Below, one piece after another: positions 1-64,000 of a stretch of 64,000 nucleotides of DNA. Origin of the DNA: Azolla caroliniana (taxonomy: Eukaryota > Plantae > Polypodiophyta); contig JBHGNT010000009.1 of assembly GCA_043228905.1 (NCBI GenBank), positions 7,812,001 to 7,876,000 of the forward strand. The letters are read 5' to 3'. The notes beneath the pieces are model-generated. The model was not told the origin of the DNA, searched no databases, and worked only from the letters and a program-made list of their open reading frames with translations. The first letter of the stretch is position 1; every line of letters begins with the position of its first letter. The position numbers were made by a program, and so were the translations under genes.

Positions 1-1288
1 ACATATACAACTGGGCATTTTGGTAGTACTAAAACACTACATTTAGTACAACGATCATTCTGGTGGCCCTGTATGCGACAATTTGTCGAGGATTTTGTTC
101 GGACTTGTGATACATGCTGCAGAGCAAAAATGCCAAGGCATCATCCATATGGTTTATTAGAACCATTACCAATTCCAAGCAAGCCGTGGCAATCCATTGC
201 TCTAGACTTCATCACAGATCTTCCAGTCTCTAAGGGGTTCAATGCGATTCTAACGGTGGTCGATCGATATACGAAGATGGCTCATTTCTTGCCATGTACT
301 AAGGAGATCTCCAGTGAAGACACTGCCGAAATTGTCATGCGTGAAGTATGTCGGCATCATGGACTTCCCGATAGTATCATCAACGACCGTGGACCCTAGT
401 TCGTGTCAAAATTCTGGAAGCACCTTTTTAACATGCTCAAGGTCACTTGTAACCTCTCCTCCGGCTACCACCCACAAACCGACGGCCAAGCCGAACGAAC
501 CAATCAAACGCTGGAGCAGTATCTGCGGTGCTTTCTCAGCTATCATCAGGATGACTGGGCAGATATTCTCCACTTCGCCGAATTTGCTTATAACAACTCT
601 ATCCACGCATCCACGAAAGTTACGCCATTTTATGCTTATATGGGATGTCACCCCCGGTGGTGTGTACTTGAAACCCCAGAGGTGCGCAGAGGATCATTTG
701 GAGAGGTTACGCAAGATACAAGCGGATTTATCTACTCATCTCCAACAAGCTCAACAAACACACAAGGTTTATGCGGATCGTCATCGACTCCCATCTAGTT
801 TTAACATTGGAGATTGGGTATGGCTACTCCGACGACACATCAAGACTACTCGCCCATGCGAGAAGTTGGATTATCGGCGATTAGGTCCTTTCCGTATTAT
901 CGGAAAGATTAATGATGTCGCTTTTCGTTTTGATCTACCTCCACAACTTCGAATACATCCGGTGTTTCATAGTTCTCTCCTCGAACCCTATCAAGAAAGC
1001 ACCATCCCAGGACGTATTACACAACCTCCACCCCCGATCGAGCTTGAAGATGGACCTGAGGACGAGGTTGCCGCCATCCTTGATTCGAAGCTTGTTCGCA
1101 ACAAGCTCTACTATCTAGTTGACTGGCTAGGATATAGTCCCAACGAGCGTACTTGGGAACCGATAGAGAATGTCACCAATGCTCGTGCTCTTCTTGAAGA
1201 CTTCCATCGTCAATATCCAGACAAACCGGGTCCTCAATCCAAAACGACTCGTTACACTCGTCGTTTTAAAGGGGGGATAGTGTCATAA
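1..1288 (+). pseudogene. Chromovirus pol fragment (integrase-chromodomain) with stop and frameshift
   Basis: In-frame TAG at 397-399 (probably CAG->TAG) and a frameshift near 680. Confidence 0.9.
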
Positions 1289-1704
1289 TATGGCAAGACT
1301 CGAACCCATGACCTTATACTACATGGGTCGAGCTCTTGACCATTAGACTATACATTGTAATACATAAAATATTATTTTCATTTATGTTTTATTATAGAAA
1401 ATTGATGTATATTCCAGATTTCTCTGGAACATTCTAGAAACTTCAGGAGTATTCCTTAGAACACTATAAAAGGAGGCACAAGGCATTATTTCGAACCAAA
1501 TCGGTTCAACGCCAGTCTTAAGCCTCCTAGCTACTGTACATTTTCTTCACATAATATATATCTTTTCTTATCATCACTCTCTCTCTCTCTCTCTCTCTCT
1601 CCCTCTCACTCACTCTTTCCTTCTCTCGAGAGTTCTTCACCTCTCTTAGTACTAATACTTCTTTTAGTACTAATTCCTTCTCTGTCTTAGTACTGTTCCC
1701 GATA
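1281..1704 (+). repeat. Chromovirus 3' LTR
   Basis: Follows the PPT, has TATAAAA at ~1465 and a (CT)n tract. Same family as 4891-5328, 11386-11802, 19206-19675 and 24252-24715. Confidence 0.9.
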
Positions 1705-2529
1705 GTGATTAGGGGTTGTCTGTTTCGAGCAGTTGTCGGCAACAGATTTTTCTATTTCTTTATAGATATATATAAGTTTGATCCGTGTAAAAGACATGTC
1801 CGAGGATCGGTTGTAGCCGATCCCACAACATATTCTTCTTATTTCGATGGTTGTAATACCATCCAAGTGGGACAGTCTATATAATGGTCACGAGCACCGG
1901 GAAGTTCATGTACCCCGTAACAATTGGGCTAACGTCTCACCTCAATACTCCTTCGCACCACAATACCTTGATTTGTTTACTCATGAGGGGTAATCGAAGG
2001 TGTTTTCTCCAGGAGGGAGTAACACAATTTGGCACGCCCTTGTGGGACAAGAGGGACAAGGTGTGAAACGAATCAAGGAGGGCCAAGCACTAGCAACCGA
2101 ACAAAGGGAGCCGAGAATTTAGGGAGAATGGTTGGAAAACGCCGAGCACAGGGAATTATATATATCGAGTAGTAGAGAACATGGAAAAGGGAGAGAGAAA
2201 AAGAAGAACTAGGCCAGAAAAAGAGGGATAGAGAATGAGTGCTTTGTCGAGAGTATTCGGTACTTGTATCAGTATGTTTACACTTTAATCGAATATATTT
2301 TGTGGGCAACTTCAGTGTTCTAGATCTCTTTATATTATGATATATATATAAGTTCGGTCTGTGTAAAAGACGTGTTTGAGAATCGGTTGTAGCCGATCCC
2401 ACAACATATCCTTCTTATTTCGATTGTCGTAATTCCATCCAAGTGGGACAGTTTGAATAACAGTCACGAGCACCGAGAAGTTCATATACCCCGTAACGAC
2501 TCAACTAACGGTCTCTTCAGGGAGTAACA
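1705..2529 (+). mobile_element. Two related LTR copies separated by a ~37-bp PBS + purine-rich spacer (TRIM-like)
   Basis: ~1765-1935 is repeated at ~2340-2510, and both copies end GGGAGTAACA (2024, 2529). The spacer holds TGGCACGCCC(T)TGTGGGAC (tRNA-Arg-type PBS, 2030-2048), then AAGAGGGACAAGG before TG at 2062. Confidence 0.6.
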
Positions 2530-3690
2530 ACACAGATGTGTCCGATTCTTTGAGAAGGAAACAATACTACGCGAAGCCCATTGTGGAATTGCTAGAGGGC
2601 ATTATGTAGGAGAGGTGACTACTCGCAAAATATGGAAATAATGAGTTATGGTGGCCGAAAATGCTGAAAGATGCTGTCAACTACTATCGGTAATGTGAAT
2701 TATGTCAGCGTGTTGGGCAACCTAATGAAAAGGATTGAATGCCACATCAGCCTGTTTTGCCACTTCAACCATTTTGGAAAGGGGGGCTCGACTTTGTTGG
2801 CCCATTCAAACTTGTGGCAACATGAACATGAAATCGATATGTGATCGTTGTGACGGATTATTGTACGAAGTGCGTCGACGCGAAAGCTTTGCACGATAAT
2901 ACAACAACCTTGACAACCAAATTCCTGTATGAATGTATTTGGTGCAGATTGACTGTCCAATTGAGCTCATAAGTGATCAGGGCACTCATTTGATCAATAA
3001 GGTAATCAACAAATTAATGAATTATTATGTAGTAGTGCACAAAAAGAGTACACCTTATTATCCACAAGCGAATGAATTAGAAGAATCAACCAATAAGACG
3101 CTATAGATGATCATTAAGAAGATAGTCAATGAGAATCAAATCGACTTGGATCAAAAGTTACATAGTAGCAGCGCTATGGGCATATCAGACGACATACAAG
3201 ACCATGATTTGATCCACTCCATTTTGACTAGCATTTGGGTGGGATGTAGTAATGCCCATCGAATTTCAAATCCCAAGTCTACGAGTGCAAGTGGTAAAAT
3301 GACTAGATGAATAACAGTTGGAAGGAATTCGGAAAGAGTAGCTTCTCACATTGGAGGAAAGTTGACTACAATCGATATGGCATTTGGAACAGAAACAAAG
3401 GAAGACAAAAGCATTTGTCGATCAACATCGACTAGGGAAGGAAAAATTGTTTGACATCGGCAAACCAATATTAGTTTTCCAAACCAAAATGGGTTCCATG
3501 CCAGGGAAATTACAATTCAGATGGACATGACCCTATTGGATAGTCAACAACAACAATGGTACATGTATACCAACTTAGTACATTAAAAGGAGAATTACTG
3601 TTAAAATGGGTGAATGGATTCCGACTAAAACCTTACCAAGGGCCAATTCTGACCAATCCATGCTTACCTTCAGACGACCAGTTTGGTCGA
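2530..3690 (+). pseudogene. Degenerate non-chromovirus Gypsy integrase (relative of pol at 39784-42315)
   Basis: EAHCGIARGHY, GLDFVGPFK, HKKSTPYYPQAN and KWVNGFRLKPY match the intact pol. Many stops and frameshifts. Confidence 0.85.
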
Positions 3691-3701
3691 CCCTTAGAAA
3701 C

Positions 3702-4389
3702 TAAAGTAAAACATACCGTTGATGGACGAGAAAGATATGTTGTAATAAGATACAAAATAGAAAAATAGCAAATACACAATGCACAACGTTTTACGTGGAA
3801 ACCCTAAAATGGGGAAAAACCACGAGGCAACAGATCTACCAATATATACAGAGAATACAAGAGAAAGAACAGAGTATTCCCAGTTAGCATTCTAGCAAGT
3901 TTCACTCAACTATACCTGCACATGCACTCTCTCGTGTCTCACCAGATTCTCTGTTACACTCTCTACACCTTTCACTACAGAAGCTCTGTTCACTTCTTCA
4001 CTATAAAGTTTGCCCTAGCTTCACATATTTATAGATGGGGATAAGTTATTATTATTATCTAATAATAATAATAATAGAAGTTAATCAGCCAACTGGTTGA
4101 CTCGACTATCCGACCCACAAGTCAGACAATCTAGTCCGTTCGACTAACCGACTTTTGTGTCAACTATCCAGTCGACCCGACTAGCAGACCTTGTCGTCGA
4201 TCATCTGGCCGGCTTATCCCTCACACTTGGATCATCTATCCAATACAATCGACTCTACATCGCCTTTAGTCAGTCAACTTCATTGATCGGTCTGTTCAAC
4301 TACCCTGTATTCGATTGGTTGATTCGAATGCCAACTTCTCCCTTGACTTCTCCCTTGACTTCTCCCATAGGAGGGACAAATTCCTAATA
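3702..4389 (-). mobile_element. Copia-type solo LTR
   Basis: Flanked by GAAAC (3697-3701, 4390-4394), termini decayed to TA..TA. Contains the ACGTGGAAACCCT..GAAAAACCACG block shared with the Copia LTRs at 14792, 30602 and 52260. Confidence 0.7.
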
Positions 4390-4890
4390 GAAACTTTAGC
4401 GCGTAGTCGGCTGACCAACCCAATTTTGGTCTAACGACCATAATTAGGAAAAGGGGCTAATATTGTAAATACCATGTACTTATAACTAGACTTATTTTCA
4501 ATCATGGAAAAAAAAATATAACAGAAATTTTTTCTTGACCTAAATACTTCTTGGCACTATTACTTTTCCACCTATATAAAGAACCCACACCATCATTAAA
4601 AAATCATTATAGCAAGTAGCAAGTGGCACTTTAAGGTAGCATTAACTCAAAAATTCTATTATTGAAGCCGTTATTTTCTCGAAAGATGGGTCACTTCTTC
4701 ACTTATACAAAACCTTCTTCTTCTCTTTTTCCTGGTCACATACAAAAGAGACAAGAAGCACAAACAAGAGTACATAGAGCACTCAAGTTTTCCAACTCTC
4801 ACATAGACACCAACACCCTCACCTCAAAAGACGAAGCAGAGATGTCAAGAACCTCAAGTTGAGCTTGAGGGGGAGTGTTCAGAGACAAGC

Positions 4891-5328
4891 TGTCAGGAAC
4901 AGTACTGAGACAGAGAAGGAATTAGTACTAAACGAAGGATTAGTACTATGAGAGGTGTAGAACTTCTTCGAGAGAAGGAAGAAGTGAGCGAGACGGAGAG
5001 AAAGAGAGAGAGATAGAGAGAGAGAGAGAGTGATGATAAGAAAGATATGTATTATATGAAGAGAATATACAATGGTGGCTAAAAGGCTTAAGACTGGCGT
5101 TGAACCAATTTGGTTCAACATAATGCCTAGTGCCCTCTTTTATAATGTTTTTAGGAGTAATCCTGAAGCTTCTAGAATGTTCCAGAGAAATCTGGAATAT
5201 ACACTAATTTCCTATAATAAAATGTAAATGAAAATAATATTTTACGTATTACAATAGATGATCTAATGGTCAAGAGCTCGACCCATATAACCTAAGGTCA
5301 TGGGTTCGAGTCTTGCCATATCATGACA
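4891..5328 (-). mobile_element. Chromovirus solo LTR
   Basis: TGTCA...TGACA termini, TSD CAAGC (4886-4890, 5329-5333), reverse complement of the 1281-type LTR. Confidence 0.93.
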
Positions 5329-5344
5329 CAAGCTCAACATCAGT

Positions 5345-6365
5345 TGAGGAAGTCGAGTAAATCCAGCTTGCATGCCCTAGTCGACAATTTGTCCAACCTA
5401 ACCGACACCAAGAACTTGGTGATTGTTGGCACATGCAAGGCATTTCTCATGATTCCTCTCTTACTGACATGGCTTAGAGGGACATCCCTGATATGTTCGA
5501 TGGGGTGAGGGGTGTCATCGCCAATTTCTATGAGCCCTGGCTGTTCCGACTTCTCTAGCATTGAGAACCACTCCTTGTGATTCGTAATATGGTTCGATAC
5601 GCCGGAATCCACGTACCACACCTCATTAGAGTTCAAGGTGCTCATCATCATTGAGTTGGCTTTGTGCTTCATGACGAAGGCGGGGTCCGTTTCAGCTCAC
5701 CCTGAGCCTTCAGTGTAGTGCGATCTTTGACGCCTATTTGCGTCACCTCGGCTTGATCTAGCTTGGTTTGAATCAACACACTTCTTCTAGGACTCGCTCT
5801 CTCTTTGTGGCCCTTCCAACCACAATACTAGTAGTCCATCGCGTCCTTCCCTTGCTGGCTTTCGGAATTGCCTTGACTCCCCCCGTTCGTGGAGGGTCCG
5901 GAACTACTGATCACATTTCTATTATGCCTTGAGTTCTATTGTTCGGTCGCCTCCATTGCGTGCCGATGCGCCTCCTCCACCACGACCACTAGGCTGATCC
6001 GCCTCTGTGTACAACATCTTGTTGTCGGCGTGTGTACTCGTTGACACACCTGTGTGGTTCTCCTCTACAAGGAGCATCAACTACAAGTCAAAAAAGGAGT
6101 GGGGATTCTCTCTCGTGCAGATGGTCGTCCGAATCGGCCCGTATTTCTAAGCTAAACCTCCAAGACAAATCTGGACCATCTCTTCTTTGTCCACTGTCAC
6201 GTTGATGGAGTTGCGTGAGTCACAGGTCTGCTTGATCTTTGTGGTATAGTCAATGACCGACAAAACTCCTTGTCGGACATTGTTGAGCTCTTGCATGAGC
6301 TGCAACTTACAAGCAGTGGTGCAAGTGGCAAAAACCCTCTTCAAGTTCCCCCAAGCATCCTTCGG
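5345..6365 (-). pseudogene. Copia gag-protease remnant
   Basis: Protease motif WYVDSGVSNHIT, LHVPTITK and a UBN2-like gag fragment (LQLMQELNNVRQG..SVIDY). Confidence 0.8.
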
Positions 6366-6565
6366 CTATACGGCTCCCCCGACATATGTCATAACATATC
6401 CGTGCGTTGATCGGTTGGTATCCGCATTAGCCGACATATCCGAATCCGTGAATCCTTCAAGTTGGGGTTTTCTCAAGCCGAATTGAAGGCACATACTCGA
6501 GGTGCCTTTTGGGTATTGGAGTATCCAGTTGACCGCAATCCAATGTTCTCTTCCCGGATTTCTCA
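6366..6565 (-). pseudogene. Copia RT/RNase H junction fragment
   Basis: NPGREHWIAVNWILQY...LEGFTDSD...RSTHGYVMT. Confidence 0.8.
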
Positions 6566-6569
6566 AGTT

Positions 6570-6960
6570 GCCCACAATACAATATTCGATTAAAGGGCAG
6601 AGAAAAAGAGCAGAATAGAAAAACTTAATTAAAAAATAATAACTCTTTGTACCTACAAATGTCCTACAAACCCCTTTTTATACAAGTCCTTAAAAGTACT
6701 AACATGTACTTCAATGCTCATATGTGCGACTAACACTAACTCCAAGGAATATACCTACATACTAGGCTCCGATGCATACATATTAGGCTCAGACCGTAGG
6801 CTCCAACGGCCTACCGGTTCTCACTATTCCGGTGTAAGCTCCGGTTCTCCGGTCCGGCTTTAGGTTCCGAATATCGATATATTCGGATACCGATCTGGGT
6901 AACTATCCGGCTCTAGCTTATTCAGCCGATCTGGATCCGGTTGAGCTTGCCTGCTCAACA
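6570..6960 (-). repeat. Probable LTR remnant
   Basis: Ends ...GCTCAACA, has a CCGG-rich U3-like block and a minus-strand TATAAAA near 6680. Left boundary uncertain. Confidence 0.45.
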
Positions 6961-6989
6961 ATGTCTATAAGGTACATTTGTGTATGAGA

Positions 6990-7085
6990 GAGAAAAAGAA
7001 AGATATATTAACATCATCTGAGACCAAATTTGGCCCATGAAACAAAACGGGGTGTGTACCGAATCATTGAAATTGAAAAAAAAAA
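6990..7085 (-). mobile_element. 3' end of a second RTEX-like LINE copy
   Basis: AAGAAAGATATATTAAC..CCAAATTTGGCCCATGA matches the LINE 3' terminus at ~52440-52490. Confidence 0.6.
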
Positions 7086-7999
7086 ATCATAGATAAATGC
7101 GATAGAAAGAGAGACAAAATGGAAGTACTTTACTTCAATTTCTCTTTCTTCATGTGCTCAATACTTGGTTGTCTCATGACATGAAGCATTGTTTTAAATT
7201 CTATGGGCACCATTGCCTAATAGAGAGCATTGTAAGCCATTGGACAGAAGATACTTATGTCATGTTGATTATTATGTTGACATTCAAATGATAGATTGCG
7301 CTATCAATTTAATCACATGTTTCATTTCGGGGTCAAAGAGGCGGGAGATGTAATCGAGGCTTGATTTTGAAGATTTTTTAACTTTCTTGAGGCACGACAA
7401 TTGTTATGCATCCCATCCTAATATGGGTTTATTAGGCATTAGCTCCAAACTTGTGCAACATTTATGTACACTCCTTTACCAATTCAAACCAAAGAACCAT
7501 GGGTTGATTGGTGTTTATGGTGCTAGACTCTCAGTTTTTACAATGATTACCGATATCTTGAACCATGGATCCAATGAGTCATCTTGATGACTATCATTCT
7601 AATTGAAAACTTCTAAGAAAAGTGAACTGAATGGAAGGTGCATTGTTCTGATTATTGGTGGTATCAAATCTTGAAACATAGTGGGCATTCTAATTGGCAC
7701 GTGCACTTTCATTGGAGAAAGAAAACCCTTGTAAATATCCTAAAGAGGGCGAGGAAGAAGAAGTGTCAACTTGCTAACCATAACAAGATCCATGTAAGAA
7801 GAAGAAGACGAAGTGGCCAATATCCACCCTCACACCACATGTAGGAAAAACCTAAAACCCAAGGAAAGATGAAGAAGAATGTGCCCCAAGAATGTCAACA
7901 TTGTGAAGGAGTTCAAAGACCAAAACTAATCGAGAAGAAGAGGTGATAATGTGGAAAAAACACCTTCATTCCTCGAAAGGGTACAAAATAGAGTAAAAG

Positions 8000-10900
8000 T
8001 AACAGTTAGCACTAAAAGTACCCCTCCAGTACATGTCTTAGCACTTCTAGATTCTGGAGCTATTTCTTGCTTCATGGATAGGAATTTGCCCAAGCTCATA
8101 AGATATCTCTCAGAAAACTCTCGTGTCTAGCCTCTGTAGTTGTCATTGATGGTTGTCCCATTGCTTCTGGAAATATCATAGAAGAGTCAGAGCCCGTTAA
8201 TATTGTCCTAGATAATCTAGTGTGTGTAGTATCATTTAATATAATTAGTATCCCAGAACATCCCATTGTTTTAGGATTACCATGGTTCGAATTATATAAC
8301 CCAGACATAGATTGGAGAACAAGAGAAATCCGGTATCAACAAACCCGAGGATCTACTCATAAGATTGCAACCATTTCGCGACATTAGTTGTGGGAAGAAG
8401 GACGCAAGGAAGAAATGTTTCTCTTCGCAATATCAGTAAAACCCTCCGACACCACTAAAGAGGAGTCCACCGTTCAACTTCCAAAGACGTATCATCATTA
8501 TGCCGATATGTTCGATAAAGTACAAGCCAATACGCTTGCTCACCATCGACTGTATGATTGCCCAATCGATTTACAACCGGGAAAAGAGCCACCATGGGGA
8601 CCGATCTACAATTTGTCACCAACCAAGCTAGAAGTCCTTCGAGTCTATATAGAGGAGAATTTGGAAAATGGTTTCATTCGGCATTCGAAATCTCCAACCG
8701 GCGCACCTATTTCATTCGTCAAGAAAAAGGATGGATCACTTCGTCTCGTTGTAGATTACAGTGGCTTGAATAAGGTCACCATTAGAAATAGGTATGCACT
8801 TCCCCTTATCTAAAGTCTTTTAGAACGGATCAATGGTGCAAGGTTCTTCATGAAGATCGACTTACGGGGAGCATATAACCTCGTACAGATCCGACCAGGA
8901 GATGAATGGAAGACCGCGTTTCGCACCAGATATGGGCACTTCGAGTATACGGTCATGCCGTTTGGCCTCACTAATGCGCCAACAATCTTCCAACACATGG
9001 CAAATGATATATTCCGAGATCTCTTGGATGTTTGTTTGATCATCTATTTGGATGATCTACTAGTTTATCCGAAGACCCAAGAAGAGCATGATTCTCATGT
9101 ACTGTTAGTACTAAAACGACTTCGAGAACATGGTCTTTATGCAAAGCTGGAAAAATGTAGTTTCGGGTGCAACCAAGTGGAATTTCTGGGCTATGTCATC
9201 TCCTCGGAAGGCATCTCCATGGATCCAACTAAGTTCAAAACGGTGGTAGAGTGGCAAACTCCGCGTTCATTGCGAGATGTGCAATGATTTTTAGGCTTTG
9301 CCAATTTCTACCGCAAGTTTATACAAGATTACTCAAAGCTTGTTCTGCCTCTCATACAAGTTACTAAGAAGGGACGATTCAGAAGCGGACATGGCTTTTG
9401 AGAATCTTAAGAAGGCATTTACATTGGCTCCTATTCTAGCTCACGTTTATTCAGAAAAACCATTCATCATGGAGCGGACGCGTCAGATTTCGCATTGGGT
9501 AGCATTCTGTCACAACAAGGTAATGATGAAAAGCTACATCTTGTGGCTTTCCACTCATGCAAGTTTGACGCCACCGAAATCAACTATGAAATTCATGATA
9601 AGGAGCTATTAGCAATAGTGGACTCTTTTATGCAATGGAGGCATTTTCTAGAGGGATTCTCTCATCACGTCACCGTATTTAGTGATCACAAAAACCTTGC
9701 CTACTTTCAGAGTGCTCGTGTGTTAGATTGACGTCAAGCTCAGTGGGCCCAATTCCTCACGCGTTCGACTTCAAAATTACATCTCGTCCGGGGAAGCAGC
9801 AAGGGAAGGCAGATGCATTATCATGGCGTTCATATCTAGCACCGTGTCCCGACGAGCCAACTTTCGATAACCAAAAGCAAGTAATCTTGGGACCGGCATG
9901 ATTGTAAGCAACACAGGTCTTCGGCATACCCTTGGATTCCCATGTTATTGATACCATACATGAGGACTCGAAGACAGATGCTTTCGCCCAAGCCATTCTA
10001 GCACAAATTGATCCAACTTGAGCATCTTGTTCACAGTCGCAACAACCAGGTACAGACTATCAACAATTTGAATGTCATGATGGATTACTATTCTTTAAGA
10101 AGCTCTTGTATGTTCCTAATGGTTCTTACCACCTTCGAGTAGTCCAAAACTGTCATGACACATATACAGCTGGGCATTTTGGTAGTACTAAGACATTAGA
10201 TTTAGTACAACAATCATTCTAGGGCCCTATATGCGACAATTTGTCGAAGATTTTGTTCGGACTTGTGATACATGTTGCAGAGCAAAAAAAGCCGTGGAAA
10301 TCCGTTGCTCTAGATTTCATCACAGATCTTCCAGTCTCTAAGGGATTCAATGTGATTCTAACAATAGTAGATCGATATACGAAGATGGCTCATTTCGTGC
10401 CATGTACTAAGGAAATCTCCAGTGAAGAAACCGCCAAAATTGTCATGTGTGAAGTATGTCGGCATCATGGCCTTCCTGATAATATCATCAACGACTGTGG
10501 ATCCTAGTTCATCTCAAAATTCTGGAAACACCTTTTTTAAATGCTCAAGGTCACTTGTAACCTCTCCACCGGCTACCAACCGCAAACCAATGGCCATGCA
10601 GAACGAACAAATCAAACGCTGGAGCAGTATCTTCAGTGCTTTCTAAGCTATCATCAGGATGATTGGGCGGATATTCTCCACTTTGCCGAATTTGCCTATA
10701 ATAACTTTGTCCACTCATCGACTAAAGTTACGCTATTTTATGCTTATACGGGTTGTCACCCCCGGTGGTGTGTATTTGAAACCCAGGTTACCAACAAATC
10801 CTTGCGCAGAGCACTTGGACCGGTTACGCAAGATACAAGCAGATTTATCTAGTCATCTACAACAAGCTCAACAAACACACAAGGTTTACGTGGATCGTCA

Positions 10901-11802
10901 TCGGCTTCCATCCAGTTTTAACATTGGAGATCGGGTATGACTACTACGACGACACATAAAGACTACTCGCCCATGTGAGAAGTTGGATTATCAGCGATTA
11001 GGTCCTTTCCGTATTATCAGAAAGGTTAATGATGTCGCTTTTCGTCTCGATCTACCCCCGCAACTTCGCATACATCCGGTGTTTCATAGTTCTGTCCTCG
11101 AACCCTATCAAGATAGCACCATCCTAGGATGTATTCCACAACCTCCACCCCCGATCGAACTTGAAGATGAACCTGAGTACGAGGTTGCCGCCATCCTCGA
11201 TTCCAAGATTGTTCGCAACAAGCTCTACTATTTAGTCGATTGGCTAGGATATAGTCCCACCGAGCATACTTGGGAACCAATAGAGAATGTGACCAATGCT
11301 CGTGCTCTTCTTGAAGACTTCCATCGTCAATATCCAGATAAACCGGTCCTCAATCCAAAACGACTTGTGGCACTCGTCATTTTAGTGTCATGATATGGCA
11401 AGACTCGGACCCATGACCTTATATTACATGGGTCAAGCTCTTGACCATTACACTATCTATTATAATACGTAGAATATTATTTTTTATTTAAGTTTTACTA
11501 TAGAAAATTAATGTATATTCCAGATTTCTCTGGAACATTCTAGAAGCTTCAGGACTACTCTTGAGAACACTATAAATGGAGGCACAAGGCATTATTTTGA
11601 ACCAAATCGGTTCAACACCAGTCTTAACCTTCTAGCCTTCCTTGTATATCACATAATATATCGTTGTCATCATCATTTTCTCTTCCTCGATTTCTCACAC
11701 ACACACACCCACACACACACTCTCTCTCCTTCTCTCGAGTGTTCTACACCCTCTATTCCTCTTAGTACTAATTTCTTCTCTTTCTTAGTACTATTCCAGA
11801 TA
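8000..11802 (+). mobile_element. 5'-truncated Tcn1-like chromovirus (PR-RT-RH-INT-CHD + 3' LTR)
   Basis: LLDSGA protease, YLDD RT, RH ([12 protein letters not shown]), integrase and chromodomain. 3' LTR at 11386-11802, with the PPT partly deleted. Confidence 0.92.
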
Positions 11803-13510
11803 GTAACAAGGGCTTGAGGCGAGACAAGAGCTGACACCACAACAAAGCACCGACAGTCAATGGCTGCATTGGATCGGGGAGCAGGTGGCCGGGGTGGTAC
11901 GCCAACTGGAAGTTGAAGAGAGAGCCCAAGGGGACCGGTTGCTCACCACAATCGAAGAACTCGAGAAAGCCCGGTCGAGGATCCGGAGCATGGATGAAGA
12001 AGTTGAGAAGGCCAAAGCAGGTCAGTCTAGGGTCGACAGGATCAGAACCGGTGGCACTGGTGACTGAATAGATAAATAACACGCCTATAGTTCCTACAGT
12101 GCCGGACACAAGTGATGTGCGCGAACAAGAACTCTCCAACCTAAGGGAGGAGTTGGCTGCCTAGGAGGCCTTGAGGGCTAGAGATAGGGAGCAGAAGAAG
12201 ACAGTGGAGGAAGAGAAGCGAAAAATAGAAGAAAACCTCCAAAAGACTTAGGCAGCGAACAACCGGTTAAAAGAAGGAAAAGACAAACTGCTGCAAGAAA
12301 AAGAAAAGCTACGACGGATGGCAGAAGGAGAGATTCAATGAGTGAAAGAAGAACTCTGACAATAGAAAGACAGAGAAGACCGAGCAAGAAGCCAAATCAA
12401 CCGGAGGTTAAATCAGAAGACCGAGGACTTTGAAAGATTGCATCGGGATCACAAACACTTGGAAGCAGAGCACAAGAAGTTGATGGCGGAATGTGACCGG
12501 CAACAGGAGAAGATAAGAGAACTCTAGAATGAAGTAACCAAGAAAACGGAGGTGTTGTCGGAAGAACGAACGAAGGCGGTTGAGTCGGGAAAGTTGCTAG
12601 AGGAAGTGGCAAGAGAAAGGACTGTGCTTACCGGACAACACTATGACGAGATGGAACGAGCAAAATTGGCTTTGAATAGGCTTTAGACAACGTAGCAGAC
12701 CCAATTGCTGGAATATAAGGTGCAAGCATAGGCAACCCCGGGCTTGATAAAGAAGTTAAAGGAGGAAAAGCAGGCTGCGGAGGACAAATCCAAGATGGGG
12801 CTTAGCTTGATCTGCGCCATTGTACTAGCATTGAAAGAAAGGACAAAGAGTATGATTGGTGAAAGCTCAGTGCAATGGTGGTCGAAATGGGTACAACAGG
12901 CGGCGGAATTACAGACGATGTGAGCGGATGCGGAAAACCGAAGAAAGGACGGTGACAACTTCTACAAGATGGATGCAGAGAGTATTGTGACCATCTGGGA
13001 GGAGTTGTCAAACGATTTCTTGTCTCTGGTAGGGGAACAATTGGTGGTTGGCAGAACAGTTGGATGATGACCAACTTGCCACTCAACTCCAATTTGAGCG
13101 GTACGAGCGGGAGCGTAGACGGCAGGTGGCATCGCAAATGACGGTGACAATCAACATAAGTGACGGAGAGCAATCTCCGGAGCAGCCTTTGAATGTAGCC
13201 AGAACCGGTGGAGACCAGCCAGACAAAGCCCAAGGGGAGCACTCAGAAGTAGCTAAACCGGAAGAGCCAGAGGAAGCAGAACGAGAGCAATCGACGAAGC
13301 CAAGGATGTAGGAGCCAGAGCCGGAGGGGCCAAGACTCGTAGAACCGGGAGTGTATGAAGCCGGAGGGGAGGATCAAGCTGAAGAGCAACAACCACCACA
13401 ACAACAACAACAATTAGAGCAGCAGAAGCAGAAGCAGATGAAGCAACTACCTGATGAACTGTTGGAACCCCTAGACTAGAGTATTCTGGAAAATGAGTTA
13501 GGAGGCTAAC

Positions 13511-13554
13511 CCATGGGTTCGACGTACAAGGTACTATCCCACGGGCATGCCATG
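13511..13554 (+). other. Second copy of the tRNA-like 3' element
   Basis: CCATGGGTTCGACGTACAAGGTACTATCCCACGGGCATGCCATG immediately precedes the LTR TG. Confidence 0.72.
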
Positions 13555-13960
13555 TGTTGGTCGGTTAGGCTAAAGTATGAAAGGGGAGCCGGGTTTGGGA
13601 TAAAGGGAGTTGTGATAAGAATTAATTATTATAATTATAAGATCTAACAGATGGACCCGAAATCGGACCAGTTAGTAGACGGTTGCCGGTTGGCACCGGT
13701 TGGTAACACAGCTGAATACCTATAAAAGGATCCGGATAATGAATAGAGAAGTGTTGTTATTTTCATATCTTGTCTATCCTGTTATTTCTGTTCTGTGCTT
13801 AATAATGCTTATTCTACACGTGTAACTAATCGATCCGGATAACAATCGAAGAGGGACGACTCTGTGTTACGGTCCTTCTATCCCTTGTCATACCACCCGT
13901 TTGGTGAAGTGTTCCGAAAGGACACCCTATGTTAGTGGCTTGTCCAGCCCAGGATTAACA
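13555..13960 (+). repeat. LTR of the decayed extra-ORF Gypsy
   Basis: TG..CA ends resemble the intact element's termini (TGTTACTCGG..GATTAACA). TATAAAAG at ~13721. Confidence 0.75.
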
Positions 13961-15517
13961 CAGTTTTGGCACAATACAACCTCTACCCGAAAGGTTCGGG
14001 TAAGTCGAGACGTAGTCTTTGATGAATCAACATCATGGTATGAACCCAATTCGACTCCATCTGGCCTGATTGAAAAAGAGTCAGACATCAATTTGGAGGA
14101 TGACATTTCGCGGAGGCCCATACCTAATGAAAGTCCAAGCTCAACCATGATGAGCGGACCATCAGTGCCTCCGAGAAACCAAATCACAATGCAACCATCA
14201 GCCAGACCGGACAAAGGGTAAAGGTAAGATGCTCGAATATGAAGTTGACCACCTTGACGAAAGCGATTTGGACGTGTCGGCCCGCTCACTAGACAGTGGG
14301 TTTGGTGTACCCATTATGCGGACACCCGATGTAAAGAAGGCATTGGCATTGACAAACGAAAAACTCCAATGCTCGTCCAGAGAGAAGAATTCAGTCACCC
14401 GAACAAGAGGCTAAAAGCTTTACGGAAGCGGCTCATGACCCCTGGTGGATGGAAGCCATGGATGAAGAAATGCAAGCTTCAATTGAAAATGAAACATGGG
14501 ACCTCCAACCACTCCCACCACACAAGAAAGCAATCGGTTGTCGCTAGATATACAAAATTAAATACAATGCTGATGGAACAATTAACCGATACAAGGCTCA
14601 ACTTGTAGCAAAGGGGTATATTTAGACCTATGGGACTGATTATCAAGAAACCTTTGCCCTGGTGGCAAAGATGACCACTATCCGGACAGTCATAGCACTA
14701 ACTGCGGCAAAGGGGTGACATCTCCACCAAATGGATGTCAAGAATGCATTTCTCCAATGTGAACTAGAGGAGGAAGTCTACATGGTACAACTGTTGTAAA
14801 TGAGGGACCTGCCACAACTGGTTTTCAAGCAAGGTGCAAAGACAAGAAACTAAAACCGAAAATGCATAGATGTAGAGACACAAGATATTAACATGGACAA
14901 CCTTGAATGGGAAGAACCACGGGAGGCCACAGACTCCGAAATAGAGTCACTAAGTGGAGAGAACTATACAAAATACACCAACGCCACAACCTTGAGCTCG
15001 AGTTTGTCTTACAGACGGTTACAACATTCTCACTTAGCACACACACATAACAACTTTGTACATACGATGATTACCCTCAAATAATATCTCATCATCACAT
15101 GATGATTTGCCCTAGGTGTATTTATACTTATGCATAGTATGGGCTATTTACAAATGTGGCCTCTGATTGACTACGGTCGAATCGGCCTTCGACTCTCTAT
15201 CGGCCTTCATTCGATTCGGTTCTCAGCCAGTCCACATCCGATTCGGCTGTTAGTCGATCGGTTTCGGTCAATCTAGTTTTCCAACTCATCCCATCCGGAG
15301 GGACCAGTTATCCCAACAAACTCCCCCTTCACTCCAGGATGGGGAAGTTTAACAATCCGACTCTTTGTCGACATGCGCTCAACTTGTCCATTGACAACAC
15401 CTTCGTCAACATGTCTGATCCATTGTCACCTATATGGATCTTTACTAGGATGAAATCCCTTTCTTCTACCCTTTGTTTAAGCCAATGATATTTCTATCGG
15501 ATGTGCTTCGTTCTTGA

Positions 15518-16160
15518 TGCTGAAATAAGCAAGCTCATTAGTATATTGAGTTTTTATAACTAGGATATAAGTATTATTTAATAAATAAGTATATATTAAG
15601 TAGCCTAATATTTTATTAAAATTTAATAACATAGTAAATAATACTAATAATTAAAATATGTCATAAAGATTTTATATTAGACATATATCCATGTATTTAC
15701 TTTAAAAGTAGTGAGCAAGAAAAAAAGTAAAAGAGTAATTCTATGGTGAAACAAAGAAGTGTGCACAAAGGAAGAAAAAGAGGAGCAAAGCAATGGTAAA
15801 AAATATATCAAAAAGATGAACCACTCAAATTAGACATGCAACTAGAAAGACACAACCTCTCCTATAAAAGGCAATGCATAGATGTATGAGTATATGCTAA
15901 AAATAGAGAAGCACCCTCCACAAGCTAGAGTTAACTTATGTTAATCCTCTTCTCTCCTACATCATCTAAGCTATTCGTGCTCATGTATAAGAAATAATCC
16001 TCTTCTAATATAATCTATTTGATTTATATGCTTGTCTAATTACATGAGTTTCTTCTTATGTCTCATGATTTTTAGTTTCTATCACTAATTAAACATATAT
16101 TATGAATTACAAATGACCTACTACTCTTCTACCTATGTGAGAATAGCATAAATTCTTACA
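15518..16160. mobile_element. AT-rich solo LTR inserted in the Copia RNase H
   Basis: TG..CA termini, TSD CTTGA (15513-15517, 16161-16165), TATAAAAG at ~15864. Confidence 0.8.
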
Positions 16161-19100
16161 CTTGAGTGGTAGGCGGCATTCTTAGCAAGGTGGATGGCAC
16201 TTTCATTGTCACAGTGTAGTCGGAATTGTTCTTGTCGCATTCCCAACTCACTAATAAAATCCCTCATCCAAATGATTTCCTTGTTGGCTTCGAAAATAGC
16301 CATATACTCCGCTTCGGTGGTCGATAGAGCCACAACCATTTGCAACCTCGACTGCCATGAGATGGCTCCCGCTGCAAACATCATCACATATCTGGATGTG
16401 GACCGGTTGATATCTGGATGTGGACCGGTTGGTATCTGCATCAGCCGACATGTCGGAATATATGAACCCTTCCAAAATGGGGTTACATGAGCTGTAATGC
16501 TTGAGGTTCCTCTCAAGTACTGAAGTATCCACTTGACCGTAGTCCAATGCTCCTTGCCAAGATTGCTCATAAATCGACTGACTACTCAGGTAACATATGC
16601 AATGTCCAACTTGGTGCAAACCATTGCATACATAAGGTTTCTGATAGTTGAGACATAGGGGATCTTGTTCATCCCAGCTTTCTCCGCTTCCGTCTTCGGA
16701 AATTGGTTTCCGCTCAACTTACAGTTTGTCAGCAATGTTGAGCCGACTGGCTTGGCATTCAACATGTTGAATCTCTAGAGCACCTTTGTCACATATTTTT
16801 CTCTTGACAACTATTTGCTTAGCCGGACCCATATCCTTCATAGCAAAAGATTTGCCCAAGGCCTTTTTCAAGCGTCCAATTTTCTTCAGGTCTTGTCTAA
16901 CAATCAACATGTCATCAACATAGAATAGGAGGATAAGGAAGTCTCGTCCATCATACTTCTCCACGAAGACACAATGGTCAGCTTGTGTCTTGTGAAAACC
17001 ATGGTCTACTATGAAGGATTCAAATTTCGGGTACCATTGCTAGGGCATTTGCTCCAACCCATACAAGCTCTTCCACAACCGACATACTAGGTTTTCTTTT
17101 CCTTTCTCTACAAATCCTTCAGGTTGCCACATTTAGATCTCTTCCTCTAGATCTCCACGTAAGAAAGCTATTTTGACATCCAACTGTTCGACCTCCAAGT
17201 CCATGTTGGTTGCAATGCTCAACACCATTCATATGGATGTCATTTTCACTATCGGGGCAAATATTTCGTCGAAATCTATACCATTTTTTTGTTGGAAACC
17301 CTTCATCACAATGTGGGCTTTGTACCTGGGTGGATTCCCGCCTTCTCTCGGTTTCAACTTGTAAACCCACTTATTCCGAAGTGCCTTCTTCCCTTCCGGC
17401 AACTTGTGTGGTTCTCCTACAAGGAATCCATCTCGTCTTGCATGACATGTAACCACTCTTGGCTGTGGGAATCTCTTAGCTTCCTCGAAGTTTTCCGGCT
17501 CCCCCTCATCGGTTAAGAGAACATATTCTTTTTTCGGAAATCTGCGGGGGACCCTTCTGTTCCTCAGGGGGTATCTCTTGCCTTGGTGCTTATCAGTCGG
17601 CTCTTCATCTGAATCCGATTTGGCTACTTCTACGGATCCATACGATCTGGCTCCCTGTCCGGGTCCAACTGGACGCATTTTGGCTGATTCAGATCCTTGT
17701 CCAGATCTGACCTCCAAATGTCCTCAGGCTGATCTGGCTCCATTTCTGGATCCGGCTAGCCCATTGTCTTCTTTCATTGACATCTGGCTTCCAATCAATT
17801 GGGTGCAAATCTCATCGAGGGTTGACTTGGAGGATGATCTCGTCTTCTCCATCTCCTAATTGGAAATAGTATTTTCTTCCATGAAATCTATGTCCCGACT
17901 CCTAATGAACTTCTTGTCAATTAGGTCCCATAGTTGATAGCCGAATTCATATTCGCCGTACCTCAAAAAAATACATGGTCGACTCTTAGGATCCAAATTT
18001 CCCCTCTACTCCTTGGAAACATGCACATATGAGAGACAACCGAACACCCTCAGATGTCGGTATGCCACATCTTTGCCGGTCCACACTCTTTGTGGGATAT
18101 CACCATCTAAGGGAACTGAGGGAGACTTGTTTATGACGTGGACGACCGTCATCAATGCCTTAGCCCAATAAGTTTTCGGAAATTTAGCATGACCCAACAT
18201 ACATAAGGCCCTTTCCATTACGGTCTAGTTCATCCTTTCGGCCATTCCGTTTAGTTCCGGAGTCTTTGACACTATATACCCCAACCGGATACCTTGTGAT
18301 CGACAATATTCTTCAAACTGCCCTTTATACTCCCCTCCATTGTCTGTTCGAACGGCCTTCAGCTTTCATCCAGATTCCGTTTCTGTTCTTGCATGAAACT
18401 CTTTAAAGATGGATAACACCTGGTTCTTTGTCTTCAACACGAAAGCCCACAACTTTTGTCTATAGTCATCTATAAAGGTCACAAAATATTGTGCACCAGC
18501 ATGTAACTTCGCATCAACATATCATACGCCTATATGCACGAGTTCCAAAGCATTCTTCCGCCTCATCGAAGGCCGAGGGTGAACAATGGCCCTGTTTTGG
18601 TTACCGGCCAGGCAGTCCACACACTTATCGAGATGCACTTTCTTCACCTCCGGTAGGAGTTCTCCTTTGGTTAGGATATGCATGGCCTTTTGACTCATGT
18701 GGCCTAATCTCTTATGCCACAACTCACCCACCGGTTGTGTCAATTGCCACATTTACCTCGTTTCAGCGCAATCGTGCATGCATCACATATAATGTATTTT
18801 GCTTCTAGGCACGAACCACAATTAGGTTCGCTTTGCAGAATTTCAACATGCCGTTTCAGAAGTTACCACTATATAAACTTCGTCATTGAGCTGTTCATCC
18901 GATATCAGATTCAATCTGATATCCGGAACATGACACACATCCTTCAACATCATTTTGCAGCTTGTTGAGGTCAACAACCATACATTTCTAATTCTGACGA
19001 TCTTGCATGCACCATCATTTACCATCTTCGCGTAGTCGTAATCTCCGGCCATGTAGGATGAGAAACATTCTCTGTTGGGGGTCAAGTGAAATGACTCATT

Positions 19101-19205
19101 GGAATCGACCACCCATGTCGATTCTTCACCAACGAGATTTAGATCGTTCTATTCATTGATGAACAATAGCTCCTCTTCGCTTGTGGTGATGGCTGAGGTG
19201 ATCTT

Positions 19206-19521
19206 TGTCATGATATGGCAAAACTCGAACCCATGACCTTATGTTATATGGGTCGAGCTCTTGACCATTATACCATCTATTGTAATATGTAGGATATTAT
19301 TTTCATTTAAGTTTTATTATAGGAAATTAATGTATATTCCAGATTTCTCTAGAACATTCTAGAAGCTTCGGGATTACTCCTGAGAACACTATAAAAGAAG
19401 GCATTAGGCATTATGTTAAACCAAATTGGTTCAACGCCAGTCTTAAGCCTCATAGCCATCTTGTACTTACTCTTCCTATAATATATCATCTGTTATCATC
19501 ATCTCTCTCTCTCTCTCTCTC

Positions 19522-19567
<46 letters not shown>

Positions 19568-22500
19568 TCTCTTTCCCCCCTCTCGGGAGTCTTACGCAGT
19601 CCCGTCCTCTTAGTACTAATAGTACTTCCCCTCTCTAGTACTAATTCTCTCTCTGTTTTAGTACTATTACTGACAGTTTGAACCAATTTCTCCTCTCTAG
19701 TCTTTCTTTTGGTTTCCCTCATCCTCTTATCCTTTTTCTATACAATGGCTTCTTTTAGCGCCCAAGAATACCAATCCGTTTTCTCTGAGCTATAGTGTCT
19801 AAAAGAAAAATTTGTTGCCTTGGAACAAGAAAACCAACGGTTGTTAGGGGATCTTCAACAAATCGCATTAGAAAAACAACAAACGCAGCAACAACATGGG
19901 GAGTTGCAACAACAACATGGGGAGTTAGCGTTATGTGTGCAACAACTTGAAGCAGCGTTGCAACAACAAGGATCAAGTTCCCATGGATTTCATAAAGAGC
20001 CCAAGATTGGACTTCCTATGAAATTTGATGGAACGCAATCGCAATTTAGGGGATTCCTCAATCAGGTATGCTTAGTTATTCAAATGCATCCTTCTCGATA
20101 CCCCACTGATCAGATATCCCCTGGGATGATCAAGCACTAATGGAGCAGTTTTGCTACGGCCTGCGAAATGATGTCAAAGATCTACTTCTAACATTCCCCG
20201 AAGAACCAAATTCTCTTACGGAAGCAATCAGTCGAGCGGTCCGATGTGACAACCGCCTTTTCGAACGATGTTCGGAACGTCAATTATAGATACCACGCTC
20301 TAGGCCGGAGCCCACTTATGTCTCAGTCGCGGCTAAACCGTTTGCACGAGACATACCTCAAGCAAATACTCTGATACCAATGGAGATCGATACCATGCGT
20401 CGACGTGGCCCGTTATCGGAAGAAGAAAAGCAACGATGACGTGCAAATCAATTATGTCTTTATTGCGGTGGACTAGGGCATATTGCAATCAATTGTCCCC
20501 ATAGGCCAAGAAGACATGTAAATCAAATCGTAGCCTGTACTAAACCCGAGTCAATTCTTCCCTTAGGAGTGTCTGGTAGTATTAATAGTACTAATAGAGT
20601 GTTTGATAGTATTAATAGTACTAATAGCCCAAGTATCTCAAACAAATTTGAAATCCTTAGTCAATTAGATGAAGAGTTAAACGATTGAGTATAGCCAAAA
20701 TAGGAGCCGTTTGGTTGGACAACCCTAGATCTGTACAACCCATTAGTGGTTCCATTCCCTCCAAGCAAGTTAGCAATGTGTTTCTAGCCCAAGTCATGGT
20801 TAGTACTAAAAGTACTCCCCCAGTACATGTCCTAGCACTTCTAGATTCCGGAGCTAATTCCTGTTTCATGGATCGAAATTTTGCCCAAGCTTCTCAGATA
20901 TCCTTAAGAAAACTTCCTTGCCCCGCATCTGTAGTAGTCATTGATGGTCGTCCCATTGCTTCCGGGAATATTGTAGAAGAGTCAGAACCCATTCAAGTTG
21001 TCCTAGGTAGTTTTGTGTGTGTAGTTGCATTTAATATAATTAGTAGTCCAGAGCATCCCATTGTCCTGGGATGACCTTGCTTTGAATTACATAATCCAGA
21101 CATAGATTGGAGAACAAGAGAAGTCCGACATCGACAACCCCAAGAATCTACTTATCGAGTTTCAACCATTTCACTACGTCAATTACGTGAAGAAGGACAC
21201 AAGGAGGCAATGTTCCTATTTGCAATATTAGTACATCCTTCCAACACTATTAAGGAGGCATCCTTTGTACAACTTCCGACGAAATATCATCCTTATGCCA
21301 ATGTATTTGACAAGGTAAAAGCCAGTACTCTTCCTCATCATCGTCCCTATGATTGTCCCATCGATCTACAACCGGGAGCAGAGCCACCATGGGGACCAAT
21401 TTACAACTTGTCCCCCACCGAGTTAGAAGTCCTTTGAGCCTACATAGAGGAGAACTTGGCAAGCGGGTTTATTCGTCATTCGAAATCTCTGGCCGGTGCA
21501 CCCATCTTCTTTGTCAAGAAGAAAGATGGCTCACTTTGTCTCATCGTTGATTACCGCGGCTTAAATAAAGTCACCATCCGGAATAGGTAGGTACTTCCTC
21601 TTATATCAAGTCTTTTAGAGCGAGTTAATGGTGACAAGTTTTAAATTACAAAAATCGATCTACGAGGAGAGTATAACCTTGTGCGGATTTGACCGGGAGA
21701 TGAATGGAAGACCGCCTTTCGCACGTGGTATGGGCATTTCGAATATACTGTTATGCCGTTTGGTCTAACCAATGCACCTGCAGTCTTCCAACACATGGCA
21801 AATGATATATTCAGAGACCTCTTGGATATTTGTTTGATCATCTATCTGGATGATCTATTGATTTATTCGAAGACCCAGGAAGAGCACGATTCTCATGTAC
21901 TATTAGTACTAAAATGACTCCACGAGAATGGTCTTTATGGCCAAGCTAGAAAAATGTAGCTTTGACTGCAAGCAAGTGGAATTTCTAGGCTACGTCATCT
22001 CTTCAAAGGGCATCTCCATGGATCCAGCTAAAGTCCAAATTGTGCTAGAGTGGCAAATTCCACGCTCGGTACGAGATGTACAATGTTTTCTAGGTTTTGC
22101 TAACTTCTACTACAAGTTTATACAGGATTACTCGAAGATTATTTTACCTCTCACACAACTTACGAAGAAGGGACAACCATTTCTTTGGTCCAATGAAGCG
22201 GACATGGCTTTTTGGCATCTTAAGAAAGCCTTTACATTAGCTCCTATTCTAGCTCATGTGGATACAAAGAAACCATTCATCAAGGAGGCCGATGCATCGG
22301 ATTTCGCTCTCGGTAGCATCCTTTCTCAACAAGGAGATAAAGAAGAGTTACATCCTGTGGCTTTCCATTTGTGCAAATTCGATGCCGTGGAAATCAACTA
22401 CGAAATACATGACAAGGAGTTATTAGCCATCGTGGATTCCTTTGTGCAATGGCGGAATTTCTTAGAGGGCTCTCCACATCAGGTCATCGTCTTTAGTGAT

Positions 22501-24568
22501 CACAAAAACCTTGCTTATTTCCAGAACGCTCGGGTGCTAAATCGACGACAAGATCGGTGGGCTCAATTCCTCACACGTTTCGACTTCAAAATCACATATC
22601 GATCGGGGAAGCAACAAGGAAAAGCAGATGCGCTATCACGGTGTTCATATCTTGCACCTCGTCCTAGTGATCCAGCGTTTGATAATCAAAAGCAAGTAAT
22701 CTTGGGACCAACACGATTGCACACAACGCGGATTTTTCACACTCCAATGGATTCCCGGATTACCGATACCATAAGTGCGAACTTGAAGACAACCAATTTT
22801 GGTCAATACATTCTGGTGCACATTGATACCTCTCGGGCATCCTGTTCCCAATCTCAACAACTAGGTATGGACTATCGACAATTCGAATATCATGATGGTT
22901 TGTTATTCTTTAAAAATCTTGCATATGTCCCCGATTGCTCCTGTCACCTTCAAATCATCCAAAATTCCCACGACACCCATACGACGGGACATTTTAGTAG
23001 TACTAAGACGTTGGATCTCGTTCAACAATCTTTTTGGTGGCCCCATATGCGACGTTTTGTCGACGACTACGTTCGGACTTGTGATGCTTGCTACCGAGCA
23101 AAGATGCCCCGACACCATCCATATGGCTTGTTGGAACCCTTACCGATTCCAAGTAGATCTACCGGTCTCGAAGGGGTTCGATGCTATCTTAGATTTGCCG
23201 GTCTCGAAGGGGTTCGATGCTATCTTAACCATCGTCGATCGATATACCAAGATGGCACATTTTGTGCCGTGTACTAAGGTCATCACTAGTGAGGAAACTA
23301 CCGCCCTTGTCATGCGTGAGGTATTTCGGCATCATGGCCTCCCAGACAATATCATCAGTGACCGAGGAACTCAATTCGTCTCCAAATTTTGGCAGCATCT
23401 CTTCAAGATGCTCAAGGTCTCTTGCAACCTCTCCTCCGGCTACCATCCCCAGATCGATGGGCAGGTGGAACGAACAAACCAAACGTTGGAACAATATCTC
23501 TGGTGTTTTTTGAGTTATCAACAGGACGATTGGGCCGAGATTCTCCACTTTTCAAAGTTTGCATATAATAATGTTGTTCACTTCTCGACTCGGGTCTCCC
23601 CATTTTACACTTACACCGGTTCTCATGCTCGTTGGTCGGTGATCGGCACCCTGAGGCTACCTGCCAATCCTCGTGTCGAGGATCATTTCGAGAGGCTACG
23701 CAAGATCCAGATGGATCTCTCTACTCATCTTCGTCATGCTCAACACACAGAAGACTTATACGGATCTTCATTGGCTTCCCTCCTCTTTTGCCATCGGAGA
23801 TCGCGTATGGCTCTTACGTCGTCACATCAAGACTACTCGACCATGCGACAAGTTGGACTATCGAGGACTCGTTCCTTTCCGTATTACTAGTAAGTTTAAT
23901 GATGTCACGTTCCGCCTTGATCTCCCTCCGCATCTTCAGATACATCCGGTTTTCCATAGCTCTCTTCTTGAACCTTATAAAGCAAACACTATTCCCGATC
24001 GTGTTACACCATTGCCGCCCCCGTTTGAGTTGGAAGCTGGCCCGGAGTATGAAGTTGCTGCCGTCCTCGATTCCAAACTTGTTCGCAACAAAATTGATCA
24101 TTTGGTCGTCCGAGCAAACGTACATGGGAACCTGTCGAGCATGTCACCAATGCTCATGATCTTCTTGCTGAGTTCCACCGAAAGTATCCGGACAAACCCG
24201 GTCCGCATTCAGCGCCGACTCGTTCCACTCGTCGTCTTAAGGGGGAGATAGTGTCCTGATATGGCAAGACTCAAACCCATGACCTTATGTTATATGGGTC
24301 GAGCTCTTGACCATTATACCATCTATTGTAATACGTAGGATATTATTTTCATTTAAGTTTTATTATAGGAAATTAATGTATATTCCAGATTTCTCTGGAA
24401 CATTCTAGAAGCTTCAGGATTACTCCTGAGAACACTATAAAAGAAGGCACTAGGCATTAAGTTGAACCAAATTGGTTCAACACCAGTCTTAAGCCTCATA
24501 GCCATCTTGTACTTACTCTTCCTATAATATATCATTTGTTATCATCATCTCTCTCTCTCTCGTCCTCA

Positions 24569-24607
<39 letters not shown>

Positions 24608-24715
24608 TCTCTTTCCTCCCTCTCAAGAGTCTTACACAGTCCCGTCCTCTTAGTACTAATAGTACTTCCCTTCTCTAGTACTAATTCTCTCTCTGTTTTA
24701 GTACTATTCCTGACA
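19206..24715 (+). mobile_element. Full-length Tcn1-like chromovirus (degenerate gag-pol)
   Basis: LTRs 19206-19675 and 24252-24715, TSD ATCTT, gag (PMKFDGT..FRGFL, CLYCGGLGH..C), PR, RT, RH, INT, partly deleted chromodomain, PPT at ~24239-24250. Confidence 0.95.
19678..19689 (+). promoter_or_regulatory. Self-priming PBS (Tf1/Tcn1 type)
   Basis: TTGAACCAATTT is the exact reverse complement of AAATTGGTTCAA at 19423-19434, ~33 nt downstream of the LTR TATA box. No tRNA-type TGG PBS is present. Confidence 0.8.
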
Positions 24716-24775
24716 ATCTTGCTATCCGAAATCTTTTTCGGCTCGACACCATTAGCTCCACCTTTGTCCTTTCGG

Positions 24776-25432
24776 TGTCATACCTTTCGGCGCCGGATCG
24801 TTGAGTGAGTCGGGTGGGAACCACCGAGGTTTTGGACTAGGAGGAGGAGAGTTTTAAGGACAATAAGAATATGTGTATATTATAAGAAAGAAATATCGAA
24901 AACTCGTAAAATCCCACGAATGTATTTTATTATATTAATCAAGCCTTAGAATTCTAATAGTAAATTGGATTAGATTAGAAAAGATAGATCCAAAATTGGG
25001 AATCACCCGAATATAGTCAATTTGATCAATATTTAGAAAACCAAATCAACAACCCTTTAAAATTTGCTCCCCCATCCTTATATAGTGATGGGAGAGTCTT
25101 AGTTTACCGCACGCAAGCATCTAAGTTTACGACATGTGCATGATTAGCTTTTCTATCACACTTTTTCATTTAACTCGAGTGTGTATGCATGAATATCTTT
25201 TTCTATCATGCTTATCTAGAATATTTACATGGGACAAATTTTAGTATAACTTAAATACTTATCATGTGTTACTGCAATGGTAAGGCTTGAAATTGATAAT
25301 ATGGAGGTAGAGGGTTCAAATCTTGCCCTATGCATGTAACATAATTTTTTTAGTATTTTCTCCTATTTCTTTGTACTTAGTCAATAGGTACTCCACACAT
25401 ATTTTACGTAGTGTACAAAGTACACTACGACA
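24776..25432 (-). mobile_element. Solo LTR of another family inserted in the Copia gag
   Basis: TGTCA..CGACA termini. Flanks TCGG/CTGG are both one C->T from CCGG, the sequence at the homologous uninterrupted Copia site (61381). Minus-strand CTATATAAG at ~25080. Confidence 0.75.
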
Positions 25433-27799
25433 CTGGTAATGCCGAAAGTTCTTTTGGAAGTGTCCCGGCTTCCCATAGTAGAAGCAAATGAGCCTTCCCT
25501 TCAATTTCGGCCTCGGTTTGGACTTGTCCCTAATCTTCATACTTCTTTGTTGGCCCCTTCCTCTGTTGGAGTTACCTTCTTTGACTAGGGCCTTATGACC
25601 AGAGATGGACTTTCTATCCTTCCGGCGAGGTTCTTAATTCAACAAGTTTGACTTCACCATCTCCAGGGACAACTACTTCCCTTGTGGTCCTGCATTACGC
25701 AAGGTCATCACGAGCGTCTCCTAGTTGTTCGAAAGGGATCCCATCAGCAACAATGCTAGTACCTCGTCAATCAGAGATACTTCTAGAGAGGTGACTTGAT
25801 TTATTAGTCCTTCGAAGGCATTCAGGTGCTCGGCCATGCTTGAGCCATCTTGATAACTCAGTCTCATTGTCTTCTTGAAGATGGAGACTCTATTTATGAC
25901 GTTCTTGTTCTAGAACATGAACCCAATCTTCTTCCAAAGGACATCATCTTTTCTCTCTTCATTGAAATTGTTGTATAGACTCATGTCTATAAAACACCTT
26001 ATGTATGTCGTTGTCTTTAGATGCATGACGTCCCACGTCGATGTATCAATCTTGTCCGGTTTTTCGTTGCCATACTGCATCGACATCCATAGGTCGTTAC
26101 ATATGAGCATGTTTCTCATCTTTGATTTCCACACTGAGTAGTTGGAGCCGGTTGGCGTGAACATTCCTCCTAGAGATTTGTCCATCGCTTTGATACCATT
26201 TTGTTGTAAATGAGGGACCGACCACAACTGGTTTTCAAGCAAGGTGCAAAGACAAGAAATTGAAATTGAAAATGCACAGACGCAAAGACACAAGATATTA
26301 ACATGGAAAACCCTGAATGGGAAAAACCACAGGAGCCCACTAACTCTGAAACAGAGTCACTAAGTAGAGAGAACTATACAAAATATACCAAGGCCACAAC
26401 CTTGAGCCCGACTTCGTCTTATAGATGGTTACGACACTCTCACTTATCACATACACATAACAACTCTGTACATGTGATGATTACCCTAAGATAATCTCTT
26501 ATCATCACAGGATGATTTGCCCTAGGTGTATTTATACTTATACATAGCATGGGCTATTTACAAATGTAGCCTCTGATTGTCTACGGTTGAAATCGGCCTT
26601 CGACTCTTTGCCAGACTTCATCCGATTCTGCTCTCAACTGATTGGTTCCGGCCGATTTGGCTTTCCAACTCTTCCCATCCGGAATAACCAATTATCCCAA
26701 CAACAACCACCTACCTTCAAGTTGACAACTCATCCAAATGCCATATGCTAACTTAGGAAGCCCCTCTATGACCTCAAGCAAGTATCGTGCGGGTTTGACT
26801 TTCAAAGATTACGCAGTTCTTGGACCGAATCGGCTTTCAGATGTCTAAATCTGACAATTCTTTGTTTATCTGAAGCAACTGAAGTGGTATGATGCCCATC
26901 ATCATATATGTCAACGATTTAGTGATTGGTGGTGAACACCTAGCCGACATCAAGAAGGTGAAGACGATGCTCTCCAGGAAGTTCGAGATGAAAGACATGA
27001 ATGAACTTCATTACTTCATGGGAATTGAGGTCATCCGAACCGGCACCAACATAATGCTCTAGCCTCTCCACTACATAAGGGTTAATTATTATCTAATTAT
27101 GTGAATAGTTAATCACATATGTGATTAAGCCATGGAAGATTATGTCATATGTGTGTGTGAGAGAGAAAGAGAGAGAGAGAGGAAGTTAAACTTGTGAACA
27201 GTGTGTGAGAGTGTAGCTAGATAAATGGGGGATGATTAACAAGAGTGTAGCTAGATAACCTTTCCCTATATTAATAAGAATCAAAGAACAAAGATACCCA
27301 CAATGAGGTATATATACATCTGATGTGCAAGGGTGTCACATGTGTGAGAAGAACATAGGTACAAGGATGAACACGTTCGCGTTCACAAGTGGAAGGATCA
27401 TGCACAAATGGAAGGATAAGGAATATTCCGTTTGATTTCAATACTTTTTCAGTGATTTTACAAAACACATTGATACCAGTATCACACATTCTCAAAGATT
27501 CAATGGAAAAGCTTAAAAATCCACCTTTCCAAAAAATTGAAAAAATATAAAAAAATGGCCCCATACAAAAATTTGCATTGTCTATTTTTTTTTGTATAAC
27601 TTAAACATAATTGTTATTATGACAAACAAACTTTATTAGAAGTCATAGATTTCAAAACAATAAACTTTTATATTAGCCGACATCTTACAAGCTTAATTTG
27701 GTACGTTCTAATCCAAAAATACACCCAGGAGAGATTTGCGTCAATATCACGACGCTAATGAGAATCACTACTATGGTTAATATACAAACAAGATTCTTC

Positions 27800-30439
27800 C
27801 TCGTTGTCTTCAGATGTACCAATCAAAGCATTGTCTTCGTCTAAAACCAAATGTTGTGACTCCAAATTATGTACATCAAACCGAGTTCGCCTTCGATCTG
27901 AGAAGGCTTATAGACTTGGCAATTTCTCTTTTATTATGTCTATTGTTGACTTCCTTAAACGTCCAACTTTTGTTAATGTAAAATAGTACACAATGATATC
28001 CACCTCACCAATGTCAAGGGTCGATGTGTTGCGAATATTTCTTTTCCTCTTTTTATTTCCTCTTGACGTTGGGCATTCCATCATCTCCAATGTATACTTG
28101 CTTGAAAATGCATTCTTGCTTCTAGTGTTATACCAATGCACCTTTATAGACTTGATCAGATATATGCTTTCATGCATCACCATGTCCAAAACTTTACCAA
28201 TGCAAAATTGGTGGCCTAGGTCATTGTTATCTGGGGGTGTAGCAATTAACATCCCAACCTTTAGTTCTTGCAAGTTGCCTTTGTCATCCTCAGTCCCACA
28301 TAAATGTCTCTTTGTGGTGGATGGACCAAACTCTCAACAATCGCATAAGGTGCATGGTGCTGCGATTGAGAACCAATAGATTGTTGTATAGACCATGTAA
28401 ATGGCATTTGCAAGGTCCAATTACTAGCAACACAATTTTCAATAATTTCTTGCTGATCTGTAAATAATACATCCCACCGCAATGTATCTTGTTGTGCCGC
28501 ATATTTCTTTGAAGCATCAATATGCATCTTTTTTTCATTTAAGGCTTGCATCCATAAGTTCCTTTACTCTTCTACCACATCACTATGCATTTCCTTTTTT
28601 GTCTCAATTGGCATTTGTTTTGCTCCATAAATAGTTGTAGATAGCATATGAAGCAGGAACTGGCAACTGCCTTCAGGCTCCCATTATGGCGATGATGGAT
28701 AGTGCTTTGCATACAACAACGTACAACCACTTGTGTCATTTTGCTGAATCAGGAAGATATGATTGAAGCTTATGTTTAATTGGGCTAGGACTTTAACATT
28801 CCCCTCCCCACCCTCTAATATGTATCTCTTAAAATCATATATCTCTTTTAGGTGGATCACATTCGGACATGGCATGTATGCATCACAAATGACATCAAGT
28901 AACTTTGGTAATGTGAAAGTGTCATTTCGGCCCAACTGTCTTGAGAATGTACTAAACATTTGATCAATATGGTCATGTGTGTGACCAACCAAGAGGAAGC
29001 TAACTTTCACTTTCCTAAACAATCCTTGGTTGACCAACATACTCAGATATCCGAAGATAGTTGAATTCTTGTTCTCCCTAGTTGTGTTGTCCAATTGAAT
29101 GTAGAGAACAGGGGCAAATGGATGGGCCCAACACATCAAAACCCTTTGAATCATTGTAACGGTCAAGTTTGGGTCATTGTGGACATTTGAGTAAGTTATG
29201 AAGACATGAGGTCTAACCGACCCATTATAAGCCAAGCATCCCACCAAGTGCATTCGAATGAGACATTCGTCATTCATGTCTTTAGGAAGTCGCCGCATGT
29301 GAGGTAGACATGTCTTCTTTTGGTCCATAACATCGATCATTAGACACATGTATTGTTTAGGATTCTTCAACGACTTCTCTCTATGATGGATCACTTTCTT
29401 TCGCTCCAAAGATTGGGCTTTGTGGTGGTCCTGTAACAACTTCTTATTCATGTACTTTTCCTTTGTTGTTTTGGCACCTTTAGCCATGCTCAAGATTGAG
29501 GTTTGCACAGATTGAGCAATACCCCATGCGTACTTTTTGTGGTATAATAACATTTGTAAATCGAGTTTTTCACAATCTGGTGAATTGGCTATATGTGACG
29601 TATCTATCACTCGACATACACATATATGATCTGTAGGACTCATATACCTCTCGTTGTGTGTAATTATCTGAGAGATGCATTCTGCATGTAGTTGGCATTA
29701 TTTCACAATTTAGGTTGAAGTAGTTCTTCATCCAACCAATAGCATGTCTTCTAGTTTCACCCTTCATACTTGGACAATTGCTACATTGGATACTAGGATC
29801 ACCATTAAGAACTTGTTGTTGCACTCGATGTAATCTCATGTTACTAACTCACAATGAAATTTTGAATGGAACTCTACAATATTGTTGTGCATAAAAGATA
29901 TAATACTCAAATGAGACAGAGATGGTTGATGCTCTACCACACACCATTTGCATGTGCGTTGAAAGGTAAGTGTCTTGCTCATCACCAACGAGTGAAAAAT
30001 AGTAACGCCTTAACTCCCACAACTTTTCCTTACCAATCTTGGACATGCAACCACGACAACAACACAATTTGTTGACATCTAATCCAAGTTGTTTCTCTGA
30101 TGTTACTAGGTCGAACCTTGCTCGACGTATTCTACATGGAATCCTCCATATGTGCATAGGGTTTGCTGAATGGTTGTCTTGTGAATAAACAATTGAATTC
30201 TCATTGGAGACAGCAATGTCGGTCTACACCCGTCCCTCACTAATGTTGGATGTTAGAGTGGCATTTCCTTTAGACTCTGTATCAACATTGTAATCGTATT
30301 CTTCCACAGACAACTCTTGATTGTCATCAATATGATTGGGAGTTTGGGGGTAAGATAGACCCACACAATATTCCTCAATAGAAAAAAGCGACCTTGGGAA
30401 AGAATACTCGTCAATAGAGAATTGTGAGTTTTGACTCAT
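27800..30439 (-). pseudogene. DUF7869/Sola1-like DDD DNA transposase, fragmented
   Basis: ID(V)MDQ, LYIQLDN..RENKN and FLLVGHTHDHIDQMFS motifs in 28684-29643, N-terminal Cys cluster (CCCRGCM), C-terminal FCIGKV..IKVHWY segment. No TIRs identified. Confidence 0.7.
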
Positions 30440-30601
30440 AGCTAAAAATCTTTAGGACTCTGTCTATAATGCTCTCTTGTTCAAATGAGAGCTTCCAACA
30501 AATGCATATGTATAAATGTGTACAAGTTCCTTTATATTATTTTTATAAAATAATGGCATATATTTTGTTGAGAAAAACCTTGACCAGAACAGGTTAGTAC
30601 G

Positions 30602-33600
30602 TATGCGGATGTGAGTGCAAAGACCGTGAATGATAGTACACACAAACAAACGAGAATAGAAGTATAGAAATACAAAGAGAAGATATTTTACGTGGAAAAC
30701 ATAGAAGGGGAAAAACCATGGGAGTCAACGAACTCTGAACTATATCACTATATAAGTAAGGTATACAATAAGAAACTCTAAGGCAACAACCTTGTGTTCT
30801 TCTTTGTCACGCTGGCGGTTGCAAAGGAGTCACTCACACACTCTCTCACTTAGTTATAGAGGCAACAACCAACAATAAATATATACTACAACAACTAATG
30901 TTTTGCCCTAGTTATATTTATATTGATATAACTTTAAATCTATTTACAAATATAGTCTCGAATCGGCTTCGTCCGACTCGGCTATTAGCCTAATTGATTA
31001 TTCGATTAGTCAATTTTTTGGTCAGTCGGTTTTCGGCCAAGTCGAGGTCGACTAATTCACCTCGTGCTCTTCCCATCTAGAGGGACCGATTTTCCCAACA
31101 AACTCCCCCTTCACTCCGGCATACGGTGCTTCGTCAATCCGATCCTTTGTCGACAAGCATTTCAGCTTTTCTCCTGACATCATCTTCGTCAATATGTCAG
31201 ATTCATGTCGTCTGATGGACCTGCACTAGAGCAAAGTCCCTTTCTTCTACCCTCTCTCTCAGCCAGTGATATCTCCACTGGATGTGCTTAGTTCTCGAGT
31301 GGTAGGTATCATTCTTGGCAAGGTGGATGACACTTTGATTGTCGTAGTAGAGTCAGAATTCTTCTTGCCAAATTCCTAGCTCTCCAATAAACTCCTTCAT
31401 CCATATGACTTCCTTACCGGCGTCGACGACGGCCATGTATTCGGCTTCTATGGTCGACAGAGCCACAACCTTCTATAGCCGAGACTGCCACGAGACTGTA
31501 ATGCAACGTCTCTCCCTGCAAACATCATCACATATTTGGACGTTGATCAACTGGTATTTGCATAAGCCGACATGTCATAATAGGGGTTACTTGAGCCAAA
31601 CCGAAGACACACACTCAAGGTGTCTTTCAGGTACCGAAATATCCATTTTACCGCAGCCCAATGCTCCTTCCCGGGATTACTCATAAATTGAGTGACTACT
31701 CTGACAACATATGCAATGTCCGGAGTCTTGTTCATCTTAGCTTTCTCCTTCTTTAACTTTGGACATTGACTTTTGTTCAACTTGCTGTTTGTTGGCAGTG
31801 TCAAGCCGATCGGCTTCGCGTCTTGCATGTTGAATCTCTGGAGCACCTTCGTCACATACTTCTCCTATGACAACCGTAATAACTTCTTTGTTCAATCTCG
31901 GACAATGTGCATACCCAGTATCTGCTTTGCCGGACCTATATCCTTCATTGAATATGACTTGCTCAGCGCCTTCTTCAAACTTCCGATTTTCTTCAGGTCC
32001 TGTTCGACAATTAGCATGTCATCAAAGCCTTTCACCACGATTCTAGCTTTATATCTGGCTGGATTCCCTCTTTCTCCCGGCTTTAAAAGTGTATACCCAC
32101 TTGTTTTAGAGTGCCTTCTTTCCTTTCAGCAGCTCGGTCAGTTCGTACGTGTGGTTCTCATGCAAGGAATCCATCTCGTTTTGCATGGCACTCAACCACT
32201 CTCGATTGTGGGTGTCTCCCCCCCATCGGTTAGCAATACATGTTCTTCATCCGGAAATTTGGGAGGGCCTCTTCTCACTCTCAGAGGGTATCTTCGACCT
32301 TCGTTCGCAGTAGTCGACTCCTATTCGATTTCTTTGGTCGGCTCTTCATCCGAGTCGGATTCAAATCCTTGCTAGGCCGATTCCACTTGTTCCTTAGTCG
32401 ACCCTTTACTTTGTCGACTGGTTTGTATTCGAATTCGGTCGAACCGACTGATGTTCGATTCAATCGATCATCAACTCGGCTATAATCGGTAGTTGGAGGC
32501 CTATTCTCAGTCATCCAGGAGGACGACCTTGTCTTCTCCATCTCCTAGTCAACAATCGTCTTTTCTTCCATGAAGACGATGTCTCAGCTCCTAATCACCT
32601 TTTTGTCGATTAGGTCTCATAGTCGATAGGTAAATTCATCTTCATCGTAGCCGAGAAATAGACATGATCGGCCGTTGGGATCTGGTCCTTAGCTATATGT
32701 ACATAGGCCAAGCAGTTGAGTGCCTGTAGATGCTTGTATGACACCTCTTATCCAGACCATACCCTTTGTGGTATGTCACCTTCCAGTGGAACTGAGGGAG
32801 ACTTGTTTATTATATAAACGACTGTCATCAACGCCTCAACCCAGTATATCTTCAGCAACTTTGCATGTGCCAACATACATCAGACCCTTTCCGTGATGGT
32901 CTGGTTCATCCTATCAGCCAATCCATTCAACTCTGGCTTCTTCGGCACAGTATATTCAAGCCGGATACCCTTTGATTGGCAATACTCCTCGAACTGCCCA
33001 CGATATTCTCCTTCGTTGTCTGCTCGAACCGCTTTTAGCTTCCAGCCGGTTTCTCTCTTAGCCCTCGCTTGGAACTCCTTGAAGACGAATAGTACATGGT
33101 CCTTCGCCTTCATTAGAAGCCCACAATTTCCGACTCCAGACATCTATGAAGGTCACAAAGTATTGTGAACCAGCATGTGAGCCGACATCTGTATGCATGA
33201 GTTCCAGCGACATCTTCTTTCTCTTAGGGGGTCTTGTTCAGAAAGAGGTTTTGTTCTGCTTGCTGGCCAAACAATCTACACACTTATCAAGGTGTACATT
33301 TTTCACCTCCGGAATGAGTTCATCATTGGCAAGATCCGCATCCCCTTCTCACTCATGTGACATAGCCTCTTGTGCCATAGCTCACCGGTTGTGTCGGCTG
33401 CCACATTTGCTTCTTCCCGAAAAAGTCAAGCATGCATCAAATATGGTGTGTTGGTCTCCGGGCTCGGGCCACGATCAGGTTTCCCTTGCAGAACTTCAAT
33501 GTGCCATTCCCGAAGCTACTTGTGTAGCCTTCATCATCTAACCGACCGGTTGATATCATATTCAATTTGACCTTTGGAACGTGGCACACATCTCTCAAAA

Positions 33601-33950
33601 CCATTCTACACCCGGTTGAAGTCATCAAACACACATCTCCTACGCCGACAATTTGGTACCTCTCCTTTCCGGAATCTTCTTCGGTTTGGCACCACCATCC
33701 CCTCCTTTATCTTTCTTGAAGTGTCGGCAATTCTTTTGGAAGTGCCCCGGCTTCCCACAATAGACGCAAGTGGGCCTCCCCCTTGACGTCAACCTCATCC
33801 CCGATTTATCCCAGTTTTGGGTACTTCTATTTCTGCCTCTTCCCCGGTTCATATCACCTTCTATGACTAAGGCCTTCGGGTCGGTGATTGCCTCTCTATC
33901 CTTCTGATGAGCTTCCTCATTCAACAAGCTCGACTTCACCTTCTCTAGGG
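30602..33950 (-). mobile_element. 5'-truncated Copia with 3' LTR and internal deletions
   Basis: 3' LTR ~30602-31100 followed by AACTCCCCCTTC (PPT complement). RH, RT, INT (RADNEGEY) and gag Zn knuckle CVYCGKPGHFQKNC. Confidence 0.88.
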
Positions 33951-35279
33951 TCGATTTGACCCTTTACTATTAGATAATCCTGCATTTGCTCCTTCCAAAA
34001 GTTGAAGTTGAACTTCCTGAGACTCATTTTCGATGAGCCGGATGTGGATGCCATTCTTAACTCGAGTTGACTAATCGAAATTTCTATTCAGAGGTAGCTA
34101 CGATCAATGGGAGGGTGCAACTGGTTGGTTCACCCCAATTTGATCTAGCTGAATCGGAACTTAGTCAGTTGATCGGCCGATTCTGCTCGAAGTGGCTACG
34201 GCCTAATGTGGAGTAGAGCTAATTGGTCTATCCATTGTGATGTCTAGCTGAGTTGAGCATGAATCGTGTCGATGGTGTCATCTAGTTCAAGATTCCATTG
34301 TGAGTGACTACAACCAAGGAAGTGAGTATAGCGGGCTGGTGTACTTGAGATGAGGTCTACTCAAATAGAATGCGAATCAGAGAGGTGTCACTTCTCATAG
34401 AGCATTAGTGCCGAAAGAAGATTTAAAAGAAACTTGCTCAATGTATACCAATGATTTTGAGTTCTTCAAAGATCAAAGAAAAAGTGACGTTGAAGAAAAA
34501 TGACGGCCAGAAGCGAAGAACGCCTCACACTAATACTAGAGGTTGTAAATGTTCATCATTGATGGAAACAGAACCAACACTATTACATGAAGAATCAAGA
34601 ACAAGATGACAGAGATAAGCTTAGTAAGACAACATCAATGAGATCACCTGTTCTAGTGATCTTACACTCATGCGCATTGCTAAGTTTTTGTGGGGGCATT
34701 GGTCGAATAGTTTGAAATAATTCTTTGTGGGGGATCACGTGAAAAGTGGCGCTCGAATCAGGCAACCATGTGTGTGCATCTTGTGCACTATATAGAATTT
34801 CACCAGTCGACGAGCTTTCTAATTAGAGGGCTTCTCCTAACGGTGATTCGGAAACGTTGATTTGGTTGCCTGCTGAAGGTTGGTTCAAGTCAGAAGAGCC
34901 TTTTTTCTGCTCGAATTTTCTCCCTTTTCCCTTCTTTTTTAATGACAAATTGTTGATGGGTGGGGGGTGGAGCCCTTCAACAATTATATCATTTATGTTC
35001 TTTTTTCCTAAGGGGGTTGAACATGAGGGAGAGAGAGAGAGAGAGACAAAACAATTATCGAGAGGTAAACTTCTTCTAGTATCATTTATGTCCCCTTGGG
35101 TGGGGTTATATAGGTACATTACATGAGGGTTACGAATCAAGAACATACAATGGGGTTTGTAGGTTAGTTACATAACCTTGTAACAACCTAGACCCACTTT
35201 ACCATATTAATATACTCACACCTATGTGCAGATTTGCACATACACTTACACATGACGTTTCACTTATCTATCCATGTAC

Positions 35280-36030
35280 CGACATTTACACACTCACTGA
35301 TACACTTACAATCCCACGGATAACACAAACAATCGGAAACTTGGTTCTTGGCCTTCTTATAAGGTGTGCAATAGGCGTTCGAAGGCACATCTCTTGACTT
35401 CAACCATTGTCGATCATGTGTCCCTCTCGACCTGATTTGATTGAGGCTAGTCCTCCGAGACGTTCCCCAAGAGAAGTGGAGCAACACCGCCCCAATTGCT
35501 TTGTCGAGCATAAGCTTCGTGGAGTTGTTGGTGACAATTGTGTAGAATACTTCCTAACTAGTCGGGAGACTCAAGAGGAGTGCAAGTGACTTGACTTCTT
35601 CTTCGAAGTTCAGGCCTTGCGAGCAGAGTTCGGCCAGCACCTGACTAAAGGTGTATATGGGAGGTTGCTGGATCTATCTCCCTCATCTTCATGTTCAATA
35701 CATGCCGAATCAAGACGAGTTTGCATAAGCTTGAATTATTCTCATATATCGATTGAAGCTTTCCCCATAGATCGAATGCAATAAACTCTTTGCCATGCTG
35801 AAGTACATGTTTTCAGCTAGAAGCATTCGGATGGTTGATCTTGCAATCTCGTCAAGTGATCGTCATTCTTCAACTGTCATAATTAACGGTTTGCTATTGT
35901 GCTTGATCACCTCGATCTTATGTTGAATGATCAGAACATCCTTCATCATCTCCTTCAATAGGGCAAAGTTTTTGTTGTCAAACTTTTTGATATCGCAGCC
36001 TGTGCTAGATATTCAGGCCATTGTTCTTTG
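35280..36030 (-). pseudogene. Very old Gypsy RT/RNase H remnant
   Basis: LDKAIGAVLL resembles DASDxAIGAVL and YKKAKNQVSDCL resembles YKPGKxNxVADAL. Heavily eroded. Confidence 0.4.
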
Positions 36031-36447
36031 AGAGTTTTTGTGTTGGTCCAGTATTTTACTTTAGTCTTCTTCGTCTTCTTATATCGACGATGCATGGGTT
36101 TCAATTCGCACTTATGTAACCACTTGTTGACACCAATGGTGCCTGATCTTTGCCTGTGTATAGTACATTGATATATTGTATAGTACATTGATATATTGTA
36201 GCTGATTATGCAGAAGCAGTTTTGGATCTTGGTGTGGAGCGAGCAAGCGGGAGATCTTGTGTTCTACTCGTGCTACTAGTTATGTTCAATATGCATAGAG
36301 ATACAGAGATACACATATATATAGCAAAAGGGAAGATCTTACATTAATCGCCATCATTTTGTACATGGATGAATGCCTCCTATTTATATATGATAGGACT
36401 CACTTAGCCCTAATTCCAAGGAGTGTTCACACTAGAACATACAATGG

Positions 36448-36903
36448 TGTTAATCGGCTAATTACTAACTACTACCGATACAGAAGAGTGAACGTCGCTC
36501 CTCAACGTTCTAACAAGGAATTGTGTTTTACGAACGGAATTGCTAGATCAATAGGTAATTATCGTGATCGTTATTTAGCTATAAATTAGGAAGCTTGCAC
36601 TTAAGATCATAGACAACAGAGAAACACAGAATCCGTACAAGATATTCCTAACTTAAACTTATATTACTAAATAAAACGACCCTTCTTACAATGCCTTTGG
36701 TTCCCTTTTATAGGTATACCGAAGGTCTTTTCTCATCAAGAACTATTCCTACTCTCTAACAAGATTTACAAAATTATCTAACTAACTTAGTTCTCTTCGT
36801 TTTACTGCTGAGTCATTGATCCGAATAGTCGATCCGAACCGACTCTGTTTTTCGACGCTTTCCCACCTGTTCGGTAAAACTGACTGTCCGGGTCCGAGTA
36901 ACA
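36448..36903 (-). repeat. 3' LTR
   Basis: Direct repeat of 45329-45784. Confidence 0.96.
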
Positions 36904-36947
36904 CTTGGCACGCACGTGGGCCAGGACCTTGTCCGGCGAACCCACGC
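36904..36947 (-). other. tRNA-3'-half-like structured element at the PPT position
   Basis: GCGTGGGTTCGCCGGACAAGGTCCTGGCCCACGTGCGTGCCAAG fills the gap between the stop codon and the LTR. 34/44 identical to 13511-13554, with compensatory changes. Confidence 0.75.
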
Positions 36948-39575
36948 CTATTCCTGTAGCTCTTCATCCGAATCGTTCAGAATATCAAAAATCGAAGGTT
37001 CATCTGGCCTTGGATGTATTCCACCTATATCTTCCTCTTCATCTTCGTCTGTGTCACAGTCCTCCTTCGGAGCAGGTTTTGATTCGGTTGGCTGCTCTGG
37101 TTCACTTCTTCCGGCAGCTTGAATACCAGGAGTCTTGCTGGTTCTTTCGGCTTCGATTTTATCCAACTGGACGGAAGTGCCTATATCATTTTTGTCGAAT
37201 TCTTGCATAATACGTTGAATTTCTTCTCTGTAAAATGCCGCAATTTCATCCATATCTTTCATGATATCCTCTTGGATATTGTCAATATCCTTTTGTGTCA
37301 TTTTAAAAAAACCTGCACCTTGTACCTGACGGTTATTTTTGTCGGCACGCAATATCTGTAATTCCGCCGCTTGTGCTGTCCATAACTTCCATCCTTGCGC
37401 AAGGGATTCATCGATCAGTTTCTTTGCTAGGTTTCGATGTTTACCTATGATGTGCTGCACTTTGTCCCTAGTGATGCTTGCGACGTACTGGGCGGTTTGC
37501 AACTCTTTCTGTAAATCCGTAATAGTGGTTCGGTTCTCACTTTCAGCTCGCATTAATTTGGATTCGACTATATATATATCCAGCCGTCTTTGTTCCGCTA
37601 TCTTCCGAATTTCGTCCAGTTGTTGTTCGAATGCCGATTTCTCTCTACTCCATTCCTCCTGCTGTTCCGTCATTCTTCTGTTAACTTCTTCAAGACTCTG
37701 CTGTTTTTCTGTCAATTGACTTTCCTGTGACACTATATACCTTTCGAATTCTTCAATTTGTTCGGTATATGTATGATTGGCCGTCTTAGCTTCTTCTAGA
37801 TTTTTCTGTAATTCGTTTATTACTTGATTCTTTTCTTCGAGAGCTTTGTATTGACCCTTCTGAATGGTTTCTATTTGTTTTTCTAATTCTATAATTCGAA
37901 ATACTGCATTGTTGGCCCTTGTTGTTTCTGCTTGTCGTGCTTTCTCAGTATCCTCTAATTTCTGTTGCCATTCTGATTCCAACACCATAAGCCGTGCCTG
38001 TGTTTCCCATTTGTTTAGACTTTCCTTTAGTTCTTTATTTTCTGCTTGTATGTTACAAAACTGATGCTTCAGCACCTCCGCCGATGCTGATACACTTTTG
38101 TATCTTTCAGCCATATCACTGGCTGCTTTGCGTGCCGTTTCATATTCTTTATGAATTTCGACTAGTGCTTCATGTAATGGTGGCATTTCAATAGCCTCCC
38201 CTCTATGCTGTGCACTTCTTTTCCGGCCTATTTTCTCTATCTCTGCTTTTTCTTGAGGTTCCAACACTCCTCGTAAAGCTTTCTGTATCATTATTCGGTC
38301 ATTATGTTCTTGAGCCAGCCGTTCTGATACTTCTGTCAGTCTTTTAGCCAACCATTCAACCAGTTCGTATGAAGTTCCGAACTGCAAAATGGCCGCTAAT
38401 TCATGTGCTGCTGGTGGGATATCCAAGTATCCATGTGCTTCCCGAATGGCTACTTTTGAAGATTGTCCTTGGTGAGGTTGTGTCGAAATGCTCTCATCCC
38501 CTGGTTTTAGTACTTCTGTCACCACAGGCGTATTCGAGTTTTCATTTGTGCGTTGCCTTTTTGGTGCTGATCCCTCCCTGTTTTCTGGTTGTAATTGCCG
38601 ATTAGCCTTTTGTTTAATCCTTGTTCTTTGTCGATTTTCTGTTGGCTGTTGCTTGTGTCTCAAATTGTCAACTGTTTCTGGTTGTCTGTTTTCGGAATTC
38701 TCTGGTCTAGGTGGTTCCGACTGAGACATATTTGTTTGTATATTATCGGCATGTGCCGATTCTTCTTCTATCCATTCTTCATGTACTAGCTGTCGGTGTC
38801 TTCGTGGTGCTTGTATTATCGGTGGTCTTCTTGACTGAACAGGAGTTTCCGATTCTTGAATCGGAAACAATACTGATAACCAACGGCCAAAAATTTGCTT
38901 CATCGGTTTTCCTGTTTTTACCCCTTGTAGCTGCTCTCTCAGAGCTTCCCCCGACAATAGTGGCCAGTTGAAATCCTCTTTTTCATATGCGGCTATAATA
39001 AACCCAGCCCTTTTTTTCGGCATACAATAAAAACGAGGACTGACAAATCCCACCTCTAGTAAAAACCTCGCCACTTCATGAAAAAACTCATCCCGACCTC
39101 CATAAGTCTGATATGCTTTTGCCGAGGGTGAGTATTCCCCGAAATACGATTGGAGTGCTTCTGATGAAGGTTTTTTAACTGCCTCAAAACCTCCTCTTGG
39201 CATCTGTAATGTATTTCGTATTTTCTTTGTTGTGATTTTGGTGATGTCTATTTGTTGTACCAATTCTTCCGCCTGCGGGTGAGGTTCCGCTTCTGCTATT
39301 TTGATGAAACCTTGTAAGTTTCTTTCATGAAGCCACAATCGCAGTTCTTCAGATACAGGAATCGGCATGTCTTCTGTGTTTCCTTGTTCTGAATCACTTG
39401 TCGATGACAGTTGCAGATCTGCACAGTTTCTGTAGCGATAAAAATCAGAAAAACAGAGTTTGGGCGATCTAGGGCACGAAGGAGGCTCAGACTGTTTCGA
39501 TATCTGCACTCGTTTCCGTTGTTTTGGCGATACAGACGATACAGAAATATGTTTTAAAGATATTAATTTATGCAT
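36948..39575 (-). CDS. Extra ORF (875 aa; start may be MPIPVSEEL at ~39369): globular N-domain, disordered linker, long coiled coil, conserved C-motif; function unknown
   Basis: Uninterrupted 2.6-kb ORF between pol and the 3' LTR on the gag-pol strand. E/K/Q heptad-rich region, no evident TM helix, and a homologous motif at 12846-12986. Confidence 0.85.
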   Translation of the reverse strand: MHKLISLKHISVSSVSPKQRKRVQISKQSEPPSCPRSPKLCFSDFYRYRNCADLQLSSTSDSEQGNTEDMPIPVSEELRLWLHERNLQGFIKIAEAEPHPQAEELVQQIDITKITTKKIRNTLQMPRGGFEAVKKPSSEALQSYFGEYSPSAKAYQTYGGRDEFFHEVARFLLEVGFVSPRFYCMPKKRAGFIIAAYEKEDFNWPLLSGEALREQLQGVKTGKPMKQIFGRWLSVLFPIQESETPVQSRRPPIIQAPRRHRQLVHEEWIEEESAHADNIQTNMSQSEPPRPENSENRQPETVDNLRHKQQPTENRQRTRIKQKANRQLQPENREGSAPKRQRTNENSNTPVVTEVLKPGDESISTQPHQGQSSKVAIREAHGYLDIPPAAHELAAILQFGTSYELVEWLAKRLTEVSERLAQEHNDRIMIQKALRGVLEPQEKAEIEKIGRKRSAQHRGEAIEMPPLHEALVEIHKEYETARKAASDMAERYKSVSASAEVLKHQFCNIQAENKELKESLNKWETQARLMVLESEWQQKLEDTEKARQAETTRANNAVFRIIELEKQIETIQKGQYKALEEKNQVINELQKNLEEAKTANHTYTEQIEEFERYIVSQESQLTEKQQSLEEVNRRMTEQQEEWSREKSAFEQQLDEIRKIAEQRRLDIYIVESKLMRAESENRTTITDLQKELQTAQYVASITRDKVQHIIGKHRNLAKKLIDESLAQGWKLWTAQAAELQILRADKNNRQVQGAGFFKMTQKDIDNIQEDIMKDMDEIAAFYREEIQRIMQEFDKNDIGTSVQLDKIEAERTSKTPGIQAAGRSEPEQPTESKPAPKEDCDTDEDEEEDIGGIHPRPDEPSIFDILNDSDEELQE

Positions 39576-39758
39576 GATGACTTAAAGAATAGTAATTACT
39601 ATTAATGTAGGAATTAATTAGTATTCACTCTACGTGTAGTGGTTGTACTTGTTACTAATAATCATGCAATTCCTCTTTCTATTTATAGTCGATTCATACT
39701 GTTTATGGCAAGATTGTATTTCACATTTGACAAGAACTATTGAGTGAGTTAGTTAGTG

Positions 39759-39785
39759 TTTTTTTTTTTTTTTTTTTTTTTTTTT
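39759..39785 (-). repeat. Poly(A) tract (sense strand) starting in the pol stop codon
   Basis: ~27 consecutive T on the + strand. Confidence 0.9.
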
Positions 39786-42315
39786 ACTCTTCCGTTTGAA
39801 TAAACGGATTTACCGGCATATCTCCCAAATACGGTTTAAGCCGAAATCCATTTACCCATTTTGGTAAAACCTCTCCAGTCAATGATCCCAGTTGGTACGT
39901 ACCATTTTTACTATTAATTATCCATACTGGACCTGTCCATCTATACCGGAGTTTCCCAGGCATAAGTCCCATTCTCGTCTGGAATACCAATACCGGTTTC
40001 CCAATTTCGAATTGCTCTTCCGATTTCCTTCGATGTCGGTTTACGAATGCCTTGATTTGTCTCTGCTTGTGTTCTAGTGCTGACATTGATTGAATCCGTT
40101 CTTCTTCTAATACTAATAAAGCCTCTTTGCGTATCTGCTCCGATTCTATTTCATTTAACTTATTCGTTGCTTGGATACGAAGTGTCGGAATTTGAAATTC
40201 GATTGGCATAACGGCTTCGAGTCCGAATGCCATTCGGAAAGGTGTTGATTTAATGGATGTTTTGTACGAAGTACGATATGCCCATAATGCACTATTTAAC
40301 TTTTGATCCCAATCAGTACGATTTTCATTCACTATCTTCTTTAAAATTGTTTGAATTGTTTTATTTGTTGATTCTGCCAATCCATTAGCTTGGGGATAGT
40401 AAGGCGTACTTTTCTTATGAACTACGGCATAGTAATTGGTTAATTCGTTAATTAACTTGTTAATAAAATGAGTGCCTTGATCGCTTACCAATTCTATTGG
40501 GCAACCGAATCGACACCATATATACTCATACAGGAATTTTGCTGTGGATGCTGCCGTATTGTCCCTGAGAGCTTTTGCTTCAACCCATTTTGTGCAATAC
40601 TCAGTCGCAATTATGATATATCGATTACCGGTTCTTGCAGCTGCTGGTTTGAATGGGCCAACAAAATCTAAGCCCCATTTCTGAAATGGCTCAAGAGGTA
40701 AAACCGGTTGAAAAGGCATTCGATCCTTTTCGGTTGGTTGCCCCATTCTTTGACACAAATCGCATTTCTTACAGTATTCGTTAGCATCTTTCATCACCGT
40801 TGGCCACCATAACCCGCTATTCCATATTTTTCTGGCTGTTGCTTCTCCTGCGTAATGACCGCCAGCAATTCCACAATGTGACTCTGTTAATATGGCTGAT
40901 TTTTCAAATTTTCGTACTGCCCTTCGCCATATTCCATCCGCTCCTTTATGATACAACATGTCATTAAATAAACAAAAATTCCGACTTCGTACTGCAATTC
41001 TTTTTCTTTCATCTATCGACATGTGTTCGGCCGGAATTCCTGTTGATAGAAATATCGTCATTTCGGAAATCCATTCATCCTCTTTTTCCTCATTCACTTC
41101 ATGTGCTTTTACGGCCTCCACCCGAAATAATTGAGTATCTGGAAAATCATCTTTAACCCCAACCGCTTCTTCTCCAGACTCAAGCCGACTGAGATAGTCA
41201 GCAATCGCGTGTTGTGCTCCTGGTCGATGTATAATGTCAAACTCAAACTCTTGAAGCAATAATGTCCATCGGGCCAACTTGCCTGTCAATTCTTGTTTGG
41301 AAACTAGATACAGTAAAGCCGAATGATCCACATGAAATGTAAATTTCTTACCCAAAAGGTAATGTCGAAATTTGTTCACACTATATATCATTCCCAAAGC
41401 TTCTCTTTCGGTTGTTGAATAGTTTCTTTCGGCCGACGAAAGTTTCCTACTGGCATAGTATACCGGCCTATACCAGTTTGGTTCGGATAATTGCATTAAA
41501 GCACTGCCTATGGCAATGTCCGACGCATCGACGAAAACATGAAATTGTTTGTTCCAGTCCGGTGGTTGAACTACCGGTACGTTCGTCAGCATCTTCTTGA
41601 GACATTCGTACGCATCTTGTTCTATACTTGTCCATATAAAAGGAACTTTGTGTACTGCTGTGTGTAACGGAGTAGCAATGTCTGCTAGATATCTCATCAT
41701 TCTACTGTGCCACCGAATTTGACCCAAAAATCTACTTAGAGCTTTAGCATTTGTTGGTGGTGTTGCCTCAATAATTGCTTTAACTTTATCTGGGTCCACT
41801 GCAATCCCTTCTTGACTGACAATATGCCCAAGTAATGTACCACTCATTACCCCGAATGCGCATTTGGCTGGATTTAAACTAAGACGCCCTTTTCGACATT
41901 TTTCTAAACATAGCCGTAAATGCTCAAAATGATCCGCTTTCCGACTATATACTGCAAAATCATCTAAAAACACCTGCATGAAAGCTGGAATATATTCCCC
42001 GAATATTTCCTGTATTACCCGCTGAAATGTAGCTGGAGCTGTTTTTAAACCGAACATCATGACTACTGCCACAAAGACACCCCATTCTGTGACGAAAGCT
42101 GTCTTTTCCTGATCTTCCGGATTCATCCGTACCTGGTTGTACCCACTGAACCCATCCAAGAAACTATAAATTTCATGTCCCGCTACTGCATCTAATATCC
42201 CATCTGTGAATGGCAATGGAAACGCATCCGTAATTGTCGCTGCATTCAATTTTCTGTAATCCACACATACACGAATTTTCCCATTCTTTTTCGGGACGAC
42301 TACTATCGGACTCAT
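39784..42315 (-). CDS. Pol: RT - RNase H - integrase
   Basis: FLDGFSGY, FLDD, VDASD..YYASRKL, HHCC Zn finger, GLDFVGP / SDQG / E triad and WTGP C-terminal module. Confidence 0.95.
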   Translation of the reverse strand: MSPIVVVPKKNGKIRVCVDYRKLNAATITDAFPLPFTDGILDAVAGHEIYSFLDGFSGYNQVRMNPEDQEKTAFVTEWGVFVAVVMMFGLKTAPATFQRVIQEIFGEYIPAFMQVFLDDFAVYSRKADHFEHLRLCLEKCRKGRLSLNPAKCAFGVMSGTLLGHIVSQEGIAVDPDKVKAIIEATPPTNAKALSRFLGQIRWHSRMMRYLADIATPLHTAVHKVPFIWTSIEQDAYECLKKMLTNVPVVQPPDWNKQFHVFVDASDIAIGSALMQLSEPNWYRPVYYASRKLSSAERNYSTTEREALGMIYSVNKFRHYLLGKKFTFHVDHSALLYLVSKQELTGKLARWTLLLQEFEFDIIHRPGAQHAIADYLSRLESGEEAVGVKDDFPDTQLFRVEAVKAHEVNEEKEDEWISEMTIFLSTGIPAEHMSIDERKRIAVRSRNFCLFNDMLYHKGADGIWRRAVRKFEKSAILTESHCGIAGGHYAGEATARKIWNSGLWWPTVMKDANEYCKKCDLCQRMGQPTEKDRMPFQPVLPLEPFQKWGLDFVGPFKPAAARTGNRYIIIATEYCTKWVEAKALRDNTAASTAKFLYEYIWCRFGCPIELVSDQGTHFINKLINELTNYYAVVHKKSTPYYPQANGLAESTNKTIQTILKKIVNENRTDWDQKLNSALWAYRTSYKTSIKSTPFRMAFGLEAVMPIEFQIPTLRIQATNKLNEIESEQIRKEALLVLEEERIQSMSALEHKQRQIKAFVNRHRRKSEEQFEIGKPVLVFQTRMGLMPGKLRYRWTGPVWIINSKNGTYQLGSLTGEVLPKWVNGFRLKPYLGDMPVNPFIQTEE

Positions 42316-43511
42316 GTTGATTTTTTGACGGGTCGAATAAATCCTACTTTTAAGAGTTTATCGATTTCTTCTTTTACTTTGATAGCATAATTCGGATTCA
42401 ACCTGTACCTGCGTTGTTGTACTGGCTTTGCATCTTTATGCAAATTGATTTGATGTTGACAAAAAGCGGGATCCAGACCTTTCATATCGTCAAAGGACCA
42501 TGCAAAAACATCTTTATATTGTAATAGTAATGTTGTTAATGTCCGTTTGTCATTTTCCATCAAATCTCTAGCAATCAAGATTGTTTTTCTTTCAGCATCC
42601 TCTACTCCTGCCAAATCAATTTCCTCCAATGCTGAGGCTTGCACTCTCTGAGATACCTGCAATTCCTTATCTGTAGCTTCTTGTTGCATCCGTATTTCTT
42701 TTATTGTTTGCTCATCGATTGGCACTTCTTCGTGTGAGTCTACATATGGTGTTAATGCTTGCAAAATATCTACCTCAAATAGAGGGATGATTTTTTGATT
42801 ATCATCAAAATACTGACTTTCTTCTTCCTCGTCCAATCCTTCCATCATATTAACTGCTTCTGCATATACAGGTAAACTCTGTTTGCTTGTTGTTACTTTG
42901 TTGTGCGTCGGAATCCTGACCTTGTTTTTTCCTTTTCTAAATGTTAGCACATTTTGTTTCCAATTTTGTTTAATATTAGCTGTCTTTAACCATGGTCTCC
43001 CCAATAACAAGGGGTATGCTCCCTGTGTTTCTAACTGCAAAATTACTGCCGAAATCTGAAAACTGTGTCCCCCGATTATTACATCGAGTTGTCGAAGCAA
43101 ACCAATCGGTCGTACCGTACTTGTATCTGCCATTCGTAACCAAAACGGACATGCTTCCCATTCCGTGATTCCCAGTTTTTCACATGTAGTTTTGTTAATC
43201 ACATTAACACCCGAGCCTCCATCTATAATCACATTTCCGATTTCTTGCCCGTAAAGTATTACCTTAATAGACGGATTCTGTTCATCCATGATCGAAGGGT
43301 TATTACTTGGCTGATTGTAGTGTACTGCTATTTGTTCGGAACCTTTATATGTAATTAATGCTGCCACTTTTTCTGTAAACCTTGGTACTAACTTAAGTAA
43401 GCCCTTAAGTGGTAATGACACTTGACAATCAGCCAACAGTTTCCAAGTTTCTTCCTGTTCCTTATTCTCCAATGACTGTTGTACAGCGATGTCCTGGTCA
43501 ATGTTATTATC
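42312..43511 (-). CDS. Aspartic protease and RT N-terminus, in frame with gag after one TAA
   Basis: VIIDGGSGVNVI, LLLGRPWL, KPVQQRRYRLNP. Ends at a frameshift in the WxSP motif. Confidence 0.85.
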   Translation of the reverse strand, partial: DNNIDQDIAVQQSLENKEQEETWKLLADCQVSLPLKGLLKLVPRFTEKVAALITYKGSEQIAVHYNQPSNNPSIMDEQNPSIKVILYGQEIGNVIIDGGSGVNVINKTTCEKLGITEWEACPFWLRMADTSTVRPIGLLRQLDVIIGGHSFQISAVILQLETQGAYPLLLGRPWLKTANIKQNWKQNVLTFRKGKNKVRIPTHNKVTTSKQSLPVYAEAVNMMEGLDEEEESQYFDDNQKIIPLFEVDILQALTPYVDSHEEVPIDEQTIKEIRMQQEATDKELQVSQRVQASALEEIDLAGVEDAERKTILIARDLMENDKRTLTTLLLQYKDVFAWSFDDMKGLDPAFCQHQINLHKDAKPVQQRRYRLNPNYAIKVKEEIDKLLKVGFIRPVKKST

Positions 43512-45269
43512 TTATAACATTCGATTCACATTACTCTGATTTGCTTCCTCCACCCATTCCTTTGCGGCCTTCCGAACTTCTTCCTGAATTTCCCACTCTG
43601 ATTGTTTGCTTTTGCTGCGTGTCGTTACTTGCTGAACTTTCGGTATTACCATATTAACTGCTGGACCCTTTCCTTTAACCGGACATTGATTAGCATAATG
43701 GCCTAGTTGTCGACAAATGTAACAAGTGGGCACAAATGTTGCACTGGTCTCTCCATGTGCAAATTGCCCGTTATTAAATTGCTGCTCTTCATTACCATTC
43801 GAGTTTTGTTGGTATTGACGTGTAGCTTTTGGTTTGTAAAATCTCTTGTTTTTATACCTATTCGGCCTAAATTGTTCAGTATTATCATTTGGTTGTGCTA
43901 TATTGTGTGGTATCCCGAACTCCTGATTTGGCGAAAAATTACTCTGTTGAAACATTTGATTATTTTGTGGAACAGTTTGAGTATTATGTTGAAAAGTCAT
44001 ATTACCCGGTTGAAATGCCGGATTTGGTTGAAATGTAGAATTCGGTTGCACATTCGGACAGTTCTGTTGAAACCCTTGAAATGGTGGATTACCTTGTTGG
44101 AAACTTTGATTATTTTGTTGAAAATATTGATTCGGATTCTGTACGAATAGTGGGTTGGATTGAGCAAAACCTGGTTGAAATGCTTGAGTCACTTGAGTGG
44201 GTTGCAAATTTTGTTGTGAAAAGATCTGATTTGGCTGTAGAACCGGGTTCTGTTGTACATTTTGCTGATTTTGTGAATTATTATTTTGATAACCATTGAA
44301 CAGATTAGTGTTATTTTGGTAACCATTGTCAGCAAAAATTTGTCGTACTGACGCCGTAGTCTTATTAAGCAGATTATATTCACATTGTTCTACGGAATGT
44401 AATTTTGAATGACATATTGTACAATGTGTTCTTAACGTACAGTCAATTGCCGAATGCCCCGTATTTAAACAAGTGGTGCATTGCACTGCTTGTCGAAATT
44501 GTAACTCCTCCATTGTTGGTAATGTACAGTGTAATGCCGACATGTCCATACTCTGAACATTGACCGGTGGTCGACCCATTTCTATTGCTTTATCAATGAC
44601 TTGTTCGATAGTCTGATTTCGAAAATCGAACACTTTCAATGTCGTCCTTAATGGTTCTTTTACAGCTTCTAGAAAGACTTCTTTTAATTCTTTATCCGGA
44701 ATCGGTCTTGAAATCTGAAGCTGTAAGTTCTGAAATCGTATCACAAACTGAGATACTGTTTCATTTTTTTCTTGATATAACGCATAAAATTGCGCAATCA
44801 AATCCTTCTGCGGAATTTGTTGATGAAATAATTGTAAAAATTTACTAGTTAATACTTCGAAGGATGGAAATCCTTGAAGACCGTTCTGCGCAAACCAATT
44901 AGCGGAATATCCGTCTAATGATAAGACAAACTCAGCGATTTTTGACTTATCTTCGGCATCTGCCGACAATCGCTGTGCTCCATGGTTAATCTCCCATGTC
45001 GTTAAGAAATCCCTAACATGTGCTTCCGCATCTGTTCCTTCCCGGAACTTAGAATAAGTATAAGGCATATCGTCCCAAATGTCGTAAAACGATACCTCTT
45101 CCGTCTGTTTTTCGTCTGAAGGTAATTGATCGGATAAGTCAGGGAGTTTCGACCACTTTGTGCTTGATTCCGGCTGTTCTTGCGTAATGAACGCTTGCTG
45201 CACTACCTTCGTAACTGACCTTGTACGAGGGCGCTTACAACTGACCGGTGCCTCCTCTTCATACGACAT
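43512..45269 (-). CDS. Gag with three CCHC zinc knuckles and a Q/N-rich region
   Basis: Retrotransposon gag core (QEKNETVSQFVIRFQNL) plus CTTCLNTGHSAIDC, CTICHSKLHSVEQC and CYICRQLGHYANQC. Confidence 0.88.
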   Translation of the reverse strand: MSYEEEAPVSCKRPRTRSVTKVVQQAFITQEQPESSTKWSKLPDLSDQLPSDEKQTEEVSFYDIWDDMPYTYSKFREGTDAEAHVRDFLTTWEINHGAQRLSADAEDKSKIAEFVLSLDGYSANWFAQNGLQGFPSFEVLTSKFLQLFHQQIPQKDLIAQFYALYQEKNETVSQFVIRFQNLQLQISRPIPDKELKEVFLEAVKEPLRTTLKVFDFRNQTIEQVIDKAIEMGRPPVNVQSMDMSALHCTLPTMEELQFRQAVQCTTCLNTGHSAIDCTLRTHCTICHSKLHSVEQCEYNLLNKTTASVRQIFADNGYQNNTNLFNGYQNNNSQNQQNVQQNPVLQPNQIFSQQNLQPTQVTQAFQPGFAQSNPLFVQNPNQYFQQNNQSFQQGNPPFQGFQQNCPNVQPNSTFQPNPAFQPGNMTFQHNTQTVPQNNQMFQQSNFSPNQEFGIPHNIAQPNDNTEQFRPNRYKNKRFYKPKATRQYQQNSNGNEEQQFNNGQFAHGETSATFVPTCYICRQLGHYANQCPVKGKGPAVNMVIPKVQQVTTRSKSKQSEWEIQEEVRKAAKEWVEEANQSNVNRML

Positions 45270-45304
45270 CCATTCGAATTGTTCTCTGCTTAATTGCAGA
45301 TGTA

Positions 45305-45317
45305 ACCGGGCGTGCCA
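45305..45317 (-). promoter_or_regulatory. Primer binding site, tRNA-Arg type
   Basis: TGGCACGCCCGGT lies 11 nt downstream of the 5' LTR and resembles the complement of a plant tRNA-Arg(UCU) 3' end (recalled, not database-checked). Confidence 0.7.
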
Positions 45318-45328
45318 AAATTCTTCTG

Positions 45329-45784
45329 TGTTAATCGGCTAATTACTAACTACTACCGATACAGAAGAGTGAACGTCGCTCCTCAACGTTCTAACAAGGA
45401 ATTGTGTTTTACGAACGGAATTGCTAGATCAATAGGTAATTATCGTGATCGTTATTTAGCTATAAATTAGGAAGCTTGCACTTAAGATCATAGACAACAG
45501 AGAAACACAGAATCCGTACAAAATATTCCTAACTTAAACTTATATTACTAAATAAAACGACCCTTCTTACAATGCCTTTGGTTCCCTTTTATAGGTATAC
45601 CGAAGGTCTTTTCTCATCAAGAACTATTCCTACTCTCTAACAAGATTTACAAAATTATCTAACTAACTTAGTTCTCTTCGTTTTACTGCTGAGTCATTGA
45701 TCCGAACAGTCGATCCGAACCGACTCTGTTTTTCGACGCTTTCCCACCTGTTCGGTAAAACTGACTGTCCGGGTCCGAGTAACA
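45329..45784 (-). repeat. 5' LTR
   Basis: Direct repeat of 36448-36903, with a minus-strand TATAAAA at ~45590. Confidence 0.96.
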
Positions 45785-48052
45785 AATGGTGGGAGTAGGA
45801 CTTTTACCCCAACATTCTCTCCATTCGAGCTATCAATGGGTAAAGAAGTAGTCTTGTCACATACTACTAACAAGACACATGCAAGAGAGCTCGATGTATC
45901 CAAGTTTTTAGATGAATAGAATGAGAGAATGCAAGTACTCACACTTATAACTCATATCACACAACAAGATTTGCACCTTCATGAACTAGAAAAGTGGAAA
46001 ACATCAGATGCACAACCACATGCCAACATACCCATTTGACTCCCACAAACCTTATTATCAACAATGTCCCCAAATCCATCTGTTTTGGTTCATAACCTCC
46101 TATGGTCCCTCTCAACATTTCACACATTTTTCGTAGTTAATCATGACATTGGAAACCACCATCCACTCTAAACATACAAAAGATATCATAAAACACACTC
46201 TTTCTTCCACTTAATACCATGGTCGTCAACATAAAACACATTATATTCCACATTCCATTATCATCATCACGAATCAAATAATTTCAAACACACTTAATTT
46301 CTTTGCACCCTCATCATCGTCATAAAAGACATCATATACCACATCCTAATGATGAAAACCATTCTCACACGTAATTTTATCTTTTTCAAAGTTCAAATCA
46401 TTCTCCAAAGTACCAACCAATACTTTTGTCGATTTCATCAACAAGGATATCTTAATATAATTCAACATCATTGTTTCAAATTGTATCATAATCAAAGACA
46501 CTCGCACATCATTATCATATACATTCACATCATCATAAGAGCATCACCGACCATCTTTCCTTTTTTTCTCTCATTTCTTTTTTCCAAATGATGGCTCATT
46601 CCAAACTAACGTTATATAAGCTTACCCATAGTGCTAGCTAGGAAGATCTCCTAGTCCATCCATGGGGTTTTGATGCCTTCTCTTGTCTTCTTGGAATAAA
46701 ATTGTTAGAGACATAGTGCCTTTGATGTGAAAGAAAGGCATATAAATGTGTAGGAACCCGAAAGAAAAGCAATTTTGCAACAAAGTGACTTTGGGCTCTA
46801 TGTGGGACCTAGAGTCATCCATTTGTTTTCACTGAATCATACTTAGAACTTGTAAATTTTCTATCTATATACATTTTCATGTGTGTCGGTACCAAAAAAT
46901 AAATCAATTCCCAAAAAGTGTGAGTTTGGGCTCTACATTTCTCAATTCCTTTTTCTATTCCCTTCTTGAAGCTATGAAGAGGTGACCGATCTATATATTG
47001 TAGGAATGATGTGTGTGGGGCCTAAAGTTGTCCATTTCTAGAATTTCTTTTCATTTCTCACTCAAGTCTAGAACATATAGTTTCAAGAATGTAGAAACAA
47101 AATGAACAACTTTGGGCCATACATCGATTCTAGATCAACTTTTGTTTTCTGATTAGTTCTAAATCTTATGGATTTGGTAGGAGTATTTAGTTTCAAGAGT
47201 GTCGCCTTGGTCCTAAATAGTTTTCCTTTGTTGGTCCAAGGCTAAAACTTGTGCATCGTTATCCCCATACATTTAGATGTGTGCTTGAACTAAAATAGAA
47301 AACCTAGAACATAAGAAATTGAAACGTAAATGACACAATTAAGAGTGTAAACAAAATGTGACAAAAATTGTCAATGGAAATCGTGTCTTTTGATATAATA
47401 GGTTCTTAATTACAATTTTTTTTGCAATGTGACCAATCTACACACTACTCTTCATGGAAGCACTTCACATCTTCCGTTAATTATCGTATGTAAAGTTTTT
47501 CAAGCATCAAATTAGGCTAACTTTTACCAATCCTTGATTAGACTTGTTTCTTGTAGAGTCTTGGAAGCCAATCCTCCGTGGAATATTAGAAGTCCCAAAG
47601 ATACCTTGATTAGTATTGGCTTATTACTTTCTTCTATATGATGGACAATCATAGGAAATTTGGCATTGCTTGAATCCCATCAAGCAAAACATGATAGCAT
47701 AACACAAAATTGGTGTGGATAACTACCATGCCCTTAGGTGGAATCATTTCTATATAATGAACAAGGGAATGTTGTAATCTCCAATTATTTCTACATTCAT
47801 AAACATGATGCTATTGATAAATTATTATTTAATTTGTTAAATGAATGAAAATACAAAACCTAGTGATTCCCTACTGGTAAAGGAATTGTGCTTCATCAAT
47901 GTACTCCTTTTCAATTAGTTAAAGTGTTAATGAAAGCTTGTCCCTCTTGATGGGGGAGACGGTTGAAAAGCTGAAATCGGCCGAGAGGCCGAACGAGGGT
48001 CAGTTGGCCGAAATCGACCGAGACACCGAATGGAGTCGGCTGAATGGTCGAA

Positions 48053-48060
48053 TACATATA

Positions 48061-48122
<62 letters not shown>

Positions 48123-48160
48123 TGTATGTATGTATATATATATATATATCTATGTATATC
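48053..48160. repeat. Inverted microsatellite (TACA)n-(TGTA)n-(TA)n in the LTR
   Basis: Direct reading of the sequence. Confidence 0.9.
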
Positions 48161-51100
48161 TAGTTGTTAGATTATCGATGAATATTATTACCTGAGTGCG
48201 AGAGAGAAGAATATACACAGAGAGTGCACACAGTCGTGCGCGTGTGAGAAGCGCAAGAGAAGAACAATGAGTAAGCGGGAGAGAAGAGTGTGAAGCAAAG
48301 AACTAAAAGAGAGTGAGAGTGAAACAAAGAAGAACAAAGAAAGAGAGTGAAGCAAGGAAGAACAAAGGAAGAGAGGGAGACAAAGCAAAACAGTAAAGAT
48401 AAGAAGCAAAGAGGTTTTCTGGTGGACAAGGTTGAAACCCTAATCAAGGTTTCAGACAACGACATGGTGCACACCATATCCCAAAACAAGTTTTGTCATT
48501 TCATATTGTTGTTGTGTGAGCTTTATCCTCTTTGTAGTGTTCCTGGTGCCTTGTATTCCTATTGCAAGCTAGAGAGACTTGCAATCATTTCTGTATATTG
48601 TTGGTTCATAGTGAAATTTGGTGATCGGTGAGCACTTGTGGGTTTTTCCTTGATTTGGGTTTTTCCACATAAATCGTGTGTCGTTTATTTTCTGCTCTAC
48701 ATTTCAAAATATCTCTTGTTTATCTCTGAGTGTGATCATATCAAACTGGTATCAGAGCACTAGGTCCTAGATAGAAGGAAGTATGAGTGGATTTCCATGG
48801 ATGATAGTTTTGAACTCCCATAACTATGTTGATTGGAAGATCAAGATGGAGGATCTTCTAATAGTGAAAGACTTGTATGAGCCGATAGATAGGAAGGATA
48901 TACCAATAGGGGTGATAGAATCTAAATGGAAAACTCTAAATACAAAAGGCAGTGGCAACCATAGGACAATAGCATCCTACAACATGTAGCAAGTGATACA
49001 AATGCCTACAAGTTGTGACATAAACTCTTTGCCCTGTATGAAAGGAAAAATGCCCTAAATAAAACTTTCCTAATGAGAAAAATAGTGAAGCTAAAGTATA
49101 TAGATGGTGAGAGCATCGTAGTGCACATCAGTCCTTTCATGGGACTAGTAAACCAGTTAACATCAATGAAGTTCCCATTAGACGATGCTATGCAGGCCCT
49201 GTTACTACTATGTACTCTACCAGATAGTTGGGAGAACCTAGTATTGTCACTTAGTGCCTCTTGTGAAGAAGAGAATTTGTCTTTACAAGTAGTGAAAACA
49301 AGCATTCTGAAGAAGAGACAAGAAGAAAGGATAAAAGTGCATTGTCTCAATCAAAAGCTAATGTCACACAAGAACTTAGTAGAGGAAGAAGCAAACACCG
49401 AAGTCTTGAAAATAGAGATAAGTCTTATGCTAGGTCGAAATCTAGAGGAAGACCTAGATGCTTCTATTGTGGGAAGCCTAGTCATAACCAAAAGAATTGT
49501 CGACACCTTAGGAAGGACAAAGGCATGGCTGATGAGGTCGAACCCAGAAAAATTTCTGATGACAAAAACACCTTAGCCATTGCAACCAGTGAGGAAGAGA
49601 TGTTATTTATTTGTGAACAAGCCAATGTGAACCTTGCAAATGCTAAGTGCTCTTGGGTAGTTGACTCTGGTGCATCGTTCCACCTAACTCCTAAAAGAGA
49701 ATGTTTCTCATCTTACACAGTCGGTGACTATGGCTATGTAAGGATGGGAAATGACGGTGAATGCAAGATATTGGGCATAGGAAATGTGTGCTTGTTAATA
49801 TCTACTGGTTGGACAATGAAGGCTACAGCGGGGGGTTTCATAATGATGCATGGAATTTTTGTAAAGGGAGCCTGATTGTGGCTCAAGCTCGAAATCAGAA
49901 CATATTGTATGTAGTGCATGCAAGATTATGTTGAGATGAAGCAAATGTGTTGGCTAACTCAGATGGTGAGTTGTGGCATAAAAGACTCGCCCACATGAGC
50001 AAAAGGGGAATGCATATCCTTGCTGAAAAGGATGTCCTACCAGAAGTGAAAGGAATACATCTTGAAAAATGTGTAGACTGTTTGGCTGGAAAGCAGAACA
50101 GAGTTGCCTTTCACTCTAGCCTCTGATGAGAAGAGAACGTGCCCTGGAACTGGTCCACACAGATGTATGTTATGTGGATGCTCCATCACGCCGTGGTGGA
50201 CAATATTTCGTTACATTTATTGATAACTTCAGCAGAATGGTGTGAGCTTTCGTGTTGGTGTCTAAAGATAAAGTGTTGTTAGTCTTTAAAGAATTTCATA
50301 CAAGGGCAGAAAGAGAATCTGGACAGGACTTAAAAGTTGTCCGAATAGACAACGGTGGTGAGTACAGTGGCCAATTTGAGCTATATTTTTAGACTCAAGG
50401 CATCAAACTTGAGTATACAATGCCGAAGACACCTGAGTTGAATGGTCGAGTAGAGAGAATGAATCGGAGCATAATGGAAAGGGTAAGAAGCATGTTGTCG
50501 CATGCAAAATTGCCGAGGTCGTATTGGGCTGTTGTCTACCTTATAAACAAGTCTCCCTCAGTGCCTCTTAAAGGGGGATGTCCCACAGAGGGTGTGGACA
50601 GGAAGGAGTGTGTCTTACTAGCATTTTAGGGTGTTCGGATGCTTAGCTTATATGCATGTTGCTAAAGATCAGAGGTCAAAGTTGGAAAACAAGTCCAAGC
50701 CTCGCATATTCTTGGAGTACTCGGAAGATGAGTTCGAGTATAGGATGTGGGATCGTCTTGGTAAGAAGGTGGTAAGGAGTCGTGATGTTGTATTCATGGA
50801 AGACAAGACGATTGAAGACTGGAGACAGCAAAAACCAGTGTCGTCTTCCCAGTTGACTACTGTTACGGAGTCGACACTAGTTGATCCCCCTTCCACACAA
50901 CCAGTCGACAGACAAGAGCCAGCTGATGAAGCCGAATCTGAGTCGGCTGACACACAACAACAGGCTGATGCACATAAATCTGAGTCAGAAGATGAGCTGG
51001 CAAACGAAACCGAATCCGAGCCGGTTGCTGAAGGAAGAAGATATCCTCTAAGACAAAGGATGGTCTCTTCTCAGTATCCAACCAGTCAATATGTTCTCTT

Positions 51101-52622
51101 GATTGATGAAGGGGAACCAAAATGGTATGAAGAAGCCATGATCGATGTACACAAGGAGAAGTGGTACAATGCCATGCAAGAGGAAATGGATACCTTGCAT
51201 GAAAACCACACCTATGAGCTAATGGAGCTACTTGATGGAAAGAAGGCACTTAGAAACAAATAGATCTACAAACTAAAGACTGGAGAAGACAGAAGTACAC
51301 CTAGGTATAAGGCTCGTATTGTAGTGAAGGGCTTTCAACAGAAAAAAGGTGTTGATTTTGATGAGATTTTTGCTCCACAACTCAAGATGACTTCCATCCG
51401 AACTGTTTTGGGTATGGCTTCTAGTACGAACTTGGAAATTGAACAGTTAGATGTAAAAACAATATTTCTGCATGGTGAGTTAGAAGAGGAAATTTATATG
51501 CAACAGCTAGAGGGCTTTGAGGTGAAAGGAAAATAGAATCTTGTATGTAGATTGAGGAAGAGCTTGTATGGATTGAAGCAAGCCCCTCGACAATGGTATA
51601 AAATGTTTGAATCTTTCATGTTAAATCACGGGTTCCACAAAACACAAGCTAATCATTGTGTATTTGTGAAAAGGTATGATGAAGGTGATATTCTGATCCT
51701 TTTTCTGTATGTAGATTGTATGTTAATTGTTGGTCAGAATGCTAAGAAGATTGCTAGCTTGAAGAAGACTTTACACAAATCCTTTGCCATGAAAGATTTA
51801 GGTCCGACAAAACATATTTTGGGAATGCATATAGTCCAGGACAGGGCTAAAAACATGTTGTGGCTGTCACAAGAGAAATATGTGACAAAAGTTTTGCAAA
51901 GGTTTCACATGGACAATGCAAAATCTATTGGATCTCCATTGCTGGTATTTTGTAAACTCTAAGCTAAATTCAAGTCAATGTCCTAAAAATGAGGAAGATA
52001 AGGCTGAGATGAGACGGGTGTTGTATGCCTCGACTGTTAGGAGCCTAATATATGCCATGGTTTGCACGAGGTCGGACATTGCATTTGTTGTTGGAACAGT
52101 CAGCCGTTACATGAGTAATCCTGGAAAGGAGCATTGGGTAGTCGTGAAATGGATACTTAGATATCTAAAAGGTACTCCGGGTGTGTGCCTTAGATATGGC
52201 TCCGGGAAACCTATGCTTGAAGGTTTCACAGATTCTGATATGGCAGGTGACGTGGATTTTGTGCGGAAATAACGGTCGGCCACAACCGAGTCTTCAACAA
52301 GGAATAGAAGAGAACAAATGAAAACAGAGATGACATAGGATGTTAACGTGGAAAACCCTAAATGTGAAAAACCACGGGAGCCCACAGACTCCAACTATCA
52401 CTATGAGGGGAGGTATACGATGTGAGAAAGAAAGAAAGAAAGAAAGATATATTAACGTCTTCTAAGGCCAAATTTGGCCCATGAGACAAATAGGTTACAA
52501 CAAAAAATGAGTGTTTATCCAATCATCAAAACTAAAAATAAAAGAAAATAGCTTAAGCTAAGAAAGTTCTAGTAGTGTACAAAACTTTGCACCAAGCCTA
52601 ATCTCATTTCCACCCAAGTCTC

Positions 52623-55600
52623 TCAAAAAGAAGTGAGGTCAAAAGTTTTTGGTGTGGGTGTGACCCATGGTCCCGATGCACAGAGTGCCCTAGCCATGGC
52701 TTCTAGGCGGTGTAGTTCACGTTCCCTTATTTTCTTTATTGCTTCTACATCTCGTCGAGTTGCTTTGAAACCCGGCATCCGAGGGCGTTTGGTTCTTCTT
52801 TGATTTTCTGCTTCATCAAGGAGAAGTCTGAGTGGTGTAGGTGTGTCGACATTCATGGTCTCCCCCTGTTCCTAAAAAACTTCATTTGTTATATGTTGGT
52901 AAACATTAGCAACATTATTATCAACGTTTTGTAATTTGTTCTCTCTGTGGTGTTTCAATTCTAAGATGTATCTACCTAATTTCTTTATATCTAGTGTATC
53001 TAATAGTTTAGGGAGGGTGGGAGAGGAACCAAGTATGTCTTGGTATTTTGCCCTTATCTCGGCATAGGTGGGGCATTTGCATGTAAAATGGTACTCATCC
53101 TCTATCTCTATGTGGCATAACCTACATATCCTTTCCTCCCTAGGGACTCCATTAGTATGTCCATTCTCAATCTCAAGTTGGTGAGATGATATTCTAAGTT
53201 GACCAATGGCAACCCTTAGTGCATGTGGTAAGAATACATCTAGATATTTTGGGCGCGTGATAAAACCTAACTCAGAGAAGTGCATAAAAGTGTTCCTTAT
53301 AGTACAACATTTTAGATGGGAGTGGCTCTAGTGGGGTGATCCATTTATACTGGGTATAAATTTGCCATATTTCTTGGCGTATTACTTTATTACGGTCCTC
53401 ATGAGAGAGTAAAGTGTTATCATTCGTGTGGTCGTACTTAAGGGGGGGGAGGTTAGTAATGTCTAGACCGTTGGCAAGAAGCCAACTCACCATCGTGCCA
53501 TACCATGAGCTAGTATAGCCGGACTCATACAATGCTCGAGAAGCCTTAAAGGCTTGGTGGGATATTCTATCAAGTGGTTGGTTATGTATCCTGTGTATAA
53601 AGACTACCAGTTGAAAAAGTGCTTCTACTAACATAGGGGGTAGAGTGAACTCAGCCCTAATAATGTCATGTGGGACCGACGATTTGCTTCGGAGTTGGCG
53701 TGATAACATCATCACCAATGGTCTCTCTAATTGCGTCCACATGAAAGATGGTAGTCCTGGGGCCCAAATCGCTGATGCATACATGAGAGAGGGAGCCACT
53801 AATGAGTCAAAGAGCCACCCTTTAGTTCGTGGCTCTTGGAAGTATGCTTGGTGGCATTGTCTCTCGAGGAGTGAGAGGGATGCATGTCCTCTTGTAAGTC
53901 TATCCTTCGCTGCTTGTGTCATCGAAAATTTACCTGAGCGGGCACTGAAAGTGACTCCGAGATAGACATATGATCCAACCACCTCAACTGGGCTATGGGA
54001 GATAGTTAGGTGACACTTAGCTCTAACTTGGGCCGACGTGTGGAAGATAAGGACTTTAGTTTTCCCTAGATTCACTACCAATCCTCGTTGTGTGCAAAAG
54101 TCATCTAAGGCATTAAGGTGCCTTTGTAGGTCGTGTTCGGATTCAGAGAGCAAAACTATGTCATCTGCATAGAGCAAGATACGCACATGCGTATCTCCAA
54201 GGACTACTCCATTGCCTCCCTTACGAGCAATAAAATTTGTGATCTCATCAATGTAGATCCCAAAAAGAGTCAGAGATAAGGGGCAACCTTGTTTTACACC
54301 AATAGTGCTAGTGAAACTATCGGATATGCCGCCTGGGCATCGAACACACCCGGACACTTGTTCATATAGTGCGTAGATGGCCCAAACCATGTCATCTGGT
54401 ATCCTCAAGCTCTTAAGCCTATCAAACAACCGCTCTCTAGGGACCGTGTCAAAGGCTTTGCGGAAGTCCACAAAACAACAATATAGTTTCTTCTTGCGAA
54501 CCTTAGTCTGGTCAATTAAGCATCTAAGTGTGAAGATATGGTCAATAGTGGAGAAGGCTCGTCTAAAGCCGGCCTGTTCAGGTGCACGAAGATTTAAGGT
54601 CTCCATATACTCGCTAAGCTCTGCCTCCATTACTGCACCATATAATTTAGCAAGGGTATGACCTATCATAATGGTCCTATAAGTATTTGGGTCCATGGGG
54701 TCCCCCCCCTTATGTATGGGGGCCACTGTGTTCATGGTCCATTGTGATGGAAAACCCTCTGCAAGGGCACGATTGAAGATTAGAGTTAGTAAGGGAGCTA
54801 GGCACTCTCTCGCGTATATGATGTGTTCTGCTCGCAATCCTGTGTGGTCCATGGACTTCCTATGTTGTAATTTCTTTATGACCTTCATGACCCTAGAGGT
54901 CGTGAAGAGTGTCCCCACAGTAGGTCAGGGTGTGGAAGGCATTGGAATGGGTGGTTGGTTTGGGATGTGGTAAAGTCTCTCTGTATAAGTGTGCCAAGTT
55001 TCGGGATCTTCGATGGGTGTTTGTGGTCTTGGTTCCCGTAATCTCTTCCATGCAGTGGCACAGTCGTTACTCATGAGCATGTGGTAGAGTTCCCAATATT
55101 GGGATGCCTCCCATGCTCGTCTCTTACGACGTGTCATCTTGCGCATTTCTTTACGAGCTTGTACTGAGGTAATACTACCACTGAGTTGCGATATTGTAAG
55201 TTGTCGATGTAAGCACCTACAATCCTCATCATACCATCTATTTTGTGGCATAGATCCTACTTTACCTTGATTGGAGTGTTTCGTGTATGGGAAGCTGCTA
55301 ACTGCTGCAGAATGAAGGATGTGTGTGAGTTTCGTATTAAGGCTCTCTAAAGGTAGGGAGGGATCAAGGGAGGAGAGATGGGCTTGAACATGTCGAGCAT
55401 ATATGTCAGAGAGCTCATGTGTGAAATGTATTGTGATGTCATGGCGTGGTTGACTAGAGTTGGTGACGTTAGAGATATCGCAGTTTATCTCGAAGTATAA
55501 GAAACTATGGTCCGTGCCAATAGGACATGGGGCCACTCGGAAGGAGTTAATCATGTGGGTGGCTTCAGGGCGTCCTATTAGATAATCGACTGTGCTTTCC

Positions 55601-56346
55601 CCTCCTCCATGTGGGAAACATGTGAGCTCTTCCGAACCTGGCCACTTGGCTAAACCATTATATATGACCATCTGGTGCCGACTACCGAGTTCGAGCAAAT
55701 GATGGCCAAAGCTCGTGGCGTCTGCACCTTGATCCTTTGATCTACGTGTGGTGTCTATGTCTGAAGGATCGACATTTACCATTTCTAGGTTTCTATTCAT
55801 TTGAAATATTGTGCATTGTCGGGATTGGGTTCTCGCATTAAAGTCTCCTACAAGGAATACTTTGCCTTGGGAAGAATATCGGATTATGTCATCCGATAGA
55901 GGTTCATATGGGGAAGGCCCATGTGGCACTCCGTCATCAACTAATCTCGCCTCGCCAGCCAGATTATAACGAGAGCCTTTTGGGGGGAAGTAACAAATGG
56001 CGAAAATTACTGCCTTGTCCTTGCTTGTGGAGACTTTCACCCACATAAAACGAGCTTCTGGGTCTGTGGTCAGTATTTCTATCCTATTATGTAGCTCCCT
56101 CCGAAACAATATTGCGACACCTCCAGATCCCCTGGTAGTGCATCGACGTGAGGTTTGTCTAAAAGCTGACTCCCAACGAAATCCTTCGACTCGTGGGAGT
56201 CCCCTATTTGGGCTTTGGTGTGTTTCTACTAGGCAAACTATATCTGATTCCTTTAATATCCCCTCTAGGCGGCCGGGGTGTGTCCAGAGTGCGCCGTTAC
56301 AATTCCATAAGGTCATCCTAAGTGTGTTTTCTGTCACATGGGCCAC
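52623..56346 (-). pseudogene. LINE ORF2 (APE-RT-CCHC + C-terminal extension)
   Basis: TGA at 54925, 1-nt frameshift at ~53287 and TAG at 52872. Fragments otherwise join in frame. Confidence 0.85.
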
Positions 56347-56352
56347 ACGCCG

Positions 56353-57159
56353 TCAATTAGTAGTGCGATCATTTATGATCACTCGCCCATCTCGATAAAA
56401 GGTGCGATGCCCGTCTTTGCGAGCTTGCATAACCTTTGGCATACAACTCTTGCGATGCTCAATTTGCATCTTGGTGAGGTCTTCATCGAGATAGATAGGG
56501 TCCCCACCCAATCCTCGAAGAATTGGTCTCTTCTTAAAGAAAGTGATTCTAGAGTCTAAGTCTTTAAATTGAAGAACTAAGGCTCTCTTCCTAGTTGTGT
56601 CGCGTCCGGCCCTCCAAGCTTTGGTGATAGGTAGGGTCGTTGTGTACCCTAACATTTTCCCGAGTGTTTGTGCATCCTCGTCCGGGGATGCACCTTCCTT
56701 GAGCCTAGTGACACGCACATTTAGGCGTCGGGCCTAACGCATTTTCTCCTCTTCGAGGGTGGTATTAACAATATTTTCATCCTTTATTTCTTTTTTAATG
56801 TTTCTTTTAACGACATCTACCCAACCCGTTTTTGCTAACTCTATGTTATTTTTAACCTCCTCTTTAACTTTTTTGATCTCATCTTTTATATCCTCTATGG
56901 AGGATATTTCACCGTCCTCTCGGGATACCTTGATGTCATTAAGTTGTTGTTTGAGGTTTGTGTTTTCCTCTTTAAGTTTTTCTATTTCGGCCTTGAGGGT
57001 GTCTTTTTCCTCTCTATCTTTTTTCTTGTGGGTTTCGGCGTCTTTCACCCATTTTTTCATATCCGTCTCTATTTTTGTTAAACGGTTAAACATATCCAAA
57101 AAGTCCTCCTTACTTATAGCCTCGTCTTGTGTATCCTTGTGTTCCTTTCGTTCAGACAT
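56353..57159 (-). pseudogene. LINE ORF1 (one premature TAG)
   Basis: MSERKEHK.. coiled coil, then RRLNVRV.., IYLDEDLT. TAG at 56734-56736. Confidence 0.8.
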
Positions 57160-57611
57160 TGTAGTGTCAATAAGAAAAGAAAAAAAAAGGATAAAATAAA
57201 TGGGTTCGAGACTTAGCCGAGTTTGTGTTATGTCGTAGTCACATTGGCATTTCGCACACGATGAGCACGCTAAAAGAACAAGGATGCGCCGCCAAGAGAA
57301 GAAACGCGACACTCGGCAACCTCAAGAAACAAGGTGGAGAAGAGCACGGCAACGGCGACGGCGACTACAACGAATGATGACGAACTGCAGCAGGTCGTCC
57401 AGCACGCCGACGGCAGCAGACGGCGACGGACATCAGAGGCGGCAGCGCGGCAACAGACGACAGCAGCGCACGATGGGGGGGGACTGCAGCTCGGTAGCAG
57501 GCGGCGACAGATGTCGCAGACGGCAGCGACGACAGCGTGGCGCACGACCGTTGCTGCTGGCGCACGACCGTTGCAGAGAGAGAGAGAGCGACCGTTTCAG
57601 AGAGAGAGATG

Positions 57612-57650
<39 letters not shown>

Positions 57651-57818
57651 GTGATAGGTAGGGTCGTTGTGTACCCTAACATTTTCCCGAGTGTTTGTGC
57701 ATCCTCGTCCGGGGATGCACCTTCCTTGAGCCCAGTGACACACACATTTAGGCGTCGGGCCTGACGCAACCTCAAGATCTATGTCTTCGCCAAACTGGCG
57801 GTTACAACAGAAAACTAG

Positions 57819-57850
<32 letters not shown>

Positions 57851-60800
57851 CTAACAATATACAACACCACATCACTATAACGTGATTGCCCTAAGTCATA
57901 TTTATACTTATATGACTTTAGGGCTATTTACAAATATAGCCTCGATGGGCTCACCATAAAACATATTTACACATGTCCTTGGATCTAATTTACACCGGAT
58001 CCATCCGGATTCACTCGATCCGGTTTCCGGGTCTCATCCGGAGCCCTTCTGGATCCGGTTCCTTCATCTGGCTCGTCCGATCCGACTCCTCCGATTCTCA
58101 TCCGGATCCCATCCGGAGGGACCGAATTCCTAACAAACTCCCCCTTCACTTTGGCATGGGATTTCTTGTTAATCCGATCCGTTTCCAATACGTGTCCAGT
58201 TTGTCAGCTGACAACACCTTGGTCAGCATATCTGATCCGTTCTCCTTCGTGTGGATCTTCGTTAGCATGAAGCCTTGATCTTCTACCTTCTCCCGGATCT
58301 GGTGATACCCCCGATGGATGTGCTTCATCCAGGAATGGTAGGCCGTATTCTTCGCAAGGTGGATGGCCCTTTGAGTGTCGGAGTAGAGTCAGAATTCCTC
58401 CTACTGGATCCCTCGCTCTCCGATAAAGTCCTTCATCCAAATTATCTCCTTGTCGGCTTCCATAGCTGCCATGTACTCCGTTTCCGTTGTCGACAGTGCA
58501 ACAGACTTCTGCAACTTCGACTGCCATGATACGGCTCCCCCTGCATACGTCATGACATATCCAGATGTAGACCGGCTGGTATCCGCATTAGGCGACATAT
58601 CCGAATCTGTGAATCCGTCAAGTTGGGGTTTACCGGAGCCAAACCGAAGGCACATACTCGAGGTGCCTTTCAGATACTAGAGTATCCACTTGACCGCATT
58701 TCTTCCTAGATTGCTCATGAACCGGCTGACTACACCAACAACATATGCAATATCCGGCCGAGTGCACACCATTGCGTACATTAAGCTTCCGACGGCAGAG
58801 GCATATGGTATCTTTGTCATATCCGACTTCTCTACCTTTGTCTTCGGGCTCTAATTTCCAGACAACTTGCAATTTTCCAGAAGTGTCAATCTGACCGGTT
58901 TCGCCTCCGACATGTTGAACCTTTGAAGCACCTTGCTCATGTACTTCTCCTGTGACAACCACAACAGCTTCTTTGACCGGTCCCAAATTATGTGCATTCC
59001 TAATATCTGTCTTGCCAAACCCAAATCTTTCATTGAGAAAGTCTAGTTCAGGGCCTTCTTCAGCATCTATATCTTGACTTCATCTCGTCCGACGATCAAC
59101 ATGTTGTCCACGTACAGGAGCAATATCAAGAAATCTCCTCCATCAAATTTCTTCACAAACATACAGTGATCGGCTTACGTCTTTTGGTACCCTTGATCCA
59201 TCACGAAGGAGTCGAACTTCTAGTACCATTGCCGGGGGGCTTGCCTCAATCCCTATAAGCTCTTCTGTAGCCGGCATACCAGGTGCTCCTTCCCTTTCCT
59301 CTCAAATCCTTCCAATTGATGCATGTAGATCTCTTCTTCGAGGTCGCCATGTAGGAATGCCATCTTGACATCCAGTTGCTCTACCTTGAGGTCCATGCTT
59401 GCCACTATGCTCAATACTGTCCGGATGGATGTCATCTTTACTACAGGGGCAAAGATCTCATCGATCTGGGCCTTGTACCTCGGTGGATTTTTGGCGTCTC
59501 TAGGTTTTAGATTGTACACCCACTTATTCTGGAATGCTCTCTTTCCTTTCGTTAGCTTCGACAATTCATATGTGTGGTTCTCATGTGGGGAATCCATCTC
59601 GTCCTACATGGCACTTAACCACTTGCGGTTGTGGGTGTCTTTATTAGCTTCTTCGAAGCTTTCCAGCTCCCCCTCATTAGTCCGCAATACGTGCTCTGCA
59701 TCCAGAAATCTCCGGGGGGCTCTTCTCTCCCTGAGAGGGTATCTCCGCCTTTGGTCTTCAACTATCGGTTCCTTCGTTTGTTCCTCATCCTCATCTGATT
59801 CGAGATCTTGTATGGTTTTGGCGTCTTCTTCTTCTTTCTTCAGTCGGTTCGGTTTCTTGTCCGAATCTGGTCGGTTCGTCGAGTGTCATCCAGTTCCCGG
59901 CTAACATCTTGTTTTCAACTGGGTAAGTCCTTGTGTCCTCAAGCCAATTTTCATTGGATGATCTGGAGTTCATCGCCTTCTTCTCTGACTCCCAGTCGAC
60001 AATGGTTTTGGCTTCCATGAAGACTATGTCTCAATTCCGGAACACCTTCTTGTCAACCGGATCCCACACCCGGTAACCAAACTCATCATCGCAATATCAG
60101 AGGAATATGCATGGCCTGAACTTCGGATCCAGCTTTGCTCTCTTGTCCTTTGCAACATGCAGATATGCGAGACACCCGAACACCTGCAGATGCCTGTAAG
60201 ACACATCTTTACCCGTCCATACTCTCTGTGCTGTGTCTCCGTCTAAAGGTGCTGAGGGTGATCTGTTTATCACATACGTCGTCGTGATCAGCGCCTCAGC
60301 CCAAAATATCTTGGGTAGCTTTGCATATGCCAGCATGCTCCAGACTCTCTCCATCACGATCTGGTTCATCCATTCGGCCATCCCGTTTAGTTCCAGCGTC
60401 TTCGGCACGGTGAATTCGAGCTGGATTCCCTTCAATCGACAGTACTCCTCAAATTGCCCCTGGTATTCTCCTCCATTATCTGCTTGAACTGCCTTTAGCT
60501 TCCGGTCGGTTTCTCTTTCCATTCTCGCATGGAGTTCCTTGAAGACAAACAACCCCTGATCCTTCATCTTCAATGGTGAGACCCACAGCTTCTGGCTATG
60601 GTCGTCTATGAACGTCACAAAGTACTGCGATCCGGCATGTGACTTCATGTCGACTTGACACACATTGGTATGCACTAGCTCTAGTGGTGCATTCCGTCTC
60701 ATCGGTGGTCTTGACCGAAAGGAGATTCGGTTTTGCTTGCCGGACAAGCAATCGGTGCACTTATCAAGATGCACGTCCCTCACTAGAATGAGATTGTCTT

Positions 60801-63197
60801 CGGCAAGTCTCTTCATCCCCTTCTGAATCATATGACACAGTCTCCTGTGCCACAACTCACCGGCAATGTCGGATGCTACATTCACTTCTTCCCGGCATAT
60901 CCAGGCATGCATCAGATATAGCGTGTTGATCTTTCGGGCTCGAGCCACACTCAAGCTTCCCTTGCTGAACTTCATGACTCCGTTCCGGATGCTACCCGTG
61001 TAGCCTTCATCATCTAGCCGACCGGCTAATATCAGGTTCAATCGAACCTCTGGAACGTGTTGGACATCCTTCAACAACAACTTGCATCCGATTGATGTCG
61101 TCAATGACACATCTCCTATGCCGATGATTCGACATGTCCCTCTATTCCCCATCTGGACACAATCGAGATCTCCGGTTGTGTAGGATGAGAAGCATCTTCA
61201 GTCCGGTGTTAGGTGGAACGATGCTCCAGAATTGACAACCCATGTTGTCTCATCGCTGACAAGGTTTAACTCATTCTCCTCGGTGATGAGCAACCGTTCT
61301 TCTTCACTTGTCGTAATTGCTAACGTTCTCTTCCAATCCGAACCCTTCTTCGAATCGGCATTGTCGGTTCCTTTCTCTTTCCGGAAATGCCGACAGTTCT
61401 TTTGGAAGTGCCCTAGCTTCCCACAGTAGAAGCAAGTAGGCCTCCCCCTTGACTTCGACCTTGTCCCTGATTTGTCCCGGTTTTGGGGACTCCGATACCG
61501 GCCTCTTCCTCGGTAATGGTCATCTTTTGTGACCAAGGCCTTCGGATCGGTTTTGGACTCCCGGTCCTTCCGGCGAGCTTCTTCATCTAGCAAGCTTGAT
61601 TTTACCCTTGCTAGGGACAATGGCTTTCCTTCTTACCCGACGTTGCCCAAAGTGACAACTAGCGTCTCCCAACTATCCGGGAGGGAGCCGAGCAGGAGCA
61701 ATGCAAGTACCTCGTCCGCTAGAGGTACTTCGAGCGAAGTTGTTTGGTTTATCAGCCCCTGAAATGCATTCATGTGCTCCGCCATGTTGGATCTATCTTG
61801 GTACCGGACTCTAACTAACTTCCGGAATACCGAAAACCGATTTACGGCGTTTTTACTCTCCAACATGGTGCCTATTTTATCCGAGAGCACATGAGCCTTA
61901 CTTTCTTCATTGAAGTTGTTGTACAGGCTCATGTCGATGAAGCACTGGATGTACGTCGTTGTCTTCATGCGCATCACCTCCCATGTCATGGCATCGATCT
62001 TGTCCAATTTCTTGTCCCCGAACTGTACCGGCAACCAAAGATCTTTGTCCACGAGCATGTCCCTCATCTTCGGCTTCCACACTAGGTAGTTGGAGACGGT
62101 GAGCTTGAACATGCCGCCGAATGATTTTCTTCCATTTCCTATGTTCGCTCTGATACCAGATTGTGCGGAAATAACGGTCGGCCACAACCGAGTCTTCAAC
62201 AAGGAATAGAAGAGAACAAAGTAAAATAGAGATGATACAGGATGTTAATGTGGAAAACCCTAAATGAGAAAAACCACGAGAGCCCACAGATTCCAACTAT
62301 CACTATGAGGGCAGGTATACAATGTGAGACTCAGAGGCAACGACCTCCAACCTATGTCTTCGCCAAACTTGCGGTTACAACATAAAACTAGTTCTGTATC
62401 TCTCTCTCTCTCTGTCTCTCTATCTCTAACAATATAGAACAACACCACATTCCTATAAAGTGATTGCCCTAAGTTATATTTATACTTATATGACTTTAGG
62501 GTTATTTACAAATATAGCCTCGATGGGCTCACCATGAAACATATTTACACATATGTCCTTGGATCTAGTTTACACCGGATCCATCCGGATTCACTCGATC
62601 CGGTTTCCGGGTCTCATCTAGAACCCTTCCGGATCCGGTTCCTTCATCCGGCTTTTCTGATCCGACTCCTCAGGTTCTCATACGGATCCCATCCGGAGGG
62701 ATCGAATTCCTAACAGATTCTAGCTCATCCACATTAGGGTATGTGATGACCTATGTAGGGGGAGTTGTGTCATGGCAATCATGATTGCAAAAGGATGTGG
62801 CTTTGTCGACTATAGAGGTTGAGTACATGGCTGCAGTGGAGGCCAAGAAAGTTTTGATTTGGATGAGGGATTTTCTAAGTGAACTAGGAATGAAGCAAGA
62901 AAAATTCCTACTTCATTGCGATAAACAGAGTGCCATCTACTTGGCCAAGAATGTTGCCTATCACTCTTGTACAAAGCACATTCAGAGAAGGTATCACTAG
63001 TTACGAGAGAGTGGATGAAAATAACTTCGTTTTAACGAAGATCCATACCGATGAAAATGGACCCGACATGCTTACTAAAATTTTATCTACGGAAAATGGT
63101 CTGGTTGACATCCCCCATATAGGAGTGAAGGGGGAGTTTGTTATGAAAGCATGTCCCTCTTGATGGGGGTACATACATATATACATACATACATACA

Positions 63198-63525
63198 ACG
63201 CCTACATGGAATATCACTATGCATTTATGATGAAGGTGGCGATAGTTTGGGAGCCGGAAAACTTTTCTGAAGCTACTAAGGACCTGCAATGGGTCGAAGT
63301 GATGAATGAGGTGATGCAAGCACTCTCTAGGAACGAGACATTGGATCTCGTCCCCTCTTCATCCCACCAAAAGAAAATCGGATGTCGGTGGATATTCAAG
63401 GTGAAGCACAATGCCAACAACACCATCAATCAATATAAGGCCCGACTTCTAGCAAAAGGGTATGCACAGACATACGGGGTCGATTATGAAGAGACCTTTG
63501 CACCAGTGCCAAAGATGAATATCGC
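63198..63525 (+). pseudogene. Copia RT N-terminal fragment
   Basis: EPENFSEA..IGCRWIFKVK..YKARLLAKGYAQTYGVDYEETFAPV. Confidence 0.85.
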
Positions 63526-63529
63526 GCGG

Positions 63530-64000
63530 TGTTTGCATCCTCTATGTAAAGAATCAATGGTGATTCTTGTGTAGCGGAAGAGATGTGTGTTATGTGTATG
63601 TGTGAGACGAAAGAGGAGAGGAGAGAAACACAAGATGGATAAGAGACAAAATGAAGTACTCAAGAAGAAGGAGATGTATATTAACAAGGAGAATATGATA
63701 AATGAAAATGTAGCATTACAAGGAGTCACAACCGACTTCGTATGAAGTGTGAGGAGGGTGCTTTATATATAGTCACCCTCTCTCTTCATTAACTAACTAC
63801 AACTGTCACTCTCTCTCTTGGGGAATGTGAAGACTCATAGTCATGGGGAATATGTAACTCATTAGTTATGTGTCATAGAATATGATTCTATGACACATAG
63901 TTAATGTGTAGAGAGTAGTGGTGTGACTCTTGACCTTTGAGTAATTATGGATTCTCAAAAGGTGTGTTCACACGTTGCACTATGTTGAGCTTGATTCTCA
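63530..64000 (-). repeat. Probable LTR running to the window edge
   Basis: Minus-strand TATA (CTATATATAAAG, ~63765) and terminal TGTTGAGCTTG like the end of 6570-6960. Confidence 0.45.

What the first reader, a model, noticed from the sequence alone, without database searches (positions are those of the whole stretch)
36948..39575. Intact 875-aa non-env accessory ORF with a motif conserved in a divergent relative
Seen: KKLIDESLAQGWKLWTAQAAELQILRADKNNRQVQGAGFFKMTQKDI (~37285-37425) aligns without gaps to KSMIGESSVQWWSKWVQQAAELQTM*ADAENRRKDGDNFYKMDAESI (12846-12986, + strand). Identity is 23/47 if TGA is read as CGA, although the LTRs and flanking coiled coils have diverged. No TM segment is evident, so it is not a typical env. 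Established: Athila/Tat/Ogre/Retand elements carry extra ORFs, some with TRP28/PMD-like domains plus coiled coils. Inference: a selected accessory protein (anti-silencing, scaffolding, or binding the tRNA-like element directly after its stop codon). The N-domain ending AYEKEDFNWPLL may be a remote PMD/TRP28-type fold.
Basis: partly seen in the sequence, partly recalled or inferred. Interest (0 to 1): 0.78.

Follow-up and report, generated by a model that had tools for sequence, protein, structure and literature searches.

The report
Retrotransposon carries VANC-like regulator gene
A young plant jumping gene carries an extra, strongly conserved protein gene whose core is predicted to fold like the transposon anti-silencing protein VANC21, and a short DNA motif sits just before the TATA-like box in both the element's end repeats and the spacer ahead of this gene, so the protein likely keeps the element switched on (untested).

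The parts
36448..45784 (-). Whole Ty3/gypsy LTR element, flanked by the 5-bp target duplication AATGG (36443-36447 and 45785-45789)
   Evidence: a contig joining the two flanks without the element exists in DNA run X3 (empty allele or paralog of the flank)
45329..45784 (-). 5' LTR, 456 bp, 2 differences from the 3' LTR; WTCTTG starting at 45646 and 45623, TATA-like CTATAAA at 45594
45305..45317 (-). Primer-binding site 11 nt after the 5' LTR, likely tRNA-Arg type (read from the long complement and anticodon loop in L068; not checked against a tRNA database)
43512..45338 (-). gag (Retrotrans_gag, zinc knuckles); ends in an in-frame stop before the protease in this copy; L044 reads through the junction
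39784..43511 (-). PR-RT-RNaseH-INT; frameshifted at the start of RT (42312-42357) in this copy; no second RNase H and no chromodomain in the Pfam scan
39680..39740 (-). Predicted internal promoter: WTCTTG at 39736 and 39714, CTATAAATA at 39688, 113 nt before the ATG
36948..39575 (-). Extra sense ORF, 875 aa, intact, dN/dS 0.16-0.20 against five related loci
39369..39575 (-). Residues 1-69: basic, Ser-rich, predicted disordered; start motif in frame in 21 of 51 loci; dN/dS 0.30-0.42
38850..39368 (-). N-domain, residues 70-242: globular, predicted VANC/PMD/Transposase_32-like fold, dN/dS 0.04-0.06
38451..38849 (-). Predicted disordered linker 243-375 with an NLS-like KRQR at 339 kept in 5 of 5 full-length close homologs
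37476..38450 (-). Conserved helical block (376-500, dN/dS 0.09-0.11) and long predicted coiled coil (501-700, dN/dS 0.18-0.26)
37284..37424 (-).
36906..36947 (-). tRNA 3'-end-like stretch ending in CCA where the polypurine tract would be; not called by ARAGORN or Rfam
36448..36903 (-). 3' LTR; WTCTTG at 36765 and 36742, TATA-like box at 36713
11820..13960 (+). Decayed relative: 3' half of the extra ORF (about 11820-13505, cut on the 5' side by another element's LTR), tRNA-like stretch (13510-13552) and LTR (13555-13960) with CGGTTG three times before its TATA box instead of WTCTTG

Best explanation
The ORF is a conserved accessory gene of a non-chromovirus Ty3/gypsy lineage, likely transcribed from its own internal promoter, whose product is predicted to be a nuclear regulator with a VANC/PMD-type DNA-binding domain that would keep the element's promoters active against host silencing. 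Shown: the intact ORF, its position, purifying selection as strong as on pol, absence of a membrane segment, and a WTCTTG-TATA module both ahead of the ORF and in the LTRs. Predicted: the fold of residues 70-243 and its likeness to VANC21 and to Transposase_32/Athila-ORF models. Inferred: nuclear import through the basic motifs, oligomerisation or host-factor binding through the coiled coil and C-terminal motif, binding to the paired WTCTTG sites (about 0.3), and a positive feedback on LTR and internal promoter. As this copy's pol is broken while the extra ORF is intact, the protein could still act in trans.
Confidence: 0.55

Rival explanations
1. The N-domain is a true PMD/Transposase_32 relative but works as a protein-interaction scaffold, for example tethering the integration complex to chromatin or recruiting a host factor; WTCTTG is bound by a host transcription factor.
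For: Direct DNA binding by PMD-C proteins was not shown as of the 2025 preprint. The motif is conserved across diverged families. Over half of the protein is coiled coil or disordered, and the C-terminal motif is selected (dN/dS 0.09-0.17).
Against: The one solved structural match is a sequence-specific DNA-binding protein. In this window 5 of 6 module hits fall in this lineage.
Confidence: 0.2
2. The VANC21 match is a chance likeness of helical folds; the protein is an unrelated accessory factor such as a suppressor of RNA silencing.
Confidence: 0.12
3. The protein binds the tRNA-like element behind its stop codon and helps start the second DNA strand in an element without a polypurine tract.
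For: 7 of 7 intact 3' ends (window twice, L001, L002, L003, L041, L045) carry the tRNA-like stretch after the ORF; in both window copies it follows the stop codon directly.
Against: Shared descent explains the co-occurrence. The spacing varies (L045, L041). Similar domains occur in Athila elements of flowering plants (PMC11728184), which are not known to lack a PPT (recalled). The fold lead is a double-stranded DNA binder, and no RNA-binding family matched.
Confidence: 0.1
4. The ORF is an env-like or movement protein that spreads particles between cells.
For: It sits where env sits and has a long coiled coil.
Against: No membrane-spanning or hydrophobic leader segment in 8 of 8 full-length proteins.
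Confidence: 0.03

Closest known systems
VANC21 / DUF1985 anti-silencing proteins of VANDAL (MuDR) DNA transposons (PDB 9lnk; PMC5735166 and PMC13547354, passages)
   Same: Predicted fold over the whole N-domain; accessory gene of a plant transposon; globular domain plus coiled coil and disordered parts; short repeated motif in the element's non-coding DNA.
   Different: Carried by an LTR retrotransposon; 8% identity; domain about 55 residues shorter; no Pfam DUF1985 match; motif is paired and promoter-anchored rather than in family-specific tandem arrays; binding and demethylation untested.
Athila 3' sense extra ORFs with Transposase_32 (PF20167) / ATHILA ORF-1 (PF03078) (PMC11728184, PMC6317226, passages)
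   Same: Sense ORF between pol and 3' LTR in a non-chromovirus without archaeal RNase H; NLS-like motifs; homolog model TM 0.61 to a PF20167 cluster.
   Different: No HMM match to either family; longer (875-1103 aa) with a lineage-specific C-terminal motif; element has a tRNA-like end instead of a PPT; RT phylogeny not run.
Plant mobile domain proteins: PMD-A of Gypsy/Ogre/Tat elements, MAIN/MAIL1/MAIL2 (PMC5418596, PMC4408406, bioRxiv 10.1101/2024.09.27.615353, passages)
   Same: Fold link through VANC; PMD plus coiled coil is known in Tat extra ORFs; MAIL proteins act through motifs near transcription starts.
   Different: No PF10536 match; the PMD survey covered angiosperms, and Tat lineages I-II and moss Tat-like elements were reported without extra ORFs.
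Retand/Grande antisense ORFs with TRP28 (PF04195) (PMC11963269, passages)
   Same: Extra ORF between pol and 3' LTR with coiled-coil (Smc-like) parts; the Grande protein is nuclear and has its own promoter (passage and cited title).
   Different: Those are antisense and in elements with a second RNase H; no PF04195 match here.

Membership tests
Ty3/gypsy LTR retrotransposon | LTRs, target duplication, gag then PR-RT-RH-INT | tested here: met
Tat/Ogre/Retand | Additional archaeal-type RNase H in pol | tested here: not met
   Pfam scan of pol shows RT, one RNase H and integrase only; feature from PMC6317226
Athila | Non-chromovirus, no archaeal RNase H, extra ORF | tested here: met
Athila | RT/RH/INT cluster with Athila in a tree | not tested
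   no reference domain set was loaded
VANC (DUF1985) | Encoded by a VANDAL MuDR DNA transposon | tested here: not met
   the carrier is an LTR retrotransposon
VANC (DUF1985) | Pfam PF09331 match at the curated cut-off | tested here: not met
   no match for the ORF, 97 aligned members or 10 distant homologs
VANC (DUF1985) | VANC21 fold | tested here: inconclusive
VANC (DUF1985) | Short target motifs accumulated in the element's non-coding DNA, differing between families | tested here: inconclusive
   paired WTCTTG in both promoters, but no long arrays and little change between families; one LTR has CGGTTG instead
VANC (DUF1985) | Sequence-specific DNA binding and loss of methylation in trans | not testable with these tools
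   needs EMSA, DAP-seq and methylome work
Transposase_32 (PF20167) / ATHILA ORF-1 (PF03078) | Pfam match at the curated cut-off | tested here: not met
Transposase_32 (PF20167) / ATHILA ORF-1 (PF03078) | Same fold | tested here: inconclusive
   P0118 model TM 0.61/0.60 over 168 residues, flagged under the naming bar
PMD (PF10536) | Pfam match at the curated cut-off | tested here: not met
   Atlas feature score 0.82 only
TRP28 (PF04195) ORFs of Retand | Antisense orientation and PF04195 match | tested here: not met
   ORF is sense; no match
env-like proteins | Membrane-spanning segment | tested here: not met
   highest 19-residue hydropathy 0.87-1.31 in 8 of 8 proteins

The most novel reading that the evidence does not exclude
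An LTR retrotransposon lineage of seed-free plants encodes its own VANC-type sequence-specific anti-silencing factor that binds paired WTCTTG sites in front of both its LTR TATA box and its internal TATA box. The 'env-position' ORFs of Athila-type elements (Transposase_32/ATHILA ORF-1), PMD and VANC would then be one old superfamily of transposon-borne DNA-binding regulators, with retrotransposons rather than the host gene MAIN as a possible source.
Probability: 0.3. Interest if true: 0.82.

Novelty: new variant of a known kind. Interest (0 to 1): 0.6.

Why it matters
The function of the extra ORFs of plant Ty3/gypsy elements is a long-standing open question; the papers read here call their origin and role unknown. 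This case offers both a candidate trans factor with a fold tied to a solved DNA-bound structure and a candidate cis site at a fixed place in two promoters, so one binding assay and one reporter assay can test it. If true, sequence-specific anti-silencing, so far shown for DNA transposons, would extend to LTR retrotransposons, which make up most of large plant genomes. It would also bear on whether PMD/VANC arose in a host gene or in a retrotransposon, a question left open in PMC5418596. That transposon-borne PMDs may counter silencing has already been proposed in print, which limits the novelty.

Full report
Observation. The ORF is real: one open frame on the minus strand, 875 aa from 39575 to the stop at 36948. 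The relic is the 3' half of a related ORF: 42% identical over 339 aa to P0112, an intact 1072-aa homolog that has both the N-domain (38% to ours) and the C-terminal motif. No membrane segment exists in 8 of 8 full-length proteins.

Setting. The ORF lies in the sense orientation between pol and the 3' LTR of an element spanning 45784-36448, with 456-bp LTRs differing at 2 positions and a 5-bp target duplication. Pfam shows gag with zinc knuckles, protease, RT, one RNase H and integrase, with no second RNase H or chromodomain. By the features in PMC6317226 (passages) this is an Athila-like non-chromovirus; I ran no tree. This copy has a stop between gag and protease and a frameshift at the start of RT, while other copies read through, so it is probably non-autonomous with an intact extra ORF. 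A land plant is inferred from the element type, from leaf and plant metagenome holders and from Streptophyta neighbours in the Atlas; 'fern' comes from earlier scan notes and was not tested.

Family and selection. Searches found 7 long homologs, 97 fragments among 258 candidates, 333 representatives at E 0.001 and 88 loci, of which 80 were kept. Of 32 loci with at least 550 nt upstream, 21 have pol there on the same strand. Nei-Gojobori dN/dS against L001-L005 is 0.16-0.20 for the ORF, 0.04-0.06 for residues 70-242, 0.09-0.11 for 376-500, 0.09-0.17 for 701-810 (3 loci), 0.30-0.45 for the N-terminal and linker parts, and 0.24-1.34 for the acidic tail. Of 51 loci covering the N-domain, 20 have unsaturated dS, with median 0.08; pol gives 0.05-0.14 in 11 of 26 segments. 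High-coverage contigs are assembler mixtures of copies, and the method has no transition correction.

Candidate cis site. VANC binds short motifs in non-coding parts of its element (PMC5735166, passages), so I looked at the non-coding DNA. Of 40 sequences with enough DNA ahead of the domain, 27 have a TATA-like box; 25 of these have WTCTTG 20-26 nt upstream and 19 have two copies; 44 motifs were seen against 1.7 expected, at most 6 in 500 samples. The two exceptions appear to lie in integrase coding sequence; 13 had no TATA-like match, including L003, whose ORF is intact. The loci are kin and I chose the TATA candidate with most motifs, so the count is not a probability; the fixed spacing was not selected for. 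The same module lies in the LTR (45646, 45623, TATA 45594) and in the LTRs of L002 and L057. In the window it occurs 6 times against 0.9 expected: three in this element, one in a solo LTR 76% like the LTR of L076, one at 4548 behind a related pol relic, one unassigned. Against: the LTR at 13555 has CGGTTG three times instead, and the motif is kept across diverged families, unlike VANC motifs, so a host factor could be the binder. An internal promoter is more likely than splicing, since the apparent acceptor is not conserved.

tRNA-like element. All 7 intact 3' ends carry a stretch like a tRNA 3' end just before the LTR (ending in CCA in 6 of 7; L045 differs by one base), with no polypurine tract; L030, L036, L049 and L078 are cut before the ORF's end. 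Earlier notes in this genome describe this trait many times. It co-occurs with the ORF, but descent explains that, the spacing to the stop codon varies, and nothing points to RNA binding.

Mechanism. Most likely (0.55) the ORF is read from the internal promoter, the protein enters the nucleus (KRQR at 339 kept in 5 of 5 close full-length homologs), the N-domain binds element DNA, and the coiled coil and C-terminal motif oligomerise or recruit a host factor, keeping LTR and internal promoter active. Shown: ORF, selection, no TM segment, the promoter module. Predicted: fold. Inferred: binding, target (about 0.3 for WTCTTG), anti-silencing. Rivals: scaffold without DNA-motif binding (0.2), chance fold match (0.12), cofactor for the tRNA-like end (0.1), env or movement protein (0.03).

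Novelty. It fails membership in VANC (wrong carrier, no HMM match), PMD, PF20167 and TRP28 by sequence, but may work like a VANC/PMD regulator. Extra ORFs in this position are well known, and an anti-silencing role for transposon PMDs has been proposed. The link of this kind of ORF to the VANC21 fold plus a shared promoter module did not appear in my ten searches; the VANC21 structure paper and Sasaki 2022 could not be read. Four unreviewed notes of this scan report a VANC21-like fold for genes inside LTRs in another genome; I saw them after and did not test them. Verdict: new variant of a known kind, interest 0.6.

Noticed in passing
window 36906-36947 (-) and 13510-13552 (+); L001-L003, L041, L045, L076: A tRNA 3'-end-like stretch ending in CCA stands where the polypurine tract should be, 2 nt before the 3' LTR; the PBS lies 9-11 nt after the 5' LTR rather than next to it.
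   Followed up: partly
window 39760-39791 (-) and related loci: A purine run of 11 or more follows the pol stop in 16 of 24 sequences (21 of 154 windows elsewhere in the element); L044 has A6G6. It could be an internal or former polypurine tract. With the LTR-like promoter just behind it, the extra-ORF cassette may descend from an older, longer LTR.
   Followed up: partly
window about 34953-35325 (-): Solo LTR 76% like the LTR of L076, with the WTCTTG-TATA module at 35143.
   Followed up: partly
window 2030-4600 (+): Remains of another element of this lineage: PBS at 2030, integrase relic 2507-3678 (about 50% identity), and a promoter module at 4533-4580.
   Followed up: partly
window 13680-13705 (+): The relic's LTR has CGGTTG three times at -40, -33 and -23 from its TATA box, the position that WTCTTG takes in other families.
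   Followed up: partly
window 39557-39575 and 39510-39530 (-): The first 27 residues (basic, Ser-rich, with PKQRKRV resembling a classical nuclear signal; likeness recalled) are kept in diverged homologs although a second conserved Met starts the folded domain at residue 70; two isoforms are possible.
   Followed up: partly
window 28684-29697 (-): 337-aa frame that looks like a DDD transposase fragment of a DNA transposon (read by eye, not scanned).
   Followed up: no
window 53272-56352 (-): LINE-type endonuclease and RT frames with clear CG loss at codon borders (14 vs 34.5, 19 vs 31.4); label read by eye.
   Followed up: no
window 1281-1705, 4890-5335, 11385-11810, 19206-19680, 24252-24715: Repeated LTRs with CT-microsatellites of a second, chromovirus-type gypsy family (label recalled, not tested); one cuts the relic ORF at about 11810.
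   Followed up: no
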